Assembly (NCBI GenBank): GCA_020148145.1
Contig: JAHCRE010000016.1
Location: 4,456 to 68,455 of the forward strand
DNA length: 64,000 bases
Reading direction: 5' to 3'
Source of the DNA: Patescibacteria group bacterium
Lineage (GTDB): Bacteria > Patescibacteriota > Minisyncoccia > Minisyncoccales > JAHCRE01
The notes under the pieces: generated by a model
What the model was told of the DNA's origin: nothing
Seen by the model: only the letters and a program-made list of their open reading frames with translations
Databases searched by the model: none
Made by a program: the position numbers and the translations under genes
Shown: in pieces, positions 1 to 64,000 of the stretch
How positions within the stretch are numbered: the first letter of the stretch is position 1
How the letters are laid out: each line of letters opens with the position of its first letter

Positions 1-324
1 AAAGAACTAATAAATAATAAAGATTGCCCAGCGATGGGCTTTTTGATTTGGGTAAACAATTCGGCTTTTTCGGGAAAGTGGAATATTTACCAAGTAGCCA
101 ATCATACAAATCGTAGGGCGTCGCTATCCGAGGCTATTTTGACTGTTTTGATTTGAAAAAAAAGATTTTGGGTTCTAATTTTTGACTTTTCTTTTTCCTT
201 TAATAGTTATTCTTTTAATCATTTAAGCGTCTCTGCCCTATTTTTACCTCTTGCTCTATCCTTTTATCCGCCAAAACATTTATTTTTTTTAGTTTTTTTG
301 TATTTTTTAAAGGTTATTTAAAAA

Positions 325-837
325 TCATTGATTGAACAGTTTTTGTTTTTCTTTAAAAAATCTTTCTTCAGAAAGGAAACAATCATATAAGCTTATTTTT
401 CCTTCTGTGCTAATTAATGGTAATTCTGACAATGTATTACTGGAAAAACAATAAAAAGGAGTATTAATAGGAGAATTAATAGAGGGATAAGAGATAAGTG
501 TCTCATTGGTCAAGATATCCTTGACCCGCTTCGTTGTCCCACAATTATAATAAAGAAGGCAGGTGTGTAATTTTTTGTTGTAAGTATATTCATAGGAACA
601 CCCGATTTTTTCTCCTTGCTCTCCAACGATCTTTTCTCCCTCCTCTCTACATTTCTGTTTCATGGAAAACAAAAAGTCAGTTTCTTTTTTCTCAACTTGT
701 AATTCCAGATAATCTTTCAAAACTCCTCTAACGTCAGTAATAATAAAACCTGCTATAGTTAAAATACCCGCAATCAGAATTATAGCTTCTTTGTGACGAT
801 TAAGAAAACTCCATATCTTTTGAATAACTTCGTTCAT
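325..837 (-). CDS. hypothetical membrane-anchored protein
   Basis: 170-aa ORF. One N-terminal hydrophobic helix (AIILIAGILTIAGFIITDV), then a Cys-containing soluble part. No family motif recognised. Confidence 0.45.
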   Translation of the reverse strand: MNEVIQKIWSFLNRHKEAIILIAGILTIAGFIITDVRGVLKDYLELQVEKKETDFLFSMKQKCREEGEKIVGEQGEKIGCSYEYTYNKKLHTCLLYYNCGTTKRVKDILTNETLISYPSINSPINTPFYCFSSNTLSELPLISTEGKISLYDCFLSEERFFKEKQKLFNQ

Positions 838-933
838 TACTCCATTTTATCAAAAAACCGCCTTCTTGGCGATTTTTTATCGGAGCTCCGGCGGCAGGGC
901 TCGAACCCTTAGGCTTCTATTTCCAGTTTGGGC

Positions 934-971
934 TTTAAAACTGATTACATAATTTATAAATATCTCCTGCG
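934..971 (-). repeat. orphan second copy of the last 11 codons plus stop of murC (direct repeat of 1103-1140)
   Basis: 38 bp, 34/38 identical to 1103-1140. On the minus strand both copies encode AGDIYKLCNQF-stop. All 4 differences are synonymous. Confidence 0.8.
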
Positions 972-1102
972 TCGCTCCGCTCCCTCTCGCTTCGCTCGAG
1001 CGCCCCTTCGGGGCTTCGCTTCGCTCCTTGAAACCTTGCGGTTTCAATACTTCCACTACGGGAAAACACCCAGTTTTCCCGACCCTTTTCTGACAGGCGA
1101 TA
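972..1102. repeat. GC-rich mosaic hairpin element (family B) between the two murC 3'-end copies
   Basis: GC-rich block in AT-rich context. The minus strand reads GGGTCGGGAAAACTGGGTGTTTTCCCGTAGTGGAAGTATTGAAACCGCAAGGTTTCAAGGAGCGAAGCG. It shares this module order with 11675-11867, 47891-48009 and 49061-49203. Confidence 0.7.
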
Positions 1103-1103
1103 T

Positions 1104-2438
1104 TTAAAATTGATTACACAGTTTGTAAATATCTCCTGCGCCCATCACTATTACTACTTCCCCACCTTTTAGGTGCTTTTTCAAATAATTAGCTGCTTTT
1201 TCAATTGAGGGAAGACAAATTGCCCATTTTTTATTAATTGCTTTAACTAATTTTTTTGAAGAAACCTGTCCTTTTATTTTCTTTTTTTCTCGGCCAGCTA
1301 CATCGTAGATATCGGTGATAATTAATTTATCAATTGGAGCTGCTTTAAGAACTTTTACAAAATCATCAAATAAATAATATGTTCTTTGATATTGATGGGG
1401 TTGAAAAACAACCCAGATTTTTTTTCTTTTAAATTTTTCTCTAGCCGCTTTTAAAGTAACTCTGACGTTTGTTGGATGGTGAGCATAATCCGAAATTAAA
1501 GTAAAGGGCTTAGTTTTAATGATTTCAAATCGACGCCAAGAACCCTCATATTCTGAAAGGGCTAAAAATGTAATTTTATCTGGAATTTTTAAAACTCTGG
1601 CAACTGCCAAAGCGGCCAAGGCGTTAGAAATATTGTGTTTTCCTGGAATTTTTAAAATTCTTTTTATTTTTTTTGCCTCATTTTGCCTCAACGAATAATG
1701 TAATACATTTCCCACGATCGTAGAAAATGTACTACGCATAGATTTTAATAATAATAACTTGGTGGTATTGGGATCGTCTTTATTGGCTATTAACACTCCG
1801 TCTTTGGGAAGATGTAAAATATATTTTTTATAGGTTTTCAAAATATGATTTAGATTTTTGTAATAATCTAAGTGTTCTCTTTCAATATTCGTTAAAACAA
1901 TGATTTTTGGCCAATAATTTAAAAAAGAGGCCTGCCATTCATCAGCTTCAATAACTAAATATTTTGATTTCCCAAACCTGAAATTACCCACTGTTCCCAC
2001 ACGGGAACTCCCAAATTCTCTCAATTTAGTTCCTAAAATTACAGTTGGATCAAGACCAGCTCTGATTAGAATCAGGGCAATCATTGTACAAGTAGTGCTT
2101 TTTCCATGGCTCCCAGAAATGGCAATAGTTTGGTATTTTTTAGTTAATTCGCCCAAAGCCTGAGGGTAGCTTTGAAGTTTTATTTTTCTTTTTTTTGCCT
2201 CTTTGAATTCAGGATTATCTGACTGGACAGCTGGAGTATAAATTACTAAATTAATGCCTCTGGAAAGATTTTTTGCGTGATGTTTTCCAATAAAAATTTT
2301 CGCTCCTTTATTTTTAAGGATTTCAGTAATTTCAGATGAGACCAAATCTGAGCCAGATACTTCCCAGCCCTTTTTAAGATAATATTGAGATAGGGCTGAG
2401 ACTCCAATACCGCCAATGCCAATGAAATGGATTTTCAT
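1104..2438 (-). CDS. murC: UDP-N-acetylmuramate--L-alanine ligase
   Basis: 444 aa. N-terminal MKIHFIGIGGIGVSALSQYYL and Mur-ligase P-loop GSHGKSTT. Typical MurC length. Carries the 36-bp palindromic insert at 1700-1735 in frame. Confidence 0.9.
   Translation of the reverse strand: MKIHFIGIGGIGVSALSQYYLKKGWEVSGSDLVSSEITEILKNKGAKIFIGKHHAKNLSRGINLVIYTPAVQSDNPEFKEAKKRKIKLQSYPQALGELTKKYQTIAISGSHGKSTTCTMIALILIRAGLDPTVILGTKLREFGSSRVGTVGNFRFGKSKYLVIEADEWQASFLNYWPKIIVLTNIEREHLDYYKNLNHILKTYKKYILHLPKDGVLIANKDDPNTTKLLLLKSMRSTFSTIVGNVLHYSLRQNEAKKIKRILKIPGKHNISNALAALAVARVLKIPDKITFLALSEYEGSWRRFEIIKTKPFTLISDYAHHPTNVRVTLKAAREKFKRKKIWVVFQPHQYQRTYYLFDDFVKVLKAAPIDKLIITDIYDVAGREKKKIKGQVSSKKLVKAINKKWAICLPSIEKAANYLKKHLKGGEVVIVMGAGDIYKLCNQF
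1700..1735. repeat. 36-bp palindromic miniature element (family C, core TTTCNACGATCGTNGAAA), in frame inside murC
   Basis: gtaatacatttcccacgatcgtagaaaatgtactac. Same core as copies at 6640, 44882, 49361, 50354 and 59719. Confidence 0.75.
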
Positions 2439-3013
2439 AATACAGGTTTACCTAATTGGGTTGATTCTAAAATTGTATACTCTGACCCTCCTCTTTTTAG
2501 AAAACTTTCCATCACCTCGATTGAGAAAACTTCAAAACTTAAAGAAAGATCAATATCAACTTCTGGTCTTTCTTCGGGTTCAATTTTTCTGAATTCCCAT
2601 TGCCTGATTCTTCCTAAAGTGATGTGGGGTGAAAATGGCCGGGTTTCCTTCCGATGTTTTGAACCAGCTGAGGCTGACAAGGCATTTTCTAAATCATTTT
2701 TGAGTTTAGTTAATTTTTTTGATTTTTCTCCTTTAACCCAGACCATTCGAGGAGGCATTTTTTTGGGAGGACCATAGCAAATTTTATTTAAATTTATAGA
2801 AAATGGCTCATTTTTTTGAACCACTTCCTTTGTAATTTTGCAAATTTCAAAAACTTCTTCATCTGAAATATAGCCCAAAAAAATCAAAGTAATATGCAGA
2901 TTTTCTAATTTTGTCCATCTTGTCGGCAATTCTGGCCATTTTTCCTGAAAATCAGTTAATTTTCTTTTGATATTTTCTGGTAGATTTACGGCAATAAAAA
3001 CTCGGTGGCGCAT
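2435..3013 (-). CDS. thpR: RNA 2',3'-cyclic phosphodiesterase (2H phosphoesterase, LigT/ThpR type)
   Basis: 192 aa with two H-x-T-x motifs (NLHITLIFLG and SPHITLGRI). Its stop overlaps the murC start. Confidence 0.85.
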   Translation of the reverse strand: MRHRVFIAVNLPENIKRKLTDFQEKWPELPTRWTKLENLHITLIFLGYISDEEVFEICKITKEVVQKNEPFSINLNKICYGPPKKMPPRMVWVKGEKSKKLTKLKNDLENALSASAGSKHRKETRPFSPHITLGRIRQWEFRKIEPEERPEVDIDLSLSFEVFSIEVMESFLKRGGSEYTILESTQLGKPVL

Positions 3014-3105
3014 AAAATTATAATATCATATCTATAAATGATTGACAAAAATTGTTAGGCTTGCTATTTTTGAATAAAATTTCTGAAAAGGCTATAATAT
3101 AAACG

Positions 3106-4122
3106 ATGAAAGAAGCATTATTATATAAAAAATTAAAAGGCAAAAAAGTCCAGTGTCGGAATTGCCCCCACTTTTGTGTTATTTTGCCAAAAAATCGAGG
3201 TATTTGCGGAGTTAGAGAAAATATAGATGGCAAACTTTACTCTCTTGTTTATGGAAAGGCTATTGCCTGTCATATTGATCCAATTGAAAAAAAGCCATTT
3301 TTCCATTTCTTACCAGCCAGTTATTCTTTATCAATCGCCACGGTTGGGTGTTCATTTTCCTGCAAAAACTGCCAGAACTGGGATATTTCCCAGGGCCCAA
3401 AGCCAGATAAAAAAATTTTAGGGGAAGATTTGTCTCCAAAAGAGATAGTTAATCTTACTTTGAAAAATAATTTACCAAGTATTTCCTATACCTATACTGA
3501 ACCAACAATTTTTTTGGAGTATGCGATAGAGACAATGAAATTAGCCAAAAAGAAAGGTCTAAAAAATACCTGGGTGAGTAATGGTTTTATGAACGAGGAA
3601 TCAGCTAAATTAATAATCCCCTATCTCGATGCAAACAATATTGATATTAAGAGTTTTTCTGATGAATTTTATCGGGAGAATTGTGGAGGCAGGCTTCAAC
3701 CTGTTTTAGATACAGCCAAACTAATGAAAAAATCAGGTATCTGGGTAGAAATTACCACTCTGGCTATTCCCACTCTAAGTGATTCTGAAGAAACATTTAA
3801 AAAAATTGCCAAATTTATTTATGAAGAATTGGGCTCAGAAACTCCCTGGCATGTTACCCAATTTTCTGGAGCAATTTCCTGGAAACTGAGAGATATACCT
3901 AATACTCCAGTCGAAACTTTAAAAAAGGCTTACAAAATCGGCAAAGATGCAGGTTTAAAATATGTTTATACTGGCAATGTTCCTGGCCTTCCCTCAGAAG
4001 ACACTTTTTGCCCAAAATGTAATGCCCTGGTAATCGATCGAACAAATTATATTATTCATCGCTACGACAAAAATAGTAAATGCCCCAAATGCGGTGGAGA
4101 TTTAGATTTAATTTTAAAGTAA
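3106..4122 (+). CDS. amrS: AmmeMemoRadiSam-system radical SAM enzyme
   Basis: 338 aa. CxxxCxxC radical-SAM cluster motif (GCSFSCKNCQNW). Extra N-terminal (CRNCPHFC..CGVR) and C-terminal (CPKC..CPKCG) Cys clusters. Followed 1 nt later by a LigB/Memo-like gene. Confidence 0.8.
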   Translation: MKEALLYKKLKGKKVQCRNCPHFCVILPKNRGICGVRENIDGKLYSLVYGKAIACHIDPIEKKPFFHFLPASYSLSIATVGCSFSCKNCQNWDISQGPKPDKKILGEDLSPKEIVNLTLKNNLPSISYTYTEPTIFLEYAIETMKLAKKKGLKNTWVSNGFMNEESAKLIIPYLDANNIDIKSFSDEFYRENCGGRLQPVLDTAKLMKKSGIWVEITTLAIPTLSDSEETFKKIAKFIYEELGSETPWHVTQFSGAISWKLRDIPNTPVETLKKAYKIGKDAGLKYVYTGNVPGLPSEDTFCPKCNALVIDRTNYIIHRYDKNSKCPKCGGDLDLILK

Positions 4123-4123
4123 T

Positions 4124-4924
4124 ATGGCCTTAACTTTTGCCTCAATCTGTCCTCATCCACCAATAATTATTCCGACAATTGGAAGGCCAGTCGATTTGAA
4201 GTTGGTCTCAAAAACAATTGAAGGAATGGAAAAGTTGACTGAAAAATTTACAGAGGCCCGTCCTCTGACAATTTTGGTAATCTCTCCTCATGGCCCGGTT
4301 GATTCTGATAATTTCACAATCTCTAATTCCCCTACCCTGGTTGGACATTTTTATCATTTTGGCGATTTCGCTACCGAACTTATTTTCAAAAATGACCAAA
4401 ATTTAATTGAAAAAATCGAAAAAGAGTCAAAAAACAAAAAAATTTCTCTAAAATCAGTAAATATCAAAGAAATCGACCACGGGGCTTTAGTGCCCCTTTA
4501 TTATTTAACAAAAGGGCTTCCTAATGTAAAAGTAGTTCCCTTAACTTTTTCTTATTTGGATTTAGGAGCTCATTTTGAATTTGGAAAAATTCTCCAAAAA
4601 GTAGTTACCAGAGAACAGTTCTCTGGTAACTGTGGAATTATTGCCTCTGGTGATTTATCTCACAGATTAATGCCTAATGCCCCAGGTGGTTTTTCTCCTC
4701 GAGGAAAAGAATTCGATGAAAAATTAATTGAACTTTTGAAGAAAAAAGATGTGAGAGGAATTTTAAATATGCCCTCTGATTTAGTTGAAGAAGCTGGTGA
4801 ATGTGGCTACCGCTCAATAATAATTTTGCTCGGCGCTCTAAACGGACTAGATTGGCAGCCAGAAATTCTATCTTATGAGGCTCCATTTGGAGTAGGATAT
4901 TTAGTAGCTAATTTTAAATTATAA
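4124..4924 (+). CDS. class III extradiol dioxygenase (LigB/Memo superfamily) protein, probable B component of the AmmeMemoRadiSam system
   Basis: 266 aa. Motifs ICPHPPIIIP, ISPHGP, DHGALVPL and SGDLSHRL are typical of the LigB-fold metal site. Translationally coupled to amrS. Confidence 0.6.
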   Translation: MALTFASICPHPPIIIPTIGRPVDLKLVSKTIEGMEKLTEKFTEARPLTILVISPHGPVDSDNFTISNSPTLVGHFYHFGDFATELIFKNDQNLIEKIEKESKNKKISLKSVNIKEIDHGALVPLYYLTKGLPNVKVVPLTFSYLDLGAHFEFGKILQKVVTREQFSGNCGIIASGDLSHRLMPNAPGGFSPRGKEFDEKLIELLKKKDVRGILNMPSDLVEEAGECGYRSIIILLGALNGLDWQPEILSYEAPFGVGYLVANFKL

Positions 4925-5788
4925 TTCTCTAATCTTTTCGGCTATTTTCTCAACAACTGAGATTTCAGAAATTGGTGAATCTATTGTATCTGTAGCAATA
5001 AATTTTTCGACTTTTTTAGAAATAGTTTTAATGGCTTCTTCTTTTAAAACATGTAAAACGGCACAATAAATTCTTTTAGCTCCGGCTTTTTTTGCTATAT
5101 CAATTGCCTTTAACGCTGTTGTACCTGAACTAACAATATCATCGACAATTATTAAATCCCTATTTTTAAAATCCAATCTACTCTTGAAAGTTATTTTCCC
5201 TGTTTTTAAATCTCGGTGTTTTTCAAAAACAAAATTTTTAGTTCCTAATATCTTGGAAATAACTTTTATTTCCTTAGTTATCCCAAAATCAGCCCCCACT
5301 ACTATTGGATTTTTAAAATTAAGACTTTTAAAATATTGACCAATAACTCCAAATCCATTGATGTTATAAGCTGGCATTTTTGTCAAAGAAATTCTTTCTT
5401 TTCCCCTATTGGCGTGGCTAGAAACTGTAAAAAATCTGCTTGCTCCGGCTTTTCTTATCAATTCTAAAACATATTTTGCTGAAAAAGGCTCCCCTTTTCT
5501 GAAAGTTTTATCTTGTCTGGTATAAACAAAATAAGGCATTAAAACATCAATTTTTTTCACTCCAAGAGATTCTAAATTTTTTATTGTCAATAAGATTTCA
5601 ATTAGATAACGATTCGGATCGATTGGCAATTTCATTCTCTCAGCAAGGATAACATGATTATTAACAAAAGGCTGGATTCTCGGACAGACTTCACCATCAG
5701 GAAAAATCCTTTTTTCAAAAAAGATAAATTTCACTTTAAGGCACTTCGCCAATTTTTTTGAAAAATTATCAGATCCTAAAATAATCAT
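4919..5788 (-). CDS. prs: ribose-phosphate pyrophosphokinase (PRPP synthetase)
   Basis: 289 aa. PRPP-binding loop DLIIVDDIVSSGTT. Overall Prs-like layout. Confidence 0.8.
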   Translation of the reverse strand: MIILGSDNFSKKLAKCLKVKFIFFEKRIFPDGEVCPRIQPFVNNHVILAERMKLPIDPNRYLIEILLTIKNLESLGVKKIDVLMPYFVYTRQDKTFRKGEPFSAKYVLELIRKAGASRFFTVSSHANRGKERISLTKMPAYNINGFGVIGQYFKSLNFKNPIVVGADFGITKEIKVISKILGTKNFVFEKHRDLKTGKITFKSRLDFKNRDLIIVDDIVSSGTTALKAIDIAKKAGAKRIYCAVLHVLKEEAIKTISKKVEKFIATDTIDSPISEISVVEKIAEKIREL

Positions 5789-5822
5789 TTTAATTTTTAT
5801 ATAATAACAAAGTTATTGAATT

Positions 5823-6638
5823 ATGAAAACAGAAGAAAAAATCTTAAAACAAGTTGAAATTCTCTTATCAAAAGAGCCAAGGCTGATAGAGATTAGCCAA
5901 TTCAAAAAAATTATTTTTGCTGGTGATACTCATGGGGATTTAGAGATTTCTAAAAAGGTTATTTCAGATTATTTAAAACCAGAAAATATTATAGTTTTTC
6001 TGGGAGATTATGTTGACCGGGGGCCTTTTTCAAAAAAAACTTTAGATTTTTTGTTAGAAACAAAAGTTAAAAATCCAAATCAAATTTATTTGCTTCAAGG
6101 AAATCACGAAGGCCATCATATTTTAAAATTCTCTCCAGCTGATTTTTGGGAAAGATTAGATAAAAAGGAATATCAAAAATATTCTTCAGTAGTAGAAAAA
6201 TTTCCCTTAGCAGTAATAACAAAAGATATCATTGCTTTGCACGGAGCCTTGCCAGATGTAAAGTCCATAAAAGAGATAAACCAGATAAAATTAGGAAGTG
6301 AGGAATGGCTTCAGATTACCTGGGGAGATTTTTCTGAGGTCAAAGGAGAATATTTAGGAAAGGATCCTTTTACCGGTCGTCCCCAATTTGGCAGAGATTA
6401 TTTTTTAAAATTAATGAAAAGATTTAAGAAAAAAGTTTTAATTAGGTCCCATCAACCAGATACTCCTCAGTTTATATTTGATGATAGATGCCTAACCATT
6501 TTTACCTCCTCAGCTTATCCCCGAGAAAGAACCATTGCCATTTTAGATTTCAAAAAGACTACAACCCACCCACCACCCTCCCGCCCTCGGCGGGCCCCTA
6601 TAAAAACTGCCAAAGATTTAGAAATCATAAAAATCTAA
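5823..6638 (+). CDS. metallophosphoesterase (PPP-type Ser/Thr phosphatase-like)
   Basis: 271 aa. Motifs GDTHGD, GDYVDRG and GNHE. The C-terminal TTTHPPPSRPRRAP is encoded by GC-rich repeat 6557-6598. Confidence 0.85.
   Translation: MKTEEKILKQVEILLSKEPRLIEISQFKKIIFAGDTHGDLEISKKVISDYLKPENIIVFLGDYVDRGPFSKKTLDFLLETKVKNPNQIYLLQGNHEGHHILKFSPADFWERLDKKEYQKYSSVVEKFPLAVITKDIIALHGALPDVKSIKEINQIKLGSEEWLQITWGDFSEVKGEYLGKDPFTGRPQFGRDYFLKLMKRFKKKVLIRSHQPDTPQFIFDDRCLTIFTSSAYPRERTIAILDFKKTTTHPPPSRPRRAPIKTAKDLEIIKI
6557..6598 (+). repeat. GC-rich miniature element, family A short form, in frame in the phosphoesterase gene
   Basis: gactacaacccacccaccaccctcccgccctcggcgggcccc. Same element at 14588-14637 and 56822-56863 (reverse). 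Long form at 21117, 26842 and 37667. Confidence 0.8.
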
Positions 6639-6639
6639 T

Positions 6640-6675
6640 GTAACACAAATTCTACGATCGTAGAAAACGTGTGAC
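6640..6675. repeat. family C palindromic element (intergenic copy)
   Basis: gtaacacaaattctacgatcgtagaaaacgtgtgac, immediately after the stop at 6638. Confidence 0.75.
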
Positions 6676-6775
6676 GAAGGTGATTAGAAGAATTTGCTAA
6701 AATAATTCATCAAAAATTCGATACAAAGGTCGATTATTTATATTATTACTCCAAATAAAATCATTAAATGTAAAA

Positions 6776-7480
6776 ATGGTGGAATATAAATGGCTTTCGC
6801 CAAAAATTAAAAGAACCCAAGCGATAGTAAAACCGATGCTAAGGATGCTTGAGAGAGAGGGAAAGAACCTCAGAGTTCTGGATGCAGGATGCGGAGATGG
6901 GACGGTTTCAGAAGTAATAGTGAGATCGGGATACCAGGTTTGGGGAATTGATACAAATCCAGAGGTGCTTAAAGAAGCTCAAAAAAGAGGAGTAAAAATT
7001 TTTGAAGGAGAGTTAGAGAAAGAGCTTCCTTTTGAAAATGAATCCTTTGATGCGGTTTGGTGTTTAAGAGTTCTTGAACATATTTACCATACTGAGCATT
7101 TCTTAAAAGAATGTCACCGAGTATTAAAACAAAAAGGGGAGTTGATTGTTACTGCCCAAAATATGACCTCTTTGACTAATCGGATAAGGATTCTTTTTGG
7201 AGCTTATCCCCTTTGGGTTGCTCCGAGTGAAAACTATCCCTATAAAAACCATTCTCGATTTGCTGACCATATGAGATGCTTTACTAAATCTACCCTTGAA
7301 GAAGTTTTAAAAAAAGCTGGTTTTAAGGTTGAGAGAATTACGGCTGATTTTATTTGTTTTAATCCTGGCCAATATAATTCTCCTCCCTGGTCAGGATTTT
7401 TGGGAAAAATTTGCCCCAGTTTGGGAAAAATTTGCCCCAGTTTGGGAGAAACTTTAATTGCTAAGGCAAGAAAAATATAG
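6776..7480 (+). CDS. class I SAM-dependent methyltransferase
   Basis: 234 aa. Motif I VLDAGCGDG and the downstream acidic loop. Contains the GKICPSL tandem duplication. Confidence 0.85.
   Translation: MVEYKWLSPKIKRTQAIVKPMLRMLEREGKNLRVLDAGCGDGTVSEVIVRSGYQVWGIDTNPEVLKEAQKRGVKIFEGELEKELPFENESFDAVWCLRVLEHIYHTEHFLKECHRVLKQKGELIVTAQNMTSLTNRIRILFGAYPLWVAPSENYPYKNHSRFADHMRCFTKSTLEEVLKKAGFKVERITADFICFNPGQYNSPPWSGFLGKICPSLGKICPSLGETLIAKARKI
7399..7448 (+). repeat. 21-bp tandem duplication (2.4 copies) inside the methyltransferase gene
   Basis: tttgggaaaaatttgccccag occurs twice, then tttgggag. It encodes LGKICPS LGKICPS LGE. Confidence 0.9.
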
Positions 7481-7527
7481 ATGCTGAAAATTAAGGAAAT
7501 TAAAACGAAATTGTTTGTTAAAAAATT

Positions 7528-8091
7528 ATGAATCCACATATTTCTCTTGCTAAATTGGCGGTTGAAACTTATATCAAGGAAGGGAAAATAATTTCTCCGC
7601 CTGATGATTTGCCAGCAGAATTTTTTAAAAAAAAGGCAGGAACTTTTGTGACCATTGAGAAAAGTGGAGATTTAAGGGGTTGTATTGGGACTTATTTGCC
7701 TCTTCGGCAGAATATTGCTGAAGAAATAATCAAAAATGCCATTGCGGCAGCTACTGAAGATTATCGATTTGGGCTAATCAAAGAAGAAGAGCTTCTCCAC
7801 CTCTCTTTTACTGTTTACATTTTAAATGAACCGGAATTGGTTAAAAATACTTCTGAGTTAGATTCAAAGAAATATGGAATAATTGTCAAAACCGTACCTA
7901 TTACCAAGTCGAATGGTACTGATGTAGTTTTTAATGGTCATGTTCCTCACAAGAGCGGACTTTTACTTCCTGATTTAGATGGCGTGGATACTGTAGAAAA
8001 ACAAATTTCTATTGCCTGCCAAAAAGGGGGAATTGATCCGAAATCTGAGAAAATTTTAATTTATAAATTTACAGTAGAGAAATATCAATAA
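7528..8091 (+). CDS. amrA: AMMECR1-domain protein (AmmeMemoRadiSam system protein A)
   Basis: 187 aa. Hallmark AGTFVTIEKSGDLRGCIGT motif. Confidence 0.85.
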   Translation: MNPHISLAKLAVETYIKEGKIISPPDDLPAEFFKKKAGTFVTIEKSGDLRGCIGTYLPLRQNIAEEIIKNAIAAATEDYRFGLIKEEELLHLSFTVYILNEPELVKNTSELDSKKYGIIVKTVPITKSNGTDVVFNGHVPHKSGLLLPDLDGVDTVEKQISIACQKGGIDPKSEKILIYKFTVEKYQ

Positions 8092-8109
8092 ATTGTAGTC
8101 AATAAAAAG

Positions 8110-8128
8110 AGCGGCTTTTGGGGCCGCT
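8110..8128. terminator. bidirectional hairpin terminator between convergent genes
   Basis: AGCGGC-tttgg-GCCGCT stem with an A-run to the left and a T-rich tract to the right. Confidence 0.6.
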
Positions 8129-8185
8129 TAGATTGATATTTTTTTGGCCTTAGTCTATTCTTTTCTCGAATATCTCAATCCCCAC

Positions 8186-9541
8186 TCATTCTCCTCCACT
8201 GTCAATGGCGTGCATATGTATGGCTGCTCTTAAGGCATATACTACAGCAGTTAAGGCTGAGTGAAACAAAATTCCCATTAGTGAGTAAAGAGGCCCGCCT
8301 AAGATAACCCCTATCAAGATGTATACATTGTAGATATTTCTTCTGCCAGCAATTCTCCTGAAAGCACGCTCGAACCTTCCATAAACATCCAAGCTTACGC
8401 CCATGGCTCTACTGAACTGGTCATAGCAAAACCTATAGAATGCAATGAATGTGATAGAAATGGCAGCAAATGTAATGGGTAGCAAGCCTTCACTTTGGCT
8501 TAAGAACAAGGCAAGTGCTACTAGCCATGAAAATTCGTACAACATATCAAATGGATGCTCCATAAGCCCAAGTTTTGTTGAGCACCAACGTATCCTAGCC
8601 AGCTTCCCATCTAAACCGTCCATGATGCCAACCGCAAACGTCAACAGCGCCCCGAGCCCTAGAAATCCAGAGAAGAAAAGGTACGTTGTAAACCAGGCAA
8701 GGATGTTTGTGGCAATGGTTAATCTATTAGGGGTTATGAACGACCAGTCAGATATGTAGTAGAGGATGGCGTTCTCTATCGGTCGATTAAAGTAATGGGC
8801 AACAAAATCTGAAGCGCCGCGCTTCTTCTGTGAATTTTCAATAATCAATCTCTTGGCACGGTCAAGATCCAGCTTGGTATCTATGTCCGCCCATAGATGC
8901 TTGCTTACATCAACTACTTGGGCATCTCCGTTCTGGCCCGCGATTCGAACGCAGTCCGCTAGCTCCGAAGCCCCTTCTTTCATGGCTTGTTTGGCGTACT
9001 CAAAAACCTTGGTTGAACAAAGGAAAAATCCAGTGTCAATGGCAACATTTGATTGGTTAATCTTTTTGCCTATGTCAAGGATTGTACCCCCTCGCTCAAG
9101 CACCTTGGTGTCTTCCCCTGATACTTTGTCGACGGCCAAAACAATGGTACTCTCAAACTTGCTATTGATGAGCCTTTTCAGGATTCCTGAGTCGAAGATG
9201 TGATCACCCATACAAAGTAGAAAATTCTGCTGGAAGAGTCCTTGTGCGACCAGAAGAGAATAGAGGTTGCCTTTCCGCCAGTGTTCAACATTTATATATC
9301 GAATTTGGAGACCTGCATAATTCTCGCCAATCTGTTGACGAACCATATCTGCTTTATACCCAACGGCTATCCATACATTTTTTATTCCCGCTTCCTTTAG
9401 GCCGTGAAGAACCCTTCCTATAAGAGGCATACCAGCAACTTGAAGGAGAGGTTTTGAGCGGGCATATTTTCTCAGTCTGCTCCCTTCTCCTGCAGCTAAC
9501 ACTAAGGCGGGAATTGAGTTGTTTTTCTTAACTCTTCTCAT
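8186..9541 (-). CDS. bifunctional nucleotidyltransferase / CDP-alcohol phosphatidyltransferase (IPCT/DIPPS-like)
   Basis: 451 aa. N-terminal NTP-transferase loop LVLAAGEGSRL. C-terminal multi-TM domain with DGLDGKLAR(x8)G CDP-alcohol transferase motif. Visibly higher GC than neighbouring genes. Confidence 0.65.
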   Translation of the reverse strand: MRRVKKNNSIPALVLAAGEGSRLRKYARSKPLLQVAGMPLIGRVLHGLKEAGIKNVWIAVGYKADMVRQQIGENYAGLQIRYINVEHWRKGNLYSLLVAQGLFQQNFLLCMGDHIFDSGILKRLINSKFESTIVLAVDKVSGEDTKVLERGGTILDIGKKINQSNVAIDTGFFLCSTKVFEYAKQAMKEGASELADCVRIAGQNGDAQVVDVSKHLWADIDTKLDLDRAKRLIIENSQKKRGASDFVAHYFNRPIENAILYYISDWSFITPNRLTIATNILAWFTTYLFFSGFLGLGALLTFAVGIMDGLDGKLARIRWCSTKLGLMEHPFDMLYEFSWLVALALFLSQSEGLLPITFAAISITFIAFYRFCYDQFSRAMGVSLDVYGRFERAFRRIAGRRNIYNVYILIGVILGGPLYSLMGILFHSALTAVVYALRAAIHMHAIDSGGE

Positions 9542-9632
9542 TCTGCTTTCTCCTCTTGTTTGTCAATGAACTATTTCTAATACAACAATAGCAAACAACC
9601 TTAAAAAAGTCAAGTATTTAGGAATTAAAAAG

Positions 9633-9651
9633 AGCGGCTCTTTGAGCCGCT
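9633..9651 (-). terminator. hairpin terminator after the FAD oxidoreductase gene
   Basis: Minus strand reads AGCGGCTC-AAA-GAGCCGCT followed by CTTTTT. Near-duplicate of the hairpin at 8110. Confidence 0.6.
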
Positions 9652-9748
9652 TTCTTGTTTTTTGGTTTTGTCTTTTTCTTTCTGAAAATTCTCAAGTTTC
9701 ACTTAGTGTTTAAAACATTTTTTCCCGGATCTTTCATCGCTTTCTCAA

Positions 9749-11149
9749 CTATGTTAACGCTCGTTTAACGATTTCTCGGGCTACGATAATGCCTGAAACT
9801 GAAGCCTGAATCAGACCTCTAGTGACACCTGCACCGTCTCCGATTGCGAAGAGATTGCTAATTTTAGTTTCTAAGTGGTTGCTGAGCTCTAAGCGAGCGG
9901 TGTAAAACTTTACTTCGACGCCATATAAGAGGGTATCTTTAGAATTTAACCCTGGCGCAATGTGGTCTAATACTTGAAGCATCTCACGTATGTCAGCTAA
10001 GTAGCGATACGGCAGAACGAAACTAAGGTCACCTGGTGTGGCATTTTTGAGTGTGGGCACAACTAAACTGCGGTTAATTCTTGCTTCGGTACTACGTCTT
10101 CCAGCTTCTAAATCGCCTAGACGTTGAATAATTATGCCACCGCTTAAGAGGTTTGTGAGTCTGGCGATATATTTGCCGTAAGCGATTGGCTCGTGGAATG
10201 GCTCTGTAAACCTTGTGCTAACTAATATGGCAAAGTTTGTGTTCTCTGTTTTATGTTCAGTGTAGCCTTGCCCGTTGACTGTTATGATACCTTCGTATGA
10301 TTCGGTTATGACTTCGCCTCTAGGACAGACACAGAATGTGCGTACGCGGTCGTCGAACGATTTAGAGAAATACACAAATTTAGGTTCGTACAAGACTTCG
10401 GTTAATTCATCCATGACCGAAGCTAAAACCTCGACTCGCACACCAATATCAACTGGGTTGTTAAGTGCTTTGAGACCAACTGTCTGGGCTTCGGTTGTGA
10501 GCCATTCGGCTCCGCTTCTGCCGGGCGCAACAATAACGTATTTGCTTCGAACCTTCTCACCTTTTATGGTTTCCACACCTTCAACCTTACCGTTCTCGAC
10601 CAGTAGACGTTTAACTGCTCTACTTGTCTGGATTTTTACCCTCTCTTTTAAGTGACGGTGCATATTACGTAGGACCCGGGCGCATTGTTCTGTACCCATG
10701 TGGCGGATTTTTTGTTGTATGAGTTTGAATCCAACGAACGCGGCTTTGTGCTTGATTTCCTCTACTTTGTCTTGGTCTGTTCCATAAACATGTTCGGGTG
10801 CACCGAATTGACAGTAGATGCTGTCAACATAATCGATGTAGTTAGCTAATTCCTCTTTAGTTATGTAGTCGGTTAGCCAGCCGCCAACCTCGGTTGAGAG
10901 ATCAAGTTTGCCGTCACTAAAGGCGCCAGCTCCTCCCCAGCCCTGCAATAGCGTGCAAGGGCTACAATTGACGCATTCGAGGCCTCGGCTAGCTGGACAT
11001 TTGCGCTTTTCTAAGTCGGGTCCCTTATCAAGCATGAGGATTCTTAGCTGTGTGTTTTCGTTTTTAGTGAGTTCCAGCGCGGAGAATATACCAGCAGGGC
11101 CTGCACCTACAATGATGACATCATAAGGTTGAGACAAAACAAATTCCAC
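9749..11149 (-). CDS. FAD-dependent oxidoreductase (uncharacterised FAD dehydrogenase type)
   Basis: 466 aa. N-terminal dinucleotide fold YDVIIVGAGPAGIFSALEL and C-terminal GDGAG motif. Higher GC than the flanks. Confidence 0.7.
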   Translation of the reverse strand: MEFVLSQPYDVIIVGAGPAGIFSALELTKNENTQLRILMLDKGPDLEKRKCPASRGLECVNCSPCTLLQGWGGAGAFSDGKLDLSTEVGGWLTDYITKEELANYIDYVDSIYCQFGAPEHVYGTDQDKVEEIKHKAAFVGFKLIQQKIRHMGTEQCARVLRNMHRHLKERVKIQTSRAVKRLLVENGKVEGVETIKGEKVRSKYVIVAPGRSGAEWLTTEAQTVGLKALNNPVDIGVRVEVLASVMDELTEVLYEPKFVYFSKSFDDRVRTFCVCPRGEVITESYEGIITVNGQGYTEHKTENTNFAILVSTRFTEPFHEPIAYGKYIARLTNLLSGGIIIQRLGDLEAGRRSTEARINRSLVVPTLKNATPGDLSFVLPYRYLADIREMLQVLDHIAPGLNSKDTLLYGVEVKFYTARLELSNHLETKISNLFAIGDGAGVTRGLIQASVSGIIVAREIVKRALT

Positions 11150-11357
11150 CTCCTTGTCATTTTCTATTCCTCTTTTCTCTCTTTCTTTCTTTTACCTGTT
11201 TTTTTATCTCTTTTATCCTTTCCTGGATTACTCTCGGGTCATAGCTTTCTTTTTGGCTAAAGCGATTAGCTCTTTTCATCCCAACTATCACCTCACTCCA
11301 CCTAATTTAAAACGAACCGTTTCTAATATAGCAAATAGTTCTAAAATGTCAATAATT

Positions 11358-11657
11358 TTACACTTTTTCTAACAAGTCCTGGCAAAACTCTCTCATCTTT
11401 TCAAGCTCTGCTATCCCCTCTTTTGTTGTTCTATATGCTTTCTTTCCCTTATATTTTTCTCTTCTAATATATCCTTGATTTCTAAGACGATATAACACTC
11501 TGGAGGTTAAGAATTTTCCGGGCAAAAATCCGAATTTTTCAAAAATTAATCTCCGAACCTCATCATTAGAGATTTCTTGCTCTTTACCTAAGATTAGAAT
11601 ATAAATCCAGAGATTATTTTCAGTATTTGATTTTTTAAATCTTTCGAAGGGTTCCAT
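11358..11657 (-). CDS. PadR-family transcriptional regulator
   Basis: 99 aa winged-helix protein (LWIYILILGKE .. SRVLYRLRNQGYIRRE). Paralog of 13044-13346. Confidence 0.7.
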   Translation of the reverse strand: MEPFERFKKSNTENNLWIYILILGKEQEISNDEVRRLIFEKFGFLPGKFLTSRVLYRLRNQGYIRREKYKGKKAYRTTKEGIAELEKMREFCQDLLEKV

Positions 11658-11674
11658 AGTGGTGATTCAAGTTT

Positions 11675-11867
11675 AGTCGCTCGCCCTCTCCAGTCTCCGA
11701 CTGGCGCTCGGCCTTCGGCCTCGCTTCGGGCTCGCTCTTTAAAAACCCACGGTTTTTAATATTTTCCTACACGGGAGAACCGGAAGGTTCTCCCAGACGG
11801 GGCTTTCCGACTCAACCCGCTTCGCAGGCTTCGCGGAGAAGCCTCGCGTCTTGACCGACCCCTCTCC
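11675..11867. repeat. GC-rich mosaic hairpin element, family B
   Basis: Minus strand reads GGGAGAACCTTCCGGTTCTCCCGTGTAGGAAAATATTAAAAACCGTGGGTTTTTAAAGAGCGAGCCCGAAG. It also carries a GACGCGAGGC..GCGAAGCG module shared with the family A long form. Confidence 0.7.
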
Positions 11868-11892
11868 GATTTGGGTTATCTTTATTAAATTA

Positions 11893-12996
11893 TTACCGTT
11901 CTCTTTTCTCTAAAATAAATTCTTCGACCATTTCTCTTGCTTTTTCATCAGTAAATTGTTGAGGGGGTGATTTCATAAAATAGGCTGAGGCTGAGATTAA
12001 TGGTCCCCCTATTTCTCTATCCAAGGCTAATTTTGCTAATCTTATAGCATCAATTACGCAACCTGCCGAATTTGACGAATCTTCAACATTTAAACGAAGC
12101 TCAAGGCCCATGGGTATATCTCCAAATTGTCTTCCTTCTATTCTAATAAAAGCAATTTTTTTATCTTTTAACCAGGGAACATAGTCAGAAGGCCCAATAT
12201 GTAAATTGTCATAACTTAATCTTTTTGAAAGCTGCGATTCAACACTTTCTGTTTTTGAAATTTTCTTTGATTTAAGCCTTTCCCGAGAAAGCATATTCAA
12301 GAAATCAGTGTTTCCACCTACATTTAATTGATAAGATTTATCTATTTTTACTCCCCTTTTAGAGCAAAGATGCGATAGGACCCGATGGACAATTGTTGCT
12401 CCAATTTGGCTTTTTATATCATCTCCAATAATTGGTAAGTTTTTCTTTTTAAATTTTTCTGCCCACTTAATATCGGAAGCAATAAAAACTGGCATACAAT
12501 TAATAAAAGCGCAATTAGCTTTAAGGGCTTCTCTTGCATAGAATCTTGCTGCTTTTTCTGAACCGACTGGGACATAATTGATTAAAATTTCAGCCCCCGA
12601 CCTTTTCAATTCTTTAGCTACATTTGTTGGTTTTTCCTTTTTGGGCACGAATATTTTTTCTTCGGGATAATCTTTTAAATGTTTAGCCACTCCATCTAAA
12701 ATTGGACCCATTTTTACAATTAGTCTTAAATTTGGTATTTTAGAATAAAAGACCTTTGTACAATTTGGTTTGGCAAATATTGCTTCAGAGAGGTCTTTCC
12801 CAACCTTTCTTTTATCAATATCAAAAGCAGCCACCAGCCTTATATCAGAGACTTTGTATTTCCCAACAAGATTATGCATAAGACCAGGAATTAGTTTATC
12901 ATCACTGGTAACGCCTTTGTAATGAAAAATACCCTGAATTAAAGCTGAGGCACAGTTCCCTATTCCTACAATAGCAATCTTAATATTTTTTCTCAT
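11893..12996 (-). CDS. ino1: inositol-3-phosphate synthase (myo-inositol-1-phosphate synthase, archaeal/bacterial short type)
   Basis: 367 aa. N-terminal Rossmann IKIAIVGIGNCASALIQGI. Conserved central and C-terminal blocks (GDDIKSQIGAT, NSAGCVIDAIR). Confidence 0.8.
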   Translation of the reverse strand: MRKNIKIAIVGIGNCASALIQGIFHYKGVTSDDKLIPGLMHNLVGKYKVSDIRLVAAFDIDKRKVGKDLSEAIFAKPNCTKVFYSKIPNLRLIVKMGPILDGVAKHLKDYPEEKIFVPKKEKPTNVAKELKRSGAEILINYVPVGSEKAARFYAREALKANCAFINCMPVFIASDIKWAEKFKKKNLPIIGDDIKSQIGATIVHRVLSHLCSKRGVKIDKSYQLNVGGNTDFLNMLSRERLKSKKISKTESVESQLSKRLSYDNLHIGPSDYVPWLKDKKIAFIRIEGRQFGDIPMGLELRLNVEDSSNSAGCVIDAIRLAKLALDREIGGPLISASAYFMKSPPQQFTDEKAREMVEEFILEKRER

Positions 12997-13043
12997 ACTA
13001 TTATTATTTTACCGTGGTAAAATAGTATGTCAAGTGAAAAACT

Positions 13044-13346
13044 ATGTTACCTTTTGAACGCCTTAAAAAATATAATACTAAAGGAAATCTCTGGATTTAT
13101 ATTCTTTCTTTTTTAAAAGAAAGAAAAATTTATGGCTGGGAGGTCCAGTCTTTAATTAAAAGAGAATTTAATTTTAAACCAGGCCTAATTACACCTTACC
13201 GGGTTCTTTATAGATTGGAAAAAAATGGCTTTGTAAAAAGTAAAATGAGAGAAAAAAGAAGAATTTATGAAATTACCGAGAAAGGGAAAGAAGAACTAAA
13301 AAAGGCAAAGATTTTTTATCAAGAACTTTTAAAGAAAATAAAATGA
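13044..13346 (+). CDS. PadR-family transcriptional regulator
   Basis: 100 aa. LWIYILSFLKE .. YRVLYRLEKNGFVKSK. Divergent from ino1. Confidence 0.7.
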   Translation: MLPFERLKKYNTKGNLWIYILSFLKERKIYGWEVQSLIKREFNFKPGLITPYRVLYRLEKNGFVKSKMREKRRIYEITEKGKEELKKAKIFYQELLKKIK

Positions 13347-14011
13347 TTAATCAAAAAATCGCTAAAATATTATATAAGATAGAAGAATTATTAACTATAA
13401 AGGGAGTGGCTTATAAACCAAAAGCTTACAGAAAAGCCGCTAAAGTTTTAGAAAGTTTGGAAAAAAATATTTCTGAGGTTTATCAAAAGGAAAAGATTAA
13501 AGGCCTTGTTAAGATTCCGGGTGTTGGTAAAAGTATTGCTAAAAAGATTGAGGAATATTTAAAAAAAGGAAAGATTAAGTATTATGAAAAACTCAAAGAG
13601 GAGACAGCTATAAGACAAATTGTTACTTATTATTTCGAAACTAAAGATGTAAACCTAGGGCAACTTAAGAGAGATGCCAAAAAAAGAAAAATAGTTTATT
13701 CCCGATATACCAGACCAGCAAAGCAACTTTTGGTTCTATCTGGTTCGGTTAAAAAAGCGAAGGAAGCAATTGATAAAGTAGCTGAATGGGCAAAATCAAG
13801 AGGGTTAGATTATGCTATTGAAACTGTTTTTAAAAAATGGTTAGAGTTAGATAGATTAAAACCAAAAGAAATTATTAAAAAACCTTATTATCGGGGGGAT
13901 CCAATGGTATGGTCAGAAACCAGAAAAAAGTGGTATGTGATAGATCAAAGTGGCGATTGGTTAGAATTTGCTGGCAAGGAAAAAGATATAGAATGGAGAG
14001 TTATTAAATAA
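13343..14011 (+). CDS. helix-hairpin-helix DNA-binding protein (Pol X N-terminal-domain-like)
   Basis: 222 aa. N-terminus resembles the Pol-beta-type 8-kDa/HhH region (KPKAYRKAA..IPGVGKSIAKKIEEYL). The C-terminal half is unassigned. Confidence 0.55.
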   Translation: MINQKIAKILYKIEELLTIKGVAYKPKAYRKAAKVLESLEKNISEVYQKEKIKGLVKIPGVGKSIAKKIEEYLKKGKIKYYEKLKEETAIRQIVTYYFETKDVNLGQLKRDAKKRKIVYSRYTRPAKQLLVLSGSVKKAKEAIDKVAEWAKSRGLDYAIETVFKKWLELDRLKPKEIIKKPYYRGDPMVWSETRKKWYVIDQSGDWLEFAGKEKDIEWRVIK

Positions 14012-14034
14012 TCCTTCGAATTAGAAATAAGAAA

Positions 14035-14652
14035 ATGTTATCATATACCGATCTTAAAAAAGGAGTAAAAATTATTCTGGAAGGAGAGCCTTATGAAATT
14101 TTAGAGGCCAGACCCTCAAAGATTGCTCAACGCGAAGTCATTTTAAAAACAAAGGTTAAAAATCTTATTACAGGCTCTGTTTTTTCTAAAAATTTTCACC
14201 AAAGAGACACCCTTGAGGAGGCTGAGGTTTTGAAATTTGAGGCAAAATTTCTATATTCGCATCGAGATCGCTATTTTTTCTCTGAAAAGAATAATCCTTC
14301 AAAAAGATTTGATTTGGGCCTTGAGCAAATCGGGGATTCTTCTAAATTTTTAAAACCAGGGCAGATTGTTCAAGGTTTGATTTTTAAAGAAAAAATAATT
14401 AACATTTCCTTACCAATAAAGATTCAACTAAAAGTTACCCAAGCCCCACCAGGGATTAAAGGAGAAAGAGCTCAGGCCGGAACAAAACAGATCACCTTGG
14501 AAACTGGAGCTAAAATAAATGTCCCTATTTTTATTGAAGAGGAAGATATTATTGAAATAAATACTGAAACAGGTGAATATGTGAGGAGACTACAACCCGC
14601 CCACCACCCTCCCATCCAGCAAAGCCGGATGGGCCCCATTGAGAAAGAATAA
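14035..14652 (+). CDS. efp: elongation factor P
   Basis: 205 aa. N-terminus LKKGVKIILEGEPYEILEA and three-domain length. The last ~20 aa (LQPAHHPPIQQSRMGPIEKE) are encoded by GC-rich repeat 14588-14637. Confidence 0.85.
   Translation: MLSYTDLKKGVKIILEGEPYEILEARPSKIAQREVILKTKVKNLITGSVFSKNFHQRDTLEEAEVLKFEAKFLYSHRDRYFFSEKNNPSKRFDLGLEQIGDSSKFLKPGQIVQGLIFKEKIINISLPIKIQLKVTQAPPGIKGERAQAGTKQITLETGAKINVPIFIEEEDIIEINTETGEYVRRLQPAHHPPIQQSRMGPIEKE
14588..14637 (+). repeat. family A short-form GC-rich element extending the efp reading frame
   Basis: gactacaacccgcccaccaccctcccatccagcaaagccggatgggcccc. Confidence 0.8.
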
Positions 14653-14823
14653 AGAATAAATAATTTATCAAAAAAACTAGCCTAAGAGCTAGTTTTTAAT
14701 TTTATTTCCTAATTAGGAGTTAGCATAAAAAATGCGACACCTTTATGTGCCGCTTTCAGATTATTTTGTTCAATGGATCACTGATGCGTTATGGGGTCTA
14801 TTAGGTTTTCGGGCCTGCTATAC

Positions 14824-15114
14824 TCACCAGTATGGTGTTTTGTCAGGATGCGTACAGGAAGAATTAATATAATATTCACATTTTTTGGTAACATCTTCGC
14901 CACCATCACATTCTTTAGGAGGTAACCGAGCAAGACTTATGGAGCCTCCTTTAATGAAATCACCCAAACGAGGACACCAATGCCAAAGGATATTCTTGGG
15001 AAAAGGCTTCTTAAGCCATCTTAGTTGATCAGCTTTAGATATTTTAACTATTTTTTTCACCCCTTTTTTAAAGGACTGTGTTTTCATAATATAAAAATAG
15101 AAAATTTTAGTCAA
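14824..15114 (-). CDS. hypothetical protein
   Basis: 96-aa ORF. The likely real start is the internal MKTQSF. No motif recognised. Confidence 0.3.
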   Translation of the reverse strand: MTKIFYFYIMKTQSFKKGVKKIVKISKADQLRWLKKPFPKNILWHWCPRLGDFIKGGSISLARLPPKECDGGEDVTKKCEYYINSSCTHPDKTPYW

Positions 15115-15124
15115 GAATTAATAA

Positions 15125-15178
15125 GCCCCGAGAAAAGTCCTCGCCGCGTCTGACGCGGTGAGGACAAGGGCAAGGGTG
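15125..15178. repeat. GC-rich nested hairpin module (CCCCGAG..CCTCGCCGCG-TCTGA-CGCGGTGAGG)
   Basis: Related copies at 25427-25465 and at the 3' part of 21117-21238. Confidence 0.6.
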
Positions 15179-15235
15179 GATGGTTTAGAGCCAAACTGGT
15201 AGGGGTTTGAATAAAAAAGAGCTGAGTATTTTCTC

Positions 15236-15469
15236 TCAGCTTATTTTAGGCACTATATTCTGAAGTAGATTCTTAAAGTCATGGTCAAATTGTTTTTGGT
15301 CGGGAATTTGATAACCCTCTTTAACTAGAACACCACTTACTTTAAAATTTATCTTTTTAAGTTTATCAACGAGAATACTTCTTATCATAAGCTCTTGAAT
15401 AAACCAAATCGTTTCTGGAGGTTCTTTTTCGCTGTTGATTTCAACACCTTGGATTACACCTAATTCCAT
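15236..15469 (-). CDS. hypothetical protein
   Basis: 77-aa ORF with no recognisable motif. Confidence 0.35.
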   Translation of the reverse strand: MELGVIQGVEINSEKEPPETIWFIQELMIRSILVDKLKKINFKVSGVLVKEGYQIPDQKQFDHDFKNLLQNIVPKIS

Positions 15470-15614
15470 TTTCTATCACCCTCTATTTTAAAAAGCTTTT
15501 TCTTTATAACAAATATCATAAAATTTGTCAATGAGATAAAGAAATAAAGGCTTGAGAAAAACTCTCGGTTTGTGGGGTGTAAATAAAAAAAGACAGCCTC
15601 TTAATTGGACTGCC

Positions 15615-16334
15615 TTATGACTTCCTCCCCAAGATAGCTATCCGGCAAAGATCTTCAATGAAATCTCTCATTACTTCCAATCTCCTCTGTATTTCTTCTT
15701 TAAGGGCTGATTTAAGAAGACTTCTGACTGGAGAAAGAATCTCAGACGTAACGCAGTAGTCAAAGATTAAAAATTCTAAGATCGAGTTCTTTTTCATTAT
15801 CATCTGCTCCCTGGTAATCTTTTCTGGGTAATCGAGGTAATATTTGACTTTTTCTTCCAACGAATCAGTTCCTTTAGGAATCAAAGGAATTCTAGAGCTC
15901 CAATCTTTTATAATTCTATAGATTCCAATTGCCCCAATAGAGTCCATATGATCAAAGACTACTAGAAGGGCTAAACAAAGGTCTTTTTCATCTCTCGGTT
16001 CATGCCCGCCTAGGCCTGTTGAATGATTAGCAATAGCATATAGAATCCATTCTTGGTGTTGTACATCCGAAAGCTCATTTTGGAACAATTCATTCAGAAT
16101 CTTCGCGGAACGAACCGCATGGTTTTCTTCAGATATGGTATAGCCGACGTCATGGAACACAATAGCACATTCTAGTGCATCTAGGAGTTCATTGCTAACC
16201 AATGGATTACTATTTCTAAAGAGATTGAAGCTAGAGTAGGCTCGACGGGTATGAGGAAGCCCATGAATTGTTTCTTCTTCGGTTAAGTACCGCTCAACAA
16301 CCTGCCAAATCTTGGCTCTTAGCCTATCTTTCAT
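15615..16334 (-). CDS. HD-domain phosphohydrolase
   Basis: 239 aa. Has the H..HD signature (HGLPHTRRA .. VFHDVGY). Confidence 0.65.
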   Translation of the reverse strand: MKDRLRAKIWQVVERYLTEEETIHGLPHTRRAYSSFNLFRNSNPLVSNELLDALECAIVFHDVGYTISEENHAVRSAKILNELFQNELSDVQHQEWILYAIANHSTGLGGHEPRDEKDLCLALLVVFDHMDSIGAIGIYRIIKDWSSRIPLIPKGTDSLEEKVKYYLDYPEKITREQMIMKKNSILEFLIFDYCVTSEILSPVRSLLKSALKEEIQRRLEVMRDFIEDLCRIAILGRKS

Positions 16335-16549
16335 TCTTTCTTTTCCCTCCTTTTTCCGTTTATTTTTTTGTTTAGGTGCTTTCCGTATTTCTTCCCTTAA
16401 TTTCCAGGCATATTAGCCGGGATTAAGAAGAAGGTCTTTTGAGTATTCACTCTTCAGACATTTACATTATAGCAAATAAATTTTAATTTGTCAAGATAAA
16501 TAAAACCCGAGGAAAGTCCTCGGGTCAATGAATGGGAAATAAAAATAGA

Positions 16550-17131
16550 CTATTTTTTGTAACCGACATCGGGAAGCATTTCAACAATTATTTCTAAAGG
16601 AATACCTCTTAAAAGATTGTTGTAACTTCCCTCTATTCTTTGGATAAATGCTGAGCTGGAATGTTTTAGAGGATCATAACCTAAGGCATAGGTGTTATAA
16701 TGAGGGTCTTCATCAAGATATTTATTAATCTCTTTATCTGAAATATTTCTCATAAAAACTTCTGTCTTAATCACCTTTGAAATCGCTCTATTTAGAGCTA
16801 TATTAATCATATAAATTCCTGTATAAAATTGATGATTATTTCCTGAAAGAAACTTCAATCTCTGGGATGCCTCTTCTCTTGATTTTGGTTTTTCAAGAAT
16901 TTGACCTTTAAAATATCCAACTGAATCCATTCCAATTATAATGGCATCAGAATAACTTTTGGCAGCTGCTTCAGCTTTTAATTTTGAAAGAGTTCTTACC
17001 AACTTTTCAGGGTTAGCCCTGTCTACTTGAGATTCATCCACATTACTCCTTTTTGTTTCAAAATCAATTCCTAAAAATTCAAATCCCTCCCTACGATATG
17101 GAGAGGCTGTAGCTAAAATTATTTTAGTCAT
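16550..17131 (-). CDS. maf: Maf-like nucleoside triphosphate pyrophosphatase
   Basis: 193 aa. N-terminal IILATASPYRRE and Maf-like length. Confidence 0.8.
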   Translation of the reverse strand: MTKIILATASPYRREGFEFLGIDFETKRSNVDESQVDRANPEKLVRTLSKLKAEAAAKSYSDAIIIGMDSVGYFKGQILEKPKSREEASQRLKFLSGNNHQFYTGIYMINIALNRAISKVIKTEVFMRNISDKEINKYLDEDPHYNTYALGYDPLKHSSSAFIQRIEGSYNNLLRGIPLEIIVEMLPDVGYKK

Positions 17132-17145
17132 GAAAAACTAATAAA

Positions 17146-17589
17146 TTAATGAATTTTTTCTAAGTTTCCATTTAAGACAATAGGTTCCATTGCTTTAATT
17201 TCTTCTGTGTAAGGCATTTCCTCAGGAACTGGGTTGAGTATATAAATTGGTTTATTTAAATAGTATGCAACAGCAATTTCGGCAAAAGTATTACCGCCGA
17301 TATAATTTTTAATTCCCATTCTATCGTAATTTAAAACTAATATAGTATCTCCCCTTTTAACTTCTTTGAAATGTTTTCTTATTAAATTATGTTTCTTCTT
17401 AAAATCGGCAACCGTTCTACCACCTTTAAAATCATCCAAATTAACTTTGCCAGTTGCAAAACTCTCTGCCATCTCTGGAAGTAAAACTTTATGTCCACTT
17501 CTTTCTAAAATCTTTTTTGCTTCAATCATCTCTTTAGCAAATTTTGCACTAGCACAAATAGTAATAGTCATCAAGAGAGATTTTAACAT
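17146..17589 (-). CDS. nucleoside 2-deoxyribosyltransferase-superfamily protein
   Basis: 147 aa. Rossmann-like ITICASAKF start and GGNTFAEIAVAYYLNKPIYIL block. Confidence 0.45.
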   Translation of the reverse strand: MLKSLLMTITICASAKFAKEMIEAKKILERSGHKVLLPEMAESFATGKVNLDDFKGGRTVADFKKKHNLIRKHFKEVKRGDTILVLNYDRMGIKNYIGGNTFAEIAVAYYLNKPIYILNPVPEEMPYTEEIKAMEPIVLNGNLEKIH

Positions 17590-17703
17590 ATTTTTTATTC
17601 TGAATCAAAAAATCGCCATCTTGGCGATTTTTTTTAACTGAGTAGAAATGATAAAATAACTCCGAGGTTATTTCAGCTCAAATCAGAATATCACTTCGTC
17701 TAC

Positions 17704-19854
17704 TTAGAGCTCAGTCCATTCCTTCTTTTCTTCTTTCCTTTTCTCTCTAAATAACAAGGATGAAATAATTAATATCACTGTAACAAGAAGTAAAATCCAG
17801 CAGCTCGAACGGCAGAAGAAACAGTACAAAATAACTAATATAACCGTAGCAAGAAGTAAAATCCATCGCTTCTTTCTCTCTTCTCTTTTCTTTTTAGATA
17901 ACAAGAATAAGATAACTAATACGACTATAACAAGGAAGGAAAGACGACAGAGGTTTTCGAAGTTAAAGAAACTAACAACTGCTGCTAAAAGTTTCTCTAA
18001 GCCTGTTTTGGGCTCCTCTTCTTCTTCGGCTAATTTTTCTTCCTCTTCAGGTTTTTCTTCCTCTTCAGGTTTTTCTTCCTCCTCGGGTTTTGCTTCTTCT
18101 TCAACTTCTTCAATAATCTCTTCTTCAACCTCAACCTCTGGAACTTCGGGTGGAGTTGGAGGAGAAATTTTCTCTATCTCTTCTCTTAATGCCTCTGTCC
18201 TATCCCCTATTTCTTCCAGTGCCTTTTCTATATCTTCAAGAGAAATTTCCTCTATTACCTCTTCTTCAACACCTTCTTCTTCAGCGCTTCCGGTAGTAAA
18301 GGTTAGCTCATCCCCTAAAATCTCAGGTGAACTTTGAGAAACTGCTCGCCAGTAGTAAGTAGTATCAGGAGTTAAACCAGTAATTGTTACTGTATGGAAA
18401 GTGACTTTAGTTGGATCCTCAATAGTTGAATTAGCATAGCCATAATTTGGGGCGTCGCCTAAAGTAGGATGAGAAACAATATCATAAATCACCCTGCTGG
18501 TAGCTGAAATATTGGTAAGCCAAGTAACAGTAGCTGTATCGGCCTGAACCTCTTCGTTTTCTTCATTAAATATAATTAAACGAGTAGGACCAGGACCACC
18601 GGTCATGACAGGACCACCGGGAGTAACTTCACAGGCTGGATCCCCTTCGCAGTCACTATCATCGCAGTCTGCATAACCATCGCAATCGTCATCTAAATCA
18701 TTGTCACAAATTTCAGTGACAGGCTCATTGTCAGGCACACATTCGTCCCAGAAACCGTCTCCATCGCAAGTTTGGGTACCAACAGCACAAATACCCGATT
18801 GGCCAGTATCACATGATTGTGTTTCTTCTGGCTCGCATTCTGGTTGACAATCAGTGTCATCATCGTCAATGTCGCCGTCGCAATCATTATCTATTCCATC
18901 ATTACATATTTCTTCAGCGCCAGGATTAACTTCTGGATTAGTGTCATCACAATCGTCACCTTCTAAACAATAAATCTCGTCATAAGCATAATAACCATCT
19001 CCGTCAGCGTCAGTGCATTCTGGCCCCGGACCTTCTAATTGACATTGACTTGAGCAACCGTCGCCGTCATCAATGTTTCCATCGTCACATTTTTCACCTT
19101 CCTCTACTATTCCATTTCCGCATACTGGCTCAACAGTTTCTTCTTCGCATATACAATTAATACAAACCATCCCTTCGTCACAATCTCCATCGCATTCACA
19201 TTCTTCGCCATCATCTAAAATACCATCGCCACAATAAGGACCAGTTAATTCAACAATTTCACATTCGAGAGAACAATAAGTACAAGTGGACCCATATTCA
19301 GGAGTACATTCTTGGCCATTGTTTTCTCCTTCATCACATTCCTCGCCATCATCTAAAACTCCGTCACCACAATAAGGCTCAGGTTCCTCTTCTTGGTAGT
19401 TACCAAAATTTATTCCATACTTACAATAATTTTCTATCTCGACAAGGTGACAGCCATTATTTTCAGTGGGATAGGTTTGCTCCCAGCCTTCTTGCTGAAC
19501 TTCACAGATGGTGTAAGAACCCGGAGATAAATTAGAAAACCTGTACTTACCTCGCTTATTAGTAACAGTGGAATCGCTGAATTGCTCAGGGCCCTCAATA
19601 GTAATGGTCCATCCTTGAAGACCTGACTCACAATAATTTTTTACTCCATTACCATTTTTGTCGTTAAATTTCATTCCTGAAATAGCGTAGGTTGGTTCAG
19701 ATGGACAAAAAGAACATGCTAATGCCTGCGAAGAAAAACTGAACACTGAAAATACAAAGCCACCTACAAAAATCGCAACGAAAATTAACATTAGAGCCTT
19801 TTTGGAATAATTTACTTTTTTTGAGTTGGAGATACGAATTGAGAAAATATTCAT
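17704..19854 (-). CDS. large secreted/anchored Cys-rich repeat surface protein
   Basis: 716 aa. Domains in order:
- Signal/TM segment.
- SdrD-B/Cna-B-like domain (KRGKYRFSNLSPGSYTICE).
- Repeated YCGDGxxDDGEECD Cys repeats.
- DADGDGY..DCDDTNPxVNPG metal-binding-type repeats.
- FN3-like domain (VTWLTNISATSRV..TPDTTYYWRAVS).
- EEEKPEE low-complexity tract.
- C-terminal TM helices. Confidence 0.75.
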   Translation of the reverse strand: MNIFSIRISNSKKVNYSKKALMLIFVAIFVGGFVFSVFSFSSQALACSFCPSEPTYAISGMKFNDKNGNGVKNYCESGLQGWTITIEGPEQFSDSTVTNKRGKYRFSNLSPGSYTICEVQQEGWEQTYPTENNGCHLVEIENYCKYGINFGNYQEEEPEPYCGDGVLDDGEECDEGENNGQECTPEYGSTCTYCSLECEIVELTGPYCGDGILDDGEECECDGDCDEGMVCINCICEEETVEPVCGNGIVEEGEKCDDGNIDDGDGCSSQCQLEGPGPECTDADGDGYYAYDEIYCLEGDDCDDTNPEVNPGAEEICNDGIDNDCDGDIDDDDTDCQPECEPEETQSCDTGQSGICAVGTQTCDGDGFWDECVPDNEPVTEICDNDLDDDCDGYADCDDSDCEGDPACEVTPGGPVMTGGPGPTRLIIFNEENEEVQADTATVTWLTNISATSRVIYDIVSHPTLGDAPNYGYANSTIEDPTKVTFHTVTITGLTPDTTYYWRAVSQSSPEILGDELTFTTGSAEEEGVEEEVIEEISLEDIEKALEEIGDRTEALREEIEKISPPTPPEVPEVEVEEEIIEEVEEEAKPEEEEKPEEEEKPEEEEKLAEEEEEPKTGLEKLLAAVVSFFNFENLCRLSFLVIVVLVILFLLSKKKREERKKRWILLLATVILVILYCFFCRSSCWILLLVTVILIISSLLFREKRKEEKKEWTEL
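18034..18100 (-). repeat. 18-bp tandem repeat encoding (EEKPEE)n
   Basis: tttttcttcctcttcagg occurs about 3.5 times on the plus strand. Confidence 0.85.
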
Positions 19855-20401
19855 AGTTTTGGAATACTAAAATAATAACACAATAAAAATTCTTTCGTCA
19901 ATAATGAGTTTCCCTCCTTAACCTAGGAAACTTACCTAGGAAAAAAGTAAAGAACTAACAAAGAGCAAATAAAGAACAACTGAAAAACGAGTACCTCCTT
20001 ATTTAAATAATAATAGTATATTAAGAATTCCTTTGTCAAATGATAACTTACTTCTCCAGGCGGCCAAATTGCAGTTAACAAGCTTTAAACACATCTATAA
20101 GAGTTCTGACGAAAGATAAAAAAGTGTCCAATAATGGGCTTTTTATTTGAAGAAAAATAGATTTGATACTACTTTTGACCGATGCCCTATCCGTGTCCTA
20201 CCTATGTCCTACTTATGGGACATGGTGACCATCTTTTTCAAATAAAAAAGAGCTGAATTTATATTATCAGCTCATTTGTCAGGCTTTTTCCTCTGCCTCT
20301 TCTGATTAATGTATCCAGCTATGATTTTTCCAATAGTAATACCAAAGACTATTCCAAGCGCTATCTCAATAACCTCCCTTCTTTTTTTAGCGTGCACTTG
20401 T

Positions 20402-21004
20402 TTAGACCATTAAACTCAATAGTAAGGTTAATAATCTACCTACAGAAAGTATAAGAATTATTGCAAGGATTGCAGTAGTTGAGTTAAGCACTGAATATTC
20501 AGATTTCTTAGTCAGAGCACTTCTTCTAAAGAAACAGTAAGCTACTCTCATTAATATCAGATCAGCTGGCAGCAAGATTGATGCGTATAGCATATATGGC
20601 GTCGTAAAAAAGCTAGTCGATTTAACATCTGTCACCTTACCTATCACTTGATCGGCTGTTATTTCCCAGTCGTCTGGTACATCATTAGCATCTCCTTTTG
20701 TCTTGAATATTAAGAAGCTTGGATTTTCTTGTATCTCCACTACCCTGTGGGCAACTGCTACTGGTATTGAATCTACCCTGAAGGAAATTATATCTCCGAC
20801 TCGTATGTCTTCTATGCCTCTTTTTACTAATATTGTGTCGCCATGCAACATCGCTGGAGTCATGCTATGTCCTATTGTTATAAAGACGTAATCAGCACTA
20901 ACTAAGAAAGGACACCTTGTAAGGATGAATGGTGAAACCAATAACAAGAGTATTACTAATAGCCCTATATTTAGAATCACTTCTAATCCTTTTTTCTTTT
21001 TCAA
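20402..21004 (-). CDS. signal peptidase I (SipW / S26B type)
   Basis: 200 aa. N-terminal TM helix, GHSMTPAM nucleophile box, VAHRVV His box and KGDAND. Confidence 0.8.
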   Translation of the reverse strand: MKKKKGLEVILNIGLLVILLLLVSPFILTRCPFLVSADYVFITIGHSMTPAMLHGDTILVKRGIEDIRVGDIISFRVDSIPVAVAHRVVEIQENPSFLIFKTKGDANDVPDDWEITADQVIGKVTDVKSTSFFTTPYMLYASILLPADLILMRVAYCFFRRSALTKKSEYSVLNSTTAILAIILILSVGRLLTLLLSLMV

Positions 21005-21116
21005 TATCTCACCTTCTTTTATTCAATTCAGGTCACGATATCTTTTTTTACATATTTCAAAGAGCTTTTCCTCCTTGACTAAAATATTTTAACAAAAGTT
21101 ATAGAAAGAGTCAAGT

Positions 21117-21238
21117 CCGAGATTACAACCCACCCAAGGACGGAGCGTTTCGCTTCGCAAAAGCGCCTCGCGTCCCGACCACATCCTCCCACCTTCGGTG
21201 AGCTCCTAAGCCCTCGCCGCGTCAGGCGCGGCGAGGGC
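21117..21238 (+). repeat. family A long-form GC-rich element fused to a CCTCGCCGCG hairpin module
   Basis: gattacaacccacccaaggacggagcgtttcgcttcgcaaaagcgcctcgcgtcccgaccacatcctcccaccttcggtgagctcc. A few substitutions relative to the identical pair at 26842 and 37667. Confidence 0.75.
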
Positions 21239-21292
21239 AATTGCTATACTGAAAGTCGTGGATGATTTTCTAGCCTTTGAGTGGGGATTGAT

Positions 21293-21691
21293 TTATTTAA
21301 ATTCTAATTTTTCTTTAACTTTTTTTACTATATCTTCAAGTTTCCAGTCGGTTTTAACCAAAAAATCATAAACTCCGTCTTTCAAGGCTTTGGCTATTGT
21401 TCCCATATCGCTTAAATTAGTTAGAATAATCACCGGAACATCTTTACCCCAATTATCCACTCGCAACTTCTTAAGCATCGTTATTCCATTCATCTTTGGC
21501 AAAATAATATCTAGTAAAATCAAATCGGGATGCTCTTTTATGGCACGTTCCAATCCCTCCTCCCCATTTTTTGCCTCAAGCACACTAAACCCTTCGTCAG
21601 TAAATCTATCAGCTAATATCTGTAACATAGCCCTCTCATCTTCAACCACTAAAATTGTTTTATTTTTTGTTGATTGCTCCATTATATACAA
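21293..21691 (-). CDS. single-domain response regulator (CheY-like receiver)
   Basis: 132-aa ORF. The likely start is MEQST. ILVVEDE .. DLILLDIILPKMNG receiver motifs. Confidence 0.85.
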   Translation of the reverse strand: MYIMEQSTKNKTILVVEDERAMLQILADRFTDEGFSVLEAKNGEEGLERAIKEHPDLILLDIILPKMNGITMLKKLRVDNWGKDVPVIILTNLSDMGTIAKALKDGVYDFLVKTDWKLEDIVKKVKEKLEFK

Positions 21692-21719
21692 TAATTAATT
21701 TTAGATTTTAAAAAGCGAG

Positions 21720-23588
21720 TTAAATATTTAATCTCTTCTTCCCCTTTTTCTTTTTCATTCCTTCTAGAGGAATTGTGGCATAAAAAGTGGTACCCTTGTT
21801 TTCTTCTGATTCAAGCCAAATTTTACCGCCAGATTGCTCCAGGACCGATTTAACAATATAGAGCCCGAGGCCAGTACCATCTGGCTCTTTTTCTCTTATA
21901 TTGTCAGCCCGAAAAAACTTAGTAAATATTCGTGATTGTTGAGTTTTTGGAATACCATATCCAGTATCTAAAACTTTAATAAGTACATCAGATTTTTGTT
22001 TCTTAATTAAAAGCTTCACCCTGCCCCTTTCAGGAATATATTTAACAGCATTAGAAAGTAAATTTTGGAAAACAATACGCATAATATTTGGATCAGCATT
22101 GATAATCGGCAGATTTTTGGAGTAATTCTTCTCCACTTTTAATTTTTTATTTTTAATTTGTGGCGAAAGCCCACTAAGCACGCTATCTGCAATTTCTGTA
22201 AGATTTATCGGCTCTGGCTTAATACCAAGAATACCAAGCTCTATTCTCGAAACATTTAAAAGAGCATTCACTGATTTTACCAATTGCTGATTAGCGGTAT
22301 AAATTTCTTCCAAATATTTCTTTTGTTGATTATAAAGTTTTCCTGCTTTCCCAAGAAGGAGCATCTCGGAATACCAATTAATGGTAGTCAGGGGGGTGCG
22401 GAGTTGATGAGAGGTTAAGGACACAAATTCTGTTTTTGCCTGGTCAGCCTTTTTGCGCTCGGAGATATCTTTTGTTATAGCCATGAAAGCCATAGGTTTA
22501 TCAGATGAATCCCGAATAATACTCGCCGAGAGTTCTGCTGGAAACTCGCGACCGTCTTTAGTCAAAAAAGTATATTCTATATTTTTTACGGAGCCTTGCT
22601 TTAAGGTTTTCCTCATGTTCTTTAATGCCCTCTGCCAGTCCTTCTGAGCAATTAAATCAAAAGCTCTCTTACCTATTAATTCTTCCTTTACAGAGAAACC
22701 ATGCATATTCAAGGTTGCCCGGTTGCACTCGATTATATTTCCATTTAAATCGGTAACTGTAATAGCATCGGGAGATGAACTAAATATATTCCGCAACCTC
22801 TCTTCAGATTCGCTGAGCTTTTTCTCCATCTTCTTGCGCTCGGTGATGTCTCGAATAACAGCTGCTATGCCTATAACTTTTCCCTTTGCATTCTCAACCC
22901 TTTGTTTAACAATATGAAAGCATTTTTCATCAAGCCATTCTTCTCTAGAGATAAAGCCAGATTTAAAAGCCTCTATGTCACTTTTCCTGCAACCTTTAGC
23001 AACTGTTTTTGGCATAAAATCAAAGTCTGTCTTGCCAATTATATCTTTTACCTTTATATTGAAAGGTTTTTCATGCGCTTTATTAGCAACTAAATACCTA
23101 AAATTTTTGTCCTTAAGAAAAATAAGGTCAGATGAGGAATTGATAAGTGATTCAATTTTCTTTTGATAGCTCTTAATTTCTTCTTCTCTCTTCTTGCGCT
23201 CGGTGATATCTCTTAAAATTGCTAAAGAACCAATAATTTTCCCTTTATCTATAATAAATGGTGCAGCACTTACCTCAGTTACTAACCTCTTCCTATTTTT
23301 ATTGACTCCTTCTATCTCATAAGGAGGGGCTTCTATTCCTCTTAATCTTTTTTTAAAATATTCAGCGATTCTTCTTTTACTTTTGGAGTTAATAAACTTA
23401 AGTTCTTTAAAATGGTGTCCTTTTATTTCTTTTGGACTAAATCCAGTTATTTTTTTAACTGCAGGGTTAATATCAATAATCCTCCCTTTTTTATCAAGAA
23501 AAACAACAATATCTTTCATCTCTTCAAATAAAATTTTGTATCTCTCTTCAGGCTTTTTCACGTTTTTGCTCATTTTTTTGCCTGACAT
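21720..23588 (-). CDS. multi-PAS sensor histidine kinase
   Basis: 622 aa. Three PAS-like segments each ending in ..RDITERKK. H-box SHQLRTPLT. HATPase N/G boxes (LLSNAVKY, DTGYGIP, GTGLGLYIV). Confidence 0.85.
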   Translation of the reverse strand: MSGKKMSKNVKKPEERYKILFEEMKDIVVFLDKKGRIIDINPAVKKITGFSPKEIKGHHFKELKFINSKSKRRIAEYFKKRLRGIEAPPYEIEGVNKNRKRLVTEVSAAPFIIDKGKIIGSLAILRDITERKKREEEIKSYQKKIESLINSSSDLIFLKDKNFRYLVANKAHEKPFNIKVKDIIGKTDFDFMPKTVAKGCRKSDIEAFKSGFISREEWLDEKCFHIVKQRVENAKGKVIGIAAVIRDITERKKMEKKLSESEERLRNIFSSSPDAITVTDLNGNIIECNRATLNMHGFSVKEELIGKRAFDLIAQKDWQRALKNMRKTLKQGSVKNIEYTFLTKDGREFPAELSASIIRDSSDKPMAFMAITKDISERKKADQAKTEFVSLTSHQLRTPLTTINWYSEMLLLGKAGKLYNQQKKYLEEIYTANQQLVKSVNALLNVSRIELGILGIKPEPINLTEIADSVLSGLSPQIKNKKLKVEKNYSKNLPIINADPNIMRIVFQNLLSNAVKYIPERGRVKLLIKKQKSDVLIKVLDTGYGIPKTQQSRIFTKFFRADNIREKEPDGTGLGLYIVKSVLEQSGGKIWLESEENKGTTFYATIPLEGMKKKKGKKRLNI

Positions 23589-23727
23589 CTTTAATATCTA
23601 AATTTGTATTTTTATTTTATCACACTCCCAGGATTATCTACAAAACAAAAATCTTAAAAACTCTCGGGCTGCGGCTTGCCCTGAGCGAGTCGAAAAACTC
23701 CCCTTAATGGATGATATTAGAACTTGT

Positions 23728-24165
23728 CTACTTTGAATATTTTTCTTTGTATTTTAAAATTATGGTTCTGGCAGGTTCTACAAGGGGTAATTTTAATGCT
23801 TCATCCAGAGTTGTCCATATGTATTCCGTTCCTTCTTTATTAAGAACAACGTTAGTGTCTTTAGCTTTACATACATAATCAAAAAGAATAAAATGTTTTT
23901 TCTTGTGAAATTCCTTGCCAAAAATAAATTCTTGTAGGGTTATAAATTGTATATCAAATATATTAAGGTTTGTTTCTTCTTTTATCTCTCGCTTAAATGC
24001 TTGTTCGATTGTTTCTCCAAGTTCTATATGTCCACCAGGAATGACATATTTTCCTTTCCATTTAGGAGAAGTCATAAGTAAAACCTTGCCTTCTTGATTG
24101 AAGATTAAAGCACAGACAGTTGGTTCTGGATATTTTTGCTTACTAATATTATTTTGCTCGCCCAC
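23728..24165 (-). CDS. NUDIX hydrolase
   Basis: 145 aa. Nudix box GGHIELGETIEQAFKREIKEETNL. Confidence 0.85.
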   Translation of the reverse strand: MGEQNNISKQKYPEPTVCALIFNQEGKVLLMTSPKWKGKYVIPGGHIELGETIEQAFKREIKEETNLNIFDIQFITLQEFIFGKEFHKKKHFILFDYVCKAKDTNVVLNKEGTEYIWTTLDEALKLPLVEPARTIILKYKEKYSK

Positions 24166-24639
24166 ATAATTAAATTACGACAAATTGTTATAATCGTTAA
24201 ACAACACATTAGCTCCAACCTCTTCCGCCTTAATTTTTTCCTTAATCTACGGTCCTTTTAAGACATATTTTTACTAAGATATATTAAATCGCAAAAGTGA
24301 AAGTTTTATACAAAACGTGCCATGGATATATTATAATATTATATGGAGGGACCTATCCATGGCACGTTTTGTTTTATCTATCATATACACTTTATGGTAG
24401 ATAAGTAGATACCTCGTATGTCCTTCCAATAATATTGGGGTCCTTCAAGGGAAGGGCAAGACAAGACCCGGTATAGCTCGCCCTTCCCCCCTAAAAGAGC
24501 CATCTTAATTATAACTTTCAAAGATGAATTTTCTATGAAGCTGAAAAATTCTTATCTTAACTAAATAAGAGAAGATTTCAAATTAAAAAGTCTCCAAAAT
24601 TGGAAGCTTTTTAACAACAAAATATGTTTAAAAAAGAGA

Positions 24640-25314
24640 TTATCCTTTAATTCGGTAACCCACACCACGGATCGTTTCTAATAATTTTTCCTGATTGCTA
24701 TAATCTATTTTTTTTCTTAAATTCTTGATGTGCACATCCACGACATTACTAAATGAGTCGAATTCGAAACCCCAAAGATTAAATAATATTTGTTCTCGGG
24801 ACATTACCTGATTAGGATGGCGCATTAAATATTCCAGTAAACTAAATTCTTTTAAGGTAAGAAGAATTTCTTTACCATTGCGGAAAACTTTTTTAGTAAC
24901 AATGTTAAGAGTTAAATCTCGTACTTTAAGTTCAATAGGTAAAGATTGTTTGGGTCGGCGCAGGAGCGCTTTTATTCTTGCAAAAAATTCCTTGAATGAA
25001 AATGGTTTAACAAGATAATCGTCAGCACCCCTGTTAAGACCAGAGACTATATCGTCAGTAGTATCTTTTGCAGTTAGTACTAAAATCGGAGTGACTATAC
25101 TCTGCTCTCTAATATTTTTCAAAACGGTAAGCCCATCTTTTTTAGGCAGTATTAAATCGAGAATAATTAAATCGTAATCATTATGATATAACTCGATACG
25201 GCGTTGACCGGCTTCGCCATCCAGAACAAAATCAGCTGTAAAGCCTTCTTTCTCTAGGCCTTCTTTTAATGCCTTAGCTAATTTCTCCTCATCTTCAACA
25301 ATTAAAATCTTCAT
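24640..25314 (-). CDS. OmpR-family DNA-binding response regulator
   Basis: 224 aa. Receiver domain (ILIVEDE, DLIILDLILP) plus winged-helix output domain (LTLKEFSLLEYL..RGVGYRI). Confidence 0.9.
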   Translation of the reverse strand: MKILIVEDEEKLAKALKEGLEKEGFTADFVLDGEAGQRRIELYHNDYDLIILDLILPKKDGLTVLKNIREQSIVTPILVLTAKDTTDDIVSGLNRGADDYLVKPFSFKEFFARIKALLRRPKQSLPIELKVRDLTLNIVTKKVFRNGKEILLTLKEFSLLEYLMRHPNQVMSREQILFNLWGFEFDSFSNVVDVHIKNLRKKIDYSNQEKLLETIRGVGYRIKG

Positions 25315-25426
25315 ATAACTTTTATATAATTAATTATTTATATTTTATACCTCAAGGCCTGCTTCTTGCTAACTATTAAACGCATACTTGTTGTTTAGCC
25401 TTTAATTAATTATATCAAAATAAAAC

Positions 25427-25465
25427 CCCGAGAAAAGCCCTCGCCGCGCCTGACGCGGCGAGGGC
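25427..25465. repeat. GC-rich nested hairpin module
   Basis: ccccgagaaaagccctcgccgcgcctgacgcggcgagggc. Confidence 0.6.
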
Positions 25466-25557
25466 AAAAAGTACCGTAAGATTAAAACCTGTTTGATGAG
25501 TTTTCAAAAGAACCAAAGGCTTGATTTTTTAGTGTAAAAATGATATAGTATAATATT

Positions 25558-26745
25558 ATGCAATCGATTTTCACTATCTTAACTATTATTGTTGCGATTG
25601 TGGTCTTTTCTTATTTTTGGCAATTTTTAACGATTGAGTGGGAAAATTTACAACAAGGAATTTTTTCTCAAGCCCAAGGGAATGCTTCTAAAAAGCAATC
25701 TACAGGAAAACAAACCTTTGTAAAGTCTGCTGGGACAGCAGCGATAGTAAAACCCAAAGGGTCCGCTATCTCGGTCAACACCTATATAACTGCCGGTCCA
25801 GAAGAAGGGGAAATTATAGAAGAAACGAATAAAGTTACTTTTGAATTTGAAGCAAAAATTTCTCCGGAAGAAACTAAGGGGCGGGTATCGTTTGAGACAA
25901 AAATTGAAGGATTCGATGATGATTGGAAAAAAACTTATTCCAAAAAGAGAACAATAAGCCTTCCACCGGGACCCAAAGAATATATTTTTTTAGTTAGAGC
26001 GAAAATAAAAGATTCAGTTGATCCCACCCCAGCCAAGAGAACTTTTAAAATGAATGTTTCTCCCTATTTTGAGAAAGTAAGAATTTCTAGCGTAAGAATT
26101 CAAAAATCAGAAAACCTACCATCCTATCGTTCCTCTTTAATAACATTGAGGACTTATCTTAAAGAAGAGGAGATTAATATCACCGGTTGGCATATTAAGG
26201 GAAGAGGAGGTAGCTTTGTTATTCCTGCAGGGATAGAAAAATATCTTCCTGGTTATAATTCAATTCCTCAGAAAAGTATTTTTGTAAAACAAGGGGATAA
26301 AATATATATGTCTGGCGGTTCAAATCCTTTAGGAAGAGGTAGAAACTTTCGTCCCAATAAATGCATGGGTTATTTGGCTAACTCTCGCGATTTTATTATT
26401 TCCCTATCAAAAAAATGCCCAAAACCAAAGAGAGAAGAAATCTCCCATCTTCGCCCCTGCTGTCAAGGGTTTATTCTCCGTCTCGGAAGATGTAAAGTTC
26501 CCGATTATTCTAGTGATTGGAGAATTTCCCGTGACTCACAATGTGTATCTTATCTTAATAAAAATTTTAACTATGAAGGCTGTTTTATAAATTATTCCAG
26601 AGATGAAAACTTTTTAGAAAAGAAGTGGCATATTTATCTAGGTAGTGATATTACCACTAGTGGTTATTGCGACACACTTTATTTACGAGACCAAAACGGC
26701 CTCATTGTAGATACATATTCTTACGGACGACCTGTCTGTAAATAG
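25558..26745 (+). CDS. membrane-anchored protein with Ig-like and lamin-tail-like (LTD) regions
   Basis: 395 aa. N-terminal TM helix. LTD-like stretch VRISSV..INITGWHIKGRGGSFVIPAG..GDKIYM. Cys-rich C-terminus. Confidence 0.45.
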   Translation: MQSIFTILTIIVAIVVFSYFWQFLTIEWENLQQGIFSQAQGNASKKQSTGKQTFVKSAGTAAIVKPKGSAISVNTYITAGPEEGEIIEETNKVTFEFEAKISPEETKGRVSFETKIEGFDDDWKKTYSKKRTISLPPGPKEYIFLVRAKIKDSVDPTPAKRTFKMNVSPYFEKVRISSVRIQKSENLPSYRSSLITLRTYLKEEEINITGWHIKGRGGSFVIPAGIEKYLPGYNSIPQKSIFVKQGDKIYMSGGSNPLGRGRNFRPNKCMGYLANSRDFIISLSKKCPKPKREEISHLRPCCQGFILRLGRCKVPDYSSDWRISRDSQCVSYLNKNFNYEGCFINYSRDENFLEKKWHIYLGSDITTSGYCDTLYLRDQNGLIVDTYSYGRPVCK

Positions 26746-26841
26746 ATATTTTTATTAAAACACTTTTACTTAAAATTCCATCAATAAACTAAAAAAACTG
26801 TCTTAATTATGGCGGTTTTTTTGGTCTGGGTTAAACCAAAA

Positions 26842-26947
26842 CCCCCGAGACTACAACCCACCCAAGGACGGGGCGTTTCGCTTCGCAAAAGCGCCTCGCG
26901 TCCCGACCACATCCTCCCGCCTTCGGTGGGCCCCTAAACTCTCGGGG
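26842..26947 (+). repeat. family A long-form GC-rich element; left copy of a 104-bp identical direct-repeat pair
   Basis: ccccgagactacaaccc...cccctaaactctcggg is identical over 104 bp to 37668-37771. The module is nested inside a CCCGAGA..TCTCGGG terminator-type hairpin. Confidence 0.85.
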
Positions 26948-26954
26948 CGGGCGG

Positions 26955-27103
26955 AAATAAAAAGGAAGGTTTAAATTCTTCTTCTCTTTCCAAGAGGTTG
27001 CATTACTCTAATAGTAAATAACAGACAAACCTCGTTCCCCTCCTGCAAGAGTTATTTAAGGCAACAACTCATATTGGGAGAAGAAGAAACCTTCCTATGA
27101 ATA
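26955..27103 (-). ncRNA. candidate rod-like small RNA (about 150 nt), identity unknown
   Basis: Minus-strand promoter TTGTAT-17-TAATAT (plus coords 27133-27138 / 27110-27115). 5' AGGAAGGUUU-CUUCUUCUC pairs with 3' GAGAAGAAG..AAACCUUCCU, followed by UUUUUAUUU. The internal helices continue (CCAA/UUGG, GUUGC/GCAAC, AAAUAAC/GUUAUUU). No ORF. Confidence 0.45.
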
Positions 27104-27307
27104 CTCCATATATTAGCATAAAAAGGTTAAAAATACAAGACAAACCCCGAGAAAAACTCTCGGGCTAACTTACTGCGGGTCGTGGATGACGCTGTGCCCC
27201 GTAGTGAGCTTCGCTCTACTACTGGGGTTAAAACCTATTTAGTGAACATTTCAAGCACTCTTAAATCGGCCCTTATAGTTGTTTGAGCTAAATTTTTAGT
27301 ATAATAC

Positions 27308-28213
27308 TTATTCAGAAAGCGTATTGAATGCTTCTTCGGTACTGGTTGTAGTGTTACCCACAGCATCAGCAGAGCTCACTAGATAATGGTAAGTAGTGCT
27401 TGGAGTTAAACTGAATAGTGCGATGTTATGATCTAATACTAAATCGAGAGAACTCTCCATCGGCGTTGAATCTGGTATAACAAGCGGAGTCACTGTATCA
27501 TACCACACCTTACTATCTGCTGGCTCGTTGGTAAGCCAAGTAATCATCGTTGATGTTGTAGTGGTATCTATGGCACTAAGTTCTGAAATAACGGGCGCTA
27601 TAGTGTCCGGAGTGGGTGTTTCTTCTTCTAGTTTTTTAGCAATACCGGGGGGAAGTTTTTGTCCAGGCAATGGCTTAGGCTCAAATCCAAGTTTTTTTCT
27701 AATTCCTGGCGCAATTAAAAGACCAAGTGGCACTTTACCAGACTCGCCGGCACCTTCCTCAAGTAGCTCGTTTATTCTAGATAATGTTTTGGGCCCGACC
27801 ACTCCGACCTGCTCAATGCCTGCTATTTTCTGAAATCTTTTTACCGCATTCCTTGTTAATGGGCCAAAGTATCCTGTAACCAGTCCTTCAGGATAAATGT
27901 CTGGGTCTGTTGCTAATATTTCTTGTAATAACTTAACGTCTTCCCCGGTCATGCCTGTTCGCAGTTGCCTAATTAGCTTAAGAGTTTCTTTAATCTCTTT
28001 TTCTATCTTCTTTACTTCCAGCCTTGCTTGTCTTAATGTTTCTATCTGAGCAATTAATGCTTCTATCTGCGCCCTTAATTTTTCTATCTGTTCTTGCAAT
28101 AATTGAAGGAGTTCCTGTACTGAAGGAGTGTTTGTTGTTTGCGCAAAAACGGGTATATACAAAACACCAAGCAAAATAGTCACACCAAGAAGAATGCCAA
28201 TAATTTTATTCAT
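27308..28213 (-). CDS. secreted peptidoglycan-binding protein with coiled coil and FN3-like C-terminal domain
   Basis: 301 aa. Signal peptide. PG_binding_1-like motif (GEDVKLLQEIL..GYFGPLTRNAVKRFQ). The C-terminal ITWLTNEPADSKVWYD..TTYHYLV domain is similar to the one in 17704-19854. Confidence 0.75.
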   Translation of the reverse strand: MNKIIGILLGVTILLGVLYIPVFAQTTNTPSVQELLQLLQEQIEKLRAQIEALIAQIETLRQARLEVKKIEKEIKETLKLIRQLRTGMTGEDVKLLQEILATDPDIYPEGLVTGYFGPLTRNAVKRFQKIAGIEQVGVVGPKTLSRINELLEEGAGESGKVPLGLLIAPGIRKKLGFEPKPLPGQKLPPGIAKKLEEETPTPDTIAPVISELSAIDTTTTSTMITWLTNEPADSKVWYDTVTPLVIPDSTPMESSLDLVLDHNIALFSLTPSTTYHYLVSSADAVGNTTTSTEEAFNTLSE

Positions 28214-28357
28214 TTTATTTTAATTTAATAAGATAGACTTTTAATACTATCCGACCTTTCATCTTTATTTATTATACCTTACCTATTTGCAAATCAAAAG
28301 CCCGAGAAAAACACTTCAATAAATTCAGTGTAAACTTCTCGGGCGGGGCGGGCGGAA

Positions 28358-28735
28358 ATAAAAAAAGAAGGGGATCGAAATTATTAATAGTGATCCCCTA
28401 TGAATGGTTGGGCGGAGTTTTCTCCGTAAGGAGAAATCTCTGCAATTTCATTTCCAACGTAAGCTGTTGGATAGCTTTTAGCCTTTCGGCTATAAGCTAC
28501 CTTTTTGTGAGCATCTTCCGAAGAAAATGCTCTTTTGCTCTCGCTAGAAACGAGATTGAAGGGAGCCCCTTCCATATACCTGGCTTGATAGCCTGCCTTG
28601 GTAAAGCCTAAGCCCTACAAAGTACTCACTATTTTTTCCTTTCGGAAAAAGAATTTCTTCCTTCTTTTTGGGAACAAACAGGAGGTCACAGACATACTGC
28701 ACAGGATTGCAACAGTGATCCCTCTTCACTCTGCG
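28358..28735 (-). ncRNA. candidate structured ncRNA (about 380 nt) adjacent to the arrays; possible tracrRNA-like component
   Basis: - Minus-strand promoter TTGACA-16-TAATAT (plus coords 28764-28769 / 28742-28747).
- Terminator GGGGATC-N15-GATCCCC + TTCTTTTTTT (28370-28398).
- Several GNRA/UNCG-capped stems (CCGAAAGG, CUUCGGAAG, GCCGAAAGGC, CCUUACGGAG).
- Only short overlapping ORFs on both strands.
- The 3' part, AGAUUUC-UCCUUAC-GGAGAA, is complementary to the repeat segment UUCUCCGAAAUCU. Confidence 0.5.
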
Positions 28736-28870
28736 AGTTTCATATTAGCAAACCCAAGTATGTTGTCAAGTCCGTATAAAGTGAAAAAACTGTGGAAAAC
28801 TTTTACCCCGAGAAAAGCCGCAGAACCAGAATAAATTCGGTTCATAGTTTCGCTCTCGGGCGGGCGTAAA

Positions 28871-28891
28871 TAAAAAAGCCCTAAATAGGGC
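28871..28891 (-). terminator. intrinsic terminator closing array A1
   Basis: Minus strand reads GGCCCTATTTAGGGC + TTTTTT. The same hairpin recurs at the end of A2, A3, A4, A5 and A6. Confidence 0.65.
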
Positions 28892-28913
28892 CTAAATTTA
28901 TGGAACAGTTCGT

Positions 28914-29345
28914 AGTTACAGATTAAATCACTCGGAACAATACATGAAATAGGTTACAAGATTTCGGGAAAAACTCGGCATCTCGTTACGTATTTGATGG
29001 AAAAGCCTCACTTTATTACAAGATTTCGGGAAACCCAGGAATCGTCGTGGATTACAAAATTTCGGAAAGCAATAACTATGGAGATTACAAAGATTTCGAA
29101 GAATCACCAGCCTCACGGATTACAAGGTTTTGGAAAATTGCGATGAAGTATATATCAAGGCATTACAAGATTTCGGGGAATCGTTTCCTATGTGTGCATA
29201 ATTACAAGATTTCGGGAAATCGGATAATAGATGAGCGTCCATTACAAAGTCGCCGTAAGCACTGTTACGAGGTATACTGGGTAACGCAATTACAAGATTT
29301 CTGAGATTTTGCGCGGTAGTTTCGAATTACAAGATTTCGGAGAAT
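28914..29345 (-). CRISPR. CRISPR-like mini-array A1 (about 11 units)
   Basis: Units start (plus coords) at 28952, 29014, 29050, 29083, 29118, 29161, 29200, 29240 (degenerate), 29288 and 29325. Consensus ATTACAAGATTTCGGRRAAT. Variant repeat GTTACAGATTAAATCAC at 28914. Unit periods mostly 33-48 bp (62 bp at the degenerate distal end). Confidence 0.6.
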
Positions 29346-29394
29346 TTTAGGCATCAGCATTTTGGAGGATCGCTTCAAGCTTCGGTGACCGTGA

Positions 29395-29508
29395 GTTATT
29401 TGCTTTTCAACGAACTACTTATCTCCTCCATATTCCCTGGGGAATACTTTATGAGATATTATGGGCATGTAACATACCCGGGTATGGAAAAGCCTTGCTT
29501 TTCCATCC
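29395..29508 (-). ncRNA. conserved structured leader RNA L1 (tracr/scout-like candidate)
   Basis: Three hairpins on the minus strand: AUGGAAAAGC-AAG-GCUUUUCCAU (29484-29506), GGGUAUG-UUA-CAUGCCC (29463-29479) and UAUUCC-CCAG-GGAAUA (29431-29446). Then an invariant GGAGGAGAUAAGUAGUUCGUUGA. Paralogs L2-L6. Confidence 0.6.
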
Positions 29509-29514
29509 TTTTTA

Positions 29515-29543
29515 AGGGTAGCAAAAGAGAGATTCTTTGTCAA
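29515..29543 (-). promoter_or_regulatory. promoter of cassette A1
   Basis: Minus strand TTGACA (29538-29543), 17 bp, TACCCT (29515-29520). Confidence 0.55.
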
Positions 29544-29560
29544 TGTGGGTGGGCAAAATA

Positions 29561-29580
29561 AAAAAGCCCTAAATAGGGCC
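29561..29580 (-). terminator. intrinsic terminator closing array A2
   Basis: Minus strand GGCCCTATTTAGGGC + TTTTTTATTTT. Confidence 0.65.
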
Positions 29581-29613
29581 TGAGTTTAAAGAATAAGGAA
29601 GCTACATGAAAGT

Positions 29614-30315
29614 GTTACAGATTGAATCGCTTTCAACCCGGCATAATTTTTATCGAATTACGAGATTTCGGAGAATTTCAGGGGTAAACAGATTTGCTTG
29701 ATTACAAGATTTTAGAAAATCTGAGACGATTTATTGTTACTGCACGATGATACTCTTATACTCTGCCATTACAAGATTTTGGAGCTTAGGGAAATGTTCA
29801 TTACAAGATTTCGGAGAATCGTTTCCTATGTGTGCATAATTACAAGATTTTGGGAAATCGGACATGTGGTCTTCTTATTACAAGATTTCGTCGCATTTCC
29901 AGTTACAGATTAAATCGCTTTTTGTGGCAATGATAACTGGCGATGGGGTTACAGGGTTACAAGATTTCGGACACTTTGCTAATGGCGTTACAAAGTCGGA
30001 ATCAGCATGTAGTTACAAGATTGACATTAGGTAGATATTACAAGATCTCAGAAGAAATCCATTATCAAATTACAAAGATTTCGGAGAATAGCACATACTG
30101 AAGGTCCTTTAATTACAAGACTTCGGGAGACGACAGTTAGTCCTGGAATCGTTACCTTTTTAATCTTTTGGCGATTGCGAAAACGATGGACAGGTATTAC
30201 AAGATTTCAGCACAGTGAAAACAACAGTGAGAACAGTTACGCGCTGGATTATTCTCACAGATTACGAGGCTTCGGGAAATCATTAGGGTTCTCTAATTAC
30301 GAGATTTCGGATAAA
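29614..30315 (-). CRISPR. CRISPR-like mini-array A2 (about 17 units)
   Basis: Main repeat at 29657, 29701, 29768, 29800, 29839, 29877, 29956, 30037, 30069, 30112, 30196, 30261 and 30296. Degenerate copies at 29986 and 30012. Variant repeat GTTACAGATTRAATCGCTT at 29614 and 29902. Confidence 0.6.
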
Positions 30316-30379
30316 GCCTTTGAATATGGTTACTTCGCACCTTAAACCGGCGTTACCCTGTCATCAGCGTGACAACTTA

Positions 30380-30502
30380 TTACTGACTTCTTTGTTTGTC
30401 AACGAACTACTTATCTCCTCCATATTCTTTTGGGAATACTTTGGAAGACATTATGGGCATGTAACATACCCTTGGATAGAAAAGCCTTGCCTTTCTATCC
30501 GC
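30380..30502 (-). ncRNA. conserved structured leader RNA L2
   Basis: Paralog of L1 with the same three hairpins (GGAUAGAAAGGCAAGGCUUUUCUAUCC; GGGUAUGUUACAUGCCC; UAUUC-CCAAAA-GAAUA) and GGAGGAGAUAAGUAGUUCGUUGACAAAC. Confidence 0.6.
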
Positions 30503-30508
30503 TGACTA

Positions 30509-30537
30509 AGATTAGCAGAGGTATGCTTAGTTGTCAA
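30509..30537 (-). promoter_or_regulatory. promoter of cassette A2
   Basis: Minus strand TTGACA (30532-30537), 17 bp, TAATCT (30509-30514). Confidence 0.6.
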
Positions 30538-30564
30538 ATAAAAAGGGCGCTGCTTTGCAGCGCC
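30538..30564 (-). terminator. intrinsic terminator after the helicase gene
   Basis: Minus strand GGCGCTGC-AAA-GCAGCGCC + CTTTTTATTT, located 10 nt after the stop. Confidence 0.75.
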
Positions 30565-30573
30565 ACAAGAAAT

Positions 30574-32406
30574 TTAGGATTCTTTGGTTAAGAGTCGCAG
30601 TCCCTCCTCAAGGCATTCATCGAAAGGTGCTTCGAAACGTGCCCCTTCTAGCCACTCTGGTAAACCTCCTAAGACTCTGTTGAATTGCTTGGAAATAAAG
30701 AAGCACATTCCGATATCCTCTGCTGTTCGGATATTCCGACCTCTTACTTGTAGAGCCTTTACTGTAACTCGATATTTTATTAATCTCCAGCGCAATACTC
30801 CCCATCGTCTTTCCTCAAACTGTGATGCAGGATCCATTGGTCGTGGATATGGAGGTCTCAAGACCCAAATTACCGGAGCAATCTCTCTTGGTAAGTCGAT
30901 TCCTTCGCCGAATTGGGCTACTGTTCCAAGTAAGACATCGCCCTCACCTTCAATAAATCTCCTGGCAGCATCTTTCGCCTTTAATCCTGGTCCATAGGTC
31001 ATTATTTTGAAATCTTTGGAATGTCTTTCCAAAAATTTTAATCGCTCAGCTTCTGAGACAACGGTGATCAAAGATCGGAATTCCTTTTTCAGAAACTCAC
31101 GGCAACCTTTAGCAATTATGCTAAATGCTCGATTTTTTGCCCTAGCCAGTGCTCCTCTGCCTGGGTTAGCTTTCACTGCTAAATTCGGCGTATCGGTCGG
31201 TAGAAAGACTCTCGTATTTTCAATTGGGAAGGTTGATGTATAAACCTGGAAAGGAAAATCTATTCCTGTCTCAATGGCAAAGGTTTCTTTATCGCCTATC
31301 GTTGCCGAGTAAGCAATAATCCTTTCAATAGGCTCTAAAATTTTCAACCGAATCACCGGACTAACATAGAAGTGTCGAATACATAACTTACAGATTACTC
31401 TTGGCCCTCTCTTGCCCCTTTTCCTTCTCTTTTTCCTGTAGAACATAAAGACGTAATTCGATGGCTTCCGTGTTTCTGTACCTGTGGCATAGAATAATTC
31501 TTTGATATACCAGGGAATATGCCGAACAACTATTTCAAGGGTCTTCAAAGTTTTTCTATCTTTTTTTGGGTCTAAAATACCAAGTTCTAAGGCTTTATTG
31601 ATTGTCCCTCTAAGCTCTTTGGTATTTATTTCCTCGAGCAAAGAAATCAATCTTTTGATTTCATGGTCTGCTAAAAGCTCGGGTGGTTCCGTTGGTTTTA
31701 ATTTGGCAATCTTCATCATCTCTTCTAAGAATCTTTCCAGCAACCATTCTCTTCTAATCACTGATAATGCCTTTATCGCTCTTTTTAAGGTAAGGCCACT
31801 GATATCCCAAGAAAGAATCTGCCTTGTTACTTCGGCTAACCTATGAACTTCATCGATCACCAGTACCTTCGGTGGCGAAGCCTTGAATTTTTTCACGTAT
31901 AGCATGTGAGTGACAAGGTAAGCAATTGTGCAGACAATTATGTCTCCTTTCATTGCCCGGTGCTTTACCAAGAGATAAGGACAAGGCTCAACTCCTGGTT
32001 CTACTGTCTTGCCAGTGTCGAGATCTACCCTATGGGGACATTTTAACAATGAGCAAGGTGATTCTTCGGCTGTCACCTTTTCTCTTTTATCTTTGTAGAA
32101 AAGACAAGGATACTCATTCCTTCCATAGGCCTCTACCACTCCCTCTGGATACATTTTTTTGGCTTGTCTAACTAAAGTTTTGGTGGTGGTAGCGTAAATA
32201 ATTGGTTTTACCCCTATTTCCTTAAAGGCTTTTAAAGGAGTAACGCCAGTTGCTGTCTTTCCTCTTCCAGTTGGCATCTCGTGAAGACTTTTTTTGTGGT
32301 AGGCGATGAACTCTAGAGCGGCTCTCTGATCAGGCCTCATTTTCTTATGAGGGAAGCGTTTCTTAAACTCTTCAGACAGATGTTGCGGATGTTCCAGATG
32401 TTTCAT
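30574..32406 (-). CDS. XPD/DinG/Rad3-family SF2 helicase with Fe-S cluster domain, array-associated
   Basis: 610 aa.
- Q-like RPDQ.
- Motif I EMPTGRGKTA.
- Four Cys between motifs Ia and II (C101, C118, C123, C142; YGRNEYPC..SPCSLLKCPH..EPCPY).
- Motif II VLVIDEVH.
- Motif III YSATI.
- Motif V GTVAQFGEGIDLP.
- Motif VI QVRGRNIRTAEDIG.
Own SD AAAGAGGTGAA. Confidence 0.85.
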   Translation of the reverse strand: MKHLEHPQHLSEEFKKRFPHKKMRPDQRAALEFIAYHKKSLHEMPTGRGKTATGVTPLKAFKEIGVKPIIYATTTKTLVRQAKKMYPEGVVEAYGRNEYPCLFYKDKREKVTAEESPCSLLKCPHRVDLDTGKTVEPGVEPCPYLLVKHRAMKGDIIVCTIAYLVTHMLYVKKFKASPPKVLVIDEVHRLAEVTRQILSWDISGLTLKRAIKALSVIRREWLLERFLEEMMKIAKLKPTEPPELLADHEIKRLISLLEEINTKELRGTINKALELGILDPKKDRKTLKTLEIVVRHIPWYIKELFYATGTETRKPSNYVFMFYRKKRRKRGKRGPRVICKLCIRHFYVSPVIRLKILEPIERIIAYSATIGDKETFAIETGIDFPFQVYTSTFPIENTRVFLPTDTPNLAVKANPGRGALARAKNRAFSIIAKGCREFLKKEFRSLITVVSEAERLKFLERHSKDFKIMTYGPGLKAKDAARRFIEGEGDVLLGTVAQFGEGIDLPREIAPVIWVLRPPYPRPMDPASQFEERRWGVLRWRLIKYRVTVKALQVRGRNIRTAEDIGMCFFISKQFNRVLGGLPEWLEGARFEAPFDECLEEGLRLLTKES

Positions 32407-32458
32407 TCAATATTCACCTCTTTTTAAGGTTCTATAGATGGCAAAAGCCACCGTCAAT

Positions 32459-32487
32459 AAATTAGCACATTTTAAAATTTATGTCAA
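32459..32487 (-). promoter_or_regulatory. promoter of the helicase gene
   Basis: Minus strand TTGACA (32482-32487), 17 bp, TAATTT (32459-32464). Confidence 0.6.
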
Positions 32488-32488
32488 G

Positions 32489-32510
32489 AAAAAAAAGGCG
32501 CAAAAGCGCC
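32489..32510 (-). terminator. intrinsic terminator after the Cas12/TnpB-like gene
   Basis: Minus strand GGCGC-TTTT-GCGCC + TTTTTTTT, overlapping the TAG stop. Confidence 0.75.
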
Positions 32511-34447
32511 TAGTTGGTTTTGGGTTCCTCCATTGAAACTAAAGCTATGGCTAGATTCGTGTTGGTATCCCTTCCACACTCACATGTAAGGCTTTTTCGA
32601 TCTTCGACTATCACTAAATTCTGCCAGGTTCCTCCAATTTCCTTTTCGCAATAAGGACAGACTGCCACTTGATTCGCATTAAATTCTCTCTCTTCCACAG
32701 GGAATCCCCGCATTTCCAATTTATATCCTATTCGAGCCCTAAAGATTGAGTCAATCCAGTATCGCAGTTTTCTATTTAGTTCTCGCCTTTCTATCTCTCC
32801 TCTTCTGTAAAGTCTCTTTTGGATGTTCAGTAAAATCACTTTACCCGGCATTGTCATCAAGTACTCAGCTATCCCTTTTGTCTCATTGTGCAAGACCCAC
32901 TTTATCTTCCTTGACTCTTTTAACCTTGGTTTCTTGAAATATCCCCGAGAAGCTTCTTTCCTTTGCTTGAAGTAGTAGTTCTTAATTGAGATTATTTCTT
33001 TGTGTCGGAAAAACCTCACTTTTCTTTGATCTTCTTTAATACTGAGTACACAGGTCGTCTCTAGACAATAGGCAATGATGTGCAACCAGCCCTGGTCTTC
33101 CTTTAAAGGGACTACCTTTGTTAAAGGAAAGATGAAGAAATATTCTTTCTTTTGTCCTTTCCCAATGTGACGGAATAACTCTGGATATCTCGTAGGGTCG
33201 CCAAAGACACGCTCAGCTTTATGATATTCCTCAATCCACCTGGTACCAATGATTAAACCTTCTTTTCTCTTGCCTCTTTCCCAAAGGCCAATGCTGATTT
33301 TCCAAAGACCTAGCTCAACCCTGATGAATTTGTACATTCCTTTTGAGTATTTCACCTTCGTTGTTGGAAAGCTTGGAATCCTATCTGGCCTTATTTTTCT
33401 GAATTCTCTATCTAGCTGACATTCTGGCCCCCAATCGTATTCTCTGTAGTTTTCGCATCCTTCGCAGATTGGCGTTGCTATCCTCTTTACAATCTCCGTA
33501 GTCTTTGCTTTTCCCTCCGAAATCATGACTTTCCTTCCGAGATTCACTCTCGTTCTTTTTAAGCGTTGGAGTTCCTCCTTTATCGTTTTCTTTTGCTTCC
33601 TATCCGTTGCAACTTTAAGAAATCCTTCTGCCTTTTTTATTTCTTGCTCAATGCTTCTGAGTATCTCTTTTTTAGCCTCAATTTTCCTCAATGTCCTCGA
33701 AGATATTTCCTTTGGCTTCTCTTGCAAAAGTTCATTGATTCCTCTTAACCTTTCTCTTCTTTTTTTTCTGTTTTTCTTTGTGATATCCTGGCCTAACCAA
33801 TAGAAGAGGAAGTGTCTAAAGGGCGAAATTAGGGCTCTTGTCTCTCGCCATTCATTTCTAATTTCTTGTATCTCCTGCGGTTCATCAACGGGTTCTTTTC
33901 CTATTCCGCTCTCTTTACATTCTTTGAATTTTCTCTGAAACTCATTTTTCTTTAAGATTTTTCCCCAGTTGTTGCTTAACCAAGCATTCATCATTGACTG
34001 GGCAGCAGTGAAGGCTAAATCGATGAAGGTCTTTAATGGAATCTTAAAGATTCTCTTTGCTTCATAGGCAACTTCTTGCCGGGCTATTTTCCCAAAAATA
34101 TAAGACCTTGCACAGGCAGAGCAATACTTTTGACCATCGAATTTTGATTCCATCACCAAATTCGTTTCTTTTTGGCAATTAGCGCAGACTCCTTTTTCTT
34201 TTGGAATGATGTAAAATCTCCTAAGTCTTTGAGAAAATCTTCGCATGCAAAACTCACCAGCCCTGCTAAACTCATCGATCAATCTCTCAAAGTCTTGCTC
34301 TGGAATTCCGGCTATTCTCAAAGGGATTCCAAGAGTCACTATATTGAATCTTGTCTGGCATTCCTCGCAAGCCATCGGATTTTTCTTTCCTGAAATCTTA
34401 ATTTCAACCTGGCATTCCGGATTCGGACATTTTACTTTTTTTACCAA
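32510..34447 (-). CDS. TnpB/Cas12-like (type V-like) RNA-guided effector candidate with apparently degenerate RuvC
   Basis: 645 aa. TTG start 7 nt after GGAGG.
- The C-terminal third matches the TnpB/Cas12 core: YWIDSIFRARIGYKLEMRGFPVEE (YK.E..G.V block), Zn finger CPYC..x19..CEC, and RuvC-III-like GRDTNTNLAIAL.
- The RuvC-I position reads IIAYCLETT (no GxDxG).
- The RuvC-II position reads VILLNIQ (no Glu).
- Three further Zn-ribbon-like Cys pairs lie in the N-terminal and central parts: CPNPEC..CEEC, CANC..CSAC and CEGC..C. Confidence 0.7.
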   Translation of the reverse strand: MVKKVKCPNPECQVEIKISGKKNPMACEECQTRFNIVTLGIPLRIAGIPEQDFERLIDEFSRAGEFCMRRFSQRLRRFYIIPKEKGVCANCQKETNLVMESKFDGQKYCSACARSYIFGKIARQEVAYEAKRIFKIPLKTFIDLAFTAAQSMMNAWLSNNWGKILKKNEFQRKFKECKESGIGKEPVDEPQEIQEIRNEWRETRALISPFRHFLFYWLGQDITKKNRKKRRERLRGINELLQEKPKEISSRTLRKIEAKKEILRSIEQEIKKAEGFLKVATDRKQKKTIKEELQRLKRTRVNLGRKVMISEGKAKTTEIVKRIATPICEGCENYREYDWGPECQLDREFRKIRPDRIPSFPTTKVKYSKGMYKFIRVELGLWKISIGLWERGKRKEGLIIGTRWIEEYHKAERVFGDPTRYPELFRHIGKGQKKEYFFIFPLTKVVPLKEDQGWLHIIAYCLETTCVLSIKEDQRKVRFFRHKEIISIKNYYFKQRKEASRGYFKKPRLKESRKIKWVLHNETKGIAEYLMTMPGKVILLNIQKRLYRRGEIERRELNRKLRYWIDSIFRARIGYKLEMRGFPVEEREFNANQVAVCPYCEKEIGGTWQNLVIVEDRKSLTCECGRDTNTNLAIALVSMEEPKTN

Positions 34448-34603
34448 ACTCTCACCTCCCGACCATTACGCCGCGTTTCATACCCATCCATTTCTTTGAT
34501 GGGCTTCTCCCCTTTACAATCCTTTTAGACTGCTTTAGAGAGATTTAGGCGGTGAAACACCACCCTTTGCACCCATCATCTAATTGTCAAGATGCTAACT
34601 TCA

Positions 34604-34632
34604 AATATAACAAAAAATGAAAATTTTGTCAA
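34604..34632 (-). promoter_or_regulatory. promoter of the Cas12/TnpB-like gene
   Basis: Minus strand TTGACA (34627-34632), 17 bp, TATATT (34604-34609). Leaves a 5' UTR of about 150 nt that contains a second TTGACA (34585-34590) and small hairpins. Confidence 0.65.
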
Positions 34633-34696
34633 ATAAAACCGAGTGAAACTCTCGGGGGTGGGCGACGGCGAAAATAGAAAAGCCCTAAATAGGGCT
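34631..34696 (-). terminator. tandem terminators closing array A3
   Basis: Minus strand AAGCCCTATTTAGGGCT + TTTCTATTTT (34671-34696), then CCGAG-AGTTTCA-CTCGG + TTTTATTT (34631-34658). Confidence 0.65.
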
Positions 34697-34729
34697 TAAG
34701 GCTTAAAAGTATTATGACATGGGAATCTA

Positions 34730-35060
34730 ATTACAAATTCAAATGGACGGATTATTACTGTCATCCAAGCATTGTTACAGATTAAGTCGCTTCCAACTTG
34801 GCATAATTTTTATCGAATTACAAAATTTCGGAGGATCAGATTTCCAGCTATTACAAGATTTCGGAAGACCTCACCGACGATTGGAATTACAGGACTTCAG
34901 AGATGTGTATAATTACAAAATTTCGGAAAGTCACTAGGGTCAAATTGGTTACCTTTTTAAGCTTTTCGAAGACGATGGACAAGTATTACAAATGTCTGAA
35001 ATCTGCGGAAATTACAAGATTGCAGAGAATGGCTTCGACGGTTACAAGATTTCGGGAAAT
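34730..35060 (-). CRISPR. CRISPR-like mini-array A3 (about 9 units)
   Basis: Main repeat at 34817, 34850, 34886, 34912, 34985, 35011 and 35041. Degenerate copy at 34730. Variant repeat at 34774. The distal ~140 bp are nearly identical to the distal end of A6. Confidence 0.6.
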
Positions 35061-35136
35061 CGATGTATCATTGCACTTGTTACCTCTTTAGTCTTTTAGA
35101 TGAACGAGGCAGGTCGAGGAGTTAATCTTTTCCACC

Positions 35137-35260
35137 GAACAACACTGTCTTTTTGTTTTCAAAGAACTATTTACCTCCTCCATGGTCCCTGGGACCACTT
35201 TGAGAAATATTATGGGCATGTAACATACCCAGGTATAGAAAAGCCTTGCCTTTCTATCCA
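35137..35260 (-). ncRNA. conserved structured leader RNA L3
   Basis: Paralog of L1. Hairpin 3 is GGUCC-CAG-GGACC here versus UAUUCC..GGAAUA in L1, a compensatory change. Hairpin 1 is UAGAAAGGC-AAG-GCUUUUCUA. Confidence 0.6.
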
Positions 35261-35266
35261 TTTTTA

Positions 35267-35295
35267 AAAATAGCAAAAGAGAGATTCTTTGTCAA
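35267..35295 (-). promoter_or_regulatory. promoter of cassette A3
   Basis: Minus strand TTGACA (35290-35295), 17 bp, TATTTT (35267-35272). Confidence 0.55.
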
Positions 35296-35318
35296 ACAAA
35301 AAAGCCCTGAATAGGGCC
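35296..35318 (-). terminator. intrinsic terminator closing array A4
   Basis: Minus strand GGCCCTATTCAGGGC + TTTTTTGTTT. Confidence 0.65.
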
Positions 35319-35350
35319 TAAGTTTAAAGAACAATTCAAAATAATCCCAA

Positions 35351-35915
35351 GTTACAAAGATGTGATTCAATATTCAATCTGTTCTTTATTACTTCACGAA
35401 CGGAGGAAAGTATGAGTTACAGTAATATTCTTTTTTTGCACCAACAGCCTTTTGTTACAGATTAAATCGCTTCCAACCTGGCATGATTCTTATCGAATTA
35501 CAAGATTTCGGAGAATCATCGGTGTGCTTCTATTACAAGGTCTCGGCAAATCTTGGGCAATGGTAGTTGCATTACAAGATTTCTGAAAATCTATCTGCTT
35601 CATTACGATAGAGTTTCGCTAACAAAGTCTCGTTGTAATGTCCGGCGTTACATACTTGAAAGTGTGAAGTTACAGATTAAATCGCTTCCTCGGAGGCTTC
35701 AGATTACAAGATTTCGGAGAATGACACATATTGAGGATCCTTTAATTACAAGATTTCGGGAAATCGGACATGTGGTCTTCTTATTACAAAATTTCGGATT
35801 TGTTCGCCCTCGCCTCAATTACAAGATTTCGGAGAATCGTTCCAGTCTGGTCGGGCGGCATTACAAGATTTTGGGAGATTATCAGAGTATATCGTAATAT
35901 TACAATAGTCATTTA
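35351..35915 (-). CRISPR. CRISPR-like mini-array A4 (about 13 units)
   Basis: Main repeat at 35497, 35532, 35571, 35703, 35745, 35783, 35818 and 35860. Degenerate copies at 35351, 35602 and 35899. Variant repeat at 35454 and 35669. Spacers between clean repeats are 15, 19, 11, 22, 18, about 15-19 and 22 nt. Confidence 0.65.
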
Positions 35916-35997
35916 GGAACATCGACGTTACTCTACATCTTAAACCAGCGTTACTCTTGAATAAACGGGATAGGTCGAAGAGTTAATCTTTTTCATT

Positions 35998-36122
35998 GAA
36001 CAACACTGTATCCTCTGTTTTTCAAAGAACTATTTACCTCCTCCATGGTCCCTGGGACCACTTTGAGAGATATTATGGGCATGTAACCTACCCAGGCATA
36101 GAAAAGCTTTACCTTTCTATCC
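35998..36122 (-). ncRNA. conserved structured leader RNA L4
   Basis: Paralog of L3 with the same three hairpins and GGAGGAGGUAAAUAGUUCUUUGAAAAAC. Confidence 0.6.
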
Positions 36123-36128
36123 ATTTTA

Positions 36129-36157
36129 AAGGTAGCAAAAGAGAGGCTTTTTGTCAA
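36129..36157 (-). promoter_or_regulatory. promoter of cassette A4
   Basis: Minus strand TTGACA (36152-36157), 17 bp, TACCTT (36129-36134). Confidence 0.55.
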
Positions 36158-36169
36158 TGTGGGCGACCA

Positions 36170-36193
36170 AAACAAAAAAGCCCTGAATAGGGC
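36170..36193 (-). terminator. intrinsic terminator closing array A5
   Basis: Minus strand GGCCCTATTCAGGGC + TTTTTTGTTTT. Confidence 0.65.
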
Positions 36194-36226
36194 CTGAGGT
36201 TAAAGAACAATTTGGTAAATGTATCC

Positions 36227-36642
36227 GTTACAAGGGAAAAGCTCGTTTTAAATTACTGCACTACCGATGAGTAAGTGGTTGGGCGAAAGGTTACAGGTTA
36301 CGGCAACACCTCGAAGCACTGTTACAGATTAAATCGCTTTTTTCTTTTGTTTCCTATTATATCTTGACGCCAATTACAAGATTTCGGAAATACCGCGGGC
36401 TCTTATTACAAGATTTCGGATTTGTTCGCCCTCGCCTCAATTACAAGATTTCGGTGAATCGGATATCCCTTATTACAAGATTTCGGAAAATAGCACTAAT
36501 AAGCGAAGCTGGGTTACAAAATTTCGGAAAATGATTGTCAGAGTATTACAAGCTTCATAGGTTGGGACCCGGGGACCGTATTACAAGATTTCGAAAGATC
36601 GCAATGAAATATATCTCGAGGCATTACAAAATTTCAGGAAAT
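36227..36642 (-). CRISPR. CRISPR-like mini-array A5 (about 10 units)
   Basis: Main repeat at 36373, 36405, 36440, 36472, 36513, 36545, 36580 and 36623. Degenerate copy at 36227. Variant repeat at 36321. Confidence 0.6.
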
Positions 36643-36710
36643 AGTATATGACCAATGTTACTTTTCTAAGCTTTGGGGCCAAAGAGATGAAACGTTACCT
36701 CTTTTCCATC

Positions 36711-36835
36711 GAACAACACTGTATCCTCTGTTTGTCAAAGAACTATTTACCTCCTCCATGGTCTCTGGGACCACTTTGTGAGATATTATGGGCATGTAAC
36801 ATACCCAGAGATAGAAAAGCCTTGCCCTTCTATCC
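36711..36835 (-). ncRNA. conserved structured leader RNA L5
   Basis: Paralog of L3/L4. The tail reads GGAGGAGGUAAAUAGUUCUUUGACAAAC. Confidence 0.6.
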
Positions 36836-36841
36836 CTTTTA

Positions 36842-36870
36842 AAGGTAGCAAAAGAGAGATTCTTTGTCAA
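36842..36870 (-). promoter_or_regulatory. promoter of cassette A5
   Basis: Minus strand TTGACA (36865-36870), 17 bp, TACCTT (36842-36847). Confidence 0.55.
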
Positions 36871-36880
36871 TGTGGACGGG

Positions 36881-36908
36881 CGAAAATAAAAAAGCCCTAA
36901 ATAGGGCT
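36881..36908 (-). terminator. intrinsic terminator closing array A6
   Basis: Minus strand AAGCCCTATTTAGGGCT + TTTTTATTTTC. Confidence 0.65.
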
Positions 36909-36941
36909 TAAGGCTTAAAAATATTATGACATGGGAATCTA

Positions 36942-37500
36942 ATTACAAATTCAAATGGACGGATTATTACTGTCATCCAAGCATTGTTACAGATTAAATC
37001 GCTTTCAACCTGGCATAATTTTTATCGAATTACAAAATTTCGGATTTGTTCGCCCTCGCCTCAATTACAAGATTTCGGGAGATTAAAGATAAAAGTCGTT
37101 GTCTACGAGTTCGATGAAATTACATGAAACATTTTCAGACTCATGGTGTTACTAGGCTACTTGAATCAGCTTGAATTACAAGATTTCGGAGGATCAACCA
37201 ATTGGCGGCATATTACAAGATTTCGGAAGATCGCTCGATCAAATTACCCCAACGAGTCTTCAAATTACAAGATTTCGTCGTATTTCCAGTTACAGATTAA
37301 ATTGCTTCCTCGGAGACTTCAGATTACAAGATTTCGGATAATGGAAGGTGGTTACTTTTGACAACAGCAAATAAACGAGTTCGCATTACAAAATTTTGGA
37401 GAATCCACGTGTCACAAACCATGTTATCGATCAGTTACAGGGGTGAGGAATTACAAGATCTCGGAATTCTCATTGAATGGGAATTACATGATGTTTTGAC
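36942..37500 (-). CRISPR. CRISPR-like mini-array A6 (about 13 units)
   Basis: Main repeat at 37029, 37064, 37175, 37212, 37264, 37323, 37385 and 37450. Degenerate copies at 36942, 37119 and 37483. Variant repeat at 36986 and 37289. Confidence 0.6.
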
Positions 37501-37504
37501 TTAT

Positions 37505-37626
37505 ATTACTGACTTCTTCGCTTGTCAAAGAACTATTTACCTCCTCCATATTCTTGAGGAATACTTCGGTAGATATTATGGGCATGTAACATACCCGTGG
37601 ATAGAAAGGTATACCTTTCTATCCGC
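37505..37626 (-). ncRNA. conserved structured leader RNA L6
   Basis: Paralog of L2. Hairpin 1 is a perfect 11-bp stem GGAUAGAAAGG-UAUA-CCUUUCUAUCC. Hairpin 3 is UAUUC-CUCAA-GAAUA. Confidence 0.6.
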
Positions 37627-37632
37627 TGATTA

Positions 37633-37661
37633 AGATTAGCAGAGACATATTCATTTGTCAA
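37633..37661 (-). promoter_or_regulatory. promoter of cassette A6
   Basis: Minus strand TTGACA (37656-37661), 17 bp, TAATCT (37633-37638). Confidence 0.6.
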
Positions 37662-37666
37662 GCAAA

Positions 37667-37771
37667 GCCCCGAGACTACAACCCACCCAAGGACGGGGCG
37701 TTTCGCTTCGCAAAAGCGCCTCGCGTCCCGACCACATCCTCCCGCCTTCGGTGGGCCCCTAAACTCTCGGG
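37667..37771 (+). repeat. family A long-form GC-rich element; right copy of the 104-bp identical direct-repeat pair
   Basis: Identical over 104 bp to 26843-26946, in the same orientation. Confidence 0.85.
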
Positions 37772-37853
37772 CGGGCGCGGGCAGTGGGCAAAAATAAAAA
37801 AGCTGAGGATTTAACTCAGCTCATAGTGGTTTTGAAAAAGAGAGCCTCTATAA

Positions 37854-38474
37854 TCATTTAGTTTCTTGAGTTATTGATTTTGGATTTCCACAGATAATAG
37901 TTGAGATTACTGACAGTCCTGAACGTTCTATTTCTTGTCTGTTCTTAAGTAGACTCTCTGGTTTATGGCAGATGGTATACGCGTTTACTGGTAATCCTAA
38001 GCGTTTTAATTTTCGTTTGTTTTTAAGTAGACTCTCTGGTCTGCAGCAGATAGTAGTTGCATTTACTGATAGTCCTAGGCGTCTCAGTTCCTGTCTTTTT
38101 TTAAGCAGGTTTCCTGGAATCAAGGCTATAGTTGTTGAAGTTACTGGCAACCCTAAGCGTTTTAATTCTCTTAATCTCCCTGGGTTTCTTAGAGCTATTT
38201 TTTTGCTAAATCCTGCTTTTTCGAATTCCCTGATTAAGGAATGCATAAATTTGTTTATCTCTGAGGGATCAAATTTAAATAAGTATTCACCCGCTGCCTC
38301 ATGTTTAGCAATAATGCTAGCGAATTGACTCTCAATACCTCTAATTTCTAGTTTATGCCTTAACCATTTCCAGGGCCCTTTCCTTTTATCTGAACTGAAG
38401 ATTTCTAATAGTGTTTCTTCAATTTTAGGATTAACTTGAACGGCTTTATAGGCTATGCCTGGGTATGGATTCAT
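37854..38474 (-). CDS. helical-repeat protein with four to five 26-aa mTERF-like repeats
   Basis: 206 aa. The C-terminal half is made of tandem units GL[PS]V..TI...P..LLK....L.RL. Examples: GLPVTSTTIALIPGNLLKKRQELRRL, GLSVNATTICCRPESLLKNKRKLKRL, GLPVNAYTICHKPESLLKNRQEIERS. Terminator hairpin at 37810-37835. Confidence 0.55.
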   Translation of the reverse strand: MNPYPGIAYKAVQVNPKIEETLLEIFSSDKRKGPWKWLRHKLEIRGIESQFASIIAKHEAAGEYLFKFDPSEINKFMHSLIREFEKAGFSKKIALRNPGRLRELKRLGLPVTSTTIALIPGNLLKKRQELRRLGLSVNATTICCRPESLLKNKRKLKRLGLPVNAYTICHKPESLLKNRQEIERSGLSVISTIICGNPKSITQETK

Positions 38475-38627
38475 TTTCCTCCTTCTCTCCTTTCCCCATT
38501 TTTAATGAACTTTAATATCTATTTATATATGATTGCTGAAGATTTGTCAAAGAGATAAAAAAACCAAAACCCCCGAGAGAAAAGCTCTCGGGGGGCGGCT
38601 CGGTCTCTCGAACCGAGCACAAGCCTG

Positions 38628-38698
38628 TTCCGGGGCTTGGATTCGAACCAAGATTGGAGCCTTCAAAGGGCCCTGTCCTACCATTAGACGACCCCGGA
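38628..38698 (-). tRNA. tRNA-Gln (anticodon UUG)
   Basis: 71-nt cloverleaf read on the minus strand: TCCGGGG-TC-GTCT-AATGGTA-GGAC-A-GGGCC-CTTTGAA-GGCTC-CAAT-CTTGG-TTCGAAT-CCAAG-CCCCGGA-A. No encoded CCA. Confidence 0.9.
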
Positions 38699-38719
38699 AT
38701 GACTTTTTATTTTAAGATA

Positions 38720-39862
38720 TTACTCTTCACCTTTCAGGGCTTCGATTATTGCCAATTCCAAGGGTAATTGTGGTATTGGCGAGTATCTCATTTTGTTTTC
38801 GGCTTCTAAAAAGAGGTTCAAAATTTGGTGGAGTTCTTTTTGCTCAAAATTGGCTGATTGGGCTTTCAGTTTTTGAAACTCTTCTTTTGTTAGACCAGAA
38901 ATTATTGGGTTTTCCCTCTCGCCCCCTGTTATTTTCAAAATCAAGGCCTGTCTTAAATAATTAATTAAAGTTTTGGTAAATTCCCGTAAATCTAACCCTC
39001 TTTCAGTTATCTCATTTAAAAAACTAATTGCCTCAGATGCTTTCTTTTGACAAATAAAGTCAGTAAATTTCTGAATTAAGTTTATTTCAACCAACCCCAG
39101 CAAATCTTTAATATCTTTAACTTTAATTTCTTTTTCTCTTCCCAGGGTACCTGAGAAAGTTAAGGCCTGGTCTAATAGACTTTCAGCATCTCTAATTGAG
39201 CCACTGGAATTTAAGGCAATTAATTCTAAGACTGCTTTCTCGATTTTAATCTTTTCTTTTCTGGAAATGATTTCTAATCTTTTAATAATTTCTGGTATTG
39301 TTAATTTTCGAAAATCAAATCTCTGACATCTTGAAACAATAGTTGGAATCATCTTGTGAATTTCAGTAGTGGCTAAGACAAAAATGGCGTGGGCAGGAGG
39401 TTCTTCTAAGGTTTTTAAAAGAGCATTGGCAGCTTCACGGGTCAACTGATGCGATTCATCGATTATAAATACCTTGTATTTTGATTTCGTTGGTGAGAAC
39501 TTTATTCCATCTCTTAATTCCCTTATTTCATCAATTCCCCGGTGAGAAGCAGCATCAATTTCAATTAAATCTAAAGCTCGACTTTGATTTATTTCTAAAC
39601 AAGAAGGGCATTTATTACAGGGCTCAAAACCTTTTCGATCCTGACAATTCACTGCCTTGGCTAAAAGCCTGGCCAGGGTGGTCTTCCCGGTGCCGCGAGG
39701 CCCAGAAAATAAATAGGCATGGGAAATCATTCCAGAAGAAATAGCATTAGTCAAAGTCTGAACAACGTGTTCCTGGCCAATAATTTCAGAAAAAATCTTT
39801 GGACGATATTTTCTATACAATACTAAGGTCATATAAATAAAGAAAATACAGGGACCCACCAA
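38720..39862 (-). CDS. dnaX: DNA polymerase III subunit gamma/tau (short form)
   Basis: The likely real start is MTLVLYRKYRP. Motifs FSEIIGQEHVV, P-loop GPRGTGKTT, Zn module CQDRKGFEPCNKCPSC, and DEIR/SRC motifs. Confidence 0.9.
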   Translation of the reverse strand: MVGPCIFFIYMTLVLYRKYRPKIFSEIIGQEHVVQTLTNAISSGMISHAYLFSGPRGTGKTTLARLLAKAVNCQDRKGFEPCNKCPSCLEINQSRALDLIEIDAASHRGIDEIRELRDGIKFSPTKSKYKVFIIDESHQLTREAANALLKTLEEPPAHAIFVLATTEIHKMIPTIVSRCQRFDFRKLTIPEIIKRLEIISRKEKIKIEKAVLELIALNSSGSIRDAESLLDQALTFSGTLGREKEIKVKDIKDLLGLVEINLIQKFTDFICQKKASEAISFLNEITERGLDLREFTKTLINYLRQALILKITGGERENPIISGLTKEEFQKLKAQSANFEQKELHQILNLFLEAENKMRYSPIPQLPLELAIIEALKGEE

Positions 39863-39911
39863 AGGTGGGAATCATATTTTCTGTACAGTACTAAATTTGA
39901 CATAATAATTT

Positions 39912-40505
39912 TTATTTTTTAAAAACAACAAATTTTGAGCCTAAAAAATTCCAAACAAAGGCAAAAAAGGCAGCAAATATAGGAGCGACAGCGCCTGACC
40001 AAATTTTTTCACTCAGTCCAAACTGAAGACCAATAATATTAACAACAATAGAGGCAATTCCAACATTTATCAAAAGACCAACTGTAGTTACCATAAAAAA
40101 TTTTAAAAATTCTCTTGGAGTAGATTTTTCTTTTTTTTCAAAAGTCCAGTACTTATTCCAAAAGTAACTATTTGTTGTAGCTACTAAAAAAGAAATTGCT
40201 TTAAAAACCGAATAAAAAATACCACTAGTAATCCCAGAAATCCAAATCAGTATGTTTAAAACCACCAAATCGATGAAAGTATTTAAAGTTCCCACTAGAA
40301 AGAATTTGGCTGCCTGTAAAATAATCAAGAGTTTCTTCCCAATCAGCGAGGCAACGAACATTCCGAACCCACAAAGAAGAGCCAAAACGATTGGTAAAAA
40401 CCAAGCATAAGGAATGTCTAATTCAATATTTTTTAAGATAAAAAAGAAAAAAATTCCATCCAAAAATCCAATTAAAGCCGCCAAAATAGCGTCTATCTTT
40501 TTCAT
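39912..40505 (-). CDS. GtrA-family membrane protein
   Basis: 197 aa with several TM helices. KFFLVGTLNTFIDLVVLNIL block. Confidence 0.7.
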   Translation of the reverse strand: MKKIDAILAALIGFLDGIFFFFILKNIELDIPYAWFLPIVLALLCGFGMFVASLIGKKLLIILQAAKFFLVGTLNTFIDLVVLNILIWISGITSGIFYSVFKAISFLVATTNSYFWNKYWTFEKKEKSTPREFLKFFMVTTVGLLINVGIASIVVNIIGLQFGLSEKIWSGAVAPIFAAFFAFVWNFLGSKFVVFKK

Positions 40506-40602
40506 ATTAAATTATGATACCAAAAAGAAAAGATTTTAACAAGTTTTTTTTGATAAAAAAAAGAGGATCTTAATTAGGTGTCCTCAGACCTTTTGATGCG
40601 AT

Positions 40603-41646
40603 TTAGGTTTTAGGCTTTTCTTCTTTTAACAAAGGGAACTTGCTATAGGTATCGAGGGTCCAGAAATTCCTGTCGAGTTCAAAGACCATTTTCACTATTT
40701 CTTCAATTCTCTCAAGCGGAATTCGTGTCGGTGGTACATCTGGGGCAGTTAGACTTCCATTGAGGAGTTTACCCCCTCCTCTGTGTTCTTCTTCTTGGAA
40801 ATACCATTCTGGCACCTGTGATATTTCTCCGGGCCGACTGAGTATCCCAAAGCTGGTAATCAAAGGTTTTTTCCCTTGCCGTAGCTGCTCCTCTAGTCTA
40901 ATCATTCCTACGATGTTTATAAAATCTTCTCTTAAGTCGTAGCGGTTATTTGTAAAAATCACTACCCTGCCACTTGAATTCTGTTGAATCACTATTGCTG
41001 CGTCAACACCGAGCTTCCTATGTCTTGCTATTGGTGAAATCATAGGATTCTCGGATTTCACCGTGACTATCCTAAGAATCTTACCTCTTCTTTGGATCTC
41101 TGTAACTTTGGCTTTTTCTAATTCCTCTCTTGCTTCAAAGAACAGTTTTTGTTCTTCATATTTAGCATCTAAGATTTCAAAGGCCGTTTCTAAAACCTTC
41201 TCTGGATTATCTGAATATTTCAAGTTCAGAGATCTTAGAGTATCGGTTAAATCAAGTGGTGTCTTTTGTCCGTGAAGATCGCTTGCCTTGACCAATTTTA
41301 TAATTTGGCTTAAGGCGGGGTCACTCTCAACTCCAAGGTCCTTGGCGATCAAAGTGGTAGCACACTCTTCAGGAAATTTCTGGGGAGGGTGATGATCAAA
41401 TCTAGCGAACTTTCCGCCAATGTCAATTGGGATAAACTTCTTTCCTTCAGGAATAGGACCCATTCCCCCACTCCAGAAGAGAAATCGGGCTTTTGATATG
41501 TCTTGGTACTTTTTCTCACCAAACTTTTGTAAAAGCCAGGCTCCGGTTATCGCATCTACATCGGGGTGCTTGTGTAAGACAAGAACCCATTCTTTATTCT
41601 TTATCTCTAGCAACTTTTCACCTCCTCTTTTGTTGTTCAAGAGCAA
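40603..41646 (-). CDS. DHH-family-like phosphoesterase (uncertain)
   Basis: ORF of 347 aa. The probable start is the TTG after AGGAGGTGAAAAG (about 41610). Motifs HKHPDVDAITGAWLL and FDHHPP resemble DHH motifs I and III. Confidence 0.45.
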   Translation of the reverse strand: MLLNNKRGGEKLLEIKNKEWVLVLHKHPDVDAITGAWLLQKFGEKKYQDISKARFLFWSGGMGPIPEGKKFIPIDIGGKFARFDHHPPQKFPEECATTLIAKDLGVESDPALSQIIKLVKASDLHGQKTPLDLTDTLRSLNLKYSDNPEKVLETAFEILDAKYEEQKLFFEAREELEKAKVTEIQRRGKILRIVTVKSENPMISPIARHRKLGVDAAIVIQQNSSGRVVIFTNNRYDLREDFINIVGMIRLEEQLRQGKKPLITSFGILSRPGEISQVPEWYFQEEEHRGGGKLLNGSLTAPDVPPTRIPLERIEEIVKMVFELDRNFWTLDTYSKFPLLKEEKPKT

Positions 41647-41675
41647 TTATAAGATGAAATTTTTATTTTTTCATC

Positions 41676-42665
41676 TTACGATTTCATTATATCATATAAT
41701 AAAGTTTTGTCAATAGTTATCTTGAAATAAAAAGAGAGCGAATTAAATTCGCTCTTATTTTCTGGGATTTCCAAATTCAACTTTTCTTTCAAATCTTTGT
41801 AGCGATTCCTGACTGTAACTTCAGTAATGTCAACAGCATCGGCAAAGTCTTTTTGTGTCCTTTTCTCATTATTTTGCAAACAAGCAATATATAAAACGGC
41901 ACAAGCTATACCCCGAGGACCCCTACCAGAAGTAAGACGTTTTTCTCGGGCCTGGTGAAGAATTCTTATGGCTAATCCTTGAGTTTCTCCAGAGATATAG
42001 AGTATTTCAGCAATCTTTGAAATATAGTCGACTGGATTAAGAATAGGCATTGTAATATTAAGTCCTTTAAGTAAAAGTCGGTAACAGTGACCGATTTCTT
42101 TTTTTGATACTAAACTGGCTTTGGCAATTTCTTGGAGGGCTCTAAGGGTTCCAGTCCTTCGGCAGGCTGCATAAAGGGCGGCAGCAGCAATAGCAATAAT
42201 TGATCTACCGCGAACCAGGCCTTCTTTTAAGGCCTTGCGATAAATAACCGCTGCTTCTTTTTGGACTGGCTTTGGAATGTTAAGCCTATTTGAAAGACGA
42301 TCAAGCTCTTCCATTGCCTTGGCTAAATTTCTCTGGATTGCTGAGTGGTATCTGGAACGTATTTGCCATTTTCTTAGACGCCACATTTGGGACTTAGTGC
42401 CTCTGGGAAGTTTTTTTCCGAAAGCATCATAATCTATTGGACTCATAGTAGTCGGTAAACCTTTATCATGAATCAAAAGAGATTCTGGCGCTCCAGCCCG
42501 GGCCCTTTTCTCTTTTTCTTCTTGAGTAAAAGCTCGCCAATCACGTCCTCTATCAATTATTGGCCTTATGACAAAACCGCAATTCCCGCAAACAATTTCG
42601 CCCAAATCATCATCACGAATAAGATTTTGGCTCCCGCATTCTGGACATTTTTCAACTAATTCCAT
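41676..42665 (-). CDS. archaeal-type transcription initiation factor TFB/TFIIB homolog
   Basis: 329 aa. Zn ribbon CPECGS..CGNCGFVI. B-reader/linker RDWRAF..GAPESLLIHDKGLPT. RLRKWQIR. Two cyclin-fold repeats. C-terminal TEVTVRNRYKDL. Driven by TTGACA-17-TATTAT and SD AAGGAGGTGAGAAA. Confidence 0.85.
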   Translation of the reverse strand: MELVEKCPECGSQNLIRDDDLGEIVCGNCGFVIRPIIDRGRDWRAFTQEEKEKRARAGAPESLLIHDKGLPTTMSPIDYDAFGKKLPRGTKSQMWRLRKWQIRSRYHSAIQRNLAKAMEELDRLSNRLNIPKPVQKEAAVIYRKALKEGLVRGRSIIAIAAAALYAACRRTGTLRALQEIAKASLVSKKEIGHCYRLLLKGLNITMPILNPVDYISKIAEILYISGETQGLAIRILHQAREKRLTSGRGPRGIACAVLYIACLQNNEKRTQKDFADAVDITEVTVRNRYKDLKEKLNLEIPENKSEFNSLSFYFKITIDKTLLYDIMKS

Positions 42666-42823
42666 TTTCTCACCTCCTTTTTGTTTTTTTTAAAGAACAA
42701 CTTTACTGATAATATAATAAGGATTAGATAGAATTTTGTCAATAGTTATCTAATTGAAATAAAAAGAGAGCGAATTAGATTCGCTCTTTGGATTTCTCCT
42801 TTTCTGTTCATAATCAGGGAGCT

Positions 42824-43735
42824 TCAAATCGAAATTATAAAGAGCAACCTTTCCGCTAACTCCTTATATCTATTTCTTATCGTAACTTCGGTTACTTGGG
42901 CAATTTCAGCAATATCTTTTTGAGTGTTCCTTTCACCAGTTAATACTGATGCTATATAACTGGAGGCAGCAGCTATTCCTGTTGGGCCTCTTCCCGATGT
43001 GAGTCTCAGTTCTTTTGCTACAACAAGAATTTTATGAGCAATTTCTTCAACCTTTCCCTGCATAGTTAGTTGGTTGGAAAACTTGGTTATATATTGGCTA
43101 GGTTTTATTGGTGGAATAAAGTAATCAAGCTCTTTAACAAGAAATCGATATCTACTCCCTACTTCTTTTTTATCAACATTAGAAGCTTGAGCAACTTCAT
43201 TAAGAGTTCGTGCAAGTCCACATTTTCTACAGGCTATATATATAGCAGCAGCAGTTATACTTTGAACAGATCTACCCCTAACAAGTCCTTTTTTAGCTGC
43301 TTTTCTATAAATAACAGAAGCAGTTTCTAGAGCATTTTTTGGTAAGTTGAGACTATTAGCTATTTTAGAAATTTTAGGTAAAGCAAAGGCTAAATTTCTT
43401 TCTGGAGCATTTGAAATCCTTATTCTTTTTTGCCATTTCCTTAATCTATGAATCTGAGCTTTTTGTTCAGGGGTTAATTTTGTTCCGAAAACATCGCTAT
43501 CACGCCAATCTATCAATGTAGATAATCCTTTATCATGAATTGTCTGAGTTAGAGGTGCTCCAACTCTTACGCGTTTTGCTCTTTGCTCGTCGTCAAAAGC
43601 CCGCCATTCAGCTCCTCTGTCTACTATTCGGCTTATGACAAAACCGCAATTCCCACAAACAACTTCACCTAATGAATCGTAATCATAAATAAGATTTGGG
43701 CTCCCACATTCTGGACATTTATCAGTTAATCCCAT
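42824..43735 (-). CDS. archaeal-type transcription initiation factor TFB/TFIIB homolog (second copy)
   Basis: 303 aa. CPECGS..CGNCGFVISR..GAEWRAFDDEQRAKRVRVGAPLTQTIHDKGLST, RLRKWQKR, two cyclin repeats, TEVTIRNRYKEL. Confidence 0.9.
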   Translation of the reverse strand: MGLTDKCPECGSPNLIYDYDSLGEVVCGNCGFVISRIVDRGAEWRAFDDEQRAKRVRVGAPLTQTIHDKGLSTLIDWRDSDVFGTKLTPEQKAQIHRLRKWQKRIRISNAPERNLAFALPKISKIANSLNLPKNALETASVIYRKAAKKGLVRGRSVQSITAAAIYIACRKCGLARTLNEVAQASNVDKKEVGSRYRFLVKELDYFIPPIKPSQYITKFSNQLTMQGKVEEIAHKILVVAKELRLTSGRGPTGIAAASSYIASVLTGERNTQKDIAEIAQVTEVTIRNRYKELAERLLFIISI

Positions 43736-43849
43736 TTTTTTATCTCCTTATTTTTAAAGGACAACTTTATTAAAATATGATAAATGTTAATTAAAGTTTT
43801 GTCAAAAAAATTATTGTAAAAAGTCAAAAAATAGTATAATAATATAATT

Positions 43850-45253
43850 ATGTTGAAACTTTACAATACTCTATCTCGGAAAAAAGAAGTTTTTAGACCT
43901 CTAAAAAAGAAAAAGGTTGGCCTTTACACTTGTGGCCCAACTGTTTATTGGTTCGCTCATCTTGGAAATTTAAGAACCTATATTTTTGAGGATATTCTAA
44001 AGCGAGTTTTAGAATATAATAGCTACAAGGTAAAGCATTTAATGAATATCACTGATGTTGGCCATTTGACCTCAGATGCTGATACTGGAGAAGACAAAAT
44101 TGAACTGGCGGCAAGAAGAGAAAGAAAAACCGCCCAACAAATTGCCAATTTTTACACCAAAGCTTTTAAGAAAGATTTGGAACGTTTAAACATTAAAAAG
44201 CCAGATATTTGGATTAAAGCAACCGAAACTATAAAAGACCAAATAAATCTGATTAAAATTTTAGAGAAAAAAGGGGTTACCTATAAGATTTCAGATGGAG
44301 TCTATTTTGATACTTCGAAATTAAAAACTTATGGGAGATTATGGGGAAAGAAAAAAATAAAGATAAAACCTGGAGCAAGAATAGCAATGGCTCCGGGAAA
44401 GAAAAGTCCTACTGATTTCGCTTTGTGGAAATTTGCCCCTTCAGGAGTTAAAAGACAGATGGAATGGGATTCTCCCTGGGGTCGAGGGTTTCCTGGTTGG
44501 CATACTGAATGTGTGGTAATGTCAATAAAACATTTAGGAATTCCCTTTGATATCCATACAGGCGGAATTGATCATATCCCAATTCATCATACCAATGAAA
44601 TTGCCCAAGCTGAAGCTGCTTATGGGAAAGTTTTCGCCAGATATTGGCTCCATGGAGAATTTCTGGTGTTAAAAGAAAACAGGATGGGAAAATCAGAAGG
44701 AAATATTATAACTATGGAAAGATTAAAAGAACAAGGATTTAGCCCCTTAGCCTATCGCTACTTATGCCTGAATTGCCATTATCGAAAGAAGCTTCAATTC
44801 TCCTGGTCAGTTTTAAAAGCCAGTCAAAATGCCTTAGATAATTTTTATCAGAAAATATCAGAAATTAGACCTAAAACTATAGCGCGATTTCGACGATCGT
44901 CAAAATCGCGTTATATGCACAATTTTCAGAAAAAATTCTTGAATTTCATTAATGATGATTTGAACATGCCAAAGGCTTTGGCCCTGATGTGGAACGTTTC
45001 AAAAAATAAAAATCTTTCAAATCAGGAAAAATATACAATTTTATTAGATTTTGATAAAATCTTCGCCTTAGATTTAGCTAAAGTTAAAAAACCAAAAATC
45101 TCCCAAAAAATAAAAAAACTGGTTGAAACCAGAGAAAAATATCGTCAAGAAAAAAAGTGGAAAAAAGCTGATGAAATAAGAAAAAAAATTAAGAAAATGG
45201 GTTATCGGATTGAAGATACTAAAAAGGGACCAAAAATCAAAAAATTATTTTAG
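43850..45253 (+). CDS. cysS: cysteine--tRNA ligase
   Basis: 467 aa. The class I HIGH region reads AHLGN. KMSKS reads RMGKSEGN. Typical CysRS N-terminus [12 protein letters not shown]. Contains the family C palindrome in frame ([11 protein letters not shown]). Confidence 0.9.
44882..44910. repeat. family C palindromic element, in frame inside cysS
   Basis: gcgcgatttcgacgatcgtcaaaatcgcg. Confidence 0.75.
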
Positions 45254-46453
45254 CCAGTCTGAAATATCTTTGTTGAAAACCTTATTTACTTCATCAAGTA
45301 TTTTTTCAACAGAAAGAATTTCTCTTTTCCTTTTTTGTCTCTTTTTTTGGCAAAATTGATAAAAATTTAGAATCTTATTAGTGATTTTTGGCCAGGAATA
45401 TCTCTTGGCTTCTTTTTGACCCCATTCTCCCATTTTTTTTCTTAAATTTTTATTTTTAATTAGAATTTCAATCCTTTCAGTTAAGGCTCTAAAGCCTTTT
45501 GGCTTGACTAAAAATCTCTCTCCTTTTTTCCCTTTAAGAAGTTCTTTATAGCCCTGGTTAGCAAAACCTACCACTGGTAGACCAGAAGCCATAGCTTCCA
45601 ATAAAACTATTCCGAAACTTTCTCCGTAAATAGAAGGGGCACAAAAAATATCAGCGCTTGTAAAATAAGGGGGAAGTTCTTTTCCAGCTCTCTCTCCCTC
45701 AAAATAAGCTTCTTTTAAATTGTGGTCTCTGACCCACAATTGACAATCTTTTTTTAATTCTCCTTCACCAACTATAATTAATCTTAGATTGGAGAATTTT
45801 TTTTCTAAAATTTTATAGGCCTTAAGTAAATAAATTAAACCTTTTCTTTTTTCAATTCTGCCAACAAACAAGATATTAGTTTTACCATCAGAAAATTTTT
45901 TAATTTTTGGAACTTTTGGATTAAACCTTTCAAGGTCTATTCCATTGGGAATAACCGTTTTTGGTCCAGAATAATTTTTAAAGACCTTGAGGGCCAAAGG
46001 AGCAACTCCTATTATCCCATCTATTTTCCATTGGACTATTTTTTTCAAAATATAAAGAAAGACTGGAAAATTTTTTAAAAATTCACTCCCCTCAATATTA
46101 GAATGGAAAGTGAGAATATTTAAGGCCTTAGATCTCTCTAAAATTTGGAAAGAGGAAGGGAAGCCAAAATTGTGAAAATGTAAAATATCAAAATTTTCTT
46201 TTTCAAAAGTATTCTCAATTGCCAAAGGATTAAAATTTATAGCGAAATCTGATTTACTTCCACCAAAAGGAAGAGGAAAAGAAGTTCCCAAAAGAATAAC
46301 ATTTTTTCCATAATTTTCAGACTGCAATCTTCTAGGAGCAATGACTTTTGAAGCAATTCCCTTTTTTTTGAATTCTTTATTTAATCCCAAAACATGAGTT
46401 TTTACTCCCCCTGGTTTCAAAAAAGAATGTAAAGAAATCAATCCGATTTTCAT
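45245..46453 (-). CDS. glycosyltransferase family 4
   Basis: 402 aa. GT-B fold with C-terminal [18 protein letters not shown] (EX7E region). Confidence 0.8.
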
Positions 46454-46522
46454 AAATTATTTTTTGATTATATCAAAAACCTAGGAACTTGCCAATTGGT
46501 TATCTTTTTGTTAATATCGTAA

Positions 46523-47875
46523 TTGATGAATGAATTACCAGAAAAATTACCCCCTCAATCAATTGAGGCTGAGAGGTCGTTGCTCGGCTGCTTGATGTTA
46601 GATAAAAAGGCAATTATTAAAGTAGCTGATTTTCTGCGCCCAAAAGATTTTTACAAAGGAATTCATCAGGAAATTTACAAAGTAATGATAGATCTTTTTG
46701 AAAGAAGAGAACCTATTGATCTTTTATCAGTTTCCACTCGCCTTAAAGAAAAAAATCTATTGGAGGAAATTGGTAGAAATAGTTACTTAACCGAACTTAT
46801 TAATTCTGTCCCCACCGCTAGCCATGTTTTAAATTATGCCCGAATTGTCCAGAAAAAAAGAGTTTTGCGAGATTTAATTGAGGCTTCACACGAGATTGGA
46901 ACAATGGGCTATAACGAATCAGAAGATACTGATATCTTGTTAGATCGGGCAGAGAAAAGAATTTTTAGTATCGCCCAAAAATCTCTTAGTCAAGATTTTT
47001 TGCCAGTAAAAGAGACCTTAGAAGATGCTTTCGAAAGAATTGACCGATTGTCTAAACAAACAGGGATACCCCGGGGCATTCCCACTGGTTTCACTGACTT
47101 GGATAACATTCTGGCCGGTCTTCAAAAATCTGACTTGATAATTTTAGCTTCAAGACCCACTTTAGGAAAAAGTTCTTTGGCCCTTAATATCGCTGCCAAT
47201 ATTGCCATTTCGAAAAAAATACCGGTGGGCCTATTTAGTTTAGAGATGTCAAAAGACCAAGTTGCGGATAGATTAATTGCCACTCAGGCCAATGTTGATT
47301 TATGGAGATTGAGAACTGGAAGACTTTCTAGTGATGGGGAAGATAATGATTTTGTTAGAATTCAACAGGCCTTAGGTATCTTAGCCGAAGCCCCAATTTA
47401 TATTGATGATGCCCCTTCTCCTAATATTTTACAAATGAGGGCAATGGCCCGAAGATTGCAGGCAGAAAAAGGATTGGGATTAATCATTGTTGATTATCTG
47501 CAATTAATGGAACCGAGAAATCCCAATGATCCGATTGTTCGTCAAATAACTGAAATCTCCAAATCCCTTAAGGCTTTAGCCAGAGAGCTTAATATTCCAG
47601 TTTTAGCCATTTCTCAGCTTTCCCGAGCAGTAGAGCAAAGATCTCCCCAAATTCCCAGACTGGCTGATTTAAGAGAGTCAGGATCGCTTGAGCAAGACGC
47701 TGACGTTGTTTTATTTATCTATCGAGAGGACAGATATAAACCTGATACCGCAAGAAAAAATATTGCTGATATAATTATTGCCAAACACAGAAATGGTCCA
47801 GTAGGAAGAGTTGAATTATATTTTGACGAAAGAAGGGTATCGTTCCACGACTTAGAAAAAGAACTCCAGGAATAG
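46523..47875 (+). CDS. dnaB: replicative DNA helicase
   Basis: 450 aa. N-terminal PPQSIEAERSLLGC. Walker A SRPTLGKSS. DnaB motifs IIVDYLQLM, SQLSRAVE, LRESGSLEQDADVV. Confidence 0.9.
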   Translation: MMNELPEKLPPQSIEAERSLLGCLMLDKKAIIKVADFLRPKDFYKGIHQEIYKVMIDLFERREPIDLLSVSTRLKEKNLLEEIGRNSYLTELINSVPTASHVLNYARIVQKKRVLRDLIEASHEIGTMGYNESEDTDILLDRAEKRIFSIAQKSLSQDFLPVKETLEDAFERIDRLSKQTGIPRGIPTGFTDLDNILAGLQKSDLIILASRPTLGKSSLALNIAANIAISKKIPVGLFSLEMSKDQVADRLIATQANVDLWRLRTGRLSSDGEDNDFVRIQQALGILAEAPIYIDDAPSPNILQMRAMARRLQAEKGLGLIIVDYLQLMEPRNPNDPIVRQITEISKSLKALARELNIPVLAISQLSRAVEQRSPQIPRLADLRESGSLEQDADVVLFIYREDRYKPDTARKNIADIIIAKHRNGPVGRVELYFDERRVSFHDLEKELQE

Positions 47876-47890
47876 GTATTTTCTCATATC

Positions 47891-48009
47891 ACGACCCACA
47901 TCGGAAAGGGGTCGGGAGAACCTTTCGGTTCTCCTGTGTAGGAAAATATTAAAAACCGTGGGTTTTTAAAGAGCGGTGTTAGCGGAGCGAAGCGACGCGT
48001 GCCGCGACC
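47891..48009. repeat. GC-rich mosaic hairpin element, family B (opposite orientation)
   Basis: GGGGTCGGGAGAACCTTTCGGTTCTCCTGTGTAGGAAAATATTAAAAACCGTGGGTTTTTAAAGAGCGG... on the plus strand. Confidence 0.7.
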
Positions 48010-48027
48010 TAACTATGTATTACCACT

Positions 48028-48675
48028 ATGTATCCCAAATCTATTCAAAAACTTATTGATTTATTTTCTAAATTCCCTACAATCGGGCCAAGAACTGCTG
48101 CCCGTTTTGTTTTTTATTTAATGAAAGCAAAAAAAGAGGAAATTAATGAATTAATAAGGTCAATAATTATTTTAAGAAAAAAGATAAAAATTTGTTCTTT
48201 TTGTTTCAATCCCTTTGAGCCCTCCTCCGCTAAGGCTACGAAGGGCAAGGGCGAAGAAAGTCTTTGTGAAATCTGCTCTAACCCATCAAGAGATAGAACG
48301 ATAATTTGTATTGTTGAAAAGGAAACCGATTTGACTTCAATTGAAAAAACAAAAATATATAATGGCCTTTATTTTATTTTAGGCGGGACAGTTTCTGCCT
48401 TAAAAAAAGAAGATATAAAAAAATTAAGGATAAAAGAACTAACTGAGAGAATTAAAAGTCCAGAAAAATTTGGAATTTCAGATTCAAAGTTGAAAGAAGT
48501 CATTATTGCCACTAATCCAACAACTGAAGGCGAGGCTACTGTTTTGTATCTCAAAAGGGTTTTGAAGCCTTTAAAAATAAAAATCACCCGACTTGGCCGG
48601 GGATTACCAGTGGGTGCTGAATTAGAATACTCTGATGAAGAAACCTTAGGATCAGCTTTTGAGGGAAGAAAGTAA
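48028..48675 (+). CDS. recR: recombination protein RecR
   Basis: 215 aa. N-terminal HhH LIDLFSKFPTIGPRTAARFVFYL. Toprim region. The Zn finger CSFC..CEIC is interrupted by a GC-rich in-frame insert. Confidence 0.85.
   Translation: MYPKSIQKLIDLFSKFPTIGPRTAARFVFYLMKAKKEEINELIRSIIILRKKIKICSFCFNPFEPSSAKATKGKGEESLCEICSNPSRDRTIICIVEKETDLTSIEKTKIYNGLYFILGGTVSALKKEDIKKLRIKELTERIKSPEKFGISDSKLKEVIIATNPTTEGEATVLYLKRVLKPLKIKITRLGRGLPVGAELEYSDEETLGSAFEGRK
48217..48256 (+). repeat. GC-rich in-frame insert within the RecR zinc finger
   Basis: gagccctcctccgctaaggctacgaagggcaagggcgaag encodes EPSSAKATKGKGE between the two Cys pairs. The caagggcaaggg motif is also present at 15165. Confidence 0.6.
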
Positions 48676-48692
48676 AATAAAGAAATTAAAGG

Positions 48693-48791
48693 AGCCTCGA
48701 TTGTCGGATTCTCACTGAAATATTAAAACTTTATTAATCAGATTTCAAGTGAATCTACTATGGATCCGACGACAATCGAGGCTTTTTGTTT
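48693..48791 (+). terminator. long-stem terminator after recR
   Basis: AGCCTCGATTGTCGGAT ... ATCCGACGACAATCGAGGCT (17-20 bp arms, about 54-nt loop) followed by TTTTGTTT. Confidence 0.6.
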
Positions 48792-49303
48792 CCCGAAGAA
48801 GGAATACCCTCTCCCTTTTGCAGGGCTGAGGCAAGAGGTACATTTTGTATTATCCCCCATCTAACGTCTGATGGGTAGGTGCCGACTTCTCGGCGTTATT
48901 AATACCCCTTGAATCTCCCCTAATTCCCTATCTGTAAAGGAGTAGGAAACCTTTTTCCTTCGGGTCTCCTCATTACCCCATCCATTCCACATCGGTCCCA
49001 TCTTCTCGAGGGCCAATTATTGCAGGAATGGCTTCGGGATAATAAGGAGAGGACTATCCTGAGTCGCTCGCCCTCCTCCAGCCTTCGGCTGGCGGTCGCT
49101 TTAGCGACCTTCGGGCTCGCTCCTTAGAAACCCACGGTTTCTAACGCTCTCCTTTGGAGAGCTGTTTTCCTACACGGGGAAACACCCAGTTTCCCCGACC
49201 CCCTTTCTGATTTTATTGGAATTGAAATTCCAATAAAATAATTTTCAGAACAATTCTCTCCCTACTATTTTTTAATTTTCAAAGTACTTTCTTCTTGCTT
49301 GAC
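48792..49303 (-). ncRNA. ORF-free structured transcript candidate (about 500 nt) containing a family B element
   Basis: - No ORF of 60 aa or more on either strand across 48676-49462.
- Minus-strand promoter TTGACA-16-TATAAT (49332-49337 / 49310-49315).
- 13-bp perfect palindrome at 49212-49240.
- Long-range pairing ACCCUCUCC (about 48806) with GGAGAGGAC (about 49046).
- Multiple UUCG/GAAG-capped stems. Confidence 0.35.
49061..49203. repeat. GC-rich mosaic hairpin element, family B
   Basis: Minus strand reads GGGGTCGGGGAAACTGGGTGTTTCCCCGTGTAGGAAAACAG..GTTAGAAACCGTGGGTTTCTAAGGAGCGAGCCCGAAGG..GAGGGCGAGCGAC. Confidence 0.7.
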
Positions 49304-49360
49304 ACTTCTATTATAGCAAGCCTACAAAATTTGTCAAGCCATCTACTATTAAATCTCACT

Positions 49361-49396
49361 GTAACGTATTTTCTACGATCGTAGAAAATACACTAC
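49361..49396. repeat. family C palindromic element (intergenic)
   Basis: gtaacgtattttctacgatcgtagaaaatacactac. Confidence 0.75.
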
Positions 49397-49462
49397 ACTC
49401 CTTTTTCCAGCTCACTACGCTTCTTCGGCGCATTACGTCGAAAAAAGAGGGAAAGACGGGAT

Positions 49463-49816
49463 TTAATTGAGGTTTTTATGACAACACTTTCGTTGTTGAA
49501 GATGCTCTAGTAACCCACTAGAGATTACTAATACCGATATTGAAATCAAACCGACGAAGAAAATTGGCGTACACACAGAGATCACAGTATCACTTTTTGT
49601 TTGTCTTGCTTGAAGTTCTTCTGGAGTAAAGCCTAGAGTTTCCGCTAATTGAGGGCTACTCGATGCGAGATGCGGATACATAATGAAACCTGCCACCATA
49701 CCACTAAAACCAATGATTATCATCCCAACAAAGGTTACTAAAGCTACTTGTAATAGTATATCCCCTAGTTTCTTCATTTTCTTTCTCCTGCTCTGTCCGA
49801 GCAAGCTATCTACCAA
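49463..49816 (-). CDS. small membrane protein, hypothetical
   Basis: 117-aa ORF with a likely internal start at MKKLGD. Two to three hydrophobic helices. Confidence 0.4.
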   Translation of the reverse strand: MVDSLLGQSRRKKMKKLGDILLQVALVTFVGMIIIGFSGMVAGFIMYPHLASSSPQLAETLGFTPEELQARQTKSDTVISVCTPIFFVGLISISVLVISSGLLEHLQQRKCCHKNLN

Positions 49817-49955
49817 GGTTGATAGACAATTTGCTCGTGCAGAGCTCTTTCCCTATATTTTTGTATCAAAGAACTATCTCATTTTACGCTTTAATTATAC
49901 ACCCAAATAAAAAATTTGTCAAGGAATTTTGACAAACTTTTTGGCTTTAAATTCT

Positions 49956-50276
49956 TTATTTTTTACTCTCTATCTTAGTTATTTCTACCTCGGTAAAGGG
50001 TTGTCTGTGGCCTTTTTTTACTTTATAACGGGTTTTTGGTTTGTATTTAAACACAATTATTTTTTTTCCTTTCTCCTGTTTTAAAACTTTTCCAATAACC
50101 TTTACTCCTTTAACCAAAGGAGTCCCAAATTCTATTTTTTTCTGTTTTTGCAAAAGTAAAACCTCTTTAAAGGTCACTTTTTTTCCCTCTTTCACATCAA
50201 TTTTTTCAATTTTTATTTTATCTCCTGGCGAGACCAAATATTGCTTCCCACCAGTCTTAATTACCGCCAAAGCCAT
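49956..50276 (-). CDS. rplU: 50S ribosomal protein L21
   Basis: 106 aa. MALAVIKTGGKQYLVSPGDKIKIEKI is the canonical bL21 N-terminus. Confidence 0.9.
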   Translation of the reverse strand: MALAVIKTGGKQYLVSPGDKIKIEKIDVKEGKKVTFKEVLLLQKQKKIEFGTPLVKGVKVIGKVLKQEKGKKIIVFKYKPKTRYKVKKGHRQPFTEVEITKIESKK

Positions 50277-50353
50277 ATTTATAATACTAGGGTCGTCGTA
50301 AGGCGACTCCTTCGAAGTTTACCACTAATCTTAACTACTACTGATATAATTTG

Positions 50354-50387
50354 GACCGCGATTTCTACGATCGTAGAAATCGCGGTC
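50354..50387. repeat. family C palindromic element (intergenic)
   Basis: gaccgcgatttctacgatcgtagaaatcgcggtc, a perfect palindrome. Confidence 0.8.
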
Positions 50388-50397
50388 ATTTCATTTT

Positions 50398-51384
50398 CTA
50401 AACCTTATTTGATTCCTTTAGTTTTTTCTTTTCTTTAGGTTGTCTTATTTGAAGTTCATTAAGCGAAGCTCTGATTTTGCTAATCATTTGTTTATAATCC
50501 GAGTAGGCATTGGAAACCATTGTTGTGGCACGGGCAATTTTATTTTCTAAAATATTTTCCATTTCATCTAAGTTCCTGGAAATACTAATTAAATGATTTT
50601 GGAGATTTTCCATATCAATGGACATTGCATATTGAAGATGGAGACGATACATATATAAAAGTAAGGGCAAAACCATTGAATAAGGCATTAGAATGACATC
50701 ATTTTCCCGGGCTTTCAGATGAGCTTCACGACAAACACCATAGACTGAATCAGGTACGGCAGCAATGGCTTGGGACCAGGTAACGCTTGGGTCAATATAT
50801 TGTTTTACTTCTTTAATCCTCTTTACAGTTTCTTTTTCAATCTCTCCGATAATTTCCTTTCTTTTTTTAGGAGAGGACTCTTTTTCCAGTTCTAAAATTA
50901 GGCTTCCAGCTGGCCATTTTGAGTCAATTGGGAGCCTTTTATTATTTGGCAGAATTAAAGCAAACTCCACGGTTTTTCCTCTAACGGTAAAATTACTCTC
51001 AATCATTTCTGGTGGTAATTTTTTAAAAGTTTCTCTTAAAATTTCTTCCCCAGAGATTCCTTTGGTTGATGTTCCAGCAATGATTTCATCTACCCTTTTT
51101 ATTCTCTCTGAAAATTCAGCTTCTTTTTGCTGACGGACTTGGTCAGCTCTTTTTAAATCTTCTAATAAATCCTTAGTCTTTTCAATTCCATTTTTTAAAT
51201 GATCCTGAAGTTGAGTACCCAAAAGCAACTTCTCTTTAATTTCTTGTATATCTTGGGCTTGTTGTAAATTTATTTGGGACTGTTGGCCAAGCCCTCCACT
51301 TACTTTTAAGAGAAAATAAATTAAAATCCCAGCCCCACCTGCCACAATTAAAAAAATAATTAAAATAAAAAGAAAATCGGCCAT
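50398..51384 (-). CDS. rmuC: DNA recombination protein RmuC-like
   Basis: 328 aa. N-terminal TM helix, long coiled coil, nuclease-like core with LPIDSKWP block. Confidence 0.65.
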   Translation of the reverse strand: MADFLFILIIFLIVAGGAGILIYFLLKVSGGLGQQSQINLQQAQDIQEIKEKLLLGTQLQDHLKNGIEKTKDLLEDLKRADQVRQQKEAEFSERIKRVDEIIAGTSTKGISGEEILRETFKKLPPEMIESNFTVRGKTVEFALILPNNKRLPIDSKWPAGSLILELEKESSPKKRKEIIGEIEKETVKRIKEVKQYIDPSVTWSQAIAAVPDSVYGVCREAHLKARENDVILMPYSMVLPLLLYMYRLHLQYAMSIDMENLQNHLISISRNLDEMENILENKIARATTMVSNAYSDYKQMISKIRASLNELQIRQPKEKKKLKESNKV

Positions 51385-51479
51385 TAAAATAGATTAACAT
51401 TTTCTATAAATGCTGTCAAAAAAGCCCGAGAATTATTCTCGGGCTGGATTTTTAAAAGATTTTAAACAGCAGTCAATTC

Positions 51480-52451
51480 TCACCTAGCTAATAAATTCTG
51501 AGTAAATAAAATCTGAAATAAAACAAAAATAATATAAATTAAGAGTAAAAATATTGCCTCTTTTCTTGAAATAATTTCATGTGTTCTTGAAAAAATCATA
51601 AAAAACAAAGCCGTAAGCGTTGTAAAAATAATACCGATAAAATAAGGTGAGAGATCGGCAATTTCAAAAGGACAAATCAAAGCCAATAGCCCTAAAACTA
51701 AAGTAGCATTAATTACTACCGATCCTATTACATCTCCAATAATCATTTCTTTGCGGCCCATAGTAATTGATCTTATTCCAAAAGTTATTTCTGGCAAGGA
51801 AGTACCCAAGGCCACAAAGAGTACTCCAATAAATACTAAGGGTATATCAAGAACTAATGCTAAATTTCTGGCTGAAAAAACAACTCCTTCAGCAGAAAGT
51901 AAAAGTAGAAAAACTGCCCCCAAAAATATCCCCAAATTTCTAAAAAATATTTTAAACCCAGACCGATTTTCTCTAAAAGAATTGGAAAGAATCCTGGTAA
52001 ATCTTTCTTCTTGGGAAAGAAGTTGGCGAAAATAAAAAACTAAAACCGATAGCAAGACTATTCCATCTATCCTTGAAAGTTCTTTATCTAATATTAAAAG
52101 AAGGGGTAAAAGACTAATAATACTGGCATCAAAAGCAGCTCGCTGTAAAACCTTTCCTTGAAATTTAAGCCCTTTTGCTAAGAAAGTGCCAATACCTATT
52201 ACCAAAGTTAGAACTATAATATTTGAACCTAAGATAGTGCCGAAAGAAAGATTAGGAACTTGCCTAATAGCAGAACTAATTCCAATAAAAATTTCCGGTG
52301 TCGAAGTGGCAAATGCCATTAAAACTGCAGTCACTATAAACTCTCTCCATCTTAAGAAATGAGCTATTATAGTCAGGGTTCGAACCACCCAGGATCCAGA
52401 ATAAACTAAAACTAAGCAAGAGATAATAAAAATAAAAATATATAAAATCAT
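51480..52451 (-). CDS. Ca2+/cation antiporter (CaCA family, YrbG-like)
   Basis: 323 aa and about 10 TM helices. Two alpha-repeats: ATSTPEIFIGI and GTSLPEITFGI. Confidence 0.8.
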   Translation of the reverse strand: MILYIFIFIISCLVLVYSGSWVVRTLTIIAHFLRWREFIVTAVLMAFATSTPEIFIGISSAIRQVPNLSFGTILGSNIIVLTLVIGIGTFLAKGLKFQGKVLQRAAFDASIISLLPLLLILDKELSRIDGIVLLSVLVFYFRQLLSQEERFTRILSNSFRENRSGFKIFFRNLGIFLGAVFLLLLSAEGVVFSARNLALVLDIPLVFIGVLFVALGTSLPEITFGIRSITMGRKEMIIGDVIGSVVINATLVLGLLALICPFEIADLSPYFIGIIFTTLTALFFMIFSRTHEIISRKEAIFLLLIYIIFVLFQILFTQNLLAR

Positions 52452-55039
52452 ACCGCTTTTTTAACTATGAAATGCCATTTGGTGGCCTCAATTAAAATTA
52501 TTTCTATCATTCCTAAGGAAAAAATAATTAACCAATCATTAAATCCCAAAGATACCGTCTTTAAAAGAGTCTGAAATATAGGTAGATAAAGAGCTAAAAC
52601 GAGCATTAAAATTCCAATTCCGATAGCAGCCACCAAAAGTTTATTGGAAAAAGGATTAATATGCCACAAATTACGCCTTAAACTTTTACAGGAGAAAACA
52701 TAAAAAAGTGAATCAATAGTTAGGCAGGCAAAAATCATGGTTCTTACATAACTAATATCATGTTTTTGCTCCCAAAGCCAGAGAAATAATCCCAAAAGTA
52801 AAAAATCAGTAATCAATCCGATAATAAAAATTATTGCCTTCATCTCCCGAGTCAATAAAGGAGCATTACGGACTTGAGGTCTTCTTTGCATTAAGTCTTT
52901 TTCTTTTGGTTCAAAGGCTAAGGCGATATCAGGCAAACCGTCTTCGACTAAATTCACCCACAAGATCTGGGCCGGTAAAATAGGCAAAGGAAAACCAGCA
53001 AGTAAGGCGCCTCCGACTAAAACTACCTCGCTGAAACTATCTGAAAGAAGATAAACAATGACTTTTCTGATGTTATCAATAATTGCTCTTCCTTCTTCTA
53101 TTGCTGCCACAATGATATTAAAACTATCTGGCAAAAGAATTAGGTCTGAAACTTCTTTAGCGACATCAGTGCCTGAACCCAAAGCTACCCCAATATCTGC
53201 CTTTTTTAAGGCCGGAGCATCATTTATTCCATCACCAGTCATGGCTACCACTTCACCCTTTTCCTGCCAGGCCTCAATAATTCTCATTTTATGTTTTGGT
53301 TCAACTCTGGCATAAATTTGAATTCTATCTAAAATTTTATCGAAGTCCCTATCAGATATCTTATCTAAATCTTTTCCTTCTAAAATGTTTTCCTCTTTAA
53401 TTTTAAACCCAAGATCTTTTGCCACTGCTTTAGCGGTTAATTTATGATCTCCGGTAACAATAATTGGTTTCATTCCCGCTTGCTTACAAATCTTCATTGC
53501 TTCCTTTACTTCCTTTCTAACAGGATCTTTTAAAGTAATAAAACCAACAAAATTTAAATCATTTATCAAATCCTCAATTATCAGAGAACTGTTCTCTGGT
53601 AATTTGATTTTTCGGTAAGCTGAGGCTACAACTCTTAATCCTTTTTGAGCCAATTCTTCTAATCTCTTTTCTAATTTCTCTTTTTCCTCTTTTTTTAATA
53701 TACAGATATCTAAAATTCTTTCTGGAGCACCGCAAGCATAGAGAAAATTTTGGTCATTTTCTTCATACAGAGTAGCGACGAATTTATTTACTGGATTAAA
53801 AGGAATTTCGGCAATTTTTTTTCTTTCCCTCTCACCAAATTTTTGGTGGGGGTTTCTATCAATACCCGCCTCAATTCCAGCCTCCAATAATGCCCTATCA
53901 GTTGGCCTTCCTCTAAAAATCCATTTCTCTTTTAAGGCATCTGGATTTTCAATAAAAGCTTCAGACGTCAAAGTGGCAGATTTTAGAGCTAGAAATCTAT
54001 CCCCTATTACTTCACTTACTTTCATTTTCCCTTCGGTTAAAGTGGCGGTTTTATCTGTACAAATTATACTAGTACTACCTAAAGTTTCAGCTGCCAAAAG
54101 TTTTCTGACCAATCCTTTTCTTTTTAAAATTCTCTGCATCCCTAGGGCTAAAATTACGGTCATTGCCACCGGCAATCCTTCGGGAATAGCAGCTACCGCT
54201 ACTGCCACCGAAGTCTCAAACATTTCCAAAAAGGTATTTCCGGTAATTATCCCTTCAATGAAAATAAAAATACAAATTACAATGATTACTCCCCCGATAA
54301 TTTTAGCAAGATGAGCTAATTTTTTTTGTAAAGGGGTCTTTTCTTCCTTAGTTTCTTTTATCATTTTGGCTACTTTACCCATTTCAGTTTTAAGCCCAAT
54401 TGCCGTAGCTATTGCCTTTGCCTTTCCATTTTCAACAATTGTTCCCATATAAACCATATTATCTCTGTCAGCCATTGGAGTTTCCTTTGGTAAGATATCT
54501 GAATATTTTTTAGCTGCTAGCCATTCTCCAGTTAGAGCCATCTCATTGGTCTTTAGATTTAAGACGGTGATAATCCTTCCATCAGCTGGTACTTTATCTC
54601 CGGGATTTAAAAGAAAAATATCTCCCGGAACAAGATTTCTAGAATCAATGATTTTAGGATTTCCCTCCCTTATTACCTTGGCTTTTACTTTAACTACTTT
54701 TTTAAGTTCTCTTAGGGCTTTTGAAGCCTTGTTTTCTTGAAAAAAACCAACAATAGTATTTAAAATTACCGCTCCAAAAATGACAATTGAGTCAGTATAT
54801 TCTTTTAAAATCGAAGTAATGATTCCAGCGATTATTAAAATATAAATTAAAGGGCTTTTGAATTGTTCAAAAAATATTTCCAGCCTTGATAAAGGTTTTT
54901 CTTCGGGAAACAAATTTAGGCCTGATTTTTCCTGTCTTTTTTTTATTTCTTTTTCTGACAAACCTTGTTCAGAATTGGAATTTAACTTTTTTATAACTTC
55001 CTGCCAAGATAAATTGTGCCAAAGAGTTGCTTGATTCAT
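52448..55039 (-). CDS. P-type cation-transporting ATPase (type IIA, Ca2+-ATPase-like)
   Basis: 863 aa. TGE loop (LTGEW). Phosphorylation site CTDKTATLT. TGDHK. GDGINDAPALKKADIG. Its stop overlaps the antiporter start (operon). Confidence 0.9.
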   Translation of the reverse strand: MNQATLWHNLSWQEVIKKLNSNSEQGLSEKEIKKRQEKSGLNLFPEEKPLSRLEIFFEQFKSPLIYILIIAGIITSILKEYTDSIVIFGAVILNTIVGFFQENKASKALRELKKVVKVKAKVIREGNPKIIDSRNLVPGDIFLLNPGDKVPADGRIITVLNLKTNEMALTGEWLAAKKYSDILPKETPMADRDNMVYMGTIVENGKAKAIATAIGLKTEMGKVAKMIKETKEEKTPLQKKLAHLAKIIGGVIIVICIFIFIEGIITGNTFLEMFETSVAVAVAAIPEGLPVAMTVILALGMQRILKRKGLVRKLLAAETLGSTSIICTDKTATLTEGKMKVSEVIGDRFLALKSATLTSEAFIENPDALKEKWIFRGRPTDRALLEAGIEAGIDRNPHQKFGERERKKIAEIPFNPVNKFVATLYEENDQNFLYACGAPERILDICILKKEEKEKLEKRLEELAQKGLRVVASAYRKIKLPENSSLIIEDLINDLNFVGFITLKDPVRKEVKEAMKICKQAGMKPIIVTGDHKLTAKAVAKDLGFKIKEENILEGKDLDKISDRDFDKILDRIQIYARVEPKHKMRIIEAWQEKGEVVAMTGDGINDAPALKKADIGVALGSGTDVAKEVSDLILLPDSFNIIVAAIEEGRAIIDNIRKVIVYLLSDSFSEVVLVGGALLAGFPLPILPAQILWVNLVEDGLPDIALAFEPKEKDLMQRRPQVRNAPLLTREMKAIIFIIGLITDFLLLGLFLWLWEQKHDISYVRTMIFACLTIDSLFYVFSCKSLRRNLWHINPFSNKLLVAAIGIGILMLVLALYLPIFQTLLKTVSLGFNDWLIIFSLGMIEIILIEATKWHFIVKKAV

Positions 55040-55205
55040 TATTTCATTATAAATAAAAAGAGGGTTGACTTAAAGCCTTCTATTGACCTTTGCCTAAAAT
55101 TTTATTTTGGTATATAATAATAAAATAATTAATTAAAGCCCGGCATTGATGAATTATTGACCGCCAAATGGCTGTGGATAGTTAATTCAATGCTGAAAAA
55201 ATTCT

Positions 55206-55760
55206 ATGATTGGCGACCTTCCAGAAAAATTAAGAGAAGCCTTGGTAGGGATAGTTAAAACTACTGGCAGATTAACCGAGGAGGCTATTAGTGTAGTAAA
55301 GAATACCTTGGTTAGTGCTTTAGAGGGTGTTGAAGATGTGGCAGGAAAGAGTTTTGAAATTGGAGTTAATGCCATAAAAGGAGGAATAAAGGGTGTTTCC
55401 GAAGCTGGGATTACTTTAGTTGAAGCTACTCATGATTTAGTAAAAGGGGTAGTTGAGGGAGTAGTTGGGGTAGGAGGAGATGTGGTAGGAACGGCAAAAG
55501 GTGCAATTGAGGCTTCTATTAAAGGAGCATCTGAGTTAGGTGAAAATGTCGGAGAAGTAGCAGTCAAAGCAGTTCAGGGAGTAATTGATGGAACTAAAAC
55601 AGTAGGAGGAGATGTGGCTACAGTAACAAAAGAAGCTGTCTTGGGAGCAATAAAGGCGGCAGAAGGAATCAGCAGTGAGGCAGGTTCAGCTGTGAAAGAT
55701 GCTTTAAAGAGGGCAATTAAAGGAGCAAAAGAAATAATTGAGGCACCTTTTAAAAAATAA
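55206..55760 (+). CDS. repetitive Gly/Val/Ala/Glu-rich protein, hypothetical
   Basis: 184 aa of degenerate short helical repeats (..GVxxAxKGAIEAxxKG..). Followed by terminator CACGGGGC-TA-GCCCCGTG + CTTTT at 55788-55810. Confidence 0.5.
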   Translation: MIGDLPEKLREALVGIVKTTGRLTEEAISVVKNTLVSALEGVEDVAGKSFEIGVNAIKGGIKGVSEAGITLVEATHDLVKGVVEGVVGVGGDVVGTAKGAIEASIKGASELGENVGEVAVKAVQGVIDGTKTVGGDVATVTKEAVLGAIKAAEGISSEAGSAVKDALKRAIKGAKEIIEAPFKK

Positions 55761-55814
55761 AGATAATTCTGATAGATTTCAAAAAGCACGGGGCTAGGCC
55801 CCGTGCTTTTATTG

Positions 55815-55887
55815 CGGCCCCATCGGGAGTCGAACCCGAGTTACAAGGATGAGAACCTTGCGTCCTAAGCCACTAGACGATGGGGCC
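55815..55887 (-). tRNA. tRNA-Glu (anticodon CUC)
   Basis: 73-nt cloverleaf on the minus strand: GGCCCCA-TC-GTCT-AGTGGCTTA-GGAC-G-CAAGG-TTCTCAT-CCTTG-TAAC-TCGGG-TTCGACT-CCCGA-TGGGGCC-G. Confidence 0.9.
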
Positions 55888-55890
55888 TTA

Positions 55891-55982
55891 GTCGCCTCAG
55901 TCGCTCTGCTCCTTCGGCTCCCCATGGGAGACACCTAAGGTTTTTCCCTCTGGTCTTCGCTTCGCTCAGGTCACCCTCTTCC
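55891..55982. repeat. GC-rich hairpin element related to family B (partial)
   Basis: gtcgcctcagtcgctctgctccttcggctcc...cttcgcttcgctcaggtcaccctctt. Confidence 0.45.
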
Positions 55983-56029
55983 TAAAAGGAATTCTTATCT
56001 AATCTATCACATAATTTGAGTTTTGTCTA

Positions 56030-57178
56030 TTAAAATACTCTAATTTCCTCTATTATTTTTTCCATCTCCATTTCCTTTGAACCATCGACTAAAATTAAAT
56101 CTCCTTTTTTTATCTCCTTTTGCAAAGTTTTTCCAGCCTGGGAAATCTCATCAAATTGAAAGATTTTTTCTTTTGTCATTCCTTTAATATAAGCCCCTTG
56201 AGCAATGAATTTTGCTCTTGAACCAATAGTAAAAAGTAAATCTGCATTTTTTGCCACCCTTTCTCCAATTGATTCATGGGCTCCAATCGTGTATTTTCCA
56301 ATCCCCAAAATATCTCCCAAGACAGCAATTCTCTTCCCCGAAATTTCAATTTTTCCTAAAATTTCCAAAGCTTCGGTCATCGAAAAAACTGAGGCTGATT
56401 GAGAATCATTTAAAATTAGAGAATTTTTAATTCCTTTAATCAATCTCATTTTCCCGGGAAGGGATTTATAATTCTTCAAGGCCTGAGAAATTTCAACTAA
56501 ATTTAAATTTAAAATTATCCCTACTGAAATAGCTGATAGAGCACTATAAATCTGTTCTTTGCCAAAAAGATAATCTAACCAAATAGGTACAACCTTACCC
56601 TGATAATTTAATTTAAAATTTGTTCCTGTATTTAATTTAATATCGGTGGCTAAAACATCGGCTCCTTCCTGAAAACCAAAAGTCAGAGCATCTAAATTTG
56701 TTAAATCTTTTATTCCCCTGGCCGTTTCATCATCAAAATTTAAAACTAAATGACCTTGGGAGGGTAAAATTTTAGCTAGTTTTACTATTTCTTCAGTATC
56801 TTTTTTTTCTCCAGCAAAAAAGGGGCCCGCCGAAGGTGGGAGGGTGGTGGGTGGGTTGTAGTCTTGACCTGGAGGAATCTCGCCGATATGAGTTACTACT
56901 AAGATTGGACGTTTAGAATTTTTTACTAAAAATTTGAGGGTCTTGGTTTTTTTTATTTTTGTTTCAAAAATCAAAATTTCATTTTTTCCAGGATTGAAAG
57001 GTAATTTGTCATCAATAATTTTTTTAACTTTTCTGCCTTTGCCGAAGGCTGTAGCGGAAAAAGATTTCCTCAATATCTGATAAATAGCTTCGGCGGCACA
57101 AGAGCAACCCTTACCAGTAACGATAATAACTTGAGGTTTTTGAAAATAGAATATAATTTTTGATAAAAGATTAAACAT
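56030..57178 (-). CDS. Mur ligase family protein, MurF-like (atypical)
   Basis: 382 aa at the dcw position after ftsI. C-terminal MurF-like block LILNDSQSASVFSMTEALEIL..RIAVLGDILGIG..H. The P-loop position reads VTGKGCSC rather than GxxGKT. Contains the family A insert (YNPPTTLPPSAGPFF). Confidence 0.6.
   Translation of the reverse strand: MFNLLSKIIFYFQKPQVIIVTGKGCSCAAEAIYQILRKSFSATAFGKGRKVKKIIDDKLPFNPGKNEILIFETKIKKTKTLKFLVKNSKRPILVVTHIGEIPPGQDYNPPTTLPPSAGPFFAGEKKDTEEIVKLAKILPSQGHLVLNFDDETARGIKDLTNLDALTFGFQEGADVLATDIKLNTGTNFKLNYQGKVVPIWLDYLFGKEQIYSALSAISVGIILNLNLVEISQALKNYKSLPGKMRLIKGIKNSLILNDSQSASVFSMTEALEILGKIEISGKRIAVLGDILGIGKYTIGAHESIGERVAKNADLLFTIGSRAKFIAQGAYIKGMTKEKIFQFDEISQAGKTLQKEIKKGDLILVDGSKEMEMEKIIEEIRVF
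56822..56863 (-). repeat. family A short-form GC-rich element, in frame in the murF-like gene
   Basis: Plus strand ggggcccgccgaaggtgggagggtggtgggtgggttgtagtc, which is the reverse complement of the 6557 copy. Confidence 0.8.
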
Positions 57179-57179
57179 A

Positions 57180-58883
57180 TCACTCGTAGTCAGGTGGTAT
57201 CTGCCAATAATCTATGATATATTTTGCCAATTCTCTAAAAATTGGAGCAGCTGAGTATTCAGCGGTTTTAGTAATTGGGTTGTTAAGTTTTATTAAAATT
57301 AAAAATTGAGGATTGAAAGCAGGAGCGAATCCAACAAAAGTCTGAATGGTTTTTTCAGAATAACCTTTCTTTTCAATTTCCAAAGCTGACCAGGGAATCT
57401 GAGCGGTTCCAGTTTTACCAGCAATATAGTATCTGGGAATTTTAGCTGCTTTTCCAAAACCGTGTTCTACCACACTCACCAACATAGCCGTTAATTGAGA
57501 GGAGGTTCTCTGAGAAATAAGAAAATCTTTAAAAATCTCAGGCTGAATTTCAGTTGTCTTATTATTTTCGATAATCTTTTCGACAATATAGGGCCTAACT
57601 AATCTCCCACCATTAGCAATTGCACAAAAGGCTCTGGCCAATTGGATTGGGGTTATGGCAATTCCCTGGCCAAAGGAAGCGGTAGCAAAATTTACTTCAT
57701 AACCTTTTTTTAGCTCAGTATTTTGAGAAAAAACTTCCCCTTGTAAGTCAATTCCAGTTTCTTCAAAGAGGCCAAATCTTTCAATATATTCTAAAAAAAT
57801 ATCATGACTAATTTGGTGCTCAGCAAACACTGCCCCAGTGTTGATTGATTTTTCTAAAACCTCGGTCATGGTTATTTCGCCTGGATAGGTTCTCCTTTCA
57901 TAGTTATAAATAGGCCAGCCCCCGATTTTTATTATCCCTGGATCAGTATAAGTAGTATGGGGAGTTATTTTTTCTTGGTCTAAAGCAGCAGCCATAGTGA
58001 TTGGTTTAAAAACTGAACCTGGTTCAAAAAGTTCCTGAATTGTTCTATTTTTAAAAATTCCTAAATTTTCAACTTCTGAATATTGATTGGGGTCAAAACT
58101 AGGAAAATTAGCCAAGGCTATTACTTTACCTAAATTAGGATTCATAACTATAATTTGACCTTCCTCAATCTCAAATTTTTCTTTAGCTTCTTTTAATATT
58201 TTTTCAGCCATAAATTGAATATTATAATCAATGGTTAACAAAATATTAGAACCTTCTCGAATTGAAGAATTTTCGGAATTAAACAAAATTAAAGATCCTC
58301 CCAAATTTCTCTCCCCTTCTAAAAATCCTTCTTTCCCCCTCAAGGCATCATTATAGAAACCCTCTACTCCGTATTGCCCTTCCCCTTCGCCTCCTAAAAA
58401 ACCAACCAAATGGGAGGCTAAAGATTCTAAGGGATAATGCCTCAATTCTTCCTTATCTAAATAAATTCCTGATAAATCCATCTCTTTTAAATGATTGATT
58501 TCTTCTTCAGTTAATTTATGTTTTAAAATGACAAAAAGGCTTTCTTCATTTTTGGAAGTGATTTTTTCGAAAATTTTATCTTTCTCTAAATTTAAAATCT
58601 CGCTTAAATTTTGGGCAATTTCTTCTTTGTTTTTAATTTCTCTAGGAGAGGCATAACAAAATTTCCAAGTTTTATTAACTGCTAAAGAATATAAACTCTC
58701 TCTATCTTGTAAAAAAATCTCTCCCCTTTTTCCTTGAATTTGGGTAAAAAATTTTTGTTGGCCTTGAGCCAGGGCCTTGTAAAGATCCTGATTTAATATC
58801 TGAACAAAAAAAAGCTTGCTAATAATAGCCGCCCCAAATAAAAGAATAAATATTAAAATTAAATTTACCCTCCAATACTTCAT
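57180..58883 (-). CDS. ftsI: penicillin-binding protein 2/3-type transpeptidase (FtsI)
   Basis: 567 aa. N-terminal TM helix. SxxK (GSVFKP), SxN (KSINTG), KTGT. Confidence 0.9.
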   Translation of the reverse strand: MKYWRVNLILIFILLFGAAIISKLFFVQILNQDLYKALAQGQQKFFTQIQGKRGEIFLQDRESLYSLAVNKTWKFCYASPREIKNKEEIAQNLSEILNLEKDKIFEKITSKNEESLFVILKHKLTEEEINHLKEMDLSGIYLDKEELRHYPLESLASHLVGFLGGEGEGQYGVEGFYNDALRGKEGFLEGERNLGGSLILFNSENSSIREGSNILLTIDYNIQFMAEKILKEAKEKFEIEEGQIIVMNPNLGKVIALANFPSFDPNQYSEVENLGIFKNRTIQELFEPGSVFKPITMAAALDQEKITPHTTYTDPGIIKIGGWPIYNYERRTYPGEITMTEVLEKSINTGAVFAEHQISHDIFLEYIERFGLFEETGIDLQGEVFSQNTELKKGYEVNFATASFGQGIAITPIQLARAFCAIANGGRLVRPYIVEKIIENNKTTEIQPEIFKDFLISQRTSSQLTAMLVSVVEHGFGKAAKIPRYYIAGKTGTAQIPWSALEIEKKGYSEKTIQTFVGFAPAFNPQFLILIKLNNPITKTAEYSAAPIFRELAKYIIDYWQIPPDYE

Positions 58884-59227
58884 TTGGTTGCAATTTGAGT
58901 ATCTGAAACCTGAATATAATGAATTTTATCCACTTTTTCAAAACCAAATTCTAATATTTTATTTTCAAGAGTTTCTAAAGAATTAATTTTTACTGAATTA
59001 ATCTTTAAAGTTTCATTTTCTTTAATAATTTCCTCTAATTTTTTTTGATAATCTTTGATTTGATAAGTTTGAGAAATCATTGCATTAACTTGGAAAATAT
59101 AAAAAGCCAAAAGGGCTAATATTGAAATAAATATTATTACCCAAAAGGCTTTCAGATTAAATCTTAACTTTAAAGTTAAGCCACGATTAATTAAAAGGGA
59201 AGGATTTGAAATAGAAGTAGTATTCAT
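58880..59227 (-). CDS. ftsL: FtsL-like cell division protein
   Basis: 115 aa. Single TM helix plus coiled coil. Sits between rsmH and ftsI, overlapping both. Confidence 0.6.
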   Translation of the reverse strand: MNTTSISNPSLLINRGLTLKLRFNLKAFWVIIFISILALLAFYIFQVNAMISQTYQIKDYQKKLEEIIKENETLKINSVKINSLETLENKILEFGFEKVDKIHYIQVSDTQIATK

Positions 59228-60141
59228 AGCTTTATGGCTACTCGAAGTTTAGCTGACCTCGAGCGAGGATTTATGAATATCTCAGCCTTGGTTGGTGTCT
59301 TTGGTTTTTTAGTTAAAATTTTTAAAAGACCCTGTTTTGAATTATCTCTTAAGAAATTTTTAGAAATTCTATCTTCTAAAGAATGAAAGGAAATTATAAT
59401 TAATTTTCCTTGAGGTTTCAGAATTTCTAAGGCCTGAGGGAGGGCTTTTTCTAAATTCTTTAATTCATCATTAACGGCGATCCGTAAGGCCTGAAAACTT
59501 TTTGTAGCAAAGTGGATTTTTTTATGGCGATACCAACTAGGAACCGCCCTTTTTATAATTTCTACCAATTGAAGGGTGGTTCCAATCTTTCTTACTTTTC
59601 TATTTTCAACAATCTCTCTGGTAATCCTTCTTGAAAATTTTTCTTCTCCATATTCTTTAAAAATTTTTTCCAGTTTTTTTTCTGACCAACCATTTATAAT
59701 TTTTTCTGCAGTCAGACCGTCACATGATTTCGACGATCGTAGAAAATGCGTTACATTATATCTCATATCTAATGGCTCATTTTTCAAAAAAGAAAACCCT
59801 CCTTTACTTTCTTTTAGATGCCAACTGGAAATTCCGAGATCAAACAAAATTCCTAAAACCTGTTTGAAATTATATCTTTTAACAATTTCCTTTAGATTTG
59901 AAAAATTATCGTAAACAAGAATTAAATTCTTTTTGAATCTTGCTTTTTTATATTTAATTTTGAGCTCTCTAATTAATTCTGGATTCCAGTCAATTCCTAA
60001 TAACTTTCCCTTAGGTAATATTTTTTCGATAATTGCTAAGGCATGTCCACCTTCTCCAATTGTGCAGTCAATAAAATTCTGATTGGATTCAGGCGTTAGA
60101 TATTTAATAACTTCTTTTTGAAGAACAGGAACGTGAACCAT
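59224..60141 (-). CDS. rsmH: 16S rRNA (cytosine1402-N4)-methyltransferase
   Basis: 305 aa. MVHVPVLQKEV..DCTIGEGGH..DLGISS..SFHSLEDR. Family C palindrome in frame (THFLRSSKSCDG). Confidence 0.9.
   Translation of the reverse strand: MVHVPVLQKEVIKYLTPESNQNFIDCTIGEGGHALAIIEKILPKGKLLGIDWNPELIRELKIKYKKARFKKNLILVYDNFSNLKEIVKRYNFKQVLGILFDLGISSWHLKESKGGFSFLKNEPLDMRYNVTHFLRSSKSCDGLTAEKIINGWSEKKLEKIFKEYGEEKFSRRITREIVENRKVRKIGTTLQLVEIIKRAVPSWYRHKKIHFATKSFQALRIAVNDELKNLEKALPQALEILKPQGKLIIISFHSLEDRISKNFLRDNSKQGLLKILTKKPKTPTKAEIFINPRSRSAKLRVAIKL
59719..59754. repeat. family C palindromic element, in frame inside rsmH
   Basis: gtcacatgatttcgacgatcgtagaaaatgcgttac. Confidence 0.75.
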
Positions 60142-60143
60142 TT

Positions 60144-60587
60144 TTATATTCCTAATTGCTGAAGCCTTGAAGCCATATCCCCTATTTCCTTTTCTGTTTT
60201 TTCCTTATACTTTTGCCATTTTTTCTCATCCCAAATTTCTATTCTGTTTGAAAGTCCGAGTAAAACTACATTCTTTTTTAAAAGGGCGTATTTTTTTAAA
60301 TAATCAGGGATCAAAATCCTACCTAATTTATCTAATTCAACATCAACTGCTCCTGCCAACATAATCCTGGCAAAACCCCGGGCCTCTAACTGGCTGGCTG
60401 GTAATTTGCTCAATTTTTCGGACATTATCCCCCATTCTTTTAAAGGATAAATAACTAAACAATTATCCAAACCCCTAGTAATTATTACTTTTTTTCTAAG
60501 TTCTTTTCTGAATTTCGCCGGAATAGCCAGCCTCTTTTTAGTATCAATAGTATAACGATATTCGCCAATAAACATAGTTTTCCACAA
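60144..60587 (-). CDS. mraZ: transcriptional regulator MraZ
   Basis: The likely start is MFIGEYRYTIDTKKRLAIPAKFR. Two DxxxR-type SpoVT/AbrB repeats (second: LDKLGRILIP). Confidence 0.9.
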   Translation of the reverse strand: MWKTMFIGEYRYTIDTKKRLAIPAKFRKELRKKVIITRGLDNCLVIYPLKEWGIMSEKLSKLPASQLEARGFARIMLAGAVDVELDKLGRILIPDYLKKYALLKKNVVLLGLSNRIEIWDEKKWQKYKEKTEKEIGDMASRLQQLGI

Positions 60588-60786
60588 AAAGTCTTAGTTA
60601 TCCCACAGTTTTCCACAATTCCCCACTCCACCTTCTTTATACTCCACTTCATAGTATCAAGTCAAATAAAAGTAAAATAAGTTCAAATTTAATTCAAAAC
60701 CTAATTCTTTTCCACAGAAAATCCACAGATAGTAAAAACAGCCTTTTTAGAGCTGTTTTAAAGTCAGCAATATAATTTTTAAAAAG

Positions 60787-61953
60787 CTAATAAAATCCAA
60801 AGGGAATTTTAGATTCAAGAGGAAAATATTCAAACTCTGGAGAATAGCTAATGGGGGGTGGGAAGAAAGGGATCTTGAAAATTTCCTCAAGAGTTTTATA
60901 TTCTTCAGGCGCTTCAACTTCTACTGGCTGATTGAAGTTGGAAAAATCCATATCTATCTTAATAGTAATTTTTCCTTTTTTAGTTTTATCAAATTTACTC
61001 AAGTCAATTTCTTTTTCTCCCTTAACCTTATGAAGCAACATGTCTTTTTTACCAATCCAAAACTCAGCTGTAATTTCCCCCAGTTTCTCAAAAGATTTAT
61101 CAAGTTCGATTGAAAGCTTCTCTTGAAATTCCTTCCATTGTTCTTCTGTAGGAGGTGGACCAAATTTAATAGTGCTTATTAGTATTTTGTATAACTCGGG
61201 AATAATTTTTTTTACCTCTTTTTCATTTAAAGCAACTAAATAATGATAGGTTTTTTCATCTTTGATCTCTTTGTCTAAAAATTCTCTTTTTACAACATAT
61301 AATCTTTTACCTTCTAATAAGGACTTTAAATTTTCAATCATTTCTTCTTGTTTTTCTTTTTCTTTTTGCATTTCTTCTTCTATTTCTGATGTGTAAAGAC
61401 TTCCTAATAAAATCCTCATCAATTGTACCTCATCAATTTTAATCCACTGATTCTTAATTCCGCTTAAATCAATGCCAAGTATCTCGAAAAAGGGTTCTAA
61501 AAAGGGAAGGGCAGGAATGGTAGTCAATTTTGAATAAAATTCTTCTCCTATGACCTTGCTTTCTCCAACTAAAGAAAATTGCATTCCTTCGAAAGCTAAC
61601 GCCATATTAAAATCTCCGACTGATTTAGGATTTTTAGGATTGGTATTATCTGAATCGCTCCCAAAAGCCATAGAGATTTTAAAAGCTTCCTTTGTATCTT
61701 CTTTTGCTTCTATGTCGATTTTTGTTTCAGAATGAACAGTTTTCAATTCTCCCATTTTAATAGCCATTTCCTCTATCACCTTTTCTGGCTCAGGCCTAAA
61801 GGGATTCCAAAGAGGATCCCAAGCTCTGGAATAAAGCGCAATGCCAATTCCAACTATTCCTAAAATTATTATTCCGGCAATAATTTTTATAACCTTACTT
61901 TTCTTTGAAGGGAGTCCTACAGAAATTTGTATTTTTTCTTCAATTGGTTCCAT
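60787..61953 (-). CDS. hypothetical membrane-anchored protein
   Basis: 388 aa. One N-terminal TM helix (IIAGIIILGIVGIGIALY). Lys/Glu-rich soluble domain. No motif recognised. Confidence 0.5.
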   Translation of the reverse strand: MEPIEEKIQISVGLPSKKSKVIKIIAGIIILGIVGIGIALYSRAWDPLWNPFRPEPEKVIEEMAIKMGELKTVHSETKIDIEAKEDTKEAFKISMAFGSDSDNTNPKNPKSVGDFNMALAFEGMQFSLVGESKVIGEEFYSKLTTIPALPFLEPFFEILGIDLSGIKNQWIKIDEVQLMRILLGSLYTSEIEEEMQKEKEKQEEMIENLKSLLEGKRLYVVKREFLDKEIKDEKTYHYLVALNEKEVKKIIPELYKILISTIKFGPPPTEEQWKEFQEKLSIELDKSFEKLGEITAEFWIGKKDMLLHKVKGEKEIDLSKFDKTKKGKITIKIDMDFSNFNQPVEVEAPEEYKTLEEIFKIPFFPPPISYSPEFEYFPLESKIPFGFY

Positions 61954-62000
61954 TTTATTTTATTATAAACAAAAAATTAAAAAGAAAAAATGTGGAAAAA

Positions 62001-64000
62001 CTAAGGGTTAATTATTAATTTGAATTCTTCTGGTTCAACTTCTACTTTATCCCCTCTTTTTATTTTTTGCGATAATAGGGCTTGGGCAAGAACATTTCCA
62101 ACTTTATCTTGAATGACCCTTTTTATTTCTCTAGCTCCAAAAACTGGGTTATAACCCAATTCAACAATTTTCTCTTTTAGGGGTGCGGTAATTATAAGTT
62201 CAATGTCTTTATTCTTAAGATTTTTCTTTAACTTTTGAAGTATTAATTCAGCAATATCCAAAAGATTCTCTTTAGTTAAGGGGCGGAAAACAACTACAGC
62301 ATCGAAACGATTAATAAATTCTGGTCTAAAAATACCCCCTTGAAAAAGATGGCTCAAAAGATCTTCTTTTATAATATCTAATTTTTTATCCAATCTAATG
62401 TCTTCCCAAATAATCTCTGCTCCAGCATTTGAGGTAGCAATAATTATTGTATTTTTGAAATCAACCTTTCGACCTAAACCATCAGTTAAATGACCTTCAT
62501 CTAAAACCTGCAAAAATAAATTTAAAATATTGGGATGGGCTTTTTCAATTTCATCTAATAAAACTAGAGAAAAAGGGTTTTCTCTAACCGGGGTTGTTAA
62601 TAAACCTTCTTCAATAACCGAACCTATCAGCCTTGGAATGTCTTCAATTGCTTGAAATTCGGACATATCTAGTCTTATCATTCTCGCCTCTGAACCAAAA
62701 TAAATTTGGGCTAAAGCCTTTGATGTTTCGGTCTTTCCTACTCCAGTAGGTCCCAAAAACAAGAAACTTCCCATTGGTCCTTTTCTGACAGTCACTTCTG
62801 TTCTTGCCCTTCTTAAGGCTGAAGAAACTTCTTTTACTGCCTCATCCTGATTAATAATTCTTTTATGAATCAATTTTTCCAAATTTAATAGAATTTCTCT
62901 TTCTTTAATCTCTATTTCTCCAATTGGAATTTGAGTCTTATCAGAAATAATTCTGGCCACATGCTCAGGCAAAACGACCTTGCTTTTTGTAAAATTGGCA
63001 ACATAAACTATTATTTCGTCCAAAAGATCAATTGCCTTTTTTGGAAATGTAATGGCCGGCAAATATTTTGCAGAATATCTTACAATATCTCTAACTGATG
63101 GATAACTAACAAATATTTTATATTTTTTCTCCAGAGCTGGGATTCGATTTTCCAAAATCCTAATTGTATCTCTTTCAAGAACCTCAGAAATTTCAACCTT
63201 TTCAAAGAGATTTAAAATTGAAGTACTAGGTTCAATGAATTTGTGAAGTCCAGGATAATTTGTGATTGCTATCATTTGAAAATCAGGTAAGGACAAATAG
63301 GAAGTAATTATTCCTGAAATATCTATTACTCCTGGCCGGGGTTCTTGGCCAATATAGTTATGAAAATCATCTATTACTAAAATAACATTTCCAGCTACAA
63401 TTACCTCCTGAAAAATTTTGTCTAAGATTACCTCCGCCTCTTCCCGAGACCCTGCATGAGATAGAACCGAAACAATGTCAAGAGAGACTATTCTTTTTGA
63501 ATTAATTTGAGGGAAGCTTAAATCAAAAAGGGCGCGCCTTGCTAATTCCTGCATTAATTTCATCCTTCCTGCCCCCGGTTCGCCAATTAAAAGAACATTA
63601 TTTATTTCCTCTCTGCTTAATATCCTTTCAATTGCAGATAATTCTTTTTCTAAACCAACCATTTCTCTATAGCCTTTCATTTTTACTGTATTTGACCAAT
63701 CAGTGGAAAATCGATCTAAAGTTATCGTATAACCTGCCGCCCAATCTTTGGCAATTGAACCTCTTTTTAGTAAATTTTTGTATTCCCAGAATTTTTTTTC
63801 CTCCTTAATTTTTTCTTCCAAATTTTCTAACCACCAACAAATATTTCCAATATCTTCAGCCTTAAGATTTGAATCAATTAAAATCTTTTTGAAAATCCGA
63901 TTGTGTTTGGCCAGGGCGGAAATTACATCCCCTATTTCAATTCTCGTTTTTCCTTTTCTCTTTGCTATTTTCAGAGATTCAAGAATTGAATCCTGAAAAT
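62001..64000 (-). CDS. Clp/Hsp100-family AAA+ ATPase (two NBDs), 5' end beyond the window
   Basis: The NBD1 Walker A is degenerate (GEPGAGRM). NBD2 reads GPTGVGKTE..LLDEIEKAH..GAREIKR. The frame stays open upstream of the tracked start (63821) to the window edge (..ILESLKIAKRKGKTRIEIGDVISALAKHN..), so the gene is partial. Confidence 0.8.
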   Translation of the reverse strand, partial: FQDSILESLKIAKRKGKTRIEIGDVISALAKHNRIFKKILIDSNLKAEDIGNICWWLENLEEKIKEEKKFWEYKNLLKRGSIAKDWAAGYTITLDRFSTDWSNTVKMKGYREMVGLEKELSAIERILSREEINNVLLIGEPGAGRMKLMQELARRALFDLSFPQINSKRIVSLDIVSVLSHAGSREEAEVILDKIFQEVIVAGNVILVIDDFHNYIGQEPRPGVIDISGIITSYLSLPDFQMIAITNYPGLHKFIEPSTSILNLFEKVEISEVLERDTIRILENRIPALEKKYKIFVSYPSVRDIVRYSAKYLPAITFPKKAIDLLDEIIVYVANFTKSKVVLPEHVARIISDKTQIPIGEIEIKEREILLNLEKLIHKRIINQDEAVKEVSSALRRARTEVTVRKGPMGSFLFLGPTGVGKTETSKALAQIYFGSEARMIRLDMSEFQAIEDIPRLIGSVIEEGLLTTPVRENPFSLVLLDEIEKAHPNILNLFLQVLDEGHLTDGLGRKVDFKNTIIIATSNAGAEIIWEDIRLDKKLDIIKEDLLSHLFQGGIFRPEFINRFDAVVVFRPLTKENLLDIAELILQKLKKNLKNKDIELIITAPLKEKIVELGYNPVFGAREIKRVIQDKVGNVLAQALLSQKIKRGDKVEVEPEEFKLIINP

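What the first reader, a model, noticed from the sequence alone, without database searches (positions are those of the whole stretch)
35137..35295. Six paralogous promoter-plus-structured-leader modules with compensatory base changes (tracr/scout-like RNA candidate)
Upstream of each array (L1 29395-29543, L2 30380-30537, L3 35137-35295, L4 35998-36157, L5 36711-36870, L6 37505-37661) a TTGACA box sits exactly 17 bp from a -10-like hexamer. That hexamer is TAATCT in L2 and L6, and TACCCT, TACCTT or TATTTT in the others.

A conserved RNA of about 110 nt with three hairpins follows, then an invariant GGAGGAG(A/G)UAA(G/A)UAGUUC(G/U)UUGA.

The stems co-vary between copies.
- Hairpin 3 is UAUUCC/GGAAUA in L1 and GGUCC/GGACC in L3-L5.
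- Hairpin 1 is AUGG..CCAU in L1, AUAG..CUAU in L3 and L4, and GGAUAGAAAGG/CCUUUCUAUCC with a different loop in L6.
- Hairpin 2 is perfect (with a G-U pair) only on the minus strand, which supports minus-strand transcription.

This is more structure and conservation than expected of a passive leader. It could be a cis-encoded scaffold or a tracr/scoutRNA-like partner.

L2 and L6 also have a second TTGACA inside the leader tail (GTTCGTTGACAAAC; GTTCTTTGACAAGC, 17 bp from TATAAG in L6). This could separate a leader RNA from an array transcript.
Basis: seen in the sequence. Interest (0 to 1): 0.7.

Follow-up and report, generated by a model that had tools for sequence, protein, structure and literature searches.

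The report
Guide-RNA scaffolds heading six mini-CRISPR arrays
The six repeated "leaders" are real, structured RNA genes that most likely serve as the tracrRNA-like scaffold of a rare, apparently nuclease-dead Cas12f-like protein encoded beside a DinG helicase in a Patescibacteria genome, a combination I could not find described anywhere.

Summary
Six paralogous modules sit on the minus strand. Each has a TTGACA box, 17 bp, an extended -10 (TGCTAnnnT), a folded RNA of about 100 nt, an irregular array and an intrinsic terminator.

A seventh, diverged copy forms the 5'UTR of the neighbouring 645-aa gene.

- **The protein.** Its predicted fold (pLDDT 88.7) best matches Cas12f. Two of the three RuvC catalytic positions are replaced throughout its small family of 23 clusters. 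A DinG-like helicase is adjacent in all three loci that have enough context.
- **The RNA.** A covariance model built from the six copies finds homologues in four other metagenomic loci. In that 14-sequence alignment, 97% of cells pair and 23 of 29 pairs show double-sided changes.
- **The decisive evidence.** The 7-nt loop of hairpin 2 co-varies with the 3' end of the local repeats. The pairs are GUUACA/UGUAAY, GUUGCA/UGCAAC, GUUUCA/UGAAAC and GUUCCU/AGGAAU. This matches the short repeat/anti-repeat pseudoknot known in Cas12f guide RNAs.

The tracr/scout-like reading is therefore supported. The idea of a second, internal promoter is not. No long anti-repeat, no targets and no expression data were found.

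Verdict: a new variant of a known kind, in an apparently undescribed dCas12f-DinG system.

The parts
29395..29543 (-). Leader module L1: -35 TTGACA (29543-29538), extended -10, scaffold RNA (model core 29412-29510), tail
   Evidence: 111 bits
30380..30537 (-). Leader module L2 (model core 30404-30502)
   Evidence: 107 bits
35137..35295 (-). Leader module L3, the finding (model core 35164-35261). P1 35257-35248 with 35244-35235. P2 stem 35230-35226 with 35218-35214, and loop UGUUACA at 35225-35219. P3 outer 35209-35203 with 35178-35172. P3 inner 35198-35192 with 35188-35182.
   Evidence: 117 bits; promoter also scored by the generic scan
35998..36157 (-). Leader module L4 (model core 36027-36124)
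36711..36870 (-). Leader module L5 (model core 36740-36837)
37505..37661 (-). Leader module L6 (model core 37530-37626). Its tail folds into a hairpin that runs straight into ..CAGUAAU.
34448..34632 (-). Seventh, diverged scaffold in the 5'UTR of the effector gene. Promoter TTGACA-17-TATATT at 34632-34604; model hit at 34498-34576; loop GUUUCA. Its own partner UGAAAC lies at 34480-34475. The 27 nt that follow contain the ribosome-binding site and run up to the TTG start codon at 34447.
28914..29394 (-). Array A1 downstream of L1; units end in GUAAY; terminator at 28893-28876
29613..30379 (-). Array A2; terminator at 29581-29564
34729..35136 (-). Array A3; terminator at 34704-34680
35350..35997 (-). 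Array A4; terminator at 35319-35302
36226..36710 (-). Array A5; terminator at 36195-36178
36941..37504 (-). Array A6; terminator at 36916-36892
32510..34447 (-). 645-aa Cas12f-like effector with RuvC positions I and II replaced
30574..32406 (-). 610-aa DinG/XPD-family helicase (GRGKT, DEVH, four Fe-S cysteines)

Best explanation
Each module is a gene for a tracrRNA/omega-RNA-like scaffold RNA. It is transcribed from its own sigma-70-type promoter as the 5' end of a scaffold-plus-array transcript that ends at an intrinsic terminator.

**Fold.** The scaffold forms P1, P2 and a two-tier P3.

**Link to the guides.** The P2 loop, (U)GUUACA, is a short anti-repeat. It pairs with the last 5-7 nt of each repeat, (U)GUAAY. 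This forms the pseudoknot that Cas12f-type effectors use to position the guide that begins right after the repeat. The roughly 20-nt half-repeats and roughly 16-21-nt variable segments would then be compact crRNA units.

**The complex.** The loaded protein is a Cas12f-like effector whose RuvC site appears dead. It would bind DNA and rely on the adjacent DinG helicase for the downstream effect. That effect could be unwinding, roadblock removal or repression, by analogy with type IV-A.

**Shown here**
- The conserved RNA structure.
- The covariation between the P2 loop and the repeat ends.
- The Cas12f-like fold of the effector.
- The replaced catalytic residues.
- The adjacency of DinG to the effector.

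**Inferred, not shown**
- That the RNA is transcribed, processed and bound by the effector.
- Whether the scaffold serves only the first unit in cis or all units in trans after processing.
- That DinG is recruited.
For: - **Six paralogues with compensatory changes**.
- **Strand-specific folding.** Sense z-scores are -4.2 to -6.5; antisense is -2.2.
- **Homologues elsewhere.** Model R1 finds copies in L001 (three), L002 (one hit at E 2e-5 plus a contig-truncated candidate at E 0.5), L006, L007 (two), and more weakly L008 (E about 0.01), as well as the window's 5'UTR copy.
- **Pair counts on the 14-sequence alignment.** 97.1% of cells pair, against 78.9% in shuffles and 38-57% in slid controls. 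23 of 29 pairs change on both sides. 0 of 500 shuffles reach the observed value on any measure.
- **Covariation of the P2 loop with the repeat 3' end:**
  - window arrays: GUUACA with UGUAAY
  - L001: GUUGCA with UGCAAC, extending to 10-11 bp
  - L006: GUUUCA with UGAAAC
  - L007: GUUCCU with AGGAAU
  - window 5'UTR copy: GUUUCA with UGAAAC
  - L002 5'UTR copy: GUUACACG with UGUGUAAC, which appears even in the minimum-free-energy fold
  - the diverged L005 scaffold: AUGAAUC with GAUUCAC
  - All four Watson-Crick combinations occur at the variable position.
- **Effector.** AlphaFold2 pLDDT 88.7. Top Foldseek hits are AsCas12f, CnCas12f1 and Un1Cas12f1, at E 4e-11 to 4e-8. 12 of 17 family members hit PADLOC's Cas12f model, best E 5e-11.
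[quoted passage not shown] The Cas12d scoutRNA is likewise encoded upstream of its array, in the same direction, with 17-19-nt spacers (bioRxiv 10.1101/2023.12.12.571249).
- **Terminators** follow all six arrays.
Against: - No long repeat/anti-repeat duplex could be found between scaffold and repeats, in the window or in L001. A 6-bp contact alone is weak for association in trans.
- In the window, hairpin 2 can also close to 7-8 bp around a UUA triloop, which buries part of the anti-repeat.
- The arrays are irregular. Several 'spacers' are duplicated between arrays, and no target was found in the window or in IMG/VR. Guide function is therefore unproven.
- The pair counts come from an alignment fitted to the model. 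The six window copies are paralogues, so they do not represent independent events.
- There are no expression data. The generic promoter scan scores only two of the seven promoters.
- RuvC inactivity is inferred from an alignment and a model. A rearranged catalytic site cannot be excluded; H456, H482, H520 and E522 are invariant or nearly so.
Confidence: 0.8

Rival explanations
1. The module is a structured 5' cis element of the array transcript and not an effector scaffold. Its hairpins would protect the 5' end from RNases, or direct processing or attenuation of the array RNA.
For: - It is always at the 5' end of the array transcript.
- It folds stably.
- P2 followed by UAAUAUUUCU resembles a weak terminator in L3.
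- No long anti-repeat was found.
Against: - A stabiliser or attenuator has no reason to keep its loop complementary to the repeat ends through four different base combinations.
- In L005 a scaffold copy stands alone, with no array, ending in a run of T. In the window and L002, copies sit in the effector's 5'UTR with their own matching partner.
Confidence: 0.1
2. The module is a passive CRISPR leader. Its DNA-level conservation would reflect the promoter and spacer-integration signals, and the paralogy would come only from duplication of whole arrays.
For: - Leaders of paralogous arrays in one genome are commonly similar.
- Shared spacers show that the array cassettes were duplicated.
Against: - Changes are compensatory at the RNA level, and G-U pairs are strand-specific.
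- The structure is conserved across loci with only about 66% mean column identity.
- No cas1, cas2 or cas4 was seen among the ORFs within about 10 kb on either side.
- The repeats are too short and irregular for ordinary Cas1-Cas2 integration.
Confidence: 0.05
3. The modules are omega-RNAs of mobile TnpB (IS200/IS605) elements, or remnants of such elements, and the GUAAY ends are former transposon ends.
For: - The effector is TnpB/Cas12f-like, with a weak TIGR01766 hit.
- TTAC on the plus strand resembles an IS608-type target site (from my own knowledge).
Against: - There is a single effector gene for the seven scaffolds, and no tnpA.
- The scaffolds are not at the 3' end of the gene.
- The same organisation with DinG recurs in unrelated contigs.
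- Rfam, which includes IS605-orfB RNA motifs, gives no hit.
Confidence: 0.03

Closest known systems
Cas12f (type V-F) tracrRNA:crRNA guide with a short repeat/anti-repeat pseudoknot
   Same: - The effector's fold is closest to Cas12f.
- The scaffold is a multi-hairpin RNA of about 100 nt or more.
- The last 5-7 nt of the repeat pair with an internal loop of the scaffold (PMC11246509).
- Repeats in related loci end in ...GGAAUGCAAC (L009), as I remember Cas14a repeats doing.
   Different: - The scaffold lies 5' of the array on the same transcript, with its own promoter, in 3-7 copies per locus.
- No long repeat/anti-repeat stem was detected.
- The window's repeats are reduced to 15-20 nt.
- The RuvC site appears dead, and a DinG helicase is the conserved neighbour.
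scoutRNA of type V-C/V-D (Cas12c/Cas12d) systems
   Same: - It is encoded upstream of the array and transcribed in the same direction. Spacers are short, 17-19 nt (bioRxiv 10.1101/2023.12.12.571249).
- Complementarity to the repeat is only a few nucleotides (from my own knowledge of Harrington et al. 2020).
   Different: - The effector is not Cas12c/d-like by fold.
- Cas12d systems have cas1 and regular 26-nt repeats.
- Here there are many scaffold copies.
dCas12f/Sigma-TnpB guide RNAs: a tracrRNA fused to a half repeat, then duplicated into omega-RNA-like arrays
   Same: - A nuclease-dead Cas12f derivative.
- The array is minimised to half repeats.
- Scaffold and half repeat are fused, giving natural single guides (the 5'UTR copies here).
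- The scaffold is duplicated to address several sites (PMC10691335 section 12).
   Different: - That clade lost the zinc finger and RuvC-III and partners with sigma-E, whereas this family keeps the zinc fingers and partners with DinG.
- Here each scaffold heads a multi-unit array instead of carrying a single guide.
Type IV-A CRISPR-Cas (Csf complex plus CasDinG)
   Same: - A DinG-family helicase best matched by PADLOC's typeIV_DinG model (8e-44) sits next to an effector that lacks a working nuclease.
- No adaptation genes are present.
   Different: The effector is a single class 2 protein, not a Csf1-3/Cas7 complex. The guide needs a separate scaffold RNA.

Membership tests
Cas12f-type (type V-F) tracrRNA/guide scaffold | Associated effector is a Cas12f-like protein | tested here: met
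   - Foldseek top hits are AsCas12f, CnCas12f1 and Un1Cas12f1, at E 4e-11 to 4e-8, on a model with pLDDT 88.7.
- 12 of 17 family members hit PADLOC's Cas12f model.
- 6 of 17 hit Pfam Cas12f1-like_TNB.
Cas12f-type (type V-F) tracrRNA/guide scaffold | Short repeat/anti-repeat (5-7 bp) pseudoknot between the repeat 3' end and an internal part of the scaffold | tested here: met
   Complementarity of 5-8 bp, up to 10-11 bp in L001, was found in seven scaffold/repeat pairs, and both sides co-vary. Actual formation of the pairing was not tested.
Cas12f-type (type V-F) tracrRNA/guide scaffold | Long repeat/anti-repeat duplex between the tracrRNA 3' part and the repeat | tested here: not met
   Duplex predictions and inspection of the tails found nothing conserved between the window and L001.
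Cas12f-type (type V-F) tracrRNA/guide scaffold | Active RuvC triad (D-E-D) in the effector | tested here: not met
   In the 17-sequence alignment:
- beta-1 has W.H..AY with no acidic residue;
- beta-4 ends in LLN(I)QK, with N/H/G/K in place of E;
- only the motif III aspartate (D625) is kept, and only in most members.
Cas12f-type (type V-F) tracrRNA/guide scaffold | RNA is expressed and bound by the effector | not testable with these tools
   Needs RNA-seq or RIP-seq.
scoutRNA (type V-C/V-D) | Encoded upstream of the array and co-directional; short complementarity to the repeat; short spacers | tested here: met
   Position and direction. Contact of 6 bp. Variable parts have a median of 21 nt, which includes a weakly conserved 4-5 nt. 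Compared with the description read.
scoutRNA (type V-C/V-D) | Effector is Cas12c or Cas12d | tested here: not met
   Best structural and profile matches are to Cas12f.
TnpB omega-RNA | Scaffold overlaps or follows the 3' end of tnpB, ends at the transposon right end, and carries one guide | tested here: not met
   - The scaffolds lie upstream of arrays or in the 5'UTR of the effector gene.
- One effector gene serves seven scaffolds.
- No tnpA is present.
- Only the 5'UTR copies have the single-guide layout.
Type IV-A CRISPR-Cas | Csf1/Csf2/Csf3 (Cas8/7/5-like) effector complex together with CasDinG | tested here: not met
   DinG-like helicase is present. None of the ORFs scanned between about 21.7 and 46.5 kb matches a Csf or Cas7 family.
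Canonical CRISPR leader | Lies next to an array that is served by cas1-cas2 | tested here: not met
   No Cas1, Cas2 or Cas4 domain in the ORFs scanned between about 21.7 and 46.5 kb. The rest of the window was not scanned.

The most novel reading that the evidence does not exclude
The locus represents an undescribed type V variant, a class 2 and type IV-like hybrid, with three unusual features.
- A naturally nuclease-dead Cas12f-like protein is guided by a promoter-proximal scaffold RNA plus compact half-repeat crRNAs, and hands its target to a DinG helicase.
- The effector controls its own synthesis through a seventh scaffold built into its mRNA leader. The 'guide' of that scaffold is the gene's own ribosome-binding site.
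- Related DinG helicases in other Patescibacteria sit next to a different, unknown 226-aa protein and clusters of small RNA-like units. The helicase may therefore be a shared output module for several RNA-guided systems in these bacteria.
Probability: 0.45. Interest if true: 0.85.

Novelty: new variant of a known kind. Interest (0 to 1): 0.75.

Why it matters
**Evolution.** If confirmed, this would add a natural dCas12f-plus-helicase pairing to the known Cas12 exaptations, which include Tn7 and Mu transposases, sigma-E and Cas3. It would also show a third way of supplying the scaffold RNA: one copy heading each array.

**Biology of the host.** It would give Patescibacteria, which have small genomes and few recognised defence systems, a compact RNA-guided system.

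**Practical use.** A 645-aa DNA-binding Cas12f relative that needs only a 15-20-nt repeat handle and about 20-nt guides would suit multiplexed targeting. The paired loop and repeat-end code (GUUNCA with UGN'AAY) suggests that orthogonal scaffold/guide sets could be designed.

**Annotation.** Repeat finders miss these arrays. Tandem Repeats Finder reported nothing here, so similar systems are probably under-counted.

Tried and rejected
- **Rfam.** Gathering thresholds on the whole window, and E-value mode on 28.8-37.9 kb, gave no family for the leaders or arrays.
- **PDB by sequence.** A profile search with the effector found only zinc-ribbon noise. The fold search was needed.
- **More loci.**
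  - The protein-pattern scan of GTDB genomes and a leader DNA pattern both found nothing.
  - The IMG/VR scan for the effector found nothing.
  - The metagenome scan gave one locus, L005.
  - Most contigs carrying family members are 2-4 kb. They probably break at the repeated modules, so few loci could be read.
- **A long anti-repeat.**
  - Duplex predictions of leader against repeat, and folds of tail plus first repeat, gave nothing conserved.
  - UUCUCC in the window's repeat can pair with GGAGGA of the P3 outer helix. L001's repeats lack this, so I dropped it.
- **Targets.**
  - A 16-nt seed search of 101 post-GUAAY segments against the rest of the window gave 5 hits with at most 2 mismatches, against about 3 expected.
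  - Three long spacers had no exact match in IMG/VR.
- **A third conserved protein.** The 206-aa ORF beside L6 and the 178-aa ORF in L001 are unrelated. The 226-aa neighbour of DinG homologues is absent from the window.
- **TIGR-Tas arrays.** I rejected this early idea. The effector has no Nop-like domain, and each unit has only one variable block.
- **GGAGGAG as a Shine-Dalgarno sequence for a peptide.** Rejected because it is base-paired and co-varies with its partner strand.
- **Literature.** Searches on Cas12/Cas12f with DinG/CasDinG, and on dCas12f with helicase, found no description of this pairing.

Full report
**1. What is there**

Between 28.9 and 37.7 kb the minus strand carries six transcription units of the same design. 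Each has an invariant TTGACA, a 17-bp spacer, and a weak -10 hexamer preceded by an invariant TG (TGCTAnnnT, an extended -10). A conserved segment of about 100 nt follows, then 0.4-0.8 kb of irregular short repeats, then a GC-rich hairpin and a run of T.

The six leaders are 78% identical on average over about 190 nt and 89% over the 99-nt core.

Four corrections are needed:
- The second TTGACA is also present in L5.
- GGAGGAG is base-paired.
- Hairpin 2 is better read as a 5-bp stem with a 7-nt loop.
- A seventh copy exists (section 4).

A generic promoter scan finds no more sites than in shuffled sequence and scores only two of the seven promoters. The promoter call therefore rests on conservation, not on that scan.

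**2. The arrays**

Tandem Repeats Finder reports nothing here. Even so, GAAATCTTGTAAT with up to two mismatches occurs 48 times in these arrays, and 51 times in the whole window against 5.9 expected.

Cutting the minus strand after every GTAAY shows that essentially every unit ends in that pentamer. Its density is 29.5 per kb on the minus strand of the arrays. On their plus strand it is 1.2 per kb, and elsewhere in the window 1.6 per kb.

The conserved part is only about 15-20 nt, (gauu)yyCCGAAAUCUUGUAAU. A second class, AAGCGAUUUAAUCUGUAAC, and several degenerate units also occur. The variable parts have a median of 21 nt.

Several variable parts recur in different arrays, some with drift. 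The cassettes therefore spread by duplication. No cas1, cas2 or cas4 is among the ORFs scanned within about 10 kb on either side.

**3. The genes between the arrays**

*The 645-aa ORF (32510-34447, minus strand).*
- It has no Pfam hit and only marginal TnpB and Cas12f hits.
- It is rare. Three proteins turned up in a 5.8-billion-sequence word-indexed search. An exhaustive profile search of 1.84 billion representatives found 23 clusters at 50% identity.
- With a 17-sequence alignment, AlphaFold2 gives a confident model: pLDDT 88.7, pTM 0.72. Its best PDB matches are Cas12f structures (8j3r, 8hr5, 7wju, 7c7l, 7l48; E 4e-11 to 4e-8). CasX, Cas12g and Cas12k follow.
- 12 of 17 members hit PADLOC's Cas12f model, best E 5e-11. 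Six hit Pfam Cas12f1-like_TNB.
- In the alignment read against the model's secondary structure, the first RuvC strand (W-L-H-I-I-A-Y) has no acidic residue. The fourth strand ends in L-L-N-I-Q-K where glutamate is expected. The third-motif aspartate (CGRD.N..LAIA) is kept in most members but not all.
- I infer a nuclease-dead protein. A rearranged active site cannot be excluded.

*The next ORF (30574-32406).*
- It is a DinG/XPD-family helicase with GRGKT, DEVH and four Fe-S cysteines.
- Its best match, over the full length, is PADLOC's typeIV_DinG model at 8e-44.
- The identical protein is annotated at NCBI as coming from a Patescibacteria bacterium.
- A helicase of the same kind is adjacent to the effector in the only other two loci with enough context. 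These are L001 (4e-44, same gene order) and L005 (2e-32, opposite order, with a scaffold and a mini-array between the genes).

**4. The leader is a conserved structured RNA**

Single-sequence folds give P1, P2 and a two-tier P3. In P3, AUAUCUC pairs with GGAGGAGAU around the inner hairpin 3. The z-scores are -4.2 to -6.5 on the sense strand and -2.2 on the antisense strand.

I built a covariance model from the six window copies with this structure (29 pairs). It finds the following:

| Locus | Hit | E-value |
|---|---|---|
| L001 | three copies | 3e-12 to 2e-6 |
| L007 | two copies | 4-6e-6 |
| L002 | one copy | 2e-5 |
| Window | new copy at 34498-34576(-) | 1e-4 |
| L006 | one copy | 1e-3 |
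| L008 | one weaker copy | 0.012 |

On the resulting 14-sequence alignment:
- 97.1% of cells form standard pairs, against 78.9% in column shuffles and 38-57% when partners are slid.
- 23 of 29 pairs show changes on both sides.
- No shuffle out of 500 reaches the observed value on any measure.

Two caveats apply. The alignment was fitted to the model, and many rows are paralogues. Still, the hits from other loci were not used to build the model, and they keep all four helices with different sequences.

L001, L006, L008 and the 5'UTR copies carry an extra 5' hairpin, P0. The 5'UTR copies lack P1.

**5. The key result: the P2 loop tracks the repeat ends**

| Locus or copy | P2 loop | Repeat 3' end |
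|---|---|---|
| Window arrays | (U)GUUACA | (U)GUAAY |
| L001 | GGUUGCA | AAUGCAAC or GGCGUGCAAC (10-11 complementary nt) |
| L006 | AGUUUCA | UGAAAC |
| L007 | GGUUCCUC | GAGGAAU |
| Window 5'UTR copy | GUUUCA | UGAAAC, 50 nt downstream |
| L002 5'UTR copy | GUUACACG | UGUGUAAC (predicted even in the minimum-free-energy fold) |
| L005 (diverged scaffold) | AUGAAUC | GAUUCAC |

In the window's 5'UTR copy the loop differs from that of the six array leaders in the same genome, and its partner differs to match. At the variable position all four Watson-Crick combinations occur (A:U, G:C, U:A, C:G).

This is what a functional intermolecular or long-range helix should look like. [quoted passage not shown]

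**6. What I could not find**

- No long anti-repeat was found in the scaffold.
- No target of any spacer was found, in the window or in IMG/VR.
- There is no Rfam family.
- No copy of the effector or the leader is in GTDB representative genomes or IMG/VR.
- There are no expression data.
I regard it as unsupported.

**7. Mechanism proposed**

*Shown:* a conserved, strand-specific RNA structure at the 5' end of each array unit; a loop that co-varies with the repeat ends; a Cas12f-like neighbour lacking two catalytic residues; and a conserved DinG neighbour.

*Inferred:*
- The scaffold is the tracrRNA/scoutRNA-like component of the effector's guide.
- The repeat end docks on the P2 loop, and the roughly 16-21 nt that follow form the guide.
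- The complex binds DNA without cutting, and DinG provides the effect, as CasDinG does in type IV-A.

*Open:* whether one scaffold serves only the first unit in cis, or all units in trans after processing. L2 and L6 run through a hairpin straight into ..CAGUAAU, which fits the cis option. The 6:~99 ratio of scaffolds to units, together with the stand-alone scaffold in L005, argues for at least some use in trans.

**8. Comparison with known systems**

- **Cas12f tracrRNA.** This is the closest by effector and by pseudoknot logic.
- **Cas12d scoutRNA.** This is the closest by position and by the shortness of the contact. It lies upstream of the array, runs in the same direction, and has 17-19-nt spacers.
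- **dCas12f/sigma-E clade.** This is the closest by evolutionary scenario. There, tracrRNA and a half repeat fused and were then duplicated (PMC10691335).
- **Type IV-A.** This is the closest by the helicase partner.

The system is a full member of none of these. It lacks the long repeat/anti-repeat stem and the active RuvC of Cas12f. Its effector is not Cas12c/d. It has no sigma factor, and it has no Csf complex.

Text searches of three broad surveys (PMC10910872, PMC12669027, PMC10691335) and of the wider library found Cas12 paired with Cas3, UvrD, IscB, Mu and sigma-E, but not with DinG.

**9. Verdict**

The element is a new variant of a known kind of RNA, set in what appears to be an undescribed dCas12f-DinG system of Patescibacteria. 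My confidence in the scaffold interpretation is 0.8. The interest score is 0.75.

Noticed in passing
window 34448-34632 (-); also L002 285-440 (+) and L007 590-808 (+): The effector mRNA leader is itself a complete 'single guide'. It contains the scaffold and its own matching repeat end (UGAAAC in the window, UGUGUAAC in L002). The guide position is occupied by the gene's ribosome-binding site and start codon. This suggests the effector represses its own translation, or its own promoter-proximal DNA.
   Followed up: partly
L013 8457-10000; L015 7046-10000 (loci of DinG homologues, 43-45% identical): The helicase family is large (at least 165 hits, mostly Patescibacteria). In two sampled loci there is no Cas12f-like gene and no leader. 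Instead there is a conserved 226-aa protein with no Pfam or PADLOC hit, followed by 0.9-2.3 kb of non-coding DNA. In L013, the stretch that was read, this DNA holds several short units bounded by a promoter and a terminator. This may be another RNA-guided module that uses the same helicase.
   Followed up: partly
window 41676-42665 (-) and 42824-43735 (-): Two tandem full-length TFIIB/TFB-like genes (Pfam TFIIB 1e-44 and 3e-46, plus the zinc ribbon). They sit in an otherwise bacterial context: DnaX, an OmpR-type regulator, and sigma-70-type promoters.
   Followed up: no
window 29014 (array A1) and 33022 (-), inside the effector gene: The segment after one GUAAU (AAAGTGAGGCTTTTCC) matches the effector coding strand at 15 of 16 positions. 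About 0.14 such hits are expected by chance, so this is only suggestive of self-targeting.
   Followed up: partly
window arrays A1-A6, e.g. 29200/29838, 29876/35782, 35817/36439/37063, 29161/36622: Identical or slightly diverged 'spacers' recur in different arrays, and the terminator-proximal units of A2, A3, A4 and A6 are the same. The cassettes arose by duplication and drift, not by independent acquisition.
   Followed up: partly
L005 10090-10225 (+) and 7530-7870 (+): In this distant locus (effector 32% identical) one scaffold copy stands alone and ends in a run of T. A second copy heads a mini-array of only three repeats, placed between the DinG-like gene and the effector.
   Followed up: partly
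window 37854-38474 (-), with a tandem repeat at 37891-38105: A 206-aa ORF beside L6 with no family match. It contains 2.8 copies of a 78-bp tandem repeat. It is unrelated to the 178-aa ORF at the comparable place in L001.
   Followed up: partly
effector residues H456, H482, H520 and E522 (window 32510-34447): H456 and H520 are invariant, and H482 and E522 nearly so, around the degenerate RuvC site across the 17-member alignment. They could form a rearranged catalytic site or an RNA-processing site.
   Followed up: no
L006 1-29 and 2287-2315; contigs L002 and L006-L012 in general: The L006 contig's two ends are identical within the scaffold. Most contigs carrying family members are only 2-4 kb long. 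Assemblies seem to break at the repeated scaffold modules, which would hide these loci from surveys.
   Followed up: no

Follow-up and report, generated by a model that had tools for sequence, protein, structure and literature searches.

TFB/TFIIB is characteristic of transcription in archaea and eukaryotes, and information-processing genes whose products work with many partners are not expected to persist after transfer from one domain to another. Archaeal TFBs, such as those of Pyrococcus (1AIS, 1D3U) and Bathyarchaeia, comprise a Zn ribbon, a B-reader, a B-linker, two cyclin repeats and a C-terminal HTH, and in Brf1/Brf2 and Rrn7/TAF1B the TFIIB core is followed by extra C-terminal modules. 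Nucleocytoplasmic large DNA viruses encode TFIIB-like proteins together with their own multisubunit polymerase of matching type. Legionella produces eukaryote-like effectors, and the TAL effectors of Xanthomonas are transcription factors that act in the host. Sigma-70 is an initiation factor that occupies equivalent polymerase surfaces, and a distant homology between its HTH and that of TFB has been proposed (PMC4581349).

Here, two tandem genes, TFB-a and TFB-b, were analysed in a window of 64,000 nucleotides, the whole stretch of DNA under study, from a Paceibacteria-like member of the Patescibacteria (candidate phyla radiation). Their products have the same elements as archaeal TFB. In contrast to archaeal TFB genes, however, they lie on a bacterial chromosome with sigma-70 promoters, Shine-Dalgarno sites and intrinsic terminators, and no TBP or archaeal polymerase was seen nearby; only 6 residues precede CPECG, compared with 13–18 in archaeal orthologues; TFB-a is a bacterial/archaeal chimera; and bacterial relatives add a third cyclin repeat. 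The resulting 428–440-aa forms resemble Brf1/Brf2 and Rrn7/TAF1B in carrying extra C-terminal modules on a TFIIB core, and Brf chains were among the fold matches, but what extends the bacterial proteins is a duplicated cyclin repeat and not a Brf-type TBP-binding tail. Since the bacterial TFBs nest with archaeal B-type TFBs, they are not orthologous to Brf/Rrn7. As in large DNA viruses, TFB genes are found here outside cellular archaea and eukaryotes after host capture, although no matching polymerase was seen in the bacterial window, and neither TFB-a nor TFB-b had a close viral relative in a scan of IMG/VR.

At NCBI, the name 'transcription initiation factor IIB [Patescibacteria group bacterium]' is already in use for these proteins, and no paper describing bacterial TFBs was found in the literature searched. 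A TFB without its expected partners in a bacterium raises the question of whether it serves the bacterium's own RNA polymerase or that of an archaeal host. Going beyond the earlier note on this DNA, we found the pair to be one case of a TFB family present in a whole bacterial clade, which keeps TFB at a conserved site with the polymerase-, TBP- and DNA-touching residues retained. In the window genome, a second, different archaeal TFB appears to have been recruited next to it by recombination.

Identity and origins of the two genes

TFB-a (42824–43735, minus strand) is a full-length TFB of 303 aa that combines a resident-type 5' end with an A-type Bathyarchaeia body, and TFB-b (41676–42665, minus strand) is a 329-aa ORF, the local copy of the clade-wide bacterial B-type TFB. 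Both ORFs matched the Pfam TFIIB zinc ribbon and two TFIIB cyclin repeats (E 1e-44 and 3e-46), with two PF00382 stretches per protein. Both carry the zinc ribbon CPECGS...CGNCG (PF08271, E 3e-12 and 5e-13), the cysteines of which are retained in every bacterial relative, and the B-reader/B-linker motifs EWRAF, IHDKGL and RLRKWQ. Against NCBIfam NF001658 'transcription initiation factor IIB' (curated cut-off 384 bits), TFB-a scored 427.4 bits and TFB-b 397.2 bits. Furthermore, the predicted TFB-a core superposed on Pyrococcus TFBc in its TBP/BRE complex (1D3U_B) with a TM score of 0.86, an rmsd of 2.7 Å and 48% identity, and the range over 1D3U_B and 1AIS_B was TM 0.86–0.87 and 2.4–2.7 Å. The model contains two five-helix repeats, and its mean pLDDT per 10-residue block over residues 121–290 was mostly 81–93, with one block at 76. 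The repeat-2 helix VTEVT[IV]RNRYK[ED]L aligns with the BRE-recognising helix of 1D3U_B and is a putative DNA-binding element. The Pfam, NF001658 and fold results thus agree with the earlier note, which had claimed two tandem complete archaeal-type TFB genes. Its further statement that both ORFs have the full TFB architecture held for all elements, but the final 28 codons of 41676–42665 are not TFB, and the TFB homology spans 41763–42665.

Membership of the sigma-70 family was also considered and rejected, as regions 2 and 4 did not rise above threshold in either protein. TFB-a gave a sub-threshold Sigma70_r4 match (16.3 bits vs. 24.1), and there was a weak TIGR02937 match. In contrast to sigma-70, the TFBs are without sigma regions 2 or 3, and their Sigma70_r4 matches do not exceed the threshold and yield no accepted domain. 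All tests identify TFB-a and TFB-b as TFBs and not as sigma factors.

TFB-a and TFB-b share 54% identity. The earlier note had said that they have diverged considerably; they are not diverged copies of one gene, however, but two paralogue types. TFB-a is 76–79% identical to Bathyarchaeota TFBs (77% to the A set, 49% to the B set), and TFB-b is 64–67% identical to a second Bathyarchaeia paralogue set (65% to the B set, 50% to the A set). Phylogeny against archaeal TFBs, a check proposed in the same note, gave two distinct Bathyarchaeia affinities: in the neighbour-joining bootstrap, TFB-a grouped with the A set in 100% and TFB-b with the B set in 100% of replicates, and the two were sisters in 0%. 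Outside the first 46 codons, dS between them was 2.2–3.5. With this divergence, and with only the ends R1 and R2 (described below) shared, recent in-situ tandem duplication of one gene was rejected. No second TFB lay within 8 kb of the A-type gene in one Bathyarchaeia genome or of the B-type gene on three contigs, and the two types were not seen together in one genome among the Bathyarchaeia genomes examined. TFB-a was captured later than TFB-b, from a different Bathyarchaeia paralogue, and is known from the window genome only.

Mosaic structure and expression signals

The sharing between the two genes is confined to their ends. Repeat R1 (copy a, 43598–43805; copy b, 42531–42742; both minus strand) covers the promoter, the leader and codons 1–46 of TFB-a or 1–45 of TFB-b. 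Its copies are 76–81% identical in DNA, compared with 46–61% in the gene bodies, and dS in its coding part was 0.32. The N-terminal residue pattern likewise showed that TFB-a shares the resident-type 5' module (first ~45 codons) with the bacterial TFBs. Repeat R2, a terminator/-35 module (41703–41756 and 42732–42788), is ~95% identical between its two copies and has no further copy in 64 kb, in line with the near-identical terminator-promoter module described earlier. That description had placed the shared module downstream of each gene; R2 is real, but the sharing also includes the 5' end with promoter, leader and ~45 codons.

Terminators T1 and T2 form the upstream parts of their respective R2 copies. 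T1, after TFB-a (42757–42788, minus strand), has a 9-bp GAGCG-type stem and a T-run (repeat family D5, 97%; -13.9 kcal/mol), and T2 (41725–41756, minus strand; -13.0 kcal/mol, z -3.8) lies inside the 3' tail of the TFB-b ORF. This non-TFB tail of 28 codons (41676–41762, minus strand) is a frame that passes through the T2 hairpin and the -35/-10 of the promoter of p347, the next gene, and then reaches a TAA; archaeal orthologues end in the alignment at ...LELPD, before it. Hairpin-encoded tails also occur in bacterial relatives (NRSFFYSC, LSLSFFI, RSFFIF).

The promoter scan found TTGACA-17-TATCAT for TFB-a (43777–43805, minus strand) and TTGACA-17-TATTAT for TFB-b (42714–42742, minus strand), as had been claimed. 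The TFB-b promoter is a hybrid, its upstream half resembling the p347 promoter and its downstream half the TFB-a promoter (repeat families D3, D7 and D10). The p347 promoter itself (41686–41713, minus strand) is TTGACA-16-TATAAT with a TG extension and matches at 12/12 positions. Sites matching at least 11/12 sigma-70 positions numbered 14 in the whole window vs. 4.0 ± 2.0 in shuffles. A GGAGG Shine-Dalgarno site had been assigned to both genes; TFB-b has AGGAGG (42673–42678, minus strand), but the upstream gene TFB-a has AAGGAG (43744–43749, minus strand). The -35 element TTGACAAAAYT is common to TFB-a and the TFB genes of L095, L098, L106 and L107, with the leader motif also shared with L095, and a related GAGCG...CGCTC stem with a T-run lies downstream of the TFB gene in the same four. 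From these signals we infer expression of both TFB genes.

Between T1 and the TFB-a stop lies a spacer of 35 nt (42789–42823, minus strand), which is probably a 3' coding remnant of a resident-type TFB (...DLKEKLNLEIP). The local alignment score was 27, reached by 0.1% of shuffles and by 3/199 other local windows, and the match is colinear with R2; we regard this evidence as suggestive only. Together with the repeat identities and dS values, the spacer speaks for gene conversion or local duplication, which the earlier note had offered as an explanation of the near-identical module.

We propose that a B-type TFB, with Bathyarchaeia as its nearest sampled archaeal relatives, would have passed to the ancestor of one Patescibacteria clade, settled between cysS and gtrA-dnaX and been inherited there, with TFB-b as the resident gene, and that several lineages would later have gained a third cyclin repeat. 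In the window genome, the resident unit (promoter, gene and terminator) would first have been tandem-duplicated by recombination between two promoters at their common TTGACAAAA -35 sites, and the upstream copy would then have exchanged its body, starting near codon 46, for that of an A-type Bathyarchaeia TFB, with the conserved Zn-ribbon/B-reader coding DNA as anchor. Such a replacement would explain the bacterial promoter, leader, Shine-Dalgarno site and N-terminus on TFB-a. This reading as a whole, comprising archaeal TFB genes, an ancestral B-type gain, a resident TFB-b, and a duplication with body replacement, is in our judgement very probably correct. The locus would then be a worked example of how a foreign gene gains bacterial expression signals by fusion to the 5' end of a resident homologue.

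Conserved site, conserved residues and possible function

In the window the order is cysS, TFB-a, TFB-b, p347, gtrA, dnaX. The divergent cysS (43850–45253, plus strand) forms a left flank of the locus that is conserved in every TFB-bearing lineage, gtrA (39912–40505) and dnaX (38720–39862, both minus strand) form its conserved right flank, and p347 (40603–41646, minus strand), a CPR-specific gene, lies between TFB-b and gtrA in this genome only. TFB adjoins cysS in the lineages of P0297/P0450, P0300, P0312, P0315, P0345 and P0369, where it also stands before gtrA-dnaX wherever the contig reaches. The full order of cysS, TFB, gtrA and dnaX is present in L095, L100, L101, L098 (with L103), L106 and L107; L099 and L109 show cysS, TFB and gtrA (with cysK in L109), and L110 shows cysS and TFB alone. 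The arrangement recurs in independent samples and MAGs, in six lineages besides the window genome. In a DnaB tree, the five TFB-bearing genomes with an available dnaB were monophyletic and separate from the relatives without an observed TFB. Between the window genome and its closest relative, identity is 76% in CysS and 47.5% in the TFBs; by such comparisons, bacterial TFBs evolve much faster than housekeeping genes. A third cyclin repeat with its own HTH is found in the 428–440-aa bacterial forms (P0297, P0299, P0300 and P0315).

TFB-a kept 121/128 and TFB-b 110/128 of the pan-conserved columns (Fisher 2e-10 and 4e-11). In four bacterial lineages, 88–97% of archaeal-conserved residues were kept per functional region vs. 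45–53% elsewhere, and archaeal-conserved B-reader/B-linker columns were kept at 0.80–1.0. Among 95 archaeal-consensus columns, 78 were kept in at least 5/6 lineages and 1 was lost, and 1 was a bacteria-specific signature. EWRAF, HDKGL and RLRKWQ are retained in most bacterial lineages. Inspection of the partner-contact residues, which the earlier note had put forward, thus found almost all archaeal-conserved residues kept, including the BRE-reading helix, and the residue pattern demonstrates purifying selection on the bacterial TFBs. The B-linker is degenerate or deleted in P0315, P0369 and P0297; therefore, fully canonical TFB activity is not universally kept.

Because all archaeal partner-binding elements are kept and no TBP or archaeal polymerase is found in 64 kb, we tentatively favour action of the TFBs on the transcription machinery of an archaeal host over a role inside the bacterium, although even this preferred reading has somewhat less than an even chance. 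The TFBs would be host-mimic factors of an episymbiont that bind the TBP, promoter and polymerase of the archaeal host and redirect or titrate its transcription, and the second capture, TFB-a, would add a housekeeping-type paralogue of the locally dominant archaeon. The sample came from subseafloor sediment of the Costa Rica Margin, in which ~45% of the community is Bathyarchaeota, and Patescibacteria are known to parasitise methanogenic archaea (PMC10936435, PMC12281837). On the favoured model, the TFBs would resemble the host-mimicking effectors of other bacteria in that a symbiont keeps host-derived genes with host-type motifs through repeated acquisition; in contrast to Legionella and Xanthomonas, where secretion systems and signals are defined, no such system or signal is apparent here, and the proposed host is an archaeon. 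The methanogen-parasitising Patescibacteria belong, we presume, to the same class as the window genome.

Several observations weigh against the host-directed reading. Neither N-terminus showed a signal peptide by eye, no secretion genes were seen near the TFB pair, and we know of no route by which a cytoplasmic protein could pass from a patescibacterium into its host. We found nothing to connect the TFB-bearing clade with an archaeal host, DNA uptake from archaea-rich sediment would explain transfer without symbiosis, and the scan for TBP and polymerase covered 64 kb of the genome. The housekeeping neighbours and the strong, constitutive-looking promoter are as expected for an endogenous factor, and B-linker decay in P0315, P0369 and P0297 and fast TFB evolution point the same way.

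Only slightly less likely, at about one chance in three, is an endogenous factor, a TFB co-opted inside the bacterium either as a DNA-binding regulator through the HTH of repeat 2 (and of repeat 3 in the forms that have one) or as a polymerase-associated protein with its Zn ribbon and B-reader at the surfaces used by sigma. The fixed site among core genes, the near-consensus host promoter with a Shine-Dalgarno site and the lack of a visible signal peptide suit such a role; the third repeat, which brings an HTH of its own, resembles an adaptation for TBP-free DNA binding, and the decaying B-linker and rapid change relative to housekeeping genes are consistent with it. Sigma and TFB have been argued to be homologous and to take equivalent positions (PMC4581349), and the TFB HTH gave weak Pfam Sigma70_r4 matches of 16–28 bits. 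However, new partners should leave bacteria-specific signatures and relax the TBP and polymerase motifs, whereas the 95 columns yielded a single signature and a single loss and the three motifs persist in most lineages. The TFB-a body, moreover, is still 77% identical to archaeal orthologues with codons fully ameliorated, which is odd for a bacterial partner. Considerably less probable is the specific proposal that the Zn ribbon and B-reader would bind to the cell's own bacterial RNA polymerase, replacing or competing with sigma, while the cyclin HTHs would read promoters without TBP.

Either functional outcome would be new. Action within the cell would provide a natural test of TFB/sigma interchangeability on a multisubunit polymerase, and engagement of the bacterium's own polymerase a natural hybrid initiation system across the bacterial/archaeal divide. 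If the target were instead an archaeal host, the TFBs would be the first candidates for a transcription-factor effector directed at archaea and a sequence marker for archaea-associated Patescibacteria, the hosts of which are mostly unknown.

Family history and bacterial setting

In the neighbour-joining tree, all bootstraps (100%) placed TFB-b on the side of the B-type TFBs, and 57% made it sister to the Patescibacteria protein P0297, whereas a single clade of all bacterial TFBs was recovered in 0%; TFB-a, with its A-type body, falls outside the B-type clade and has only the 5' module in common. Each bacterial TFB was nearer to the archaeal B set than to other bacterial TFBs, which fits a star radiation and also repeated recapture. 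In the latter case, homologous recombination with the resident gene would repeatedly have replaced the TFB of each lineage, TFB-b included, with new archaeal copies. TFB-a shows that such capture occurs, and the closeness to the B set and the unrecovered bacterial monophyly would be expected. However, in our own calculation the pairwise distances fit a single stem with unequal branches, TFB-b and P0297 have derived residues in common beside their 57% bootstrap, the third repeat is common to P0297, P0299, P0300 and P0315, and the terminator-overlapping tail is common across lineages. We consider recurrent recapture unlikely, roughly a one-in-five prospect. It concerns history alone and is compatible with either functional model.

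Functionless archaeal DNA, recently transferred and awaiting deletion, would account for the confinement of TFB-a to the window genome, for the missing stop codon and 28-codon read-through tail of TFB-b and for the partners not visible in the window. Against such passengers, seven lineages carry TFB at one locus while their housekeeping proteins have diverged to 42–76% identity, all ORFs are intact, substitutions avoid conserved columns, and host promoters, Shine-Dalgarno sites and terminators are present. Codon usage is ameliorated, and in simulations that let an archaeal TFB gene drift neutrally, with AT bias, to the GC3 observed, 0/200 ORFs remained open. Neutrality is thus very improbable overall, and for TFB-b and the family it is close to refuted.

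The earlier note had also considered the contig clearly bacterial, and indeed bacterial genes lie on both sides of the pair (dnaX, gtrA, cysS, a GT4 glycosyltransferase, dnaB, recR, Mur ligases, a PBP transpeptidase, clpB, efp and L21), while a Pfam scan of the ~52 ORFs in the 64-kb window found no TBP or archaeal RNA polymerase subunit, as the note had stated. GC3 was 0.19 and 0.30 in the TFBs and 0.22–0.31 in most host genes, compared with 0.51–0.53 in archaeal orthologues, and the codon log-likelihood of both TFB genes was inside the host range, unlike that of the archaeal orthologues. A chimera of archaeal and bacterial DNA from assembly or binning, which the note had named as its own refutation, might be suspected because TFB otherwise marks archaea and eukaryotes and the sample is dominated by archaea, but it is hardly credible given bacterial genes at most 120 bp away on one side and at most 30 bp on the other, the absence of a GC break at the pair, identical gene order in the NCBI (281 kb), ENA (137 kb) and Logan (8.5 kb) assemblies, a closest archaeal sequence of 79% at the protein level, and the same locus structure in independent samples and MAGs, deep groundwater included. 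As for p347, an archaeal or TFB-family identity was rejected: it gave a weak ChrB_C match, and its named homologues are from CPR (Parcubacteria, Zambryskibacteria) in a different genomic context.

Two archaeal paralogues on a bacterial contig

The tandem genes TFB-a (42824–43735, minus strand, 303 aa, upstream gene of the pair) and TFB-b (41676–42665, minus strand, 329 aa, downstream gene) each encode a Pfam TFIIB zinc ribbon and two TFIIB cyclin repeats, as the earlier note had described from motifs. Both proteins exceeded the curated cut-off of NF001658, the NCBI TFB model (427.4 bits for TFB-a and 397.2 bits for TFB-b vs. 384 bits). The closest solved structures by sequence were those of Pyrococcus TFBc in TBP/DNA complexes (1D3U and 1AIS, E about 1e-55). 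In addition, the two-repeat core of TFB-a was confidently predicted in its AlphaFold model, and this model core fit the 1D3U and 1AIS chains at 2.4–2.7 Å (TM 0.86–0.87). By all sequence comparisons and by the predicted fold, both are members of the TFB family. NCBI holds both exact proteins on a 281-kb contig, under the name 'transcription initiation factor IIB [Patescibacteria group bacterium]'.

The considerable divergence that had been noticed between the two proteins, which are 54% identical, was traced to different archaeal sources. The 119 best relatives of TFB-a among the matches listed (self-hit aside) showed 76–79% identity, and all named ones were Bathyarchaeota/Bathyarchaeia TFBs (A set), while the best relatives of TFB-b formed a separate Bathyarchaeia TFB set (B set, 64–67% identity). 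In a single alignment, TFB-a was 77% identical to the A set and 49% to the B set, TFB-b was 65% identical to the B set and 50% to the A set, and the two sets differed from each other by 54%. For a neighbour-joining tree, 253 columns, excluding the N-terminus, were used from 141 TFBs, of which 119 represented clusters at 50% identity. Bootstrap values of 100% grouped TFB-a with the A set and TFB-b with the B set, and TFB-a and TFB-b were never sisters. These comparisons show that TFB-a and TFB-b are distinct archaeal paralogues and not diverged duplicates.

The A-type gene lies after gar1 in the Bathyarchaeia genomes inspected, and its B-type counterpart adjoins SUI1. Neither gene had a second TFB within 8 kb in these genomes, and hence no tandem arrangement suited to joint transfer was seen; the location of the paralogues at separate loci argues against the joint movement of an archaeal pair. 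A viral vector was also considered and set aside, as IMG/VR gave just four TFB matches, all weak or partial.

An assembly or binning artefact, which would have joined archaeal and bacterial DNA and by which the earlier note said its reading would be refuted, is ruled out within the limits of sequence data. The pair lies within a few kb of dnaX, gtrA, cysS, a GT4 glycosyltransferase gene, dnaB, and recR, with genes for Mur ligases, a PBP transpeptidase, ClpB, EF-P, and L21 further away, and GC content showed no break at the pair. The order DnaB-GT4-CysS-TFBa-TFBb-p347-GtrA-DnaX, in which p347 is the gene downstream of TFB-b, was repeated in a 137-kb ENA scaffold and in an independent Logan assembly of SRR10836662, both concordant with the NCBI assembly. 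Moreover, GC3 was 0.19 for TFB-a and 0.30 for TFB-b, compared with 0.22–0.31 for most host genes and 0.51–0.53 for the archaeal orthologue genes, and codon log-likelihoods under host usage placed both TFBs within the host range and far off the archaeal genes. Housekeeping neighbours, codon usage, and gene order therefore uphold the bacterial nature of the contig. The sample belongs to a Costa Rica Margin subseafloor sediment project in which Bathyarchaeota made up a mean of 44.7% of the community.

A conserved chromosomal locus of bacterial TFBs

When TFB-b was searched exhaustively with HMMER against 1.8 billion cluster representatives, the top match was P0297, a 440-aa protein assigned to Patescibacteria by NCBI. 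In three NCBI MAGs its gene stands in the order RmuC-L21-RecR-DnaB-GT4-CysS / TFB-GtrA-DnaX, and in two SRA assemblies the TFB-GtrA-DnaX part was recovered, with a truncated unidentified gene before the TFB; one of the P0297-bearing SRA runs derives from deep terrestrial groundwater. TFBs at the same locus were also found as P0300 (433 aa), P0312 (338 aa; 11 cluster members on contigs of up to 342 kb), P0315 (428 aa), P0345 (332 aa), and P0369 (314 aa), the last in the genome most closely related to the window genome (76% CysS identity). The TFB thus has a conserved chromosomal locus. The 428–440-aa forms contain a third TFIIB repeat, and a metagenome scan with a profile of this repeat yielded one more contig of the P0300 lineage and otherwise ordinary TFBs.

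Among GTDB representatives, the 80 loci nearest by CysS showed no TFB within the stretch fetched (0/80); neither the source genome nor its TFB-bearing relatives belonged to this set. Several of these loci had cysK or nothing between dnaX and cysS, and this interval is a variable spot in the bacterial group. At five TFB-lacking loci (L008, L010, L013, L015, and L018), cysK (PALP cysteine synthase) occupies the place of the TFB pair, about 1 kb upstream of cysS and directly adjoining it; at L109 both TFB and cysK are present.

In a DnaB tree, the TFB-bearing genomes formed one clade, separate from relatives in which no TFB was seen. Apart from the body of TFB-a, the bacterial TFBs were all placed with the B type at a bootstrap of 100%, and the pairing of TFB-b with P0297 received 57%. 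A single ancestral gain would be the most economical history of these genes. Repeated recapture of archaeal TFBs is less likely but fits two observations: monophyly of the bacterial TFBs was not recovered, and each of them is nearer to the archaeal B set than to the rest of the bacterial family. L110, the locus in the window genome's closest relative (CysS 76%), has no A-type TFB, indicating that TFB-a was gained after the split from that lineage or lost there. Between cysS and its single B-type TFB, L110 carries an unrelated 151-aa ORF (938–1393).

The literature searched contained no report of a TFB in Patescibacteria or in any other bacteria; conceptually, the proposed homology between sigma and TFB (PMC4581349) comes closest. 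Compared with archaeal TFBs, the bacterial family has a bacterial host and bacterial expression signals, a shortened N-terminus, and, in several lineages, a third cyclin repeat, whereas a chimeric origin is peculiar to TFB-a.

Expression signals and mosaic ends of the TFB genes

The three best sigma-70-like sites of the region directly precede TFB-a, TFB-b, and p347, matching 11/12, 11/12, and 12/12 positions, respectively. The promoters proposed in the earlier note were thereby confirmed, while its GGAGG Shine-Dalgarno site for each gene held only for TFB-b (AGGAGG), the upstream gene having AAGGAG. Across the window, 14 sites matched at least 11/12 positions, compared with 4.0 ± 2.0 in shuffles, and all 14 lie on the minus strand, the orientation of most window genes. 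Because TTGACAA occurs in 11 of these 14 sites, the TTGACAAAA extension of the -35 element is the general promoter form of the host, and its interpretation as a BRE-like autoregulatory site was ruled out.

Each TFB gene is followed by a GAGCG-type hairpin and T-run (-13.9 kcal/mol for TFB-a and -13.0 kcal/mol for TFB-b). TFB-b has no stop where its archaeal orthologues finish (...LELPD), and its frame runs 28 codons further, crossing both the hairpin and the promoter that follows. Conservation across lineages is recognisable for the -35 element and the GAGCG hairpin/T-run, and in L095 also for the leader motif. In several relatives, the TFB ORF ends within or right after the hairpin/T-run (L095 7440–7510, L098 2880–2960, and L106 6960–7030), and tails like NRSFFYSC, LSLSFFI, and RSFFIF result. 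Were the hairpin of these relatives to terminate transcription, their TFB mRNAs would lack a stop codon; alternatively, translation across the hairpin might couple TFB translation to gtrA-dnaX read-through.

Comparison of the two units revealed mosaic 5' and 3' ends. DNA identity was 76–81% from the -35 element to about codon 46 and 46–61% in the gene bodies, and it reached about 95% over the terminator and the -35 element of the following promoter, in agreement with the near-identical module reported earlier. This module occurs in just two copies in the 64 kb, which rules out a dispersed mobile element. Synonymous divergence was 0.32 over codons 1–46 and 2.2–3.5 elsewhere; together with the phylogeny, these values rule out a simple tandem duplication followed by divergence. 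Residues 1–30 are 80% identical between TFB-a and TFB-b, exceeding the identity of either to its own archaeal set. The common traits (a short leader, a one-residue deletion after CGFVI, and N29/F32/I34) are present in other bacterial family members too, and on this ground an A/B chimera was discarded as the explanation of the shared N-terminus. Furthermore, the TFB-b promoter is a hybrid, its upstream half resembling the p347 promoter and its downstream half the TFB-a promoter. The 35 nt from the TFB-a stop to the terminator aligned with the 3' coding end of TFB-b with a score reached by 0.1% of shuffles, which is only suggestive of a relationship.

The simplest reading of the shared ends, we infer, is a two-step process. 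The resident unit, a B-type TFB of which TFB-b is the local copy, would first have been duplicated in tandem by unequal recombination at -35 sites. An incoming A-type gene would then have replaced the upstream copy from about codon 46 on, anchored in the conserved ribbon/B-reader DNA, so that the foreign gene acquired a bacterial promoter, leader, and start.

The p347 leader contains an AT-rich 11-bp hairpin (41645–41683, -10.1 kcal/mol, z -4.8) that overlaps with the stop codon of TFB-b. The NCBI name of p347 (40603–41646), 'chromate resistance protein', derives from a 26.5-bit ChrB_C match, and DHH-like motifs (HKHPDVDAI, FDHH, and GGGK) were noted by eye. Most of its matches are unnamed; the named homologues are Parcubacteria-type CPR proteins, usually of 400–436 aa and adjoining L10/L12 genes. 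These homologues and their different context rule out a co-transferred archaeal gene, and, judged by its homologues, p347 is a CPR-specific gene inserted in the window genome only.

Selection, possible function and other features

The two archaeal sets share 128 identical columns, of which 121 are retained in TFB-a and 110 in TFB-b, and substitutions are concentrated in variable columns (Fisher 2e-10 and 4e-11, respectively). Conservation was also assessed over a diverse set of about 135 TFBs: where a column was conserved to at least 80%, the archaeal residue was kept by four bacterial lineages at frequencies of 0.97 in the Zn ribbon, 0.90 in the B-reader, 0.88 in the B-linker, 0.91 in cyclin repeat 1, and 0.94 in cyclin repeat 2, compared with 0.45–0.53 in other columns; the B-linker is degraded in some lineages. 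With an archaeal consensus of at least 0.7 (95 columns), 78 columns were kept in at least five of six lineages, one was lost in at least four of six, and only one held a bacteria-specific residue. Variable positions evolve fast, as TFB-b and P0369 are 47.5% identical and CysS of the same genomes 76%. Moreover, when neutral AT-biased drift of an archaeal gene was simulated until GC3 equalled the observed value, the frame stayed open in 0/200 trials. Within-lineage dN/dS was uninformative, the available pairs differing by just 0–2 nucleotides. The pattern of substitutions shows purifying selection on the archaeal functional residues of the bacterial TFBs; a neutral passenger is an unlikely explanation of TFB-a and a very unlikely one of the family.

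We tentatively favour, at somewhat less than an even chance, a role of these TFBs on the TBP, promoters, and polymerase of an archaeal host, so that they would still serve archaeal partners. Archaeal contact motifs that are almost fully retained, with hardly any re-adaptation, would be expected if the partners are still archaeal. The absence of a TBP or archaeal polymerase subunit among the approximately 52 window ORFs scanned against Pfam would also be accounted for, as would a second capture, from the dominant archaeon of the sediment. Patescibacteria parasitise methanogenic archaea (PMC10936435, PMC12281837), which fits such a role. Rather doubtful, yet deserving serious consideration, is a function within the bacterium itself, where the protein would bind DNA as a regulator or associate with the polymerase. 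In favour of this reading are the locus and promoter of housekeeping type, the seeming lack of a signal peptide, the third repeat of some forms, and the B-linker decay in some lineages, whereas the near-absence of a bacteria-specific signature would be left unexplained.

Elsewhere in the window, an NTP-transferase/CDP-alcohol phosphatidyltransferase fusion (IPCT/DIPPS-like, 8186–9541), an FAD-dependent protein (9749–11149), and myo-inositol-1-phosphate synthase (11893–12996) are encoded, and the first two genes have a GC3 of 0.44–0.45 and clearly non-host codon usage. The likely origin of the segment 8186–12996 is a horizontal transfer, recent and separate, that brought in an inositol-phosphate pathway. 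An AmmeMemoRadiSam trio comprises radical SAM (3106–4122), Memo/LigB (4124–4924), and AMMECR1 (7528–8091) genes.

Two stretches, 28214–30573 (2.4 kb) and 34448–37853 (3.4 kb), contain no ORF longer than about 135 codons in a genome otherwise tightly packed. Neither stop-codon recoding nor a known RNA family accounts for them: no sign of recoding was detected in either stretch, and Rfam gave no match at E < 0.1 except a sub-threshold gyrA-RNA (37544–37632). An 11/12 sigma-70-like site at 37528 (minus strand) is directed into the second stretch. Finally, a probable surface protein of 716 aa (17704–19854) contains SdrD B-like, MopE metal-binding, purple-acid-phosphatase N-terminal, and carboxypeptidase-regulatory-like domains.
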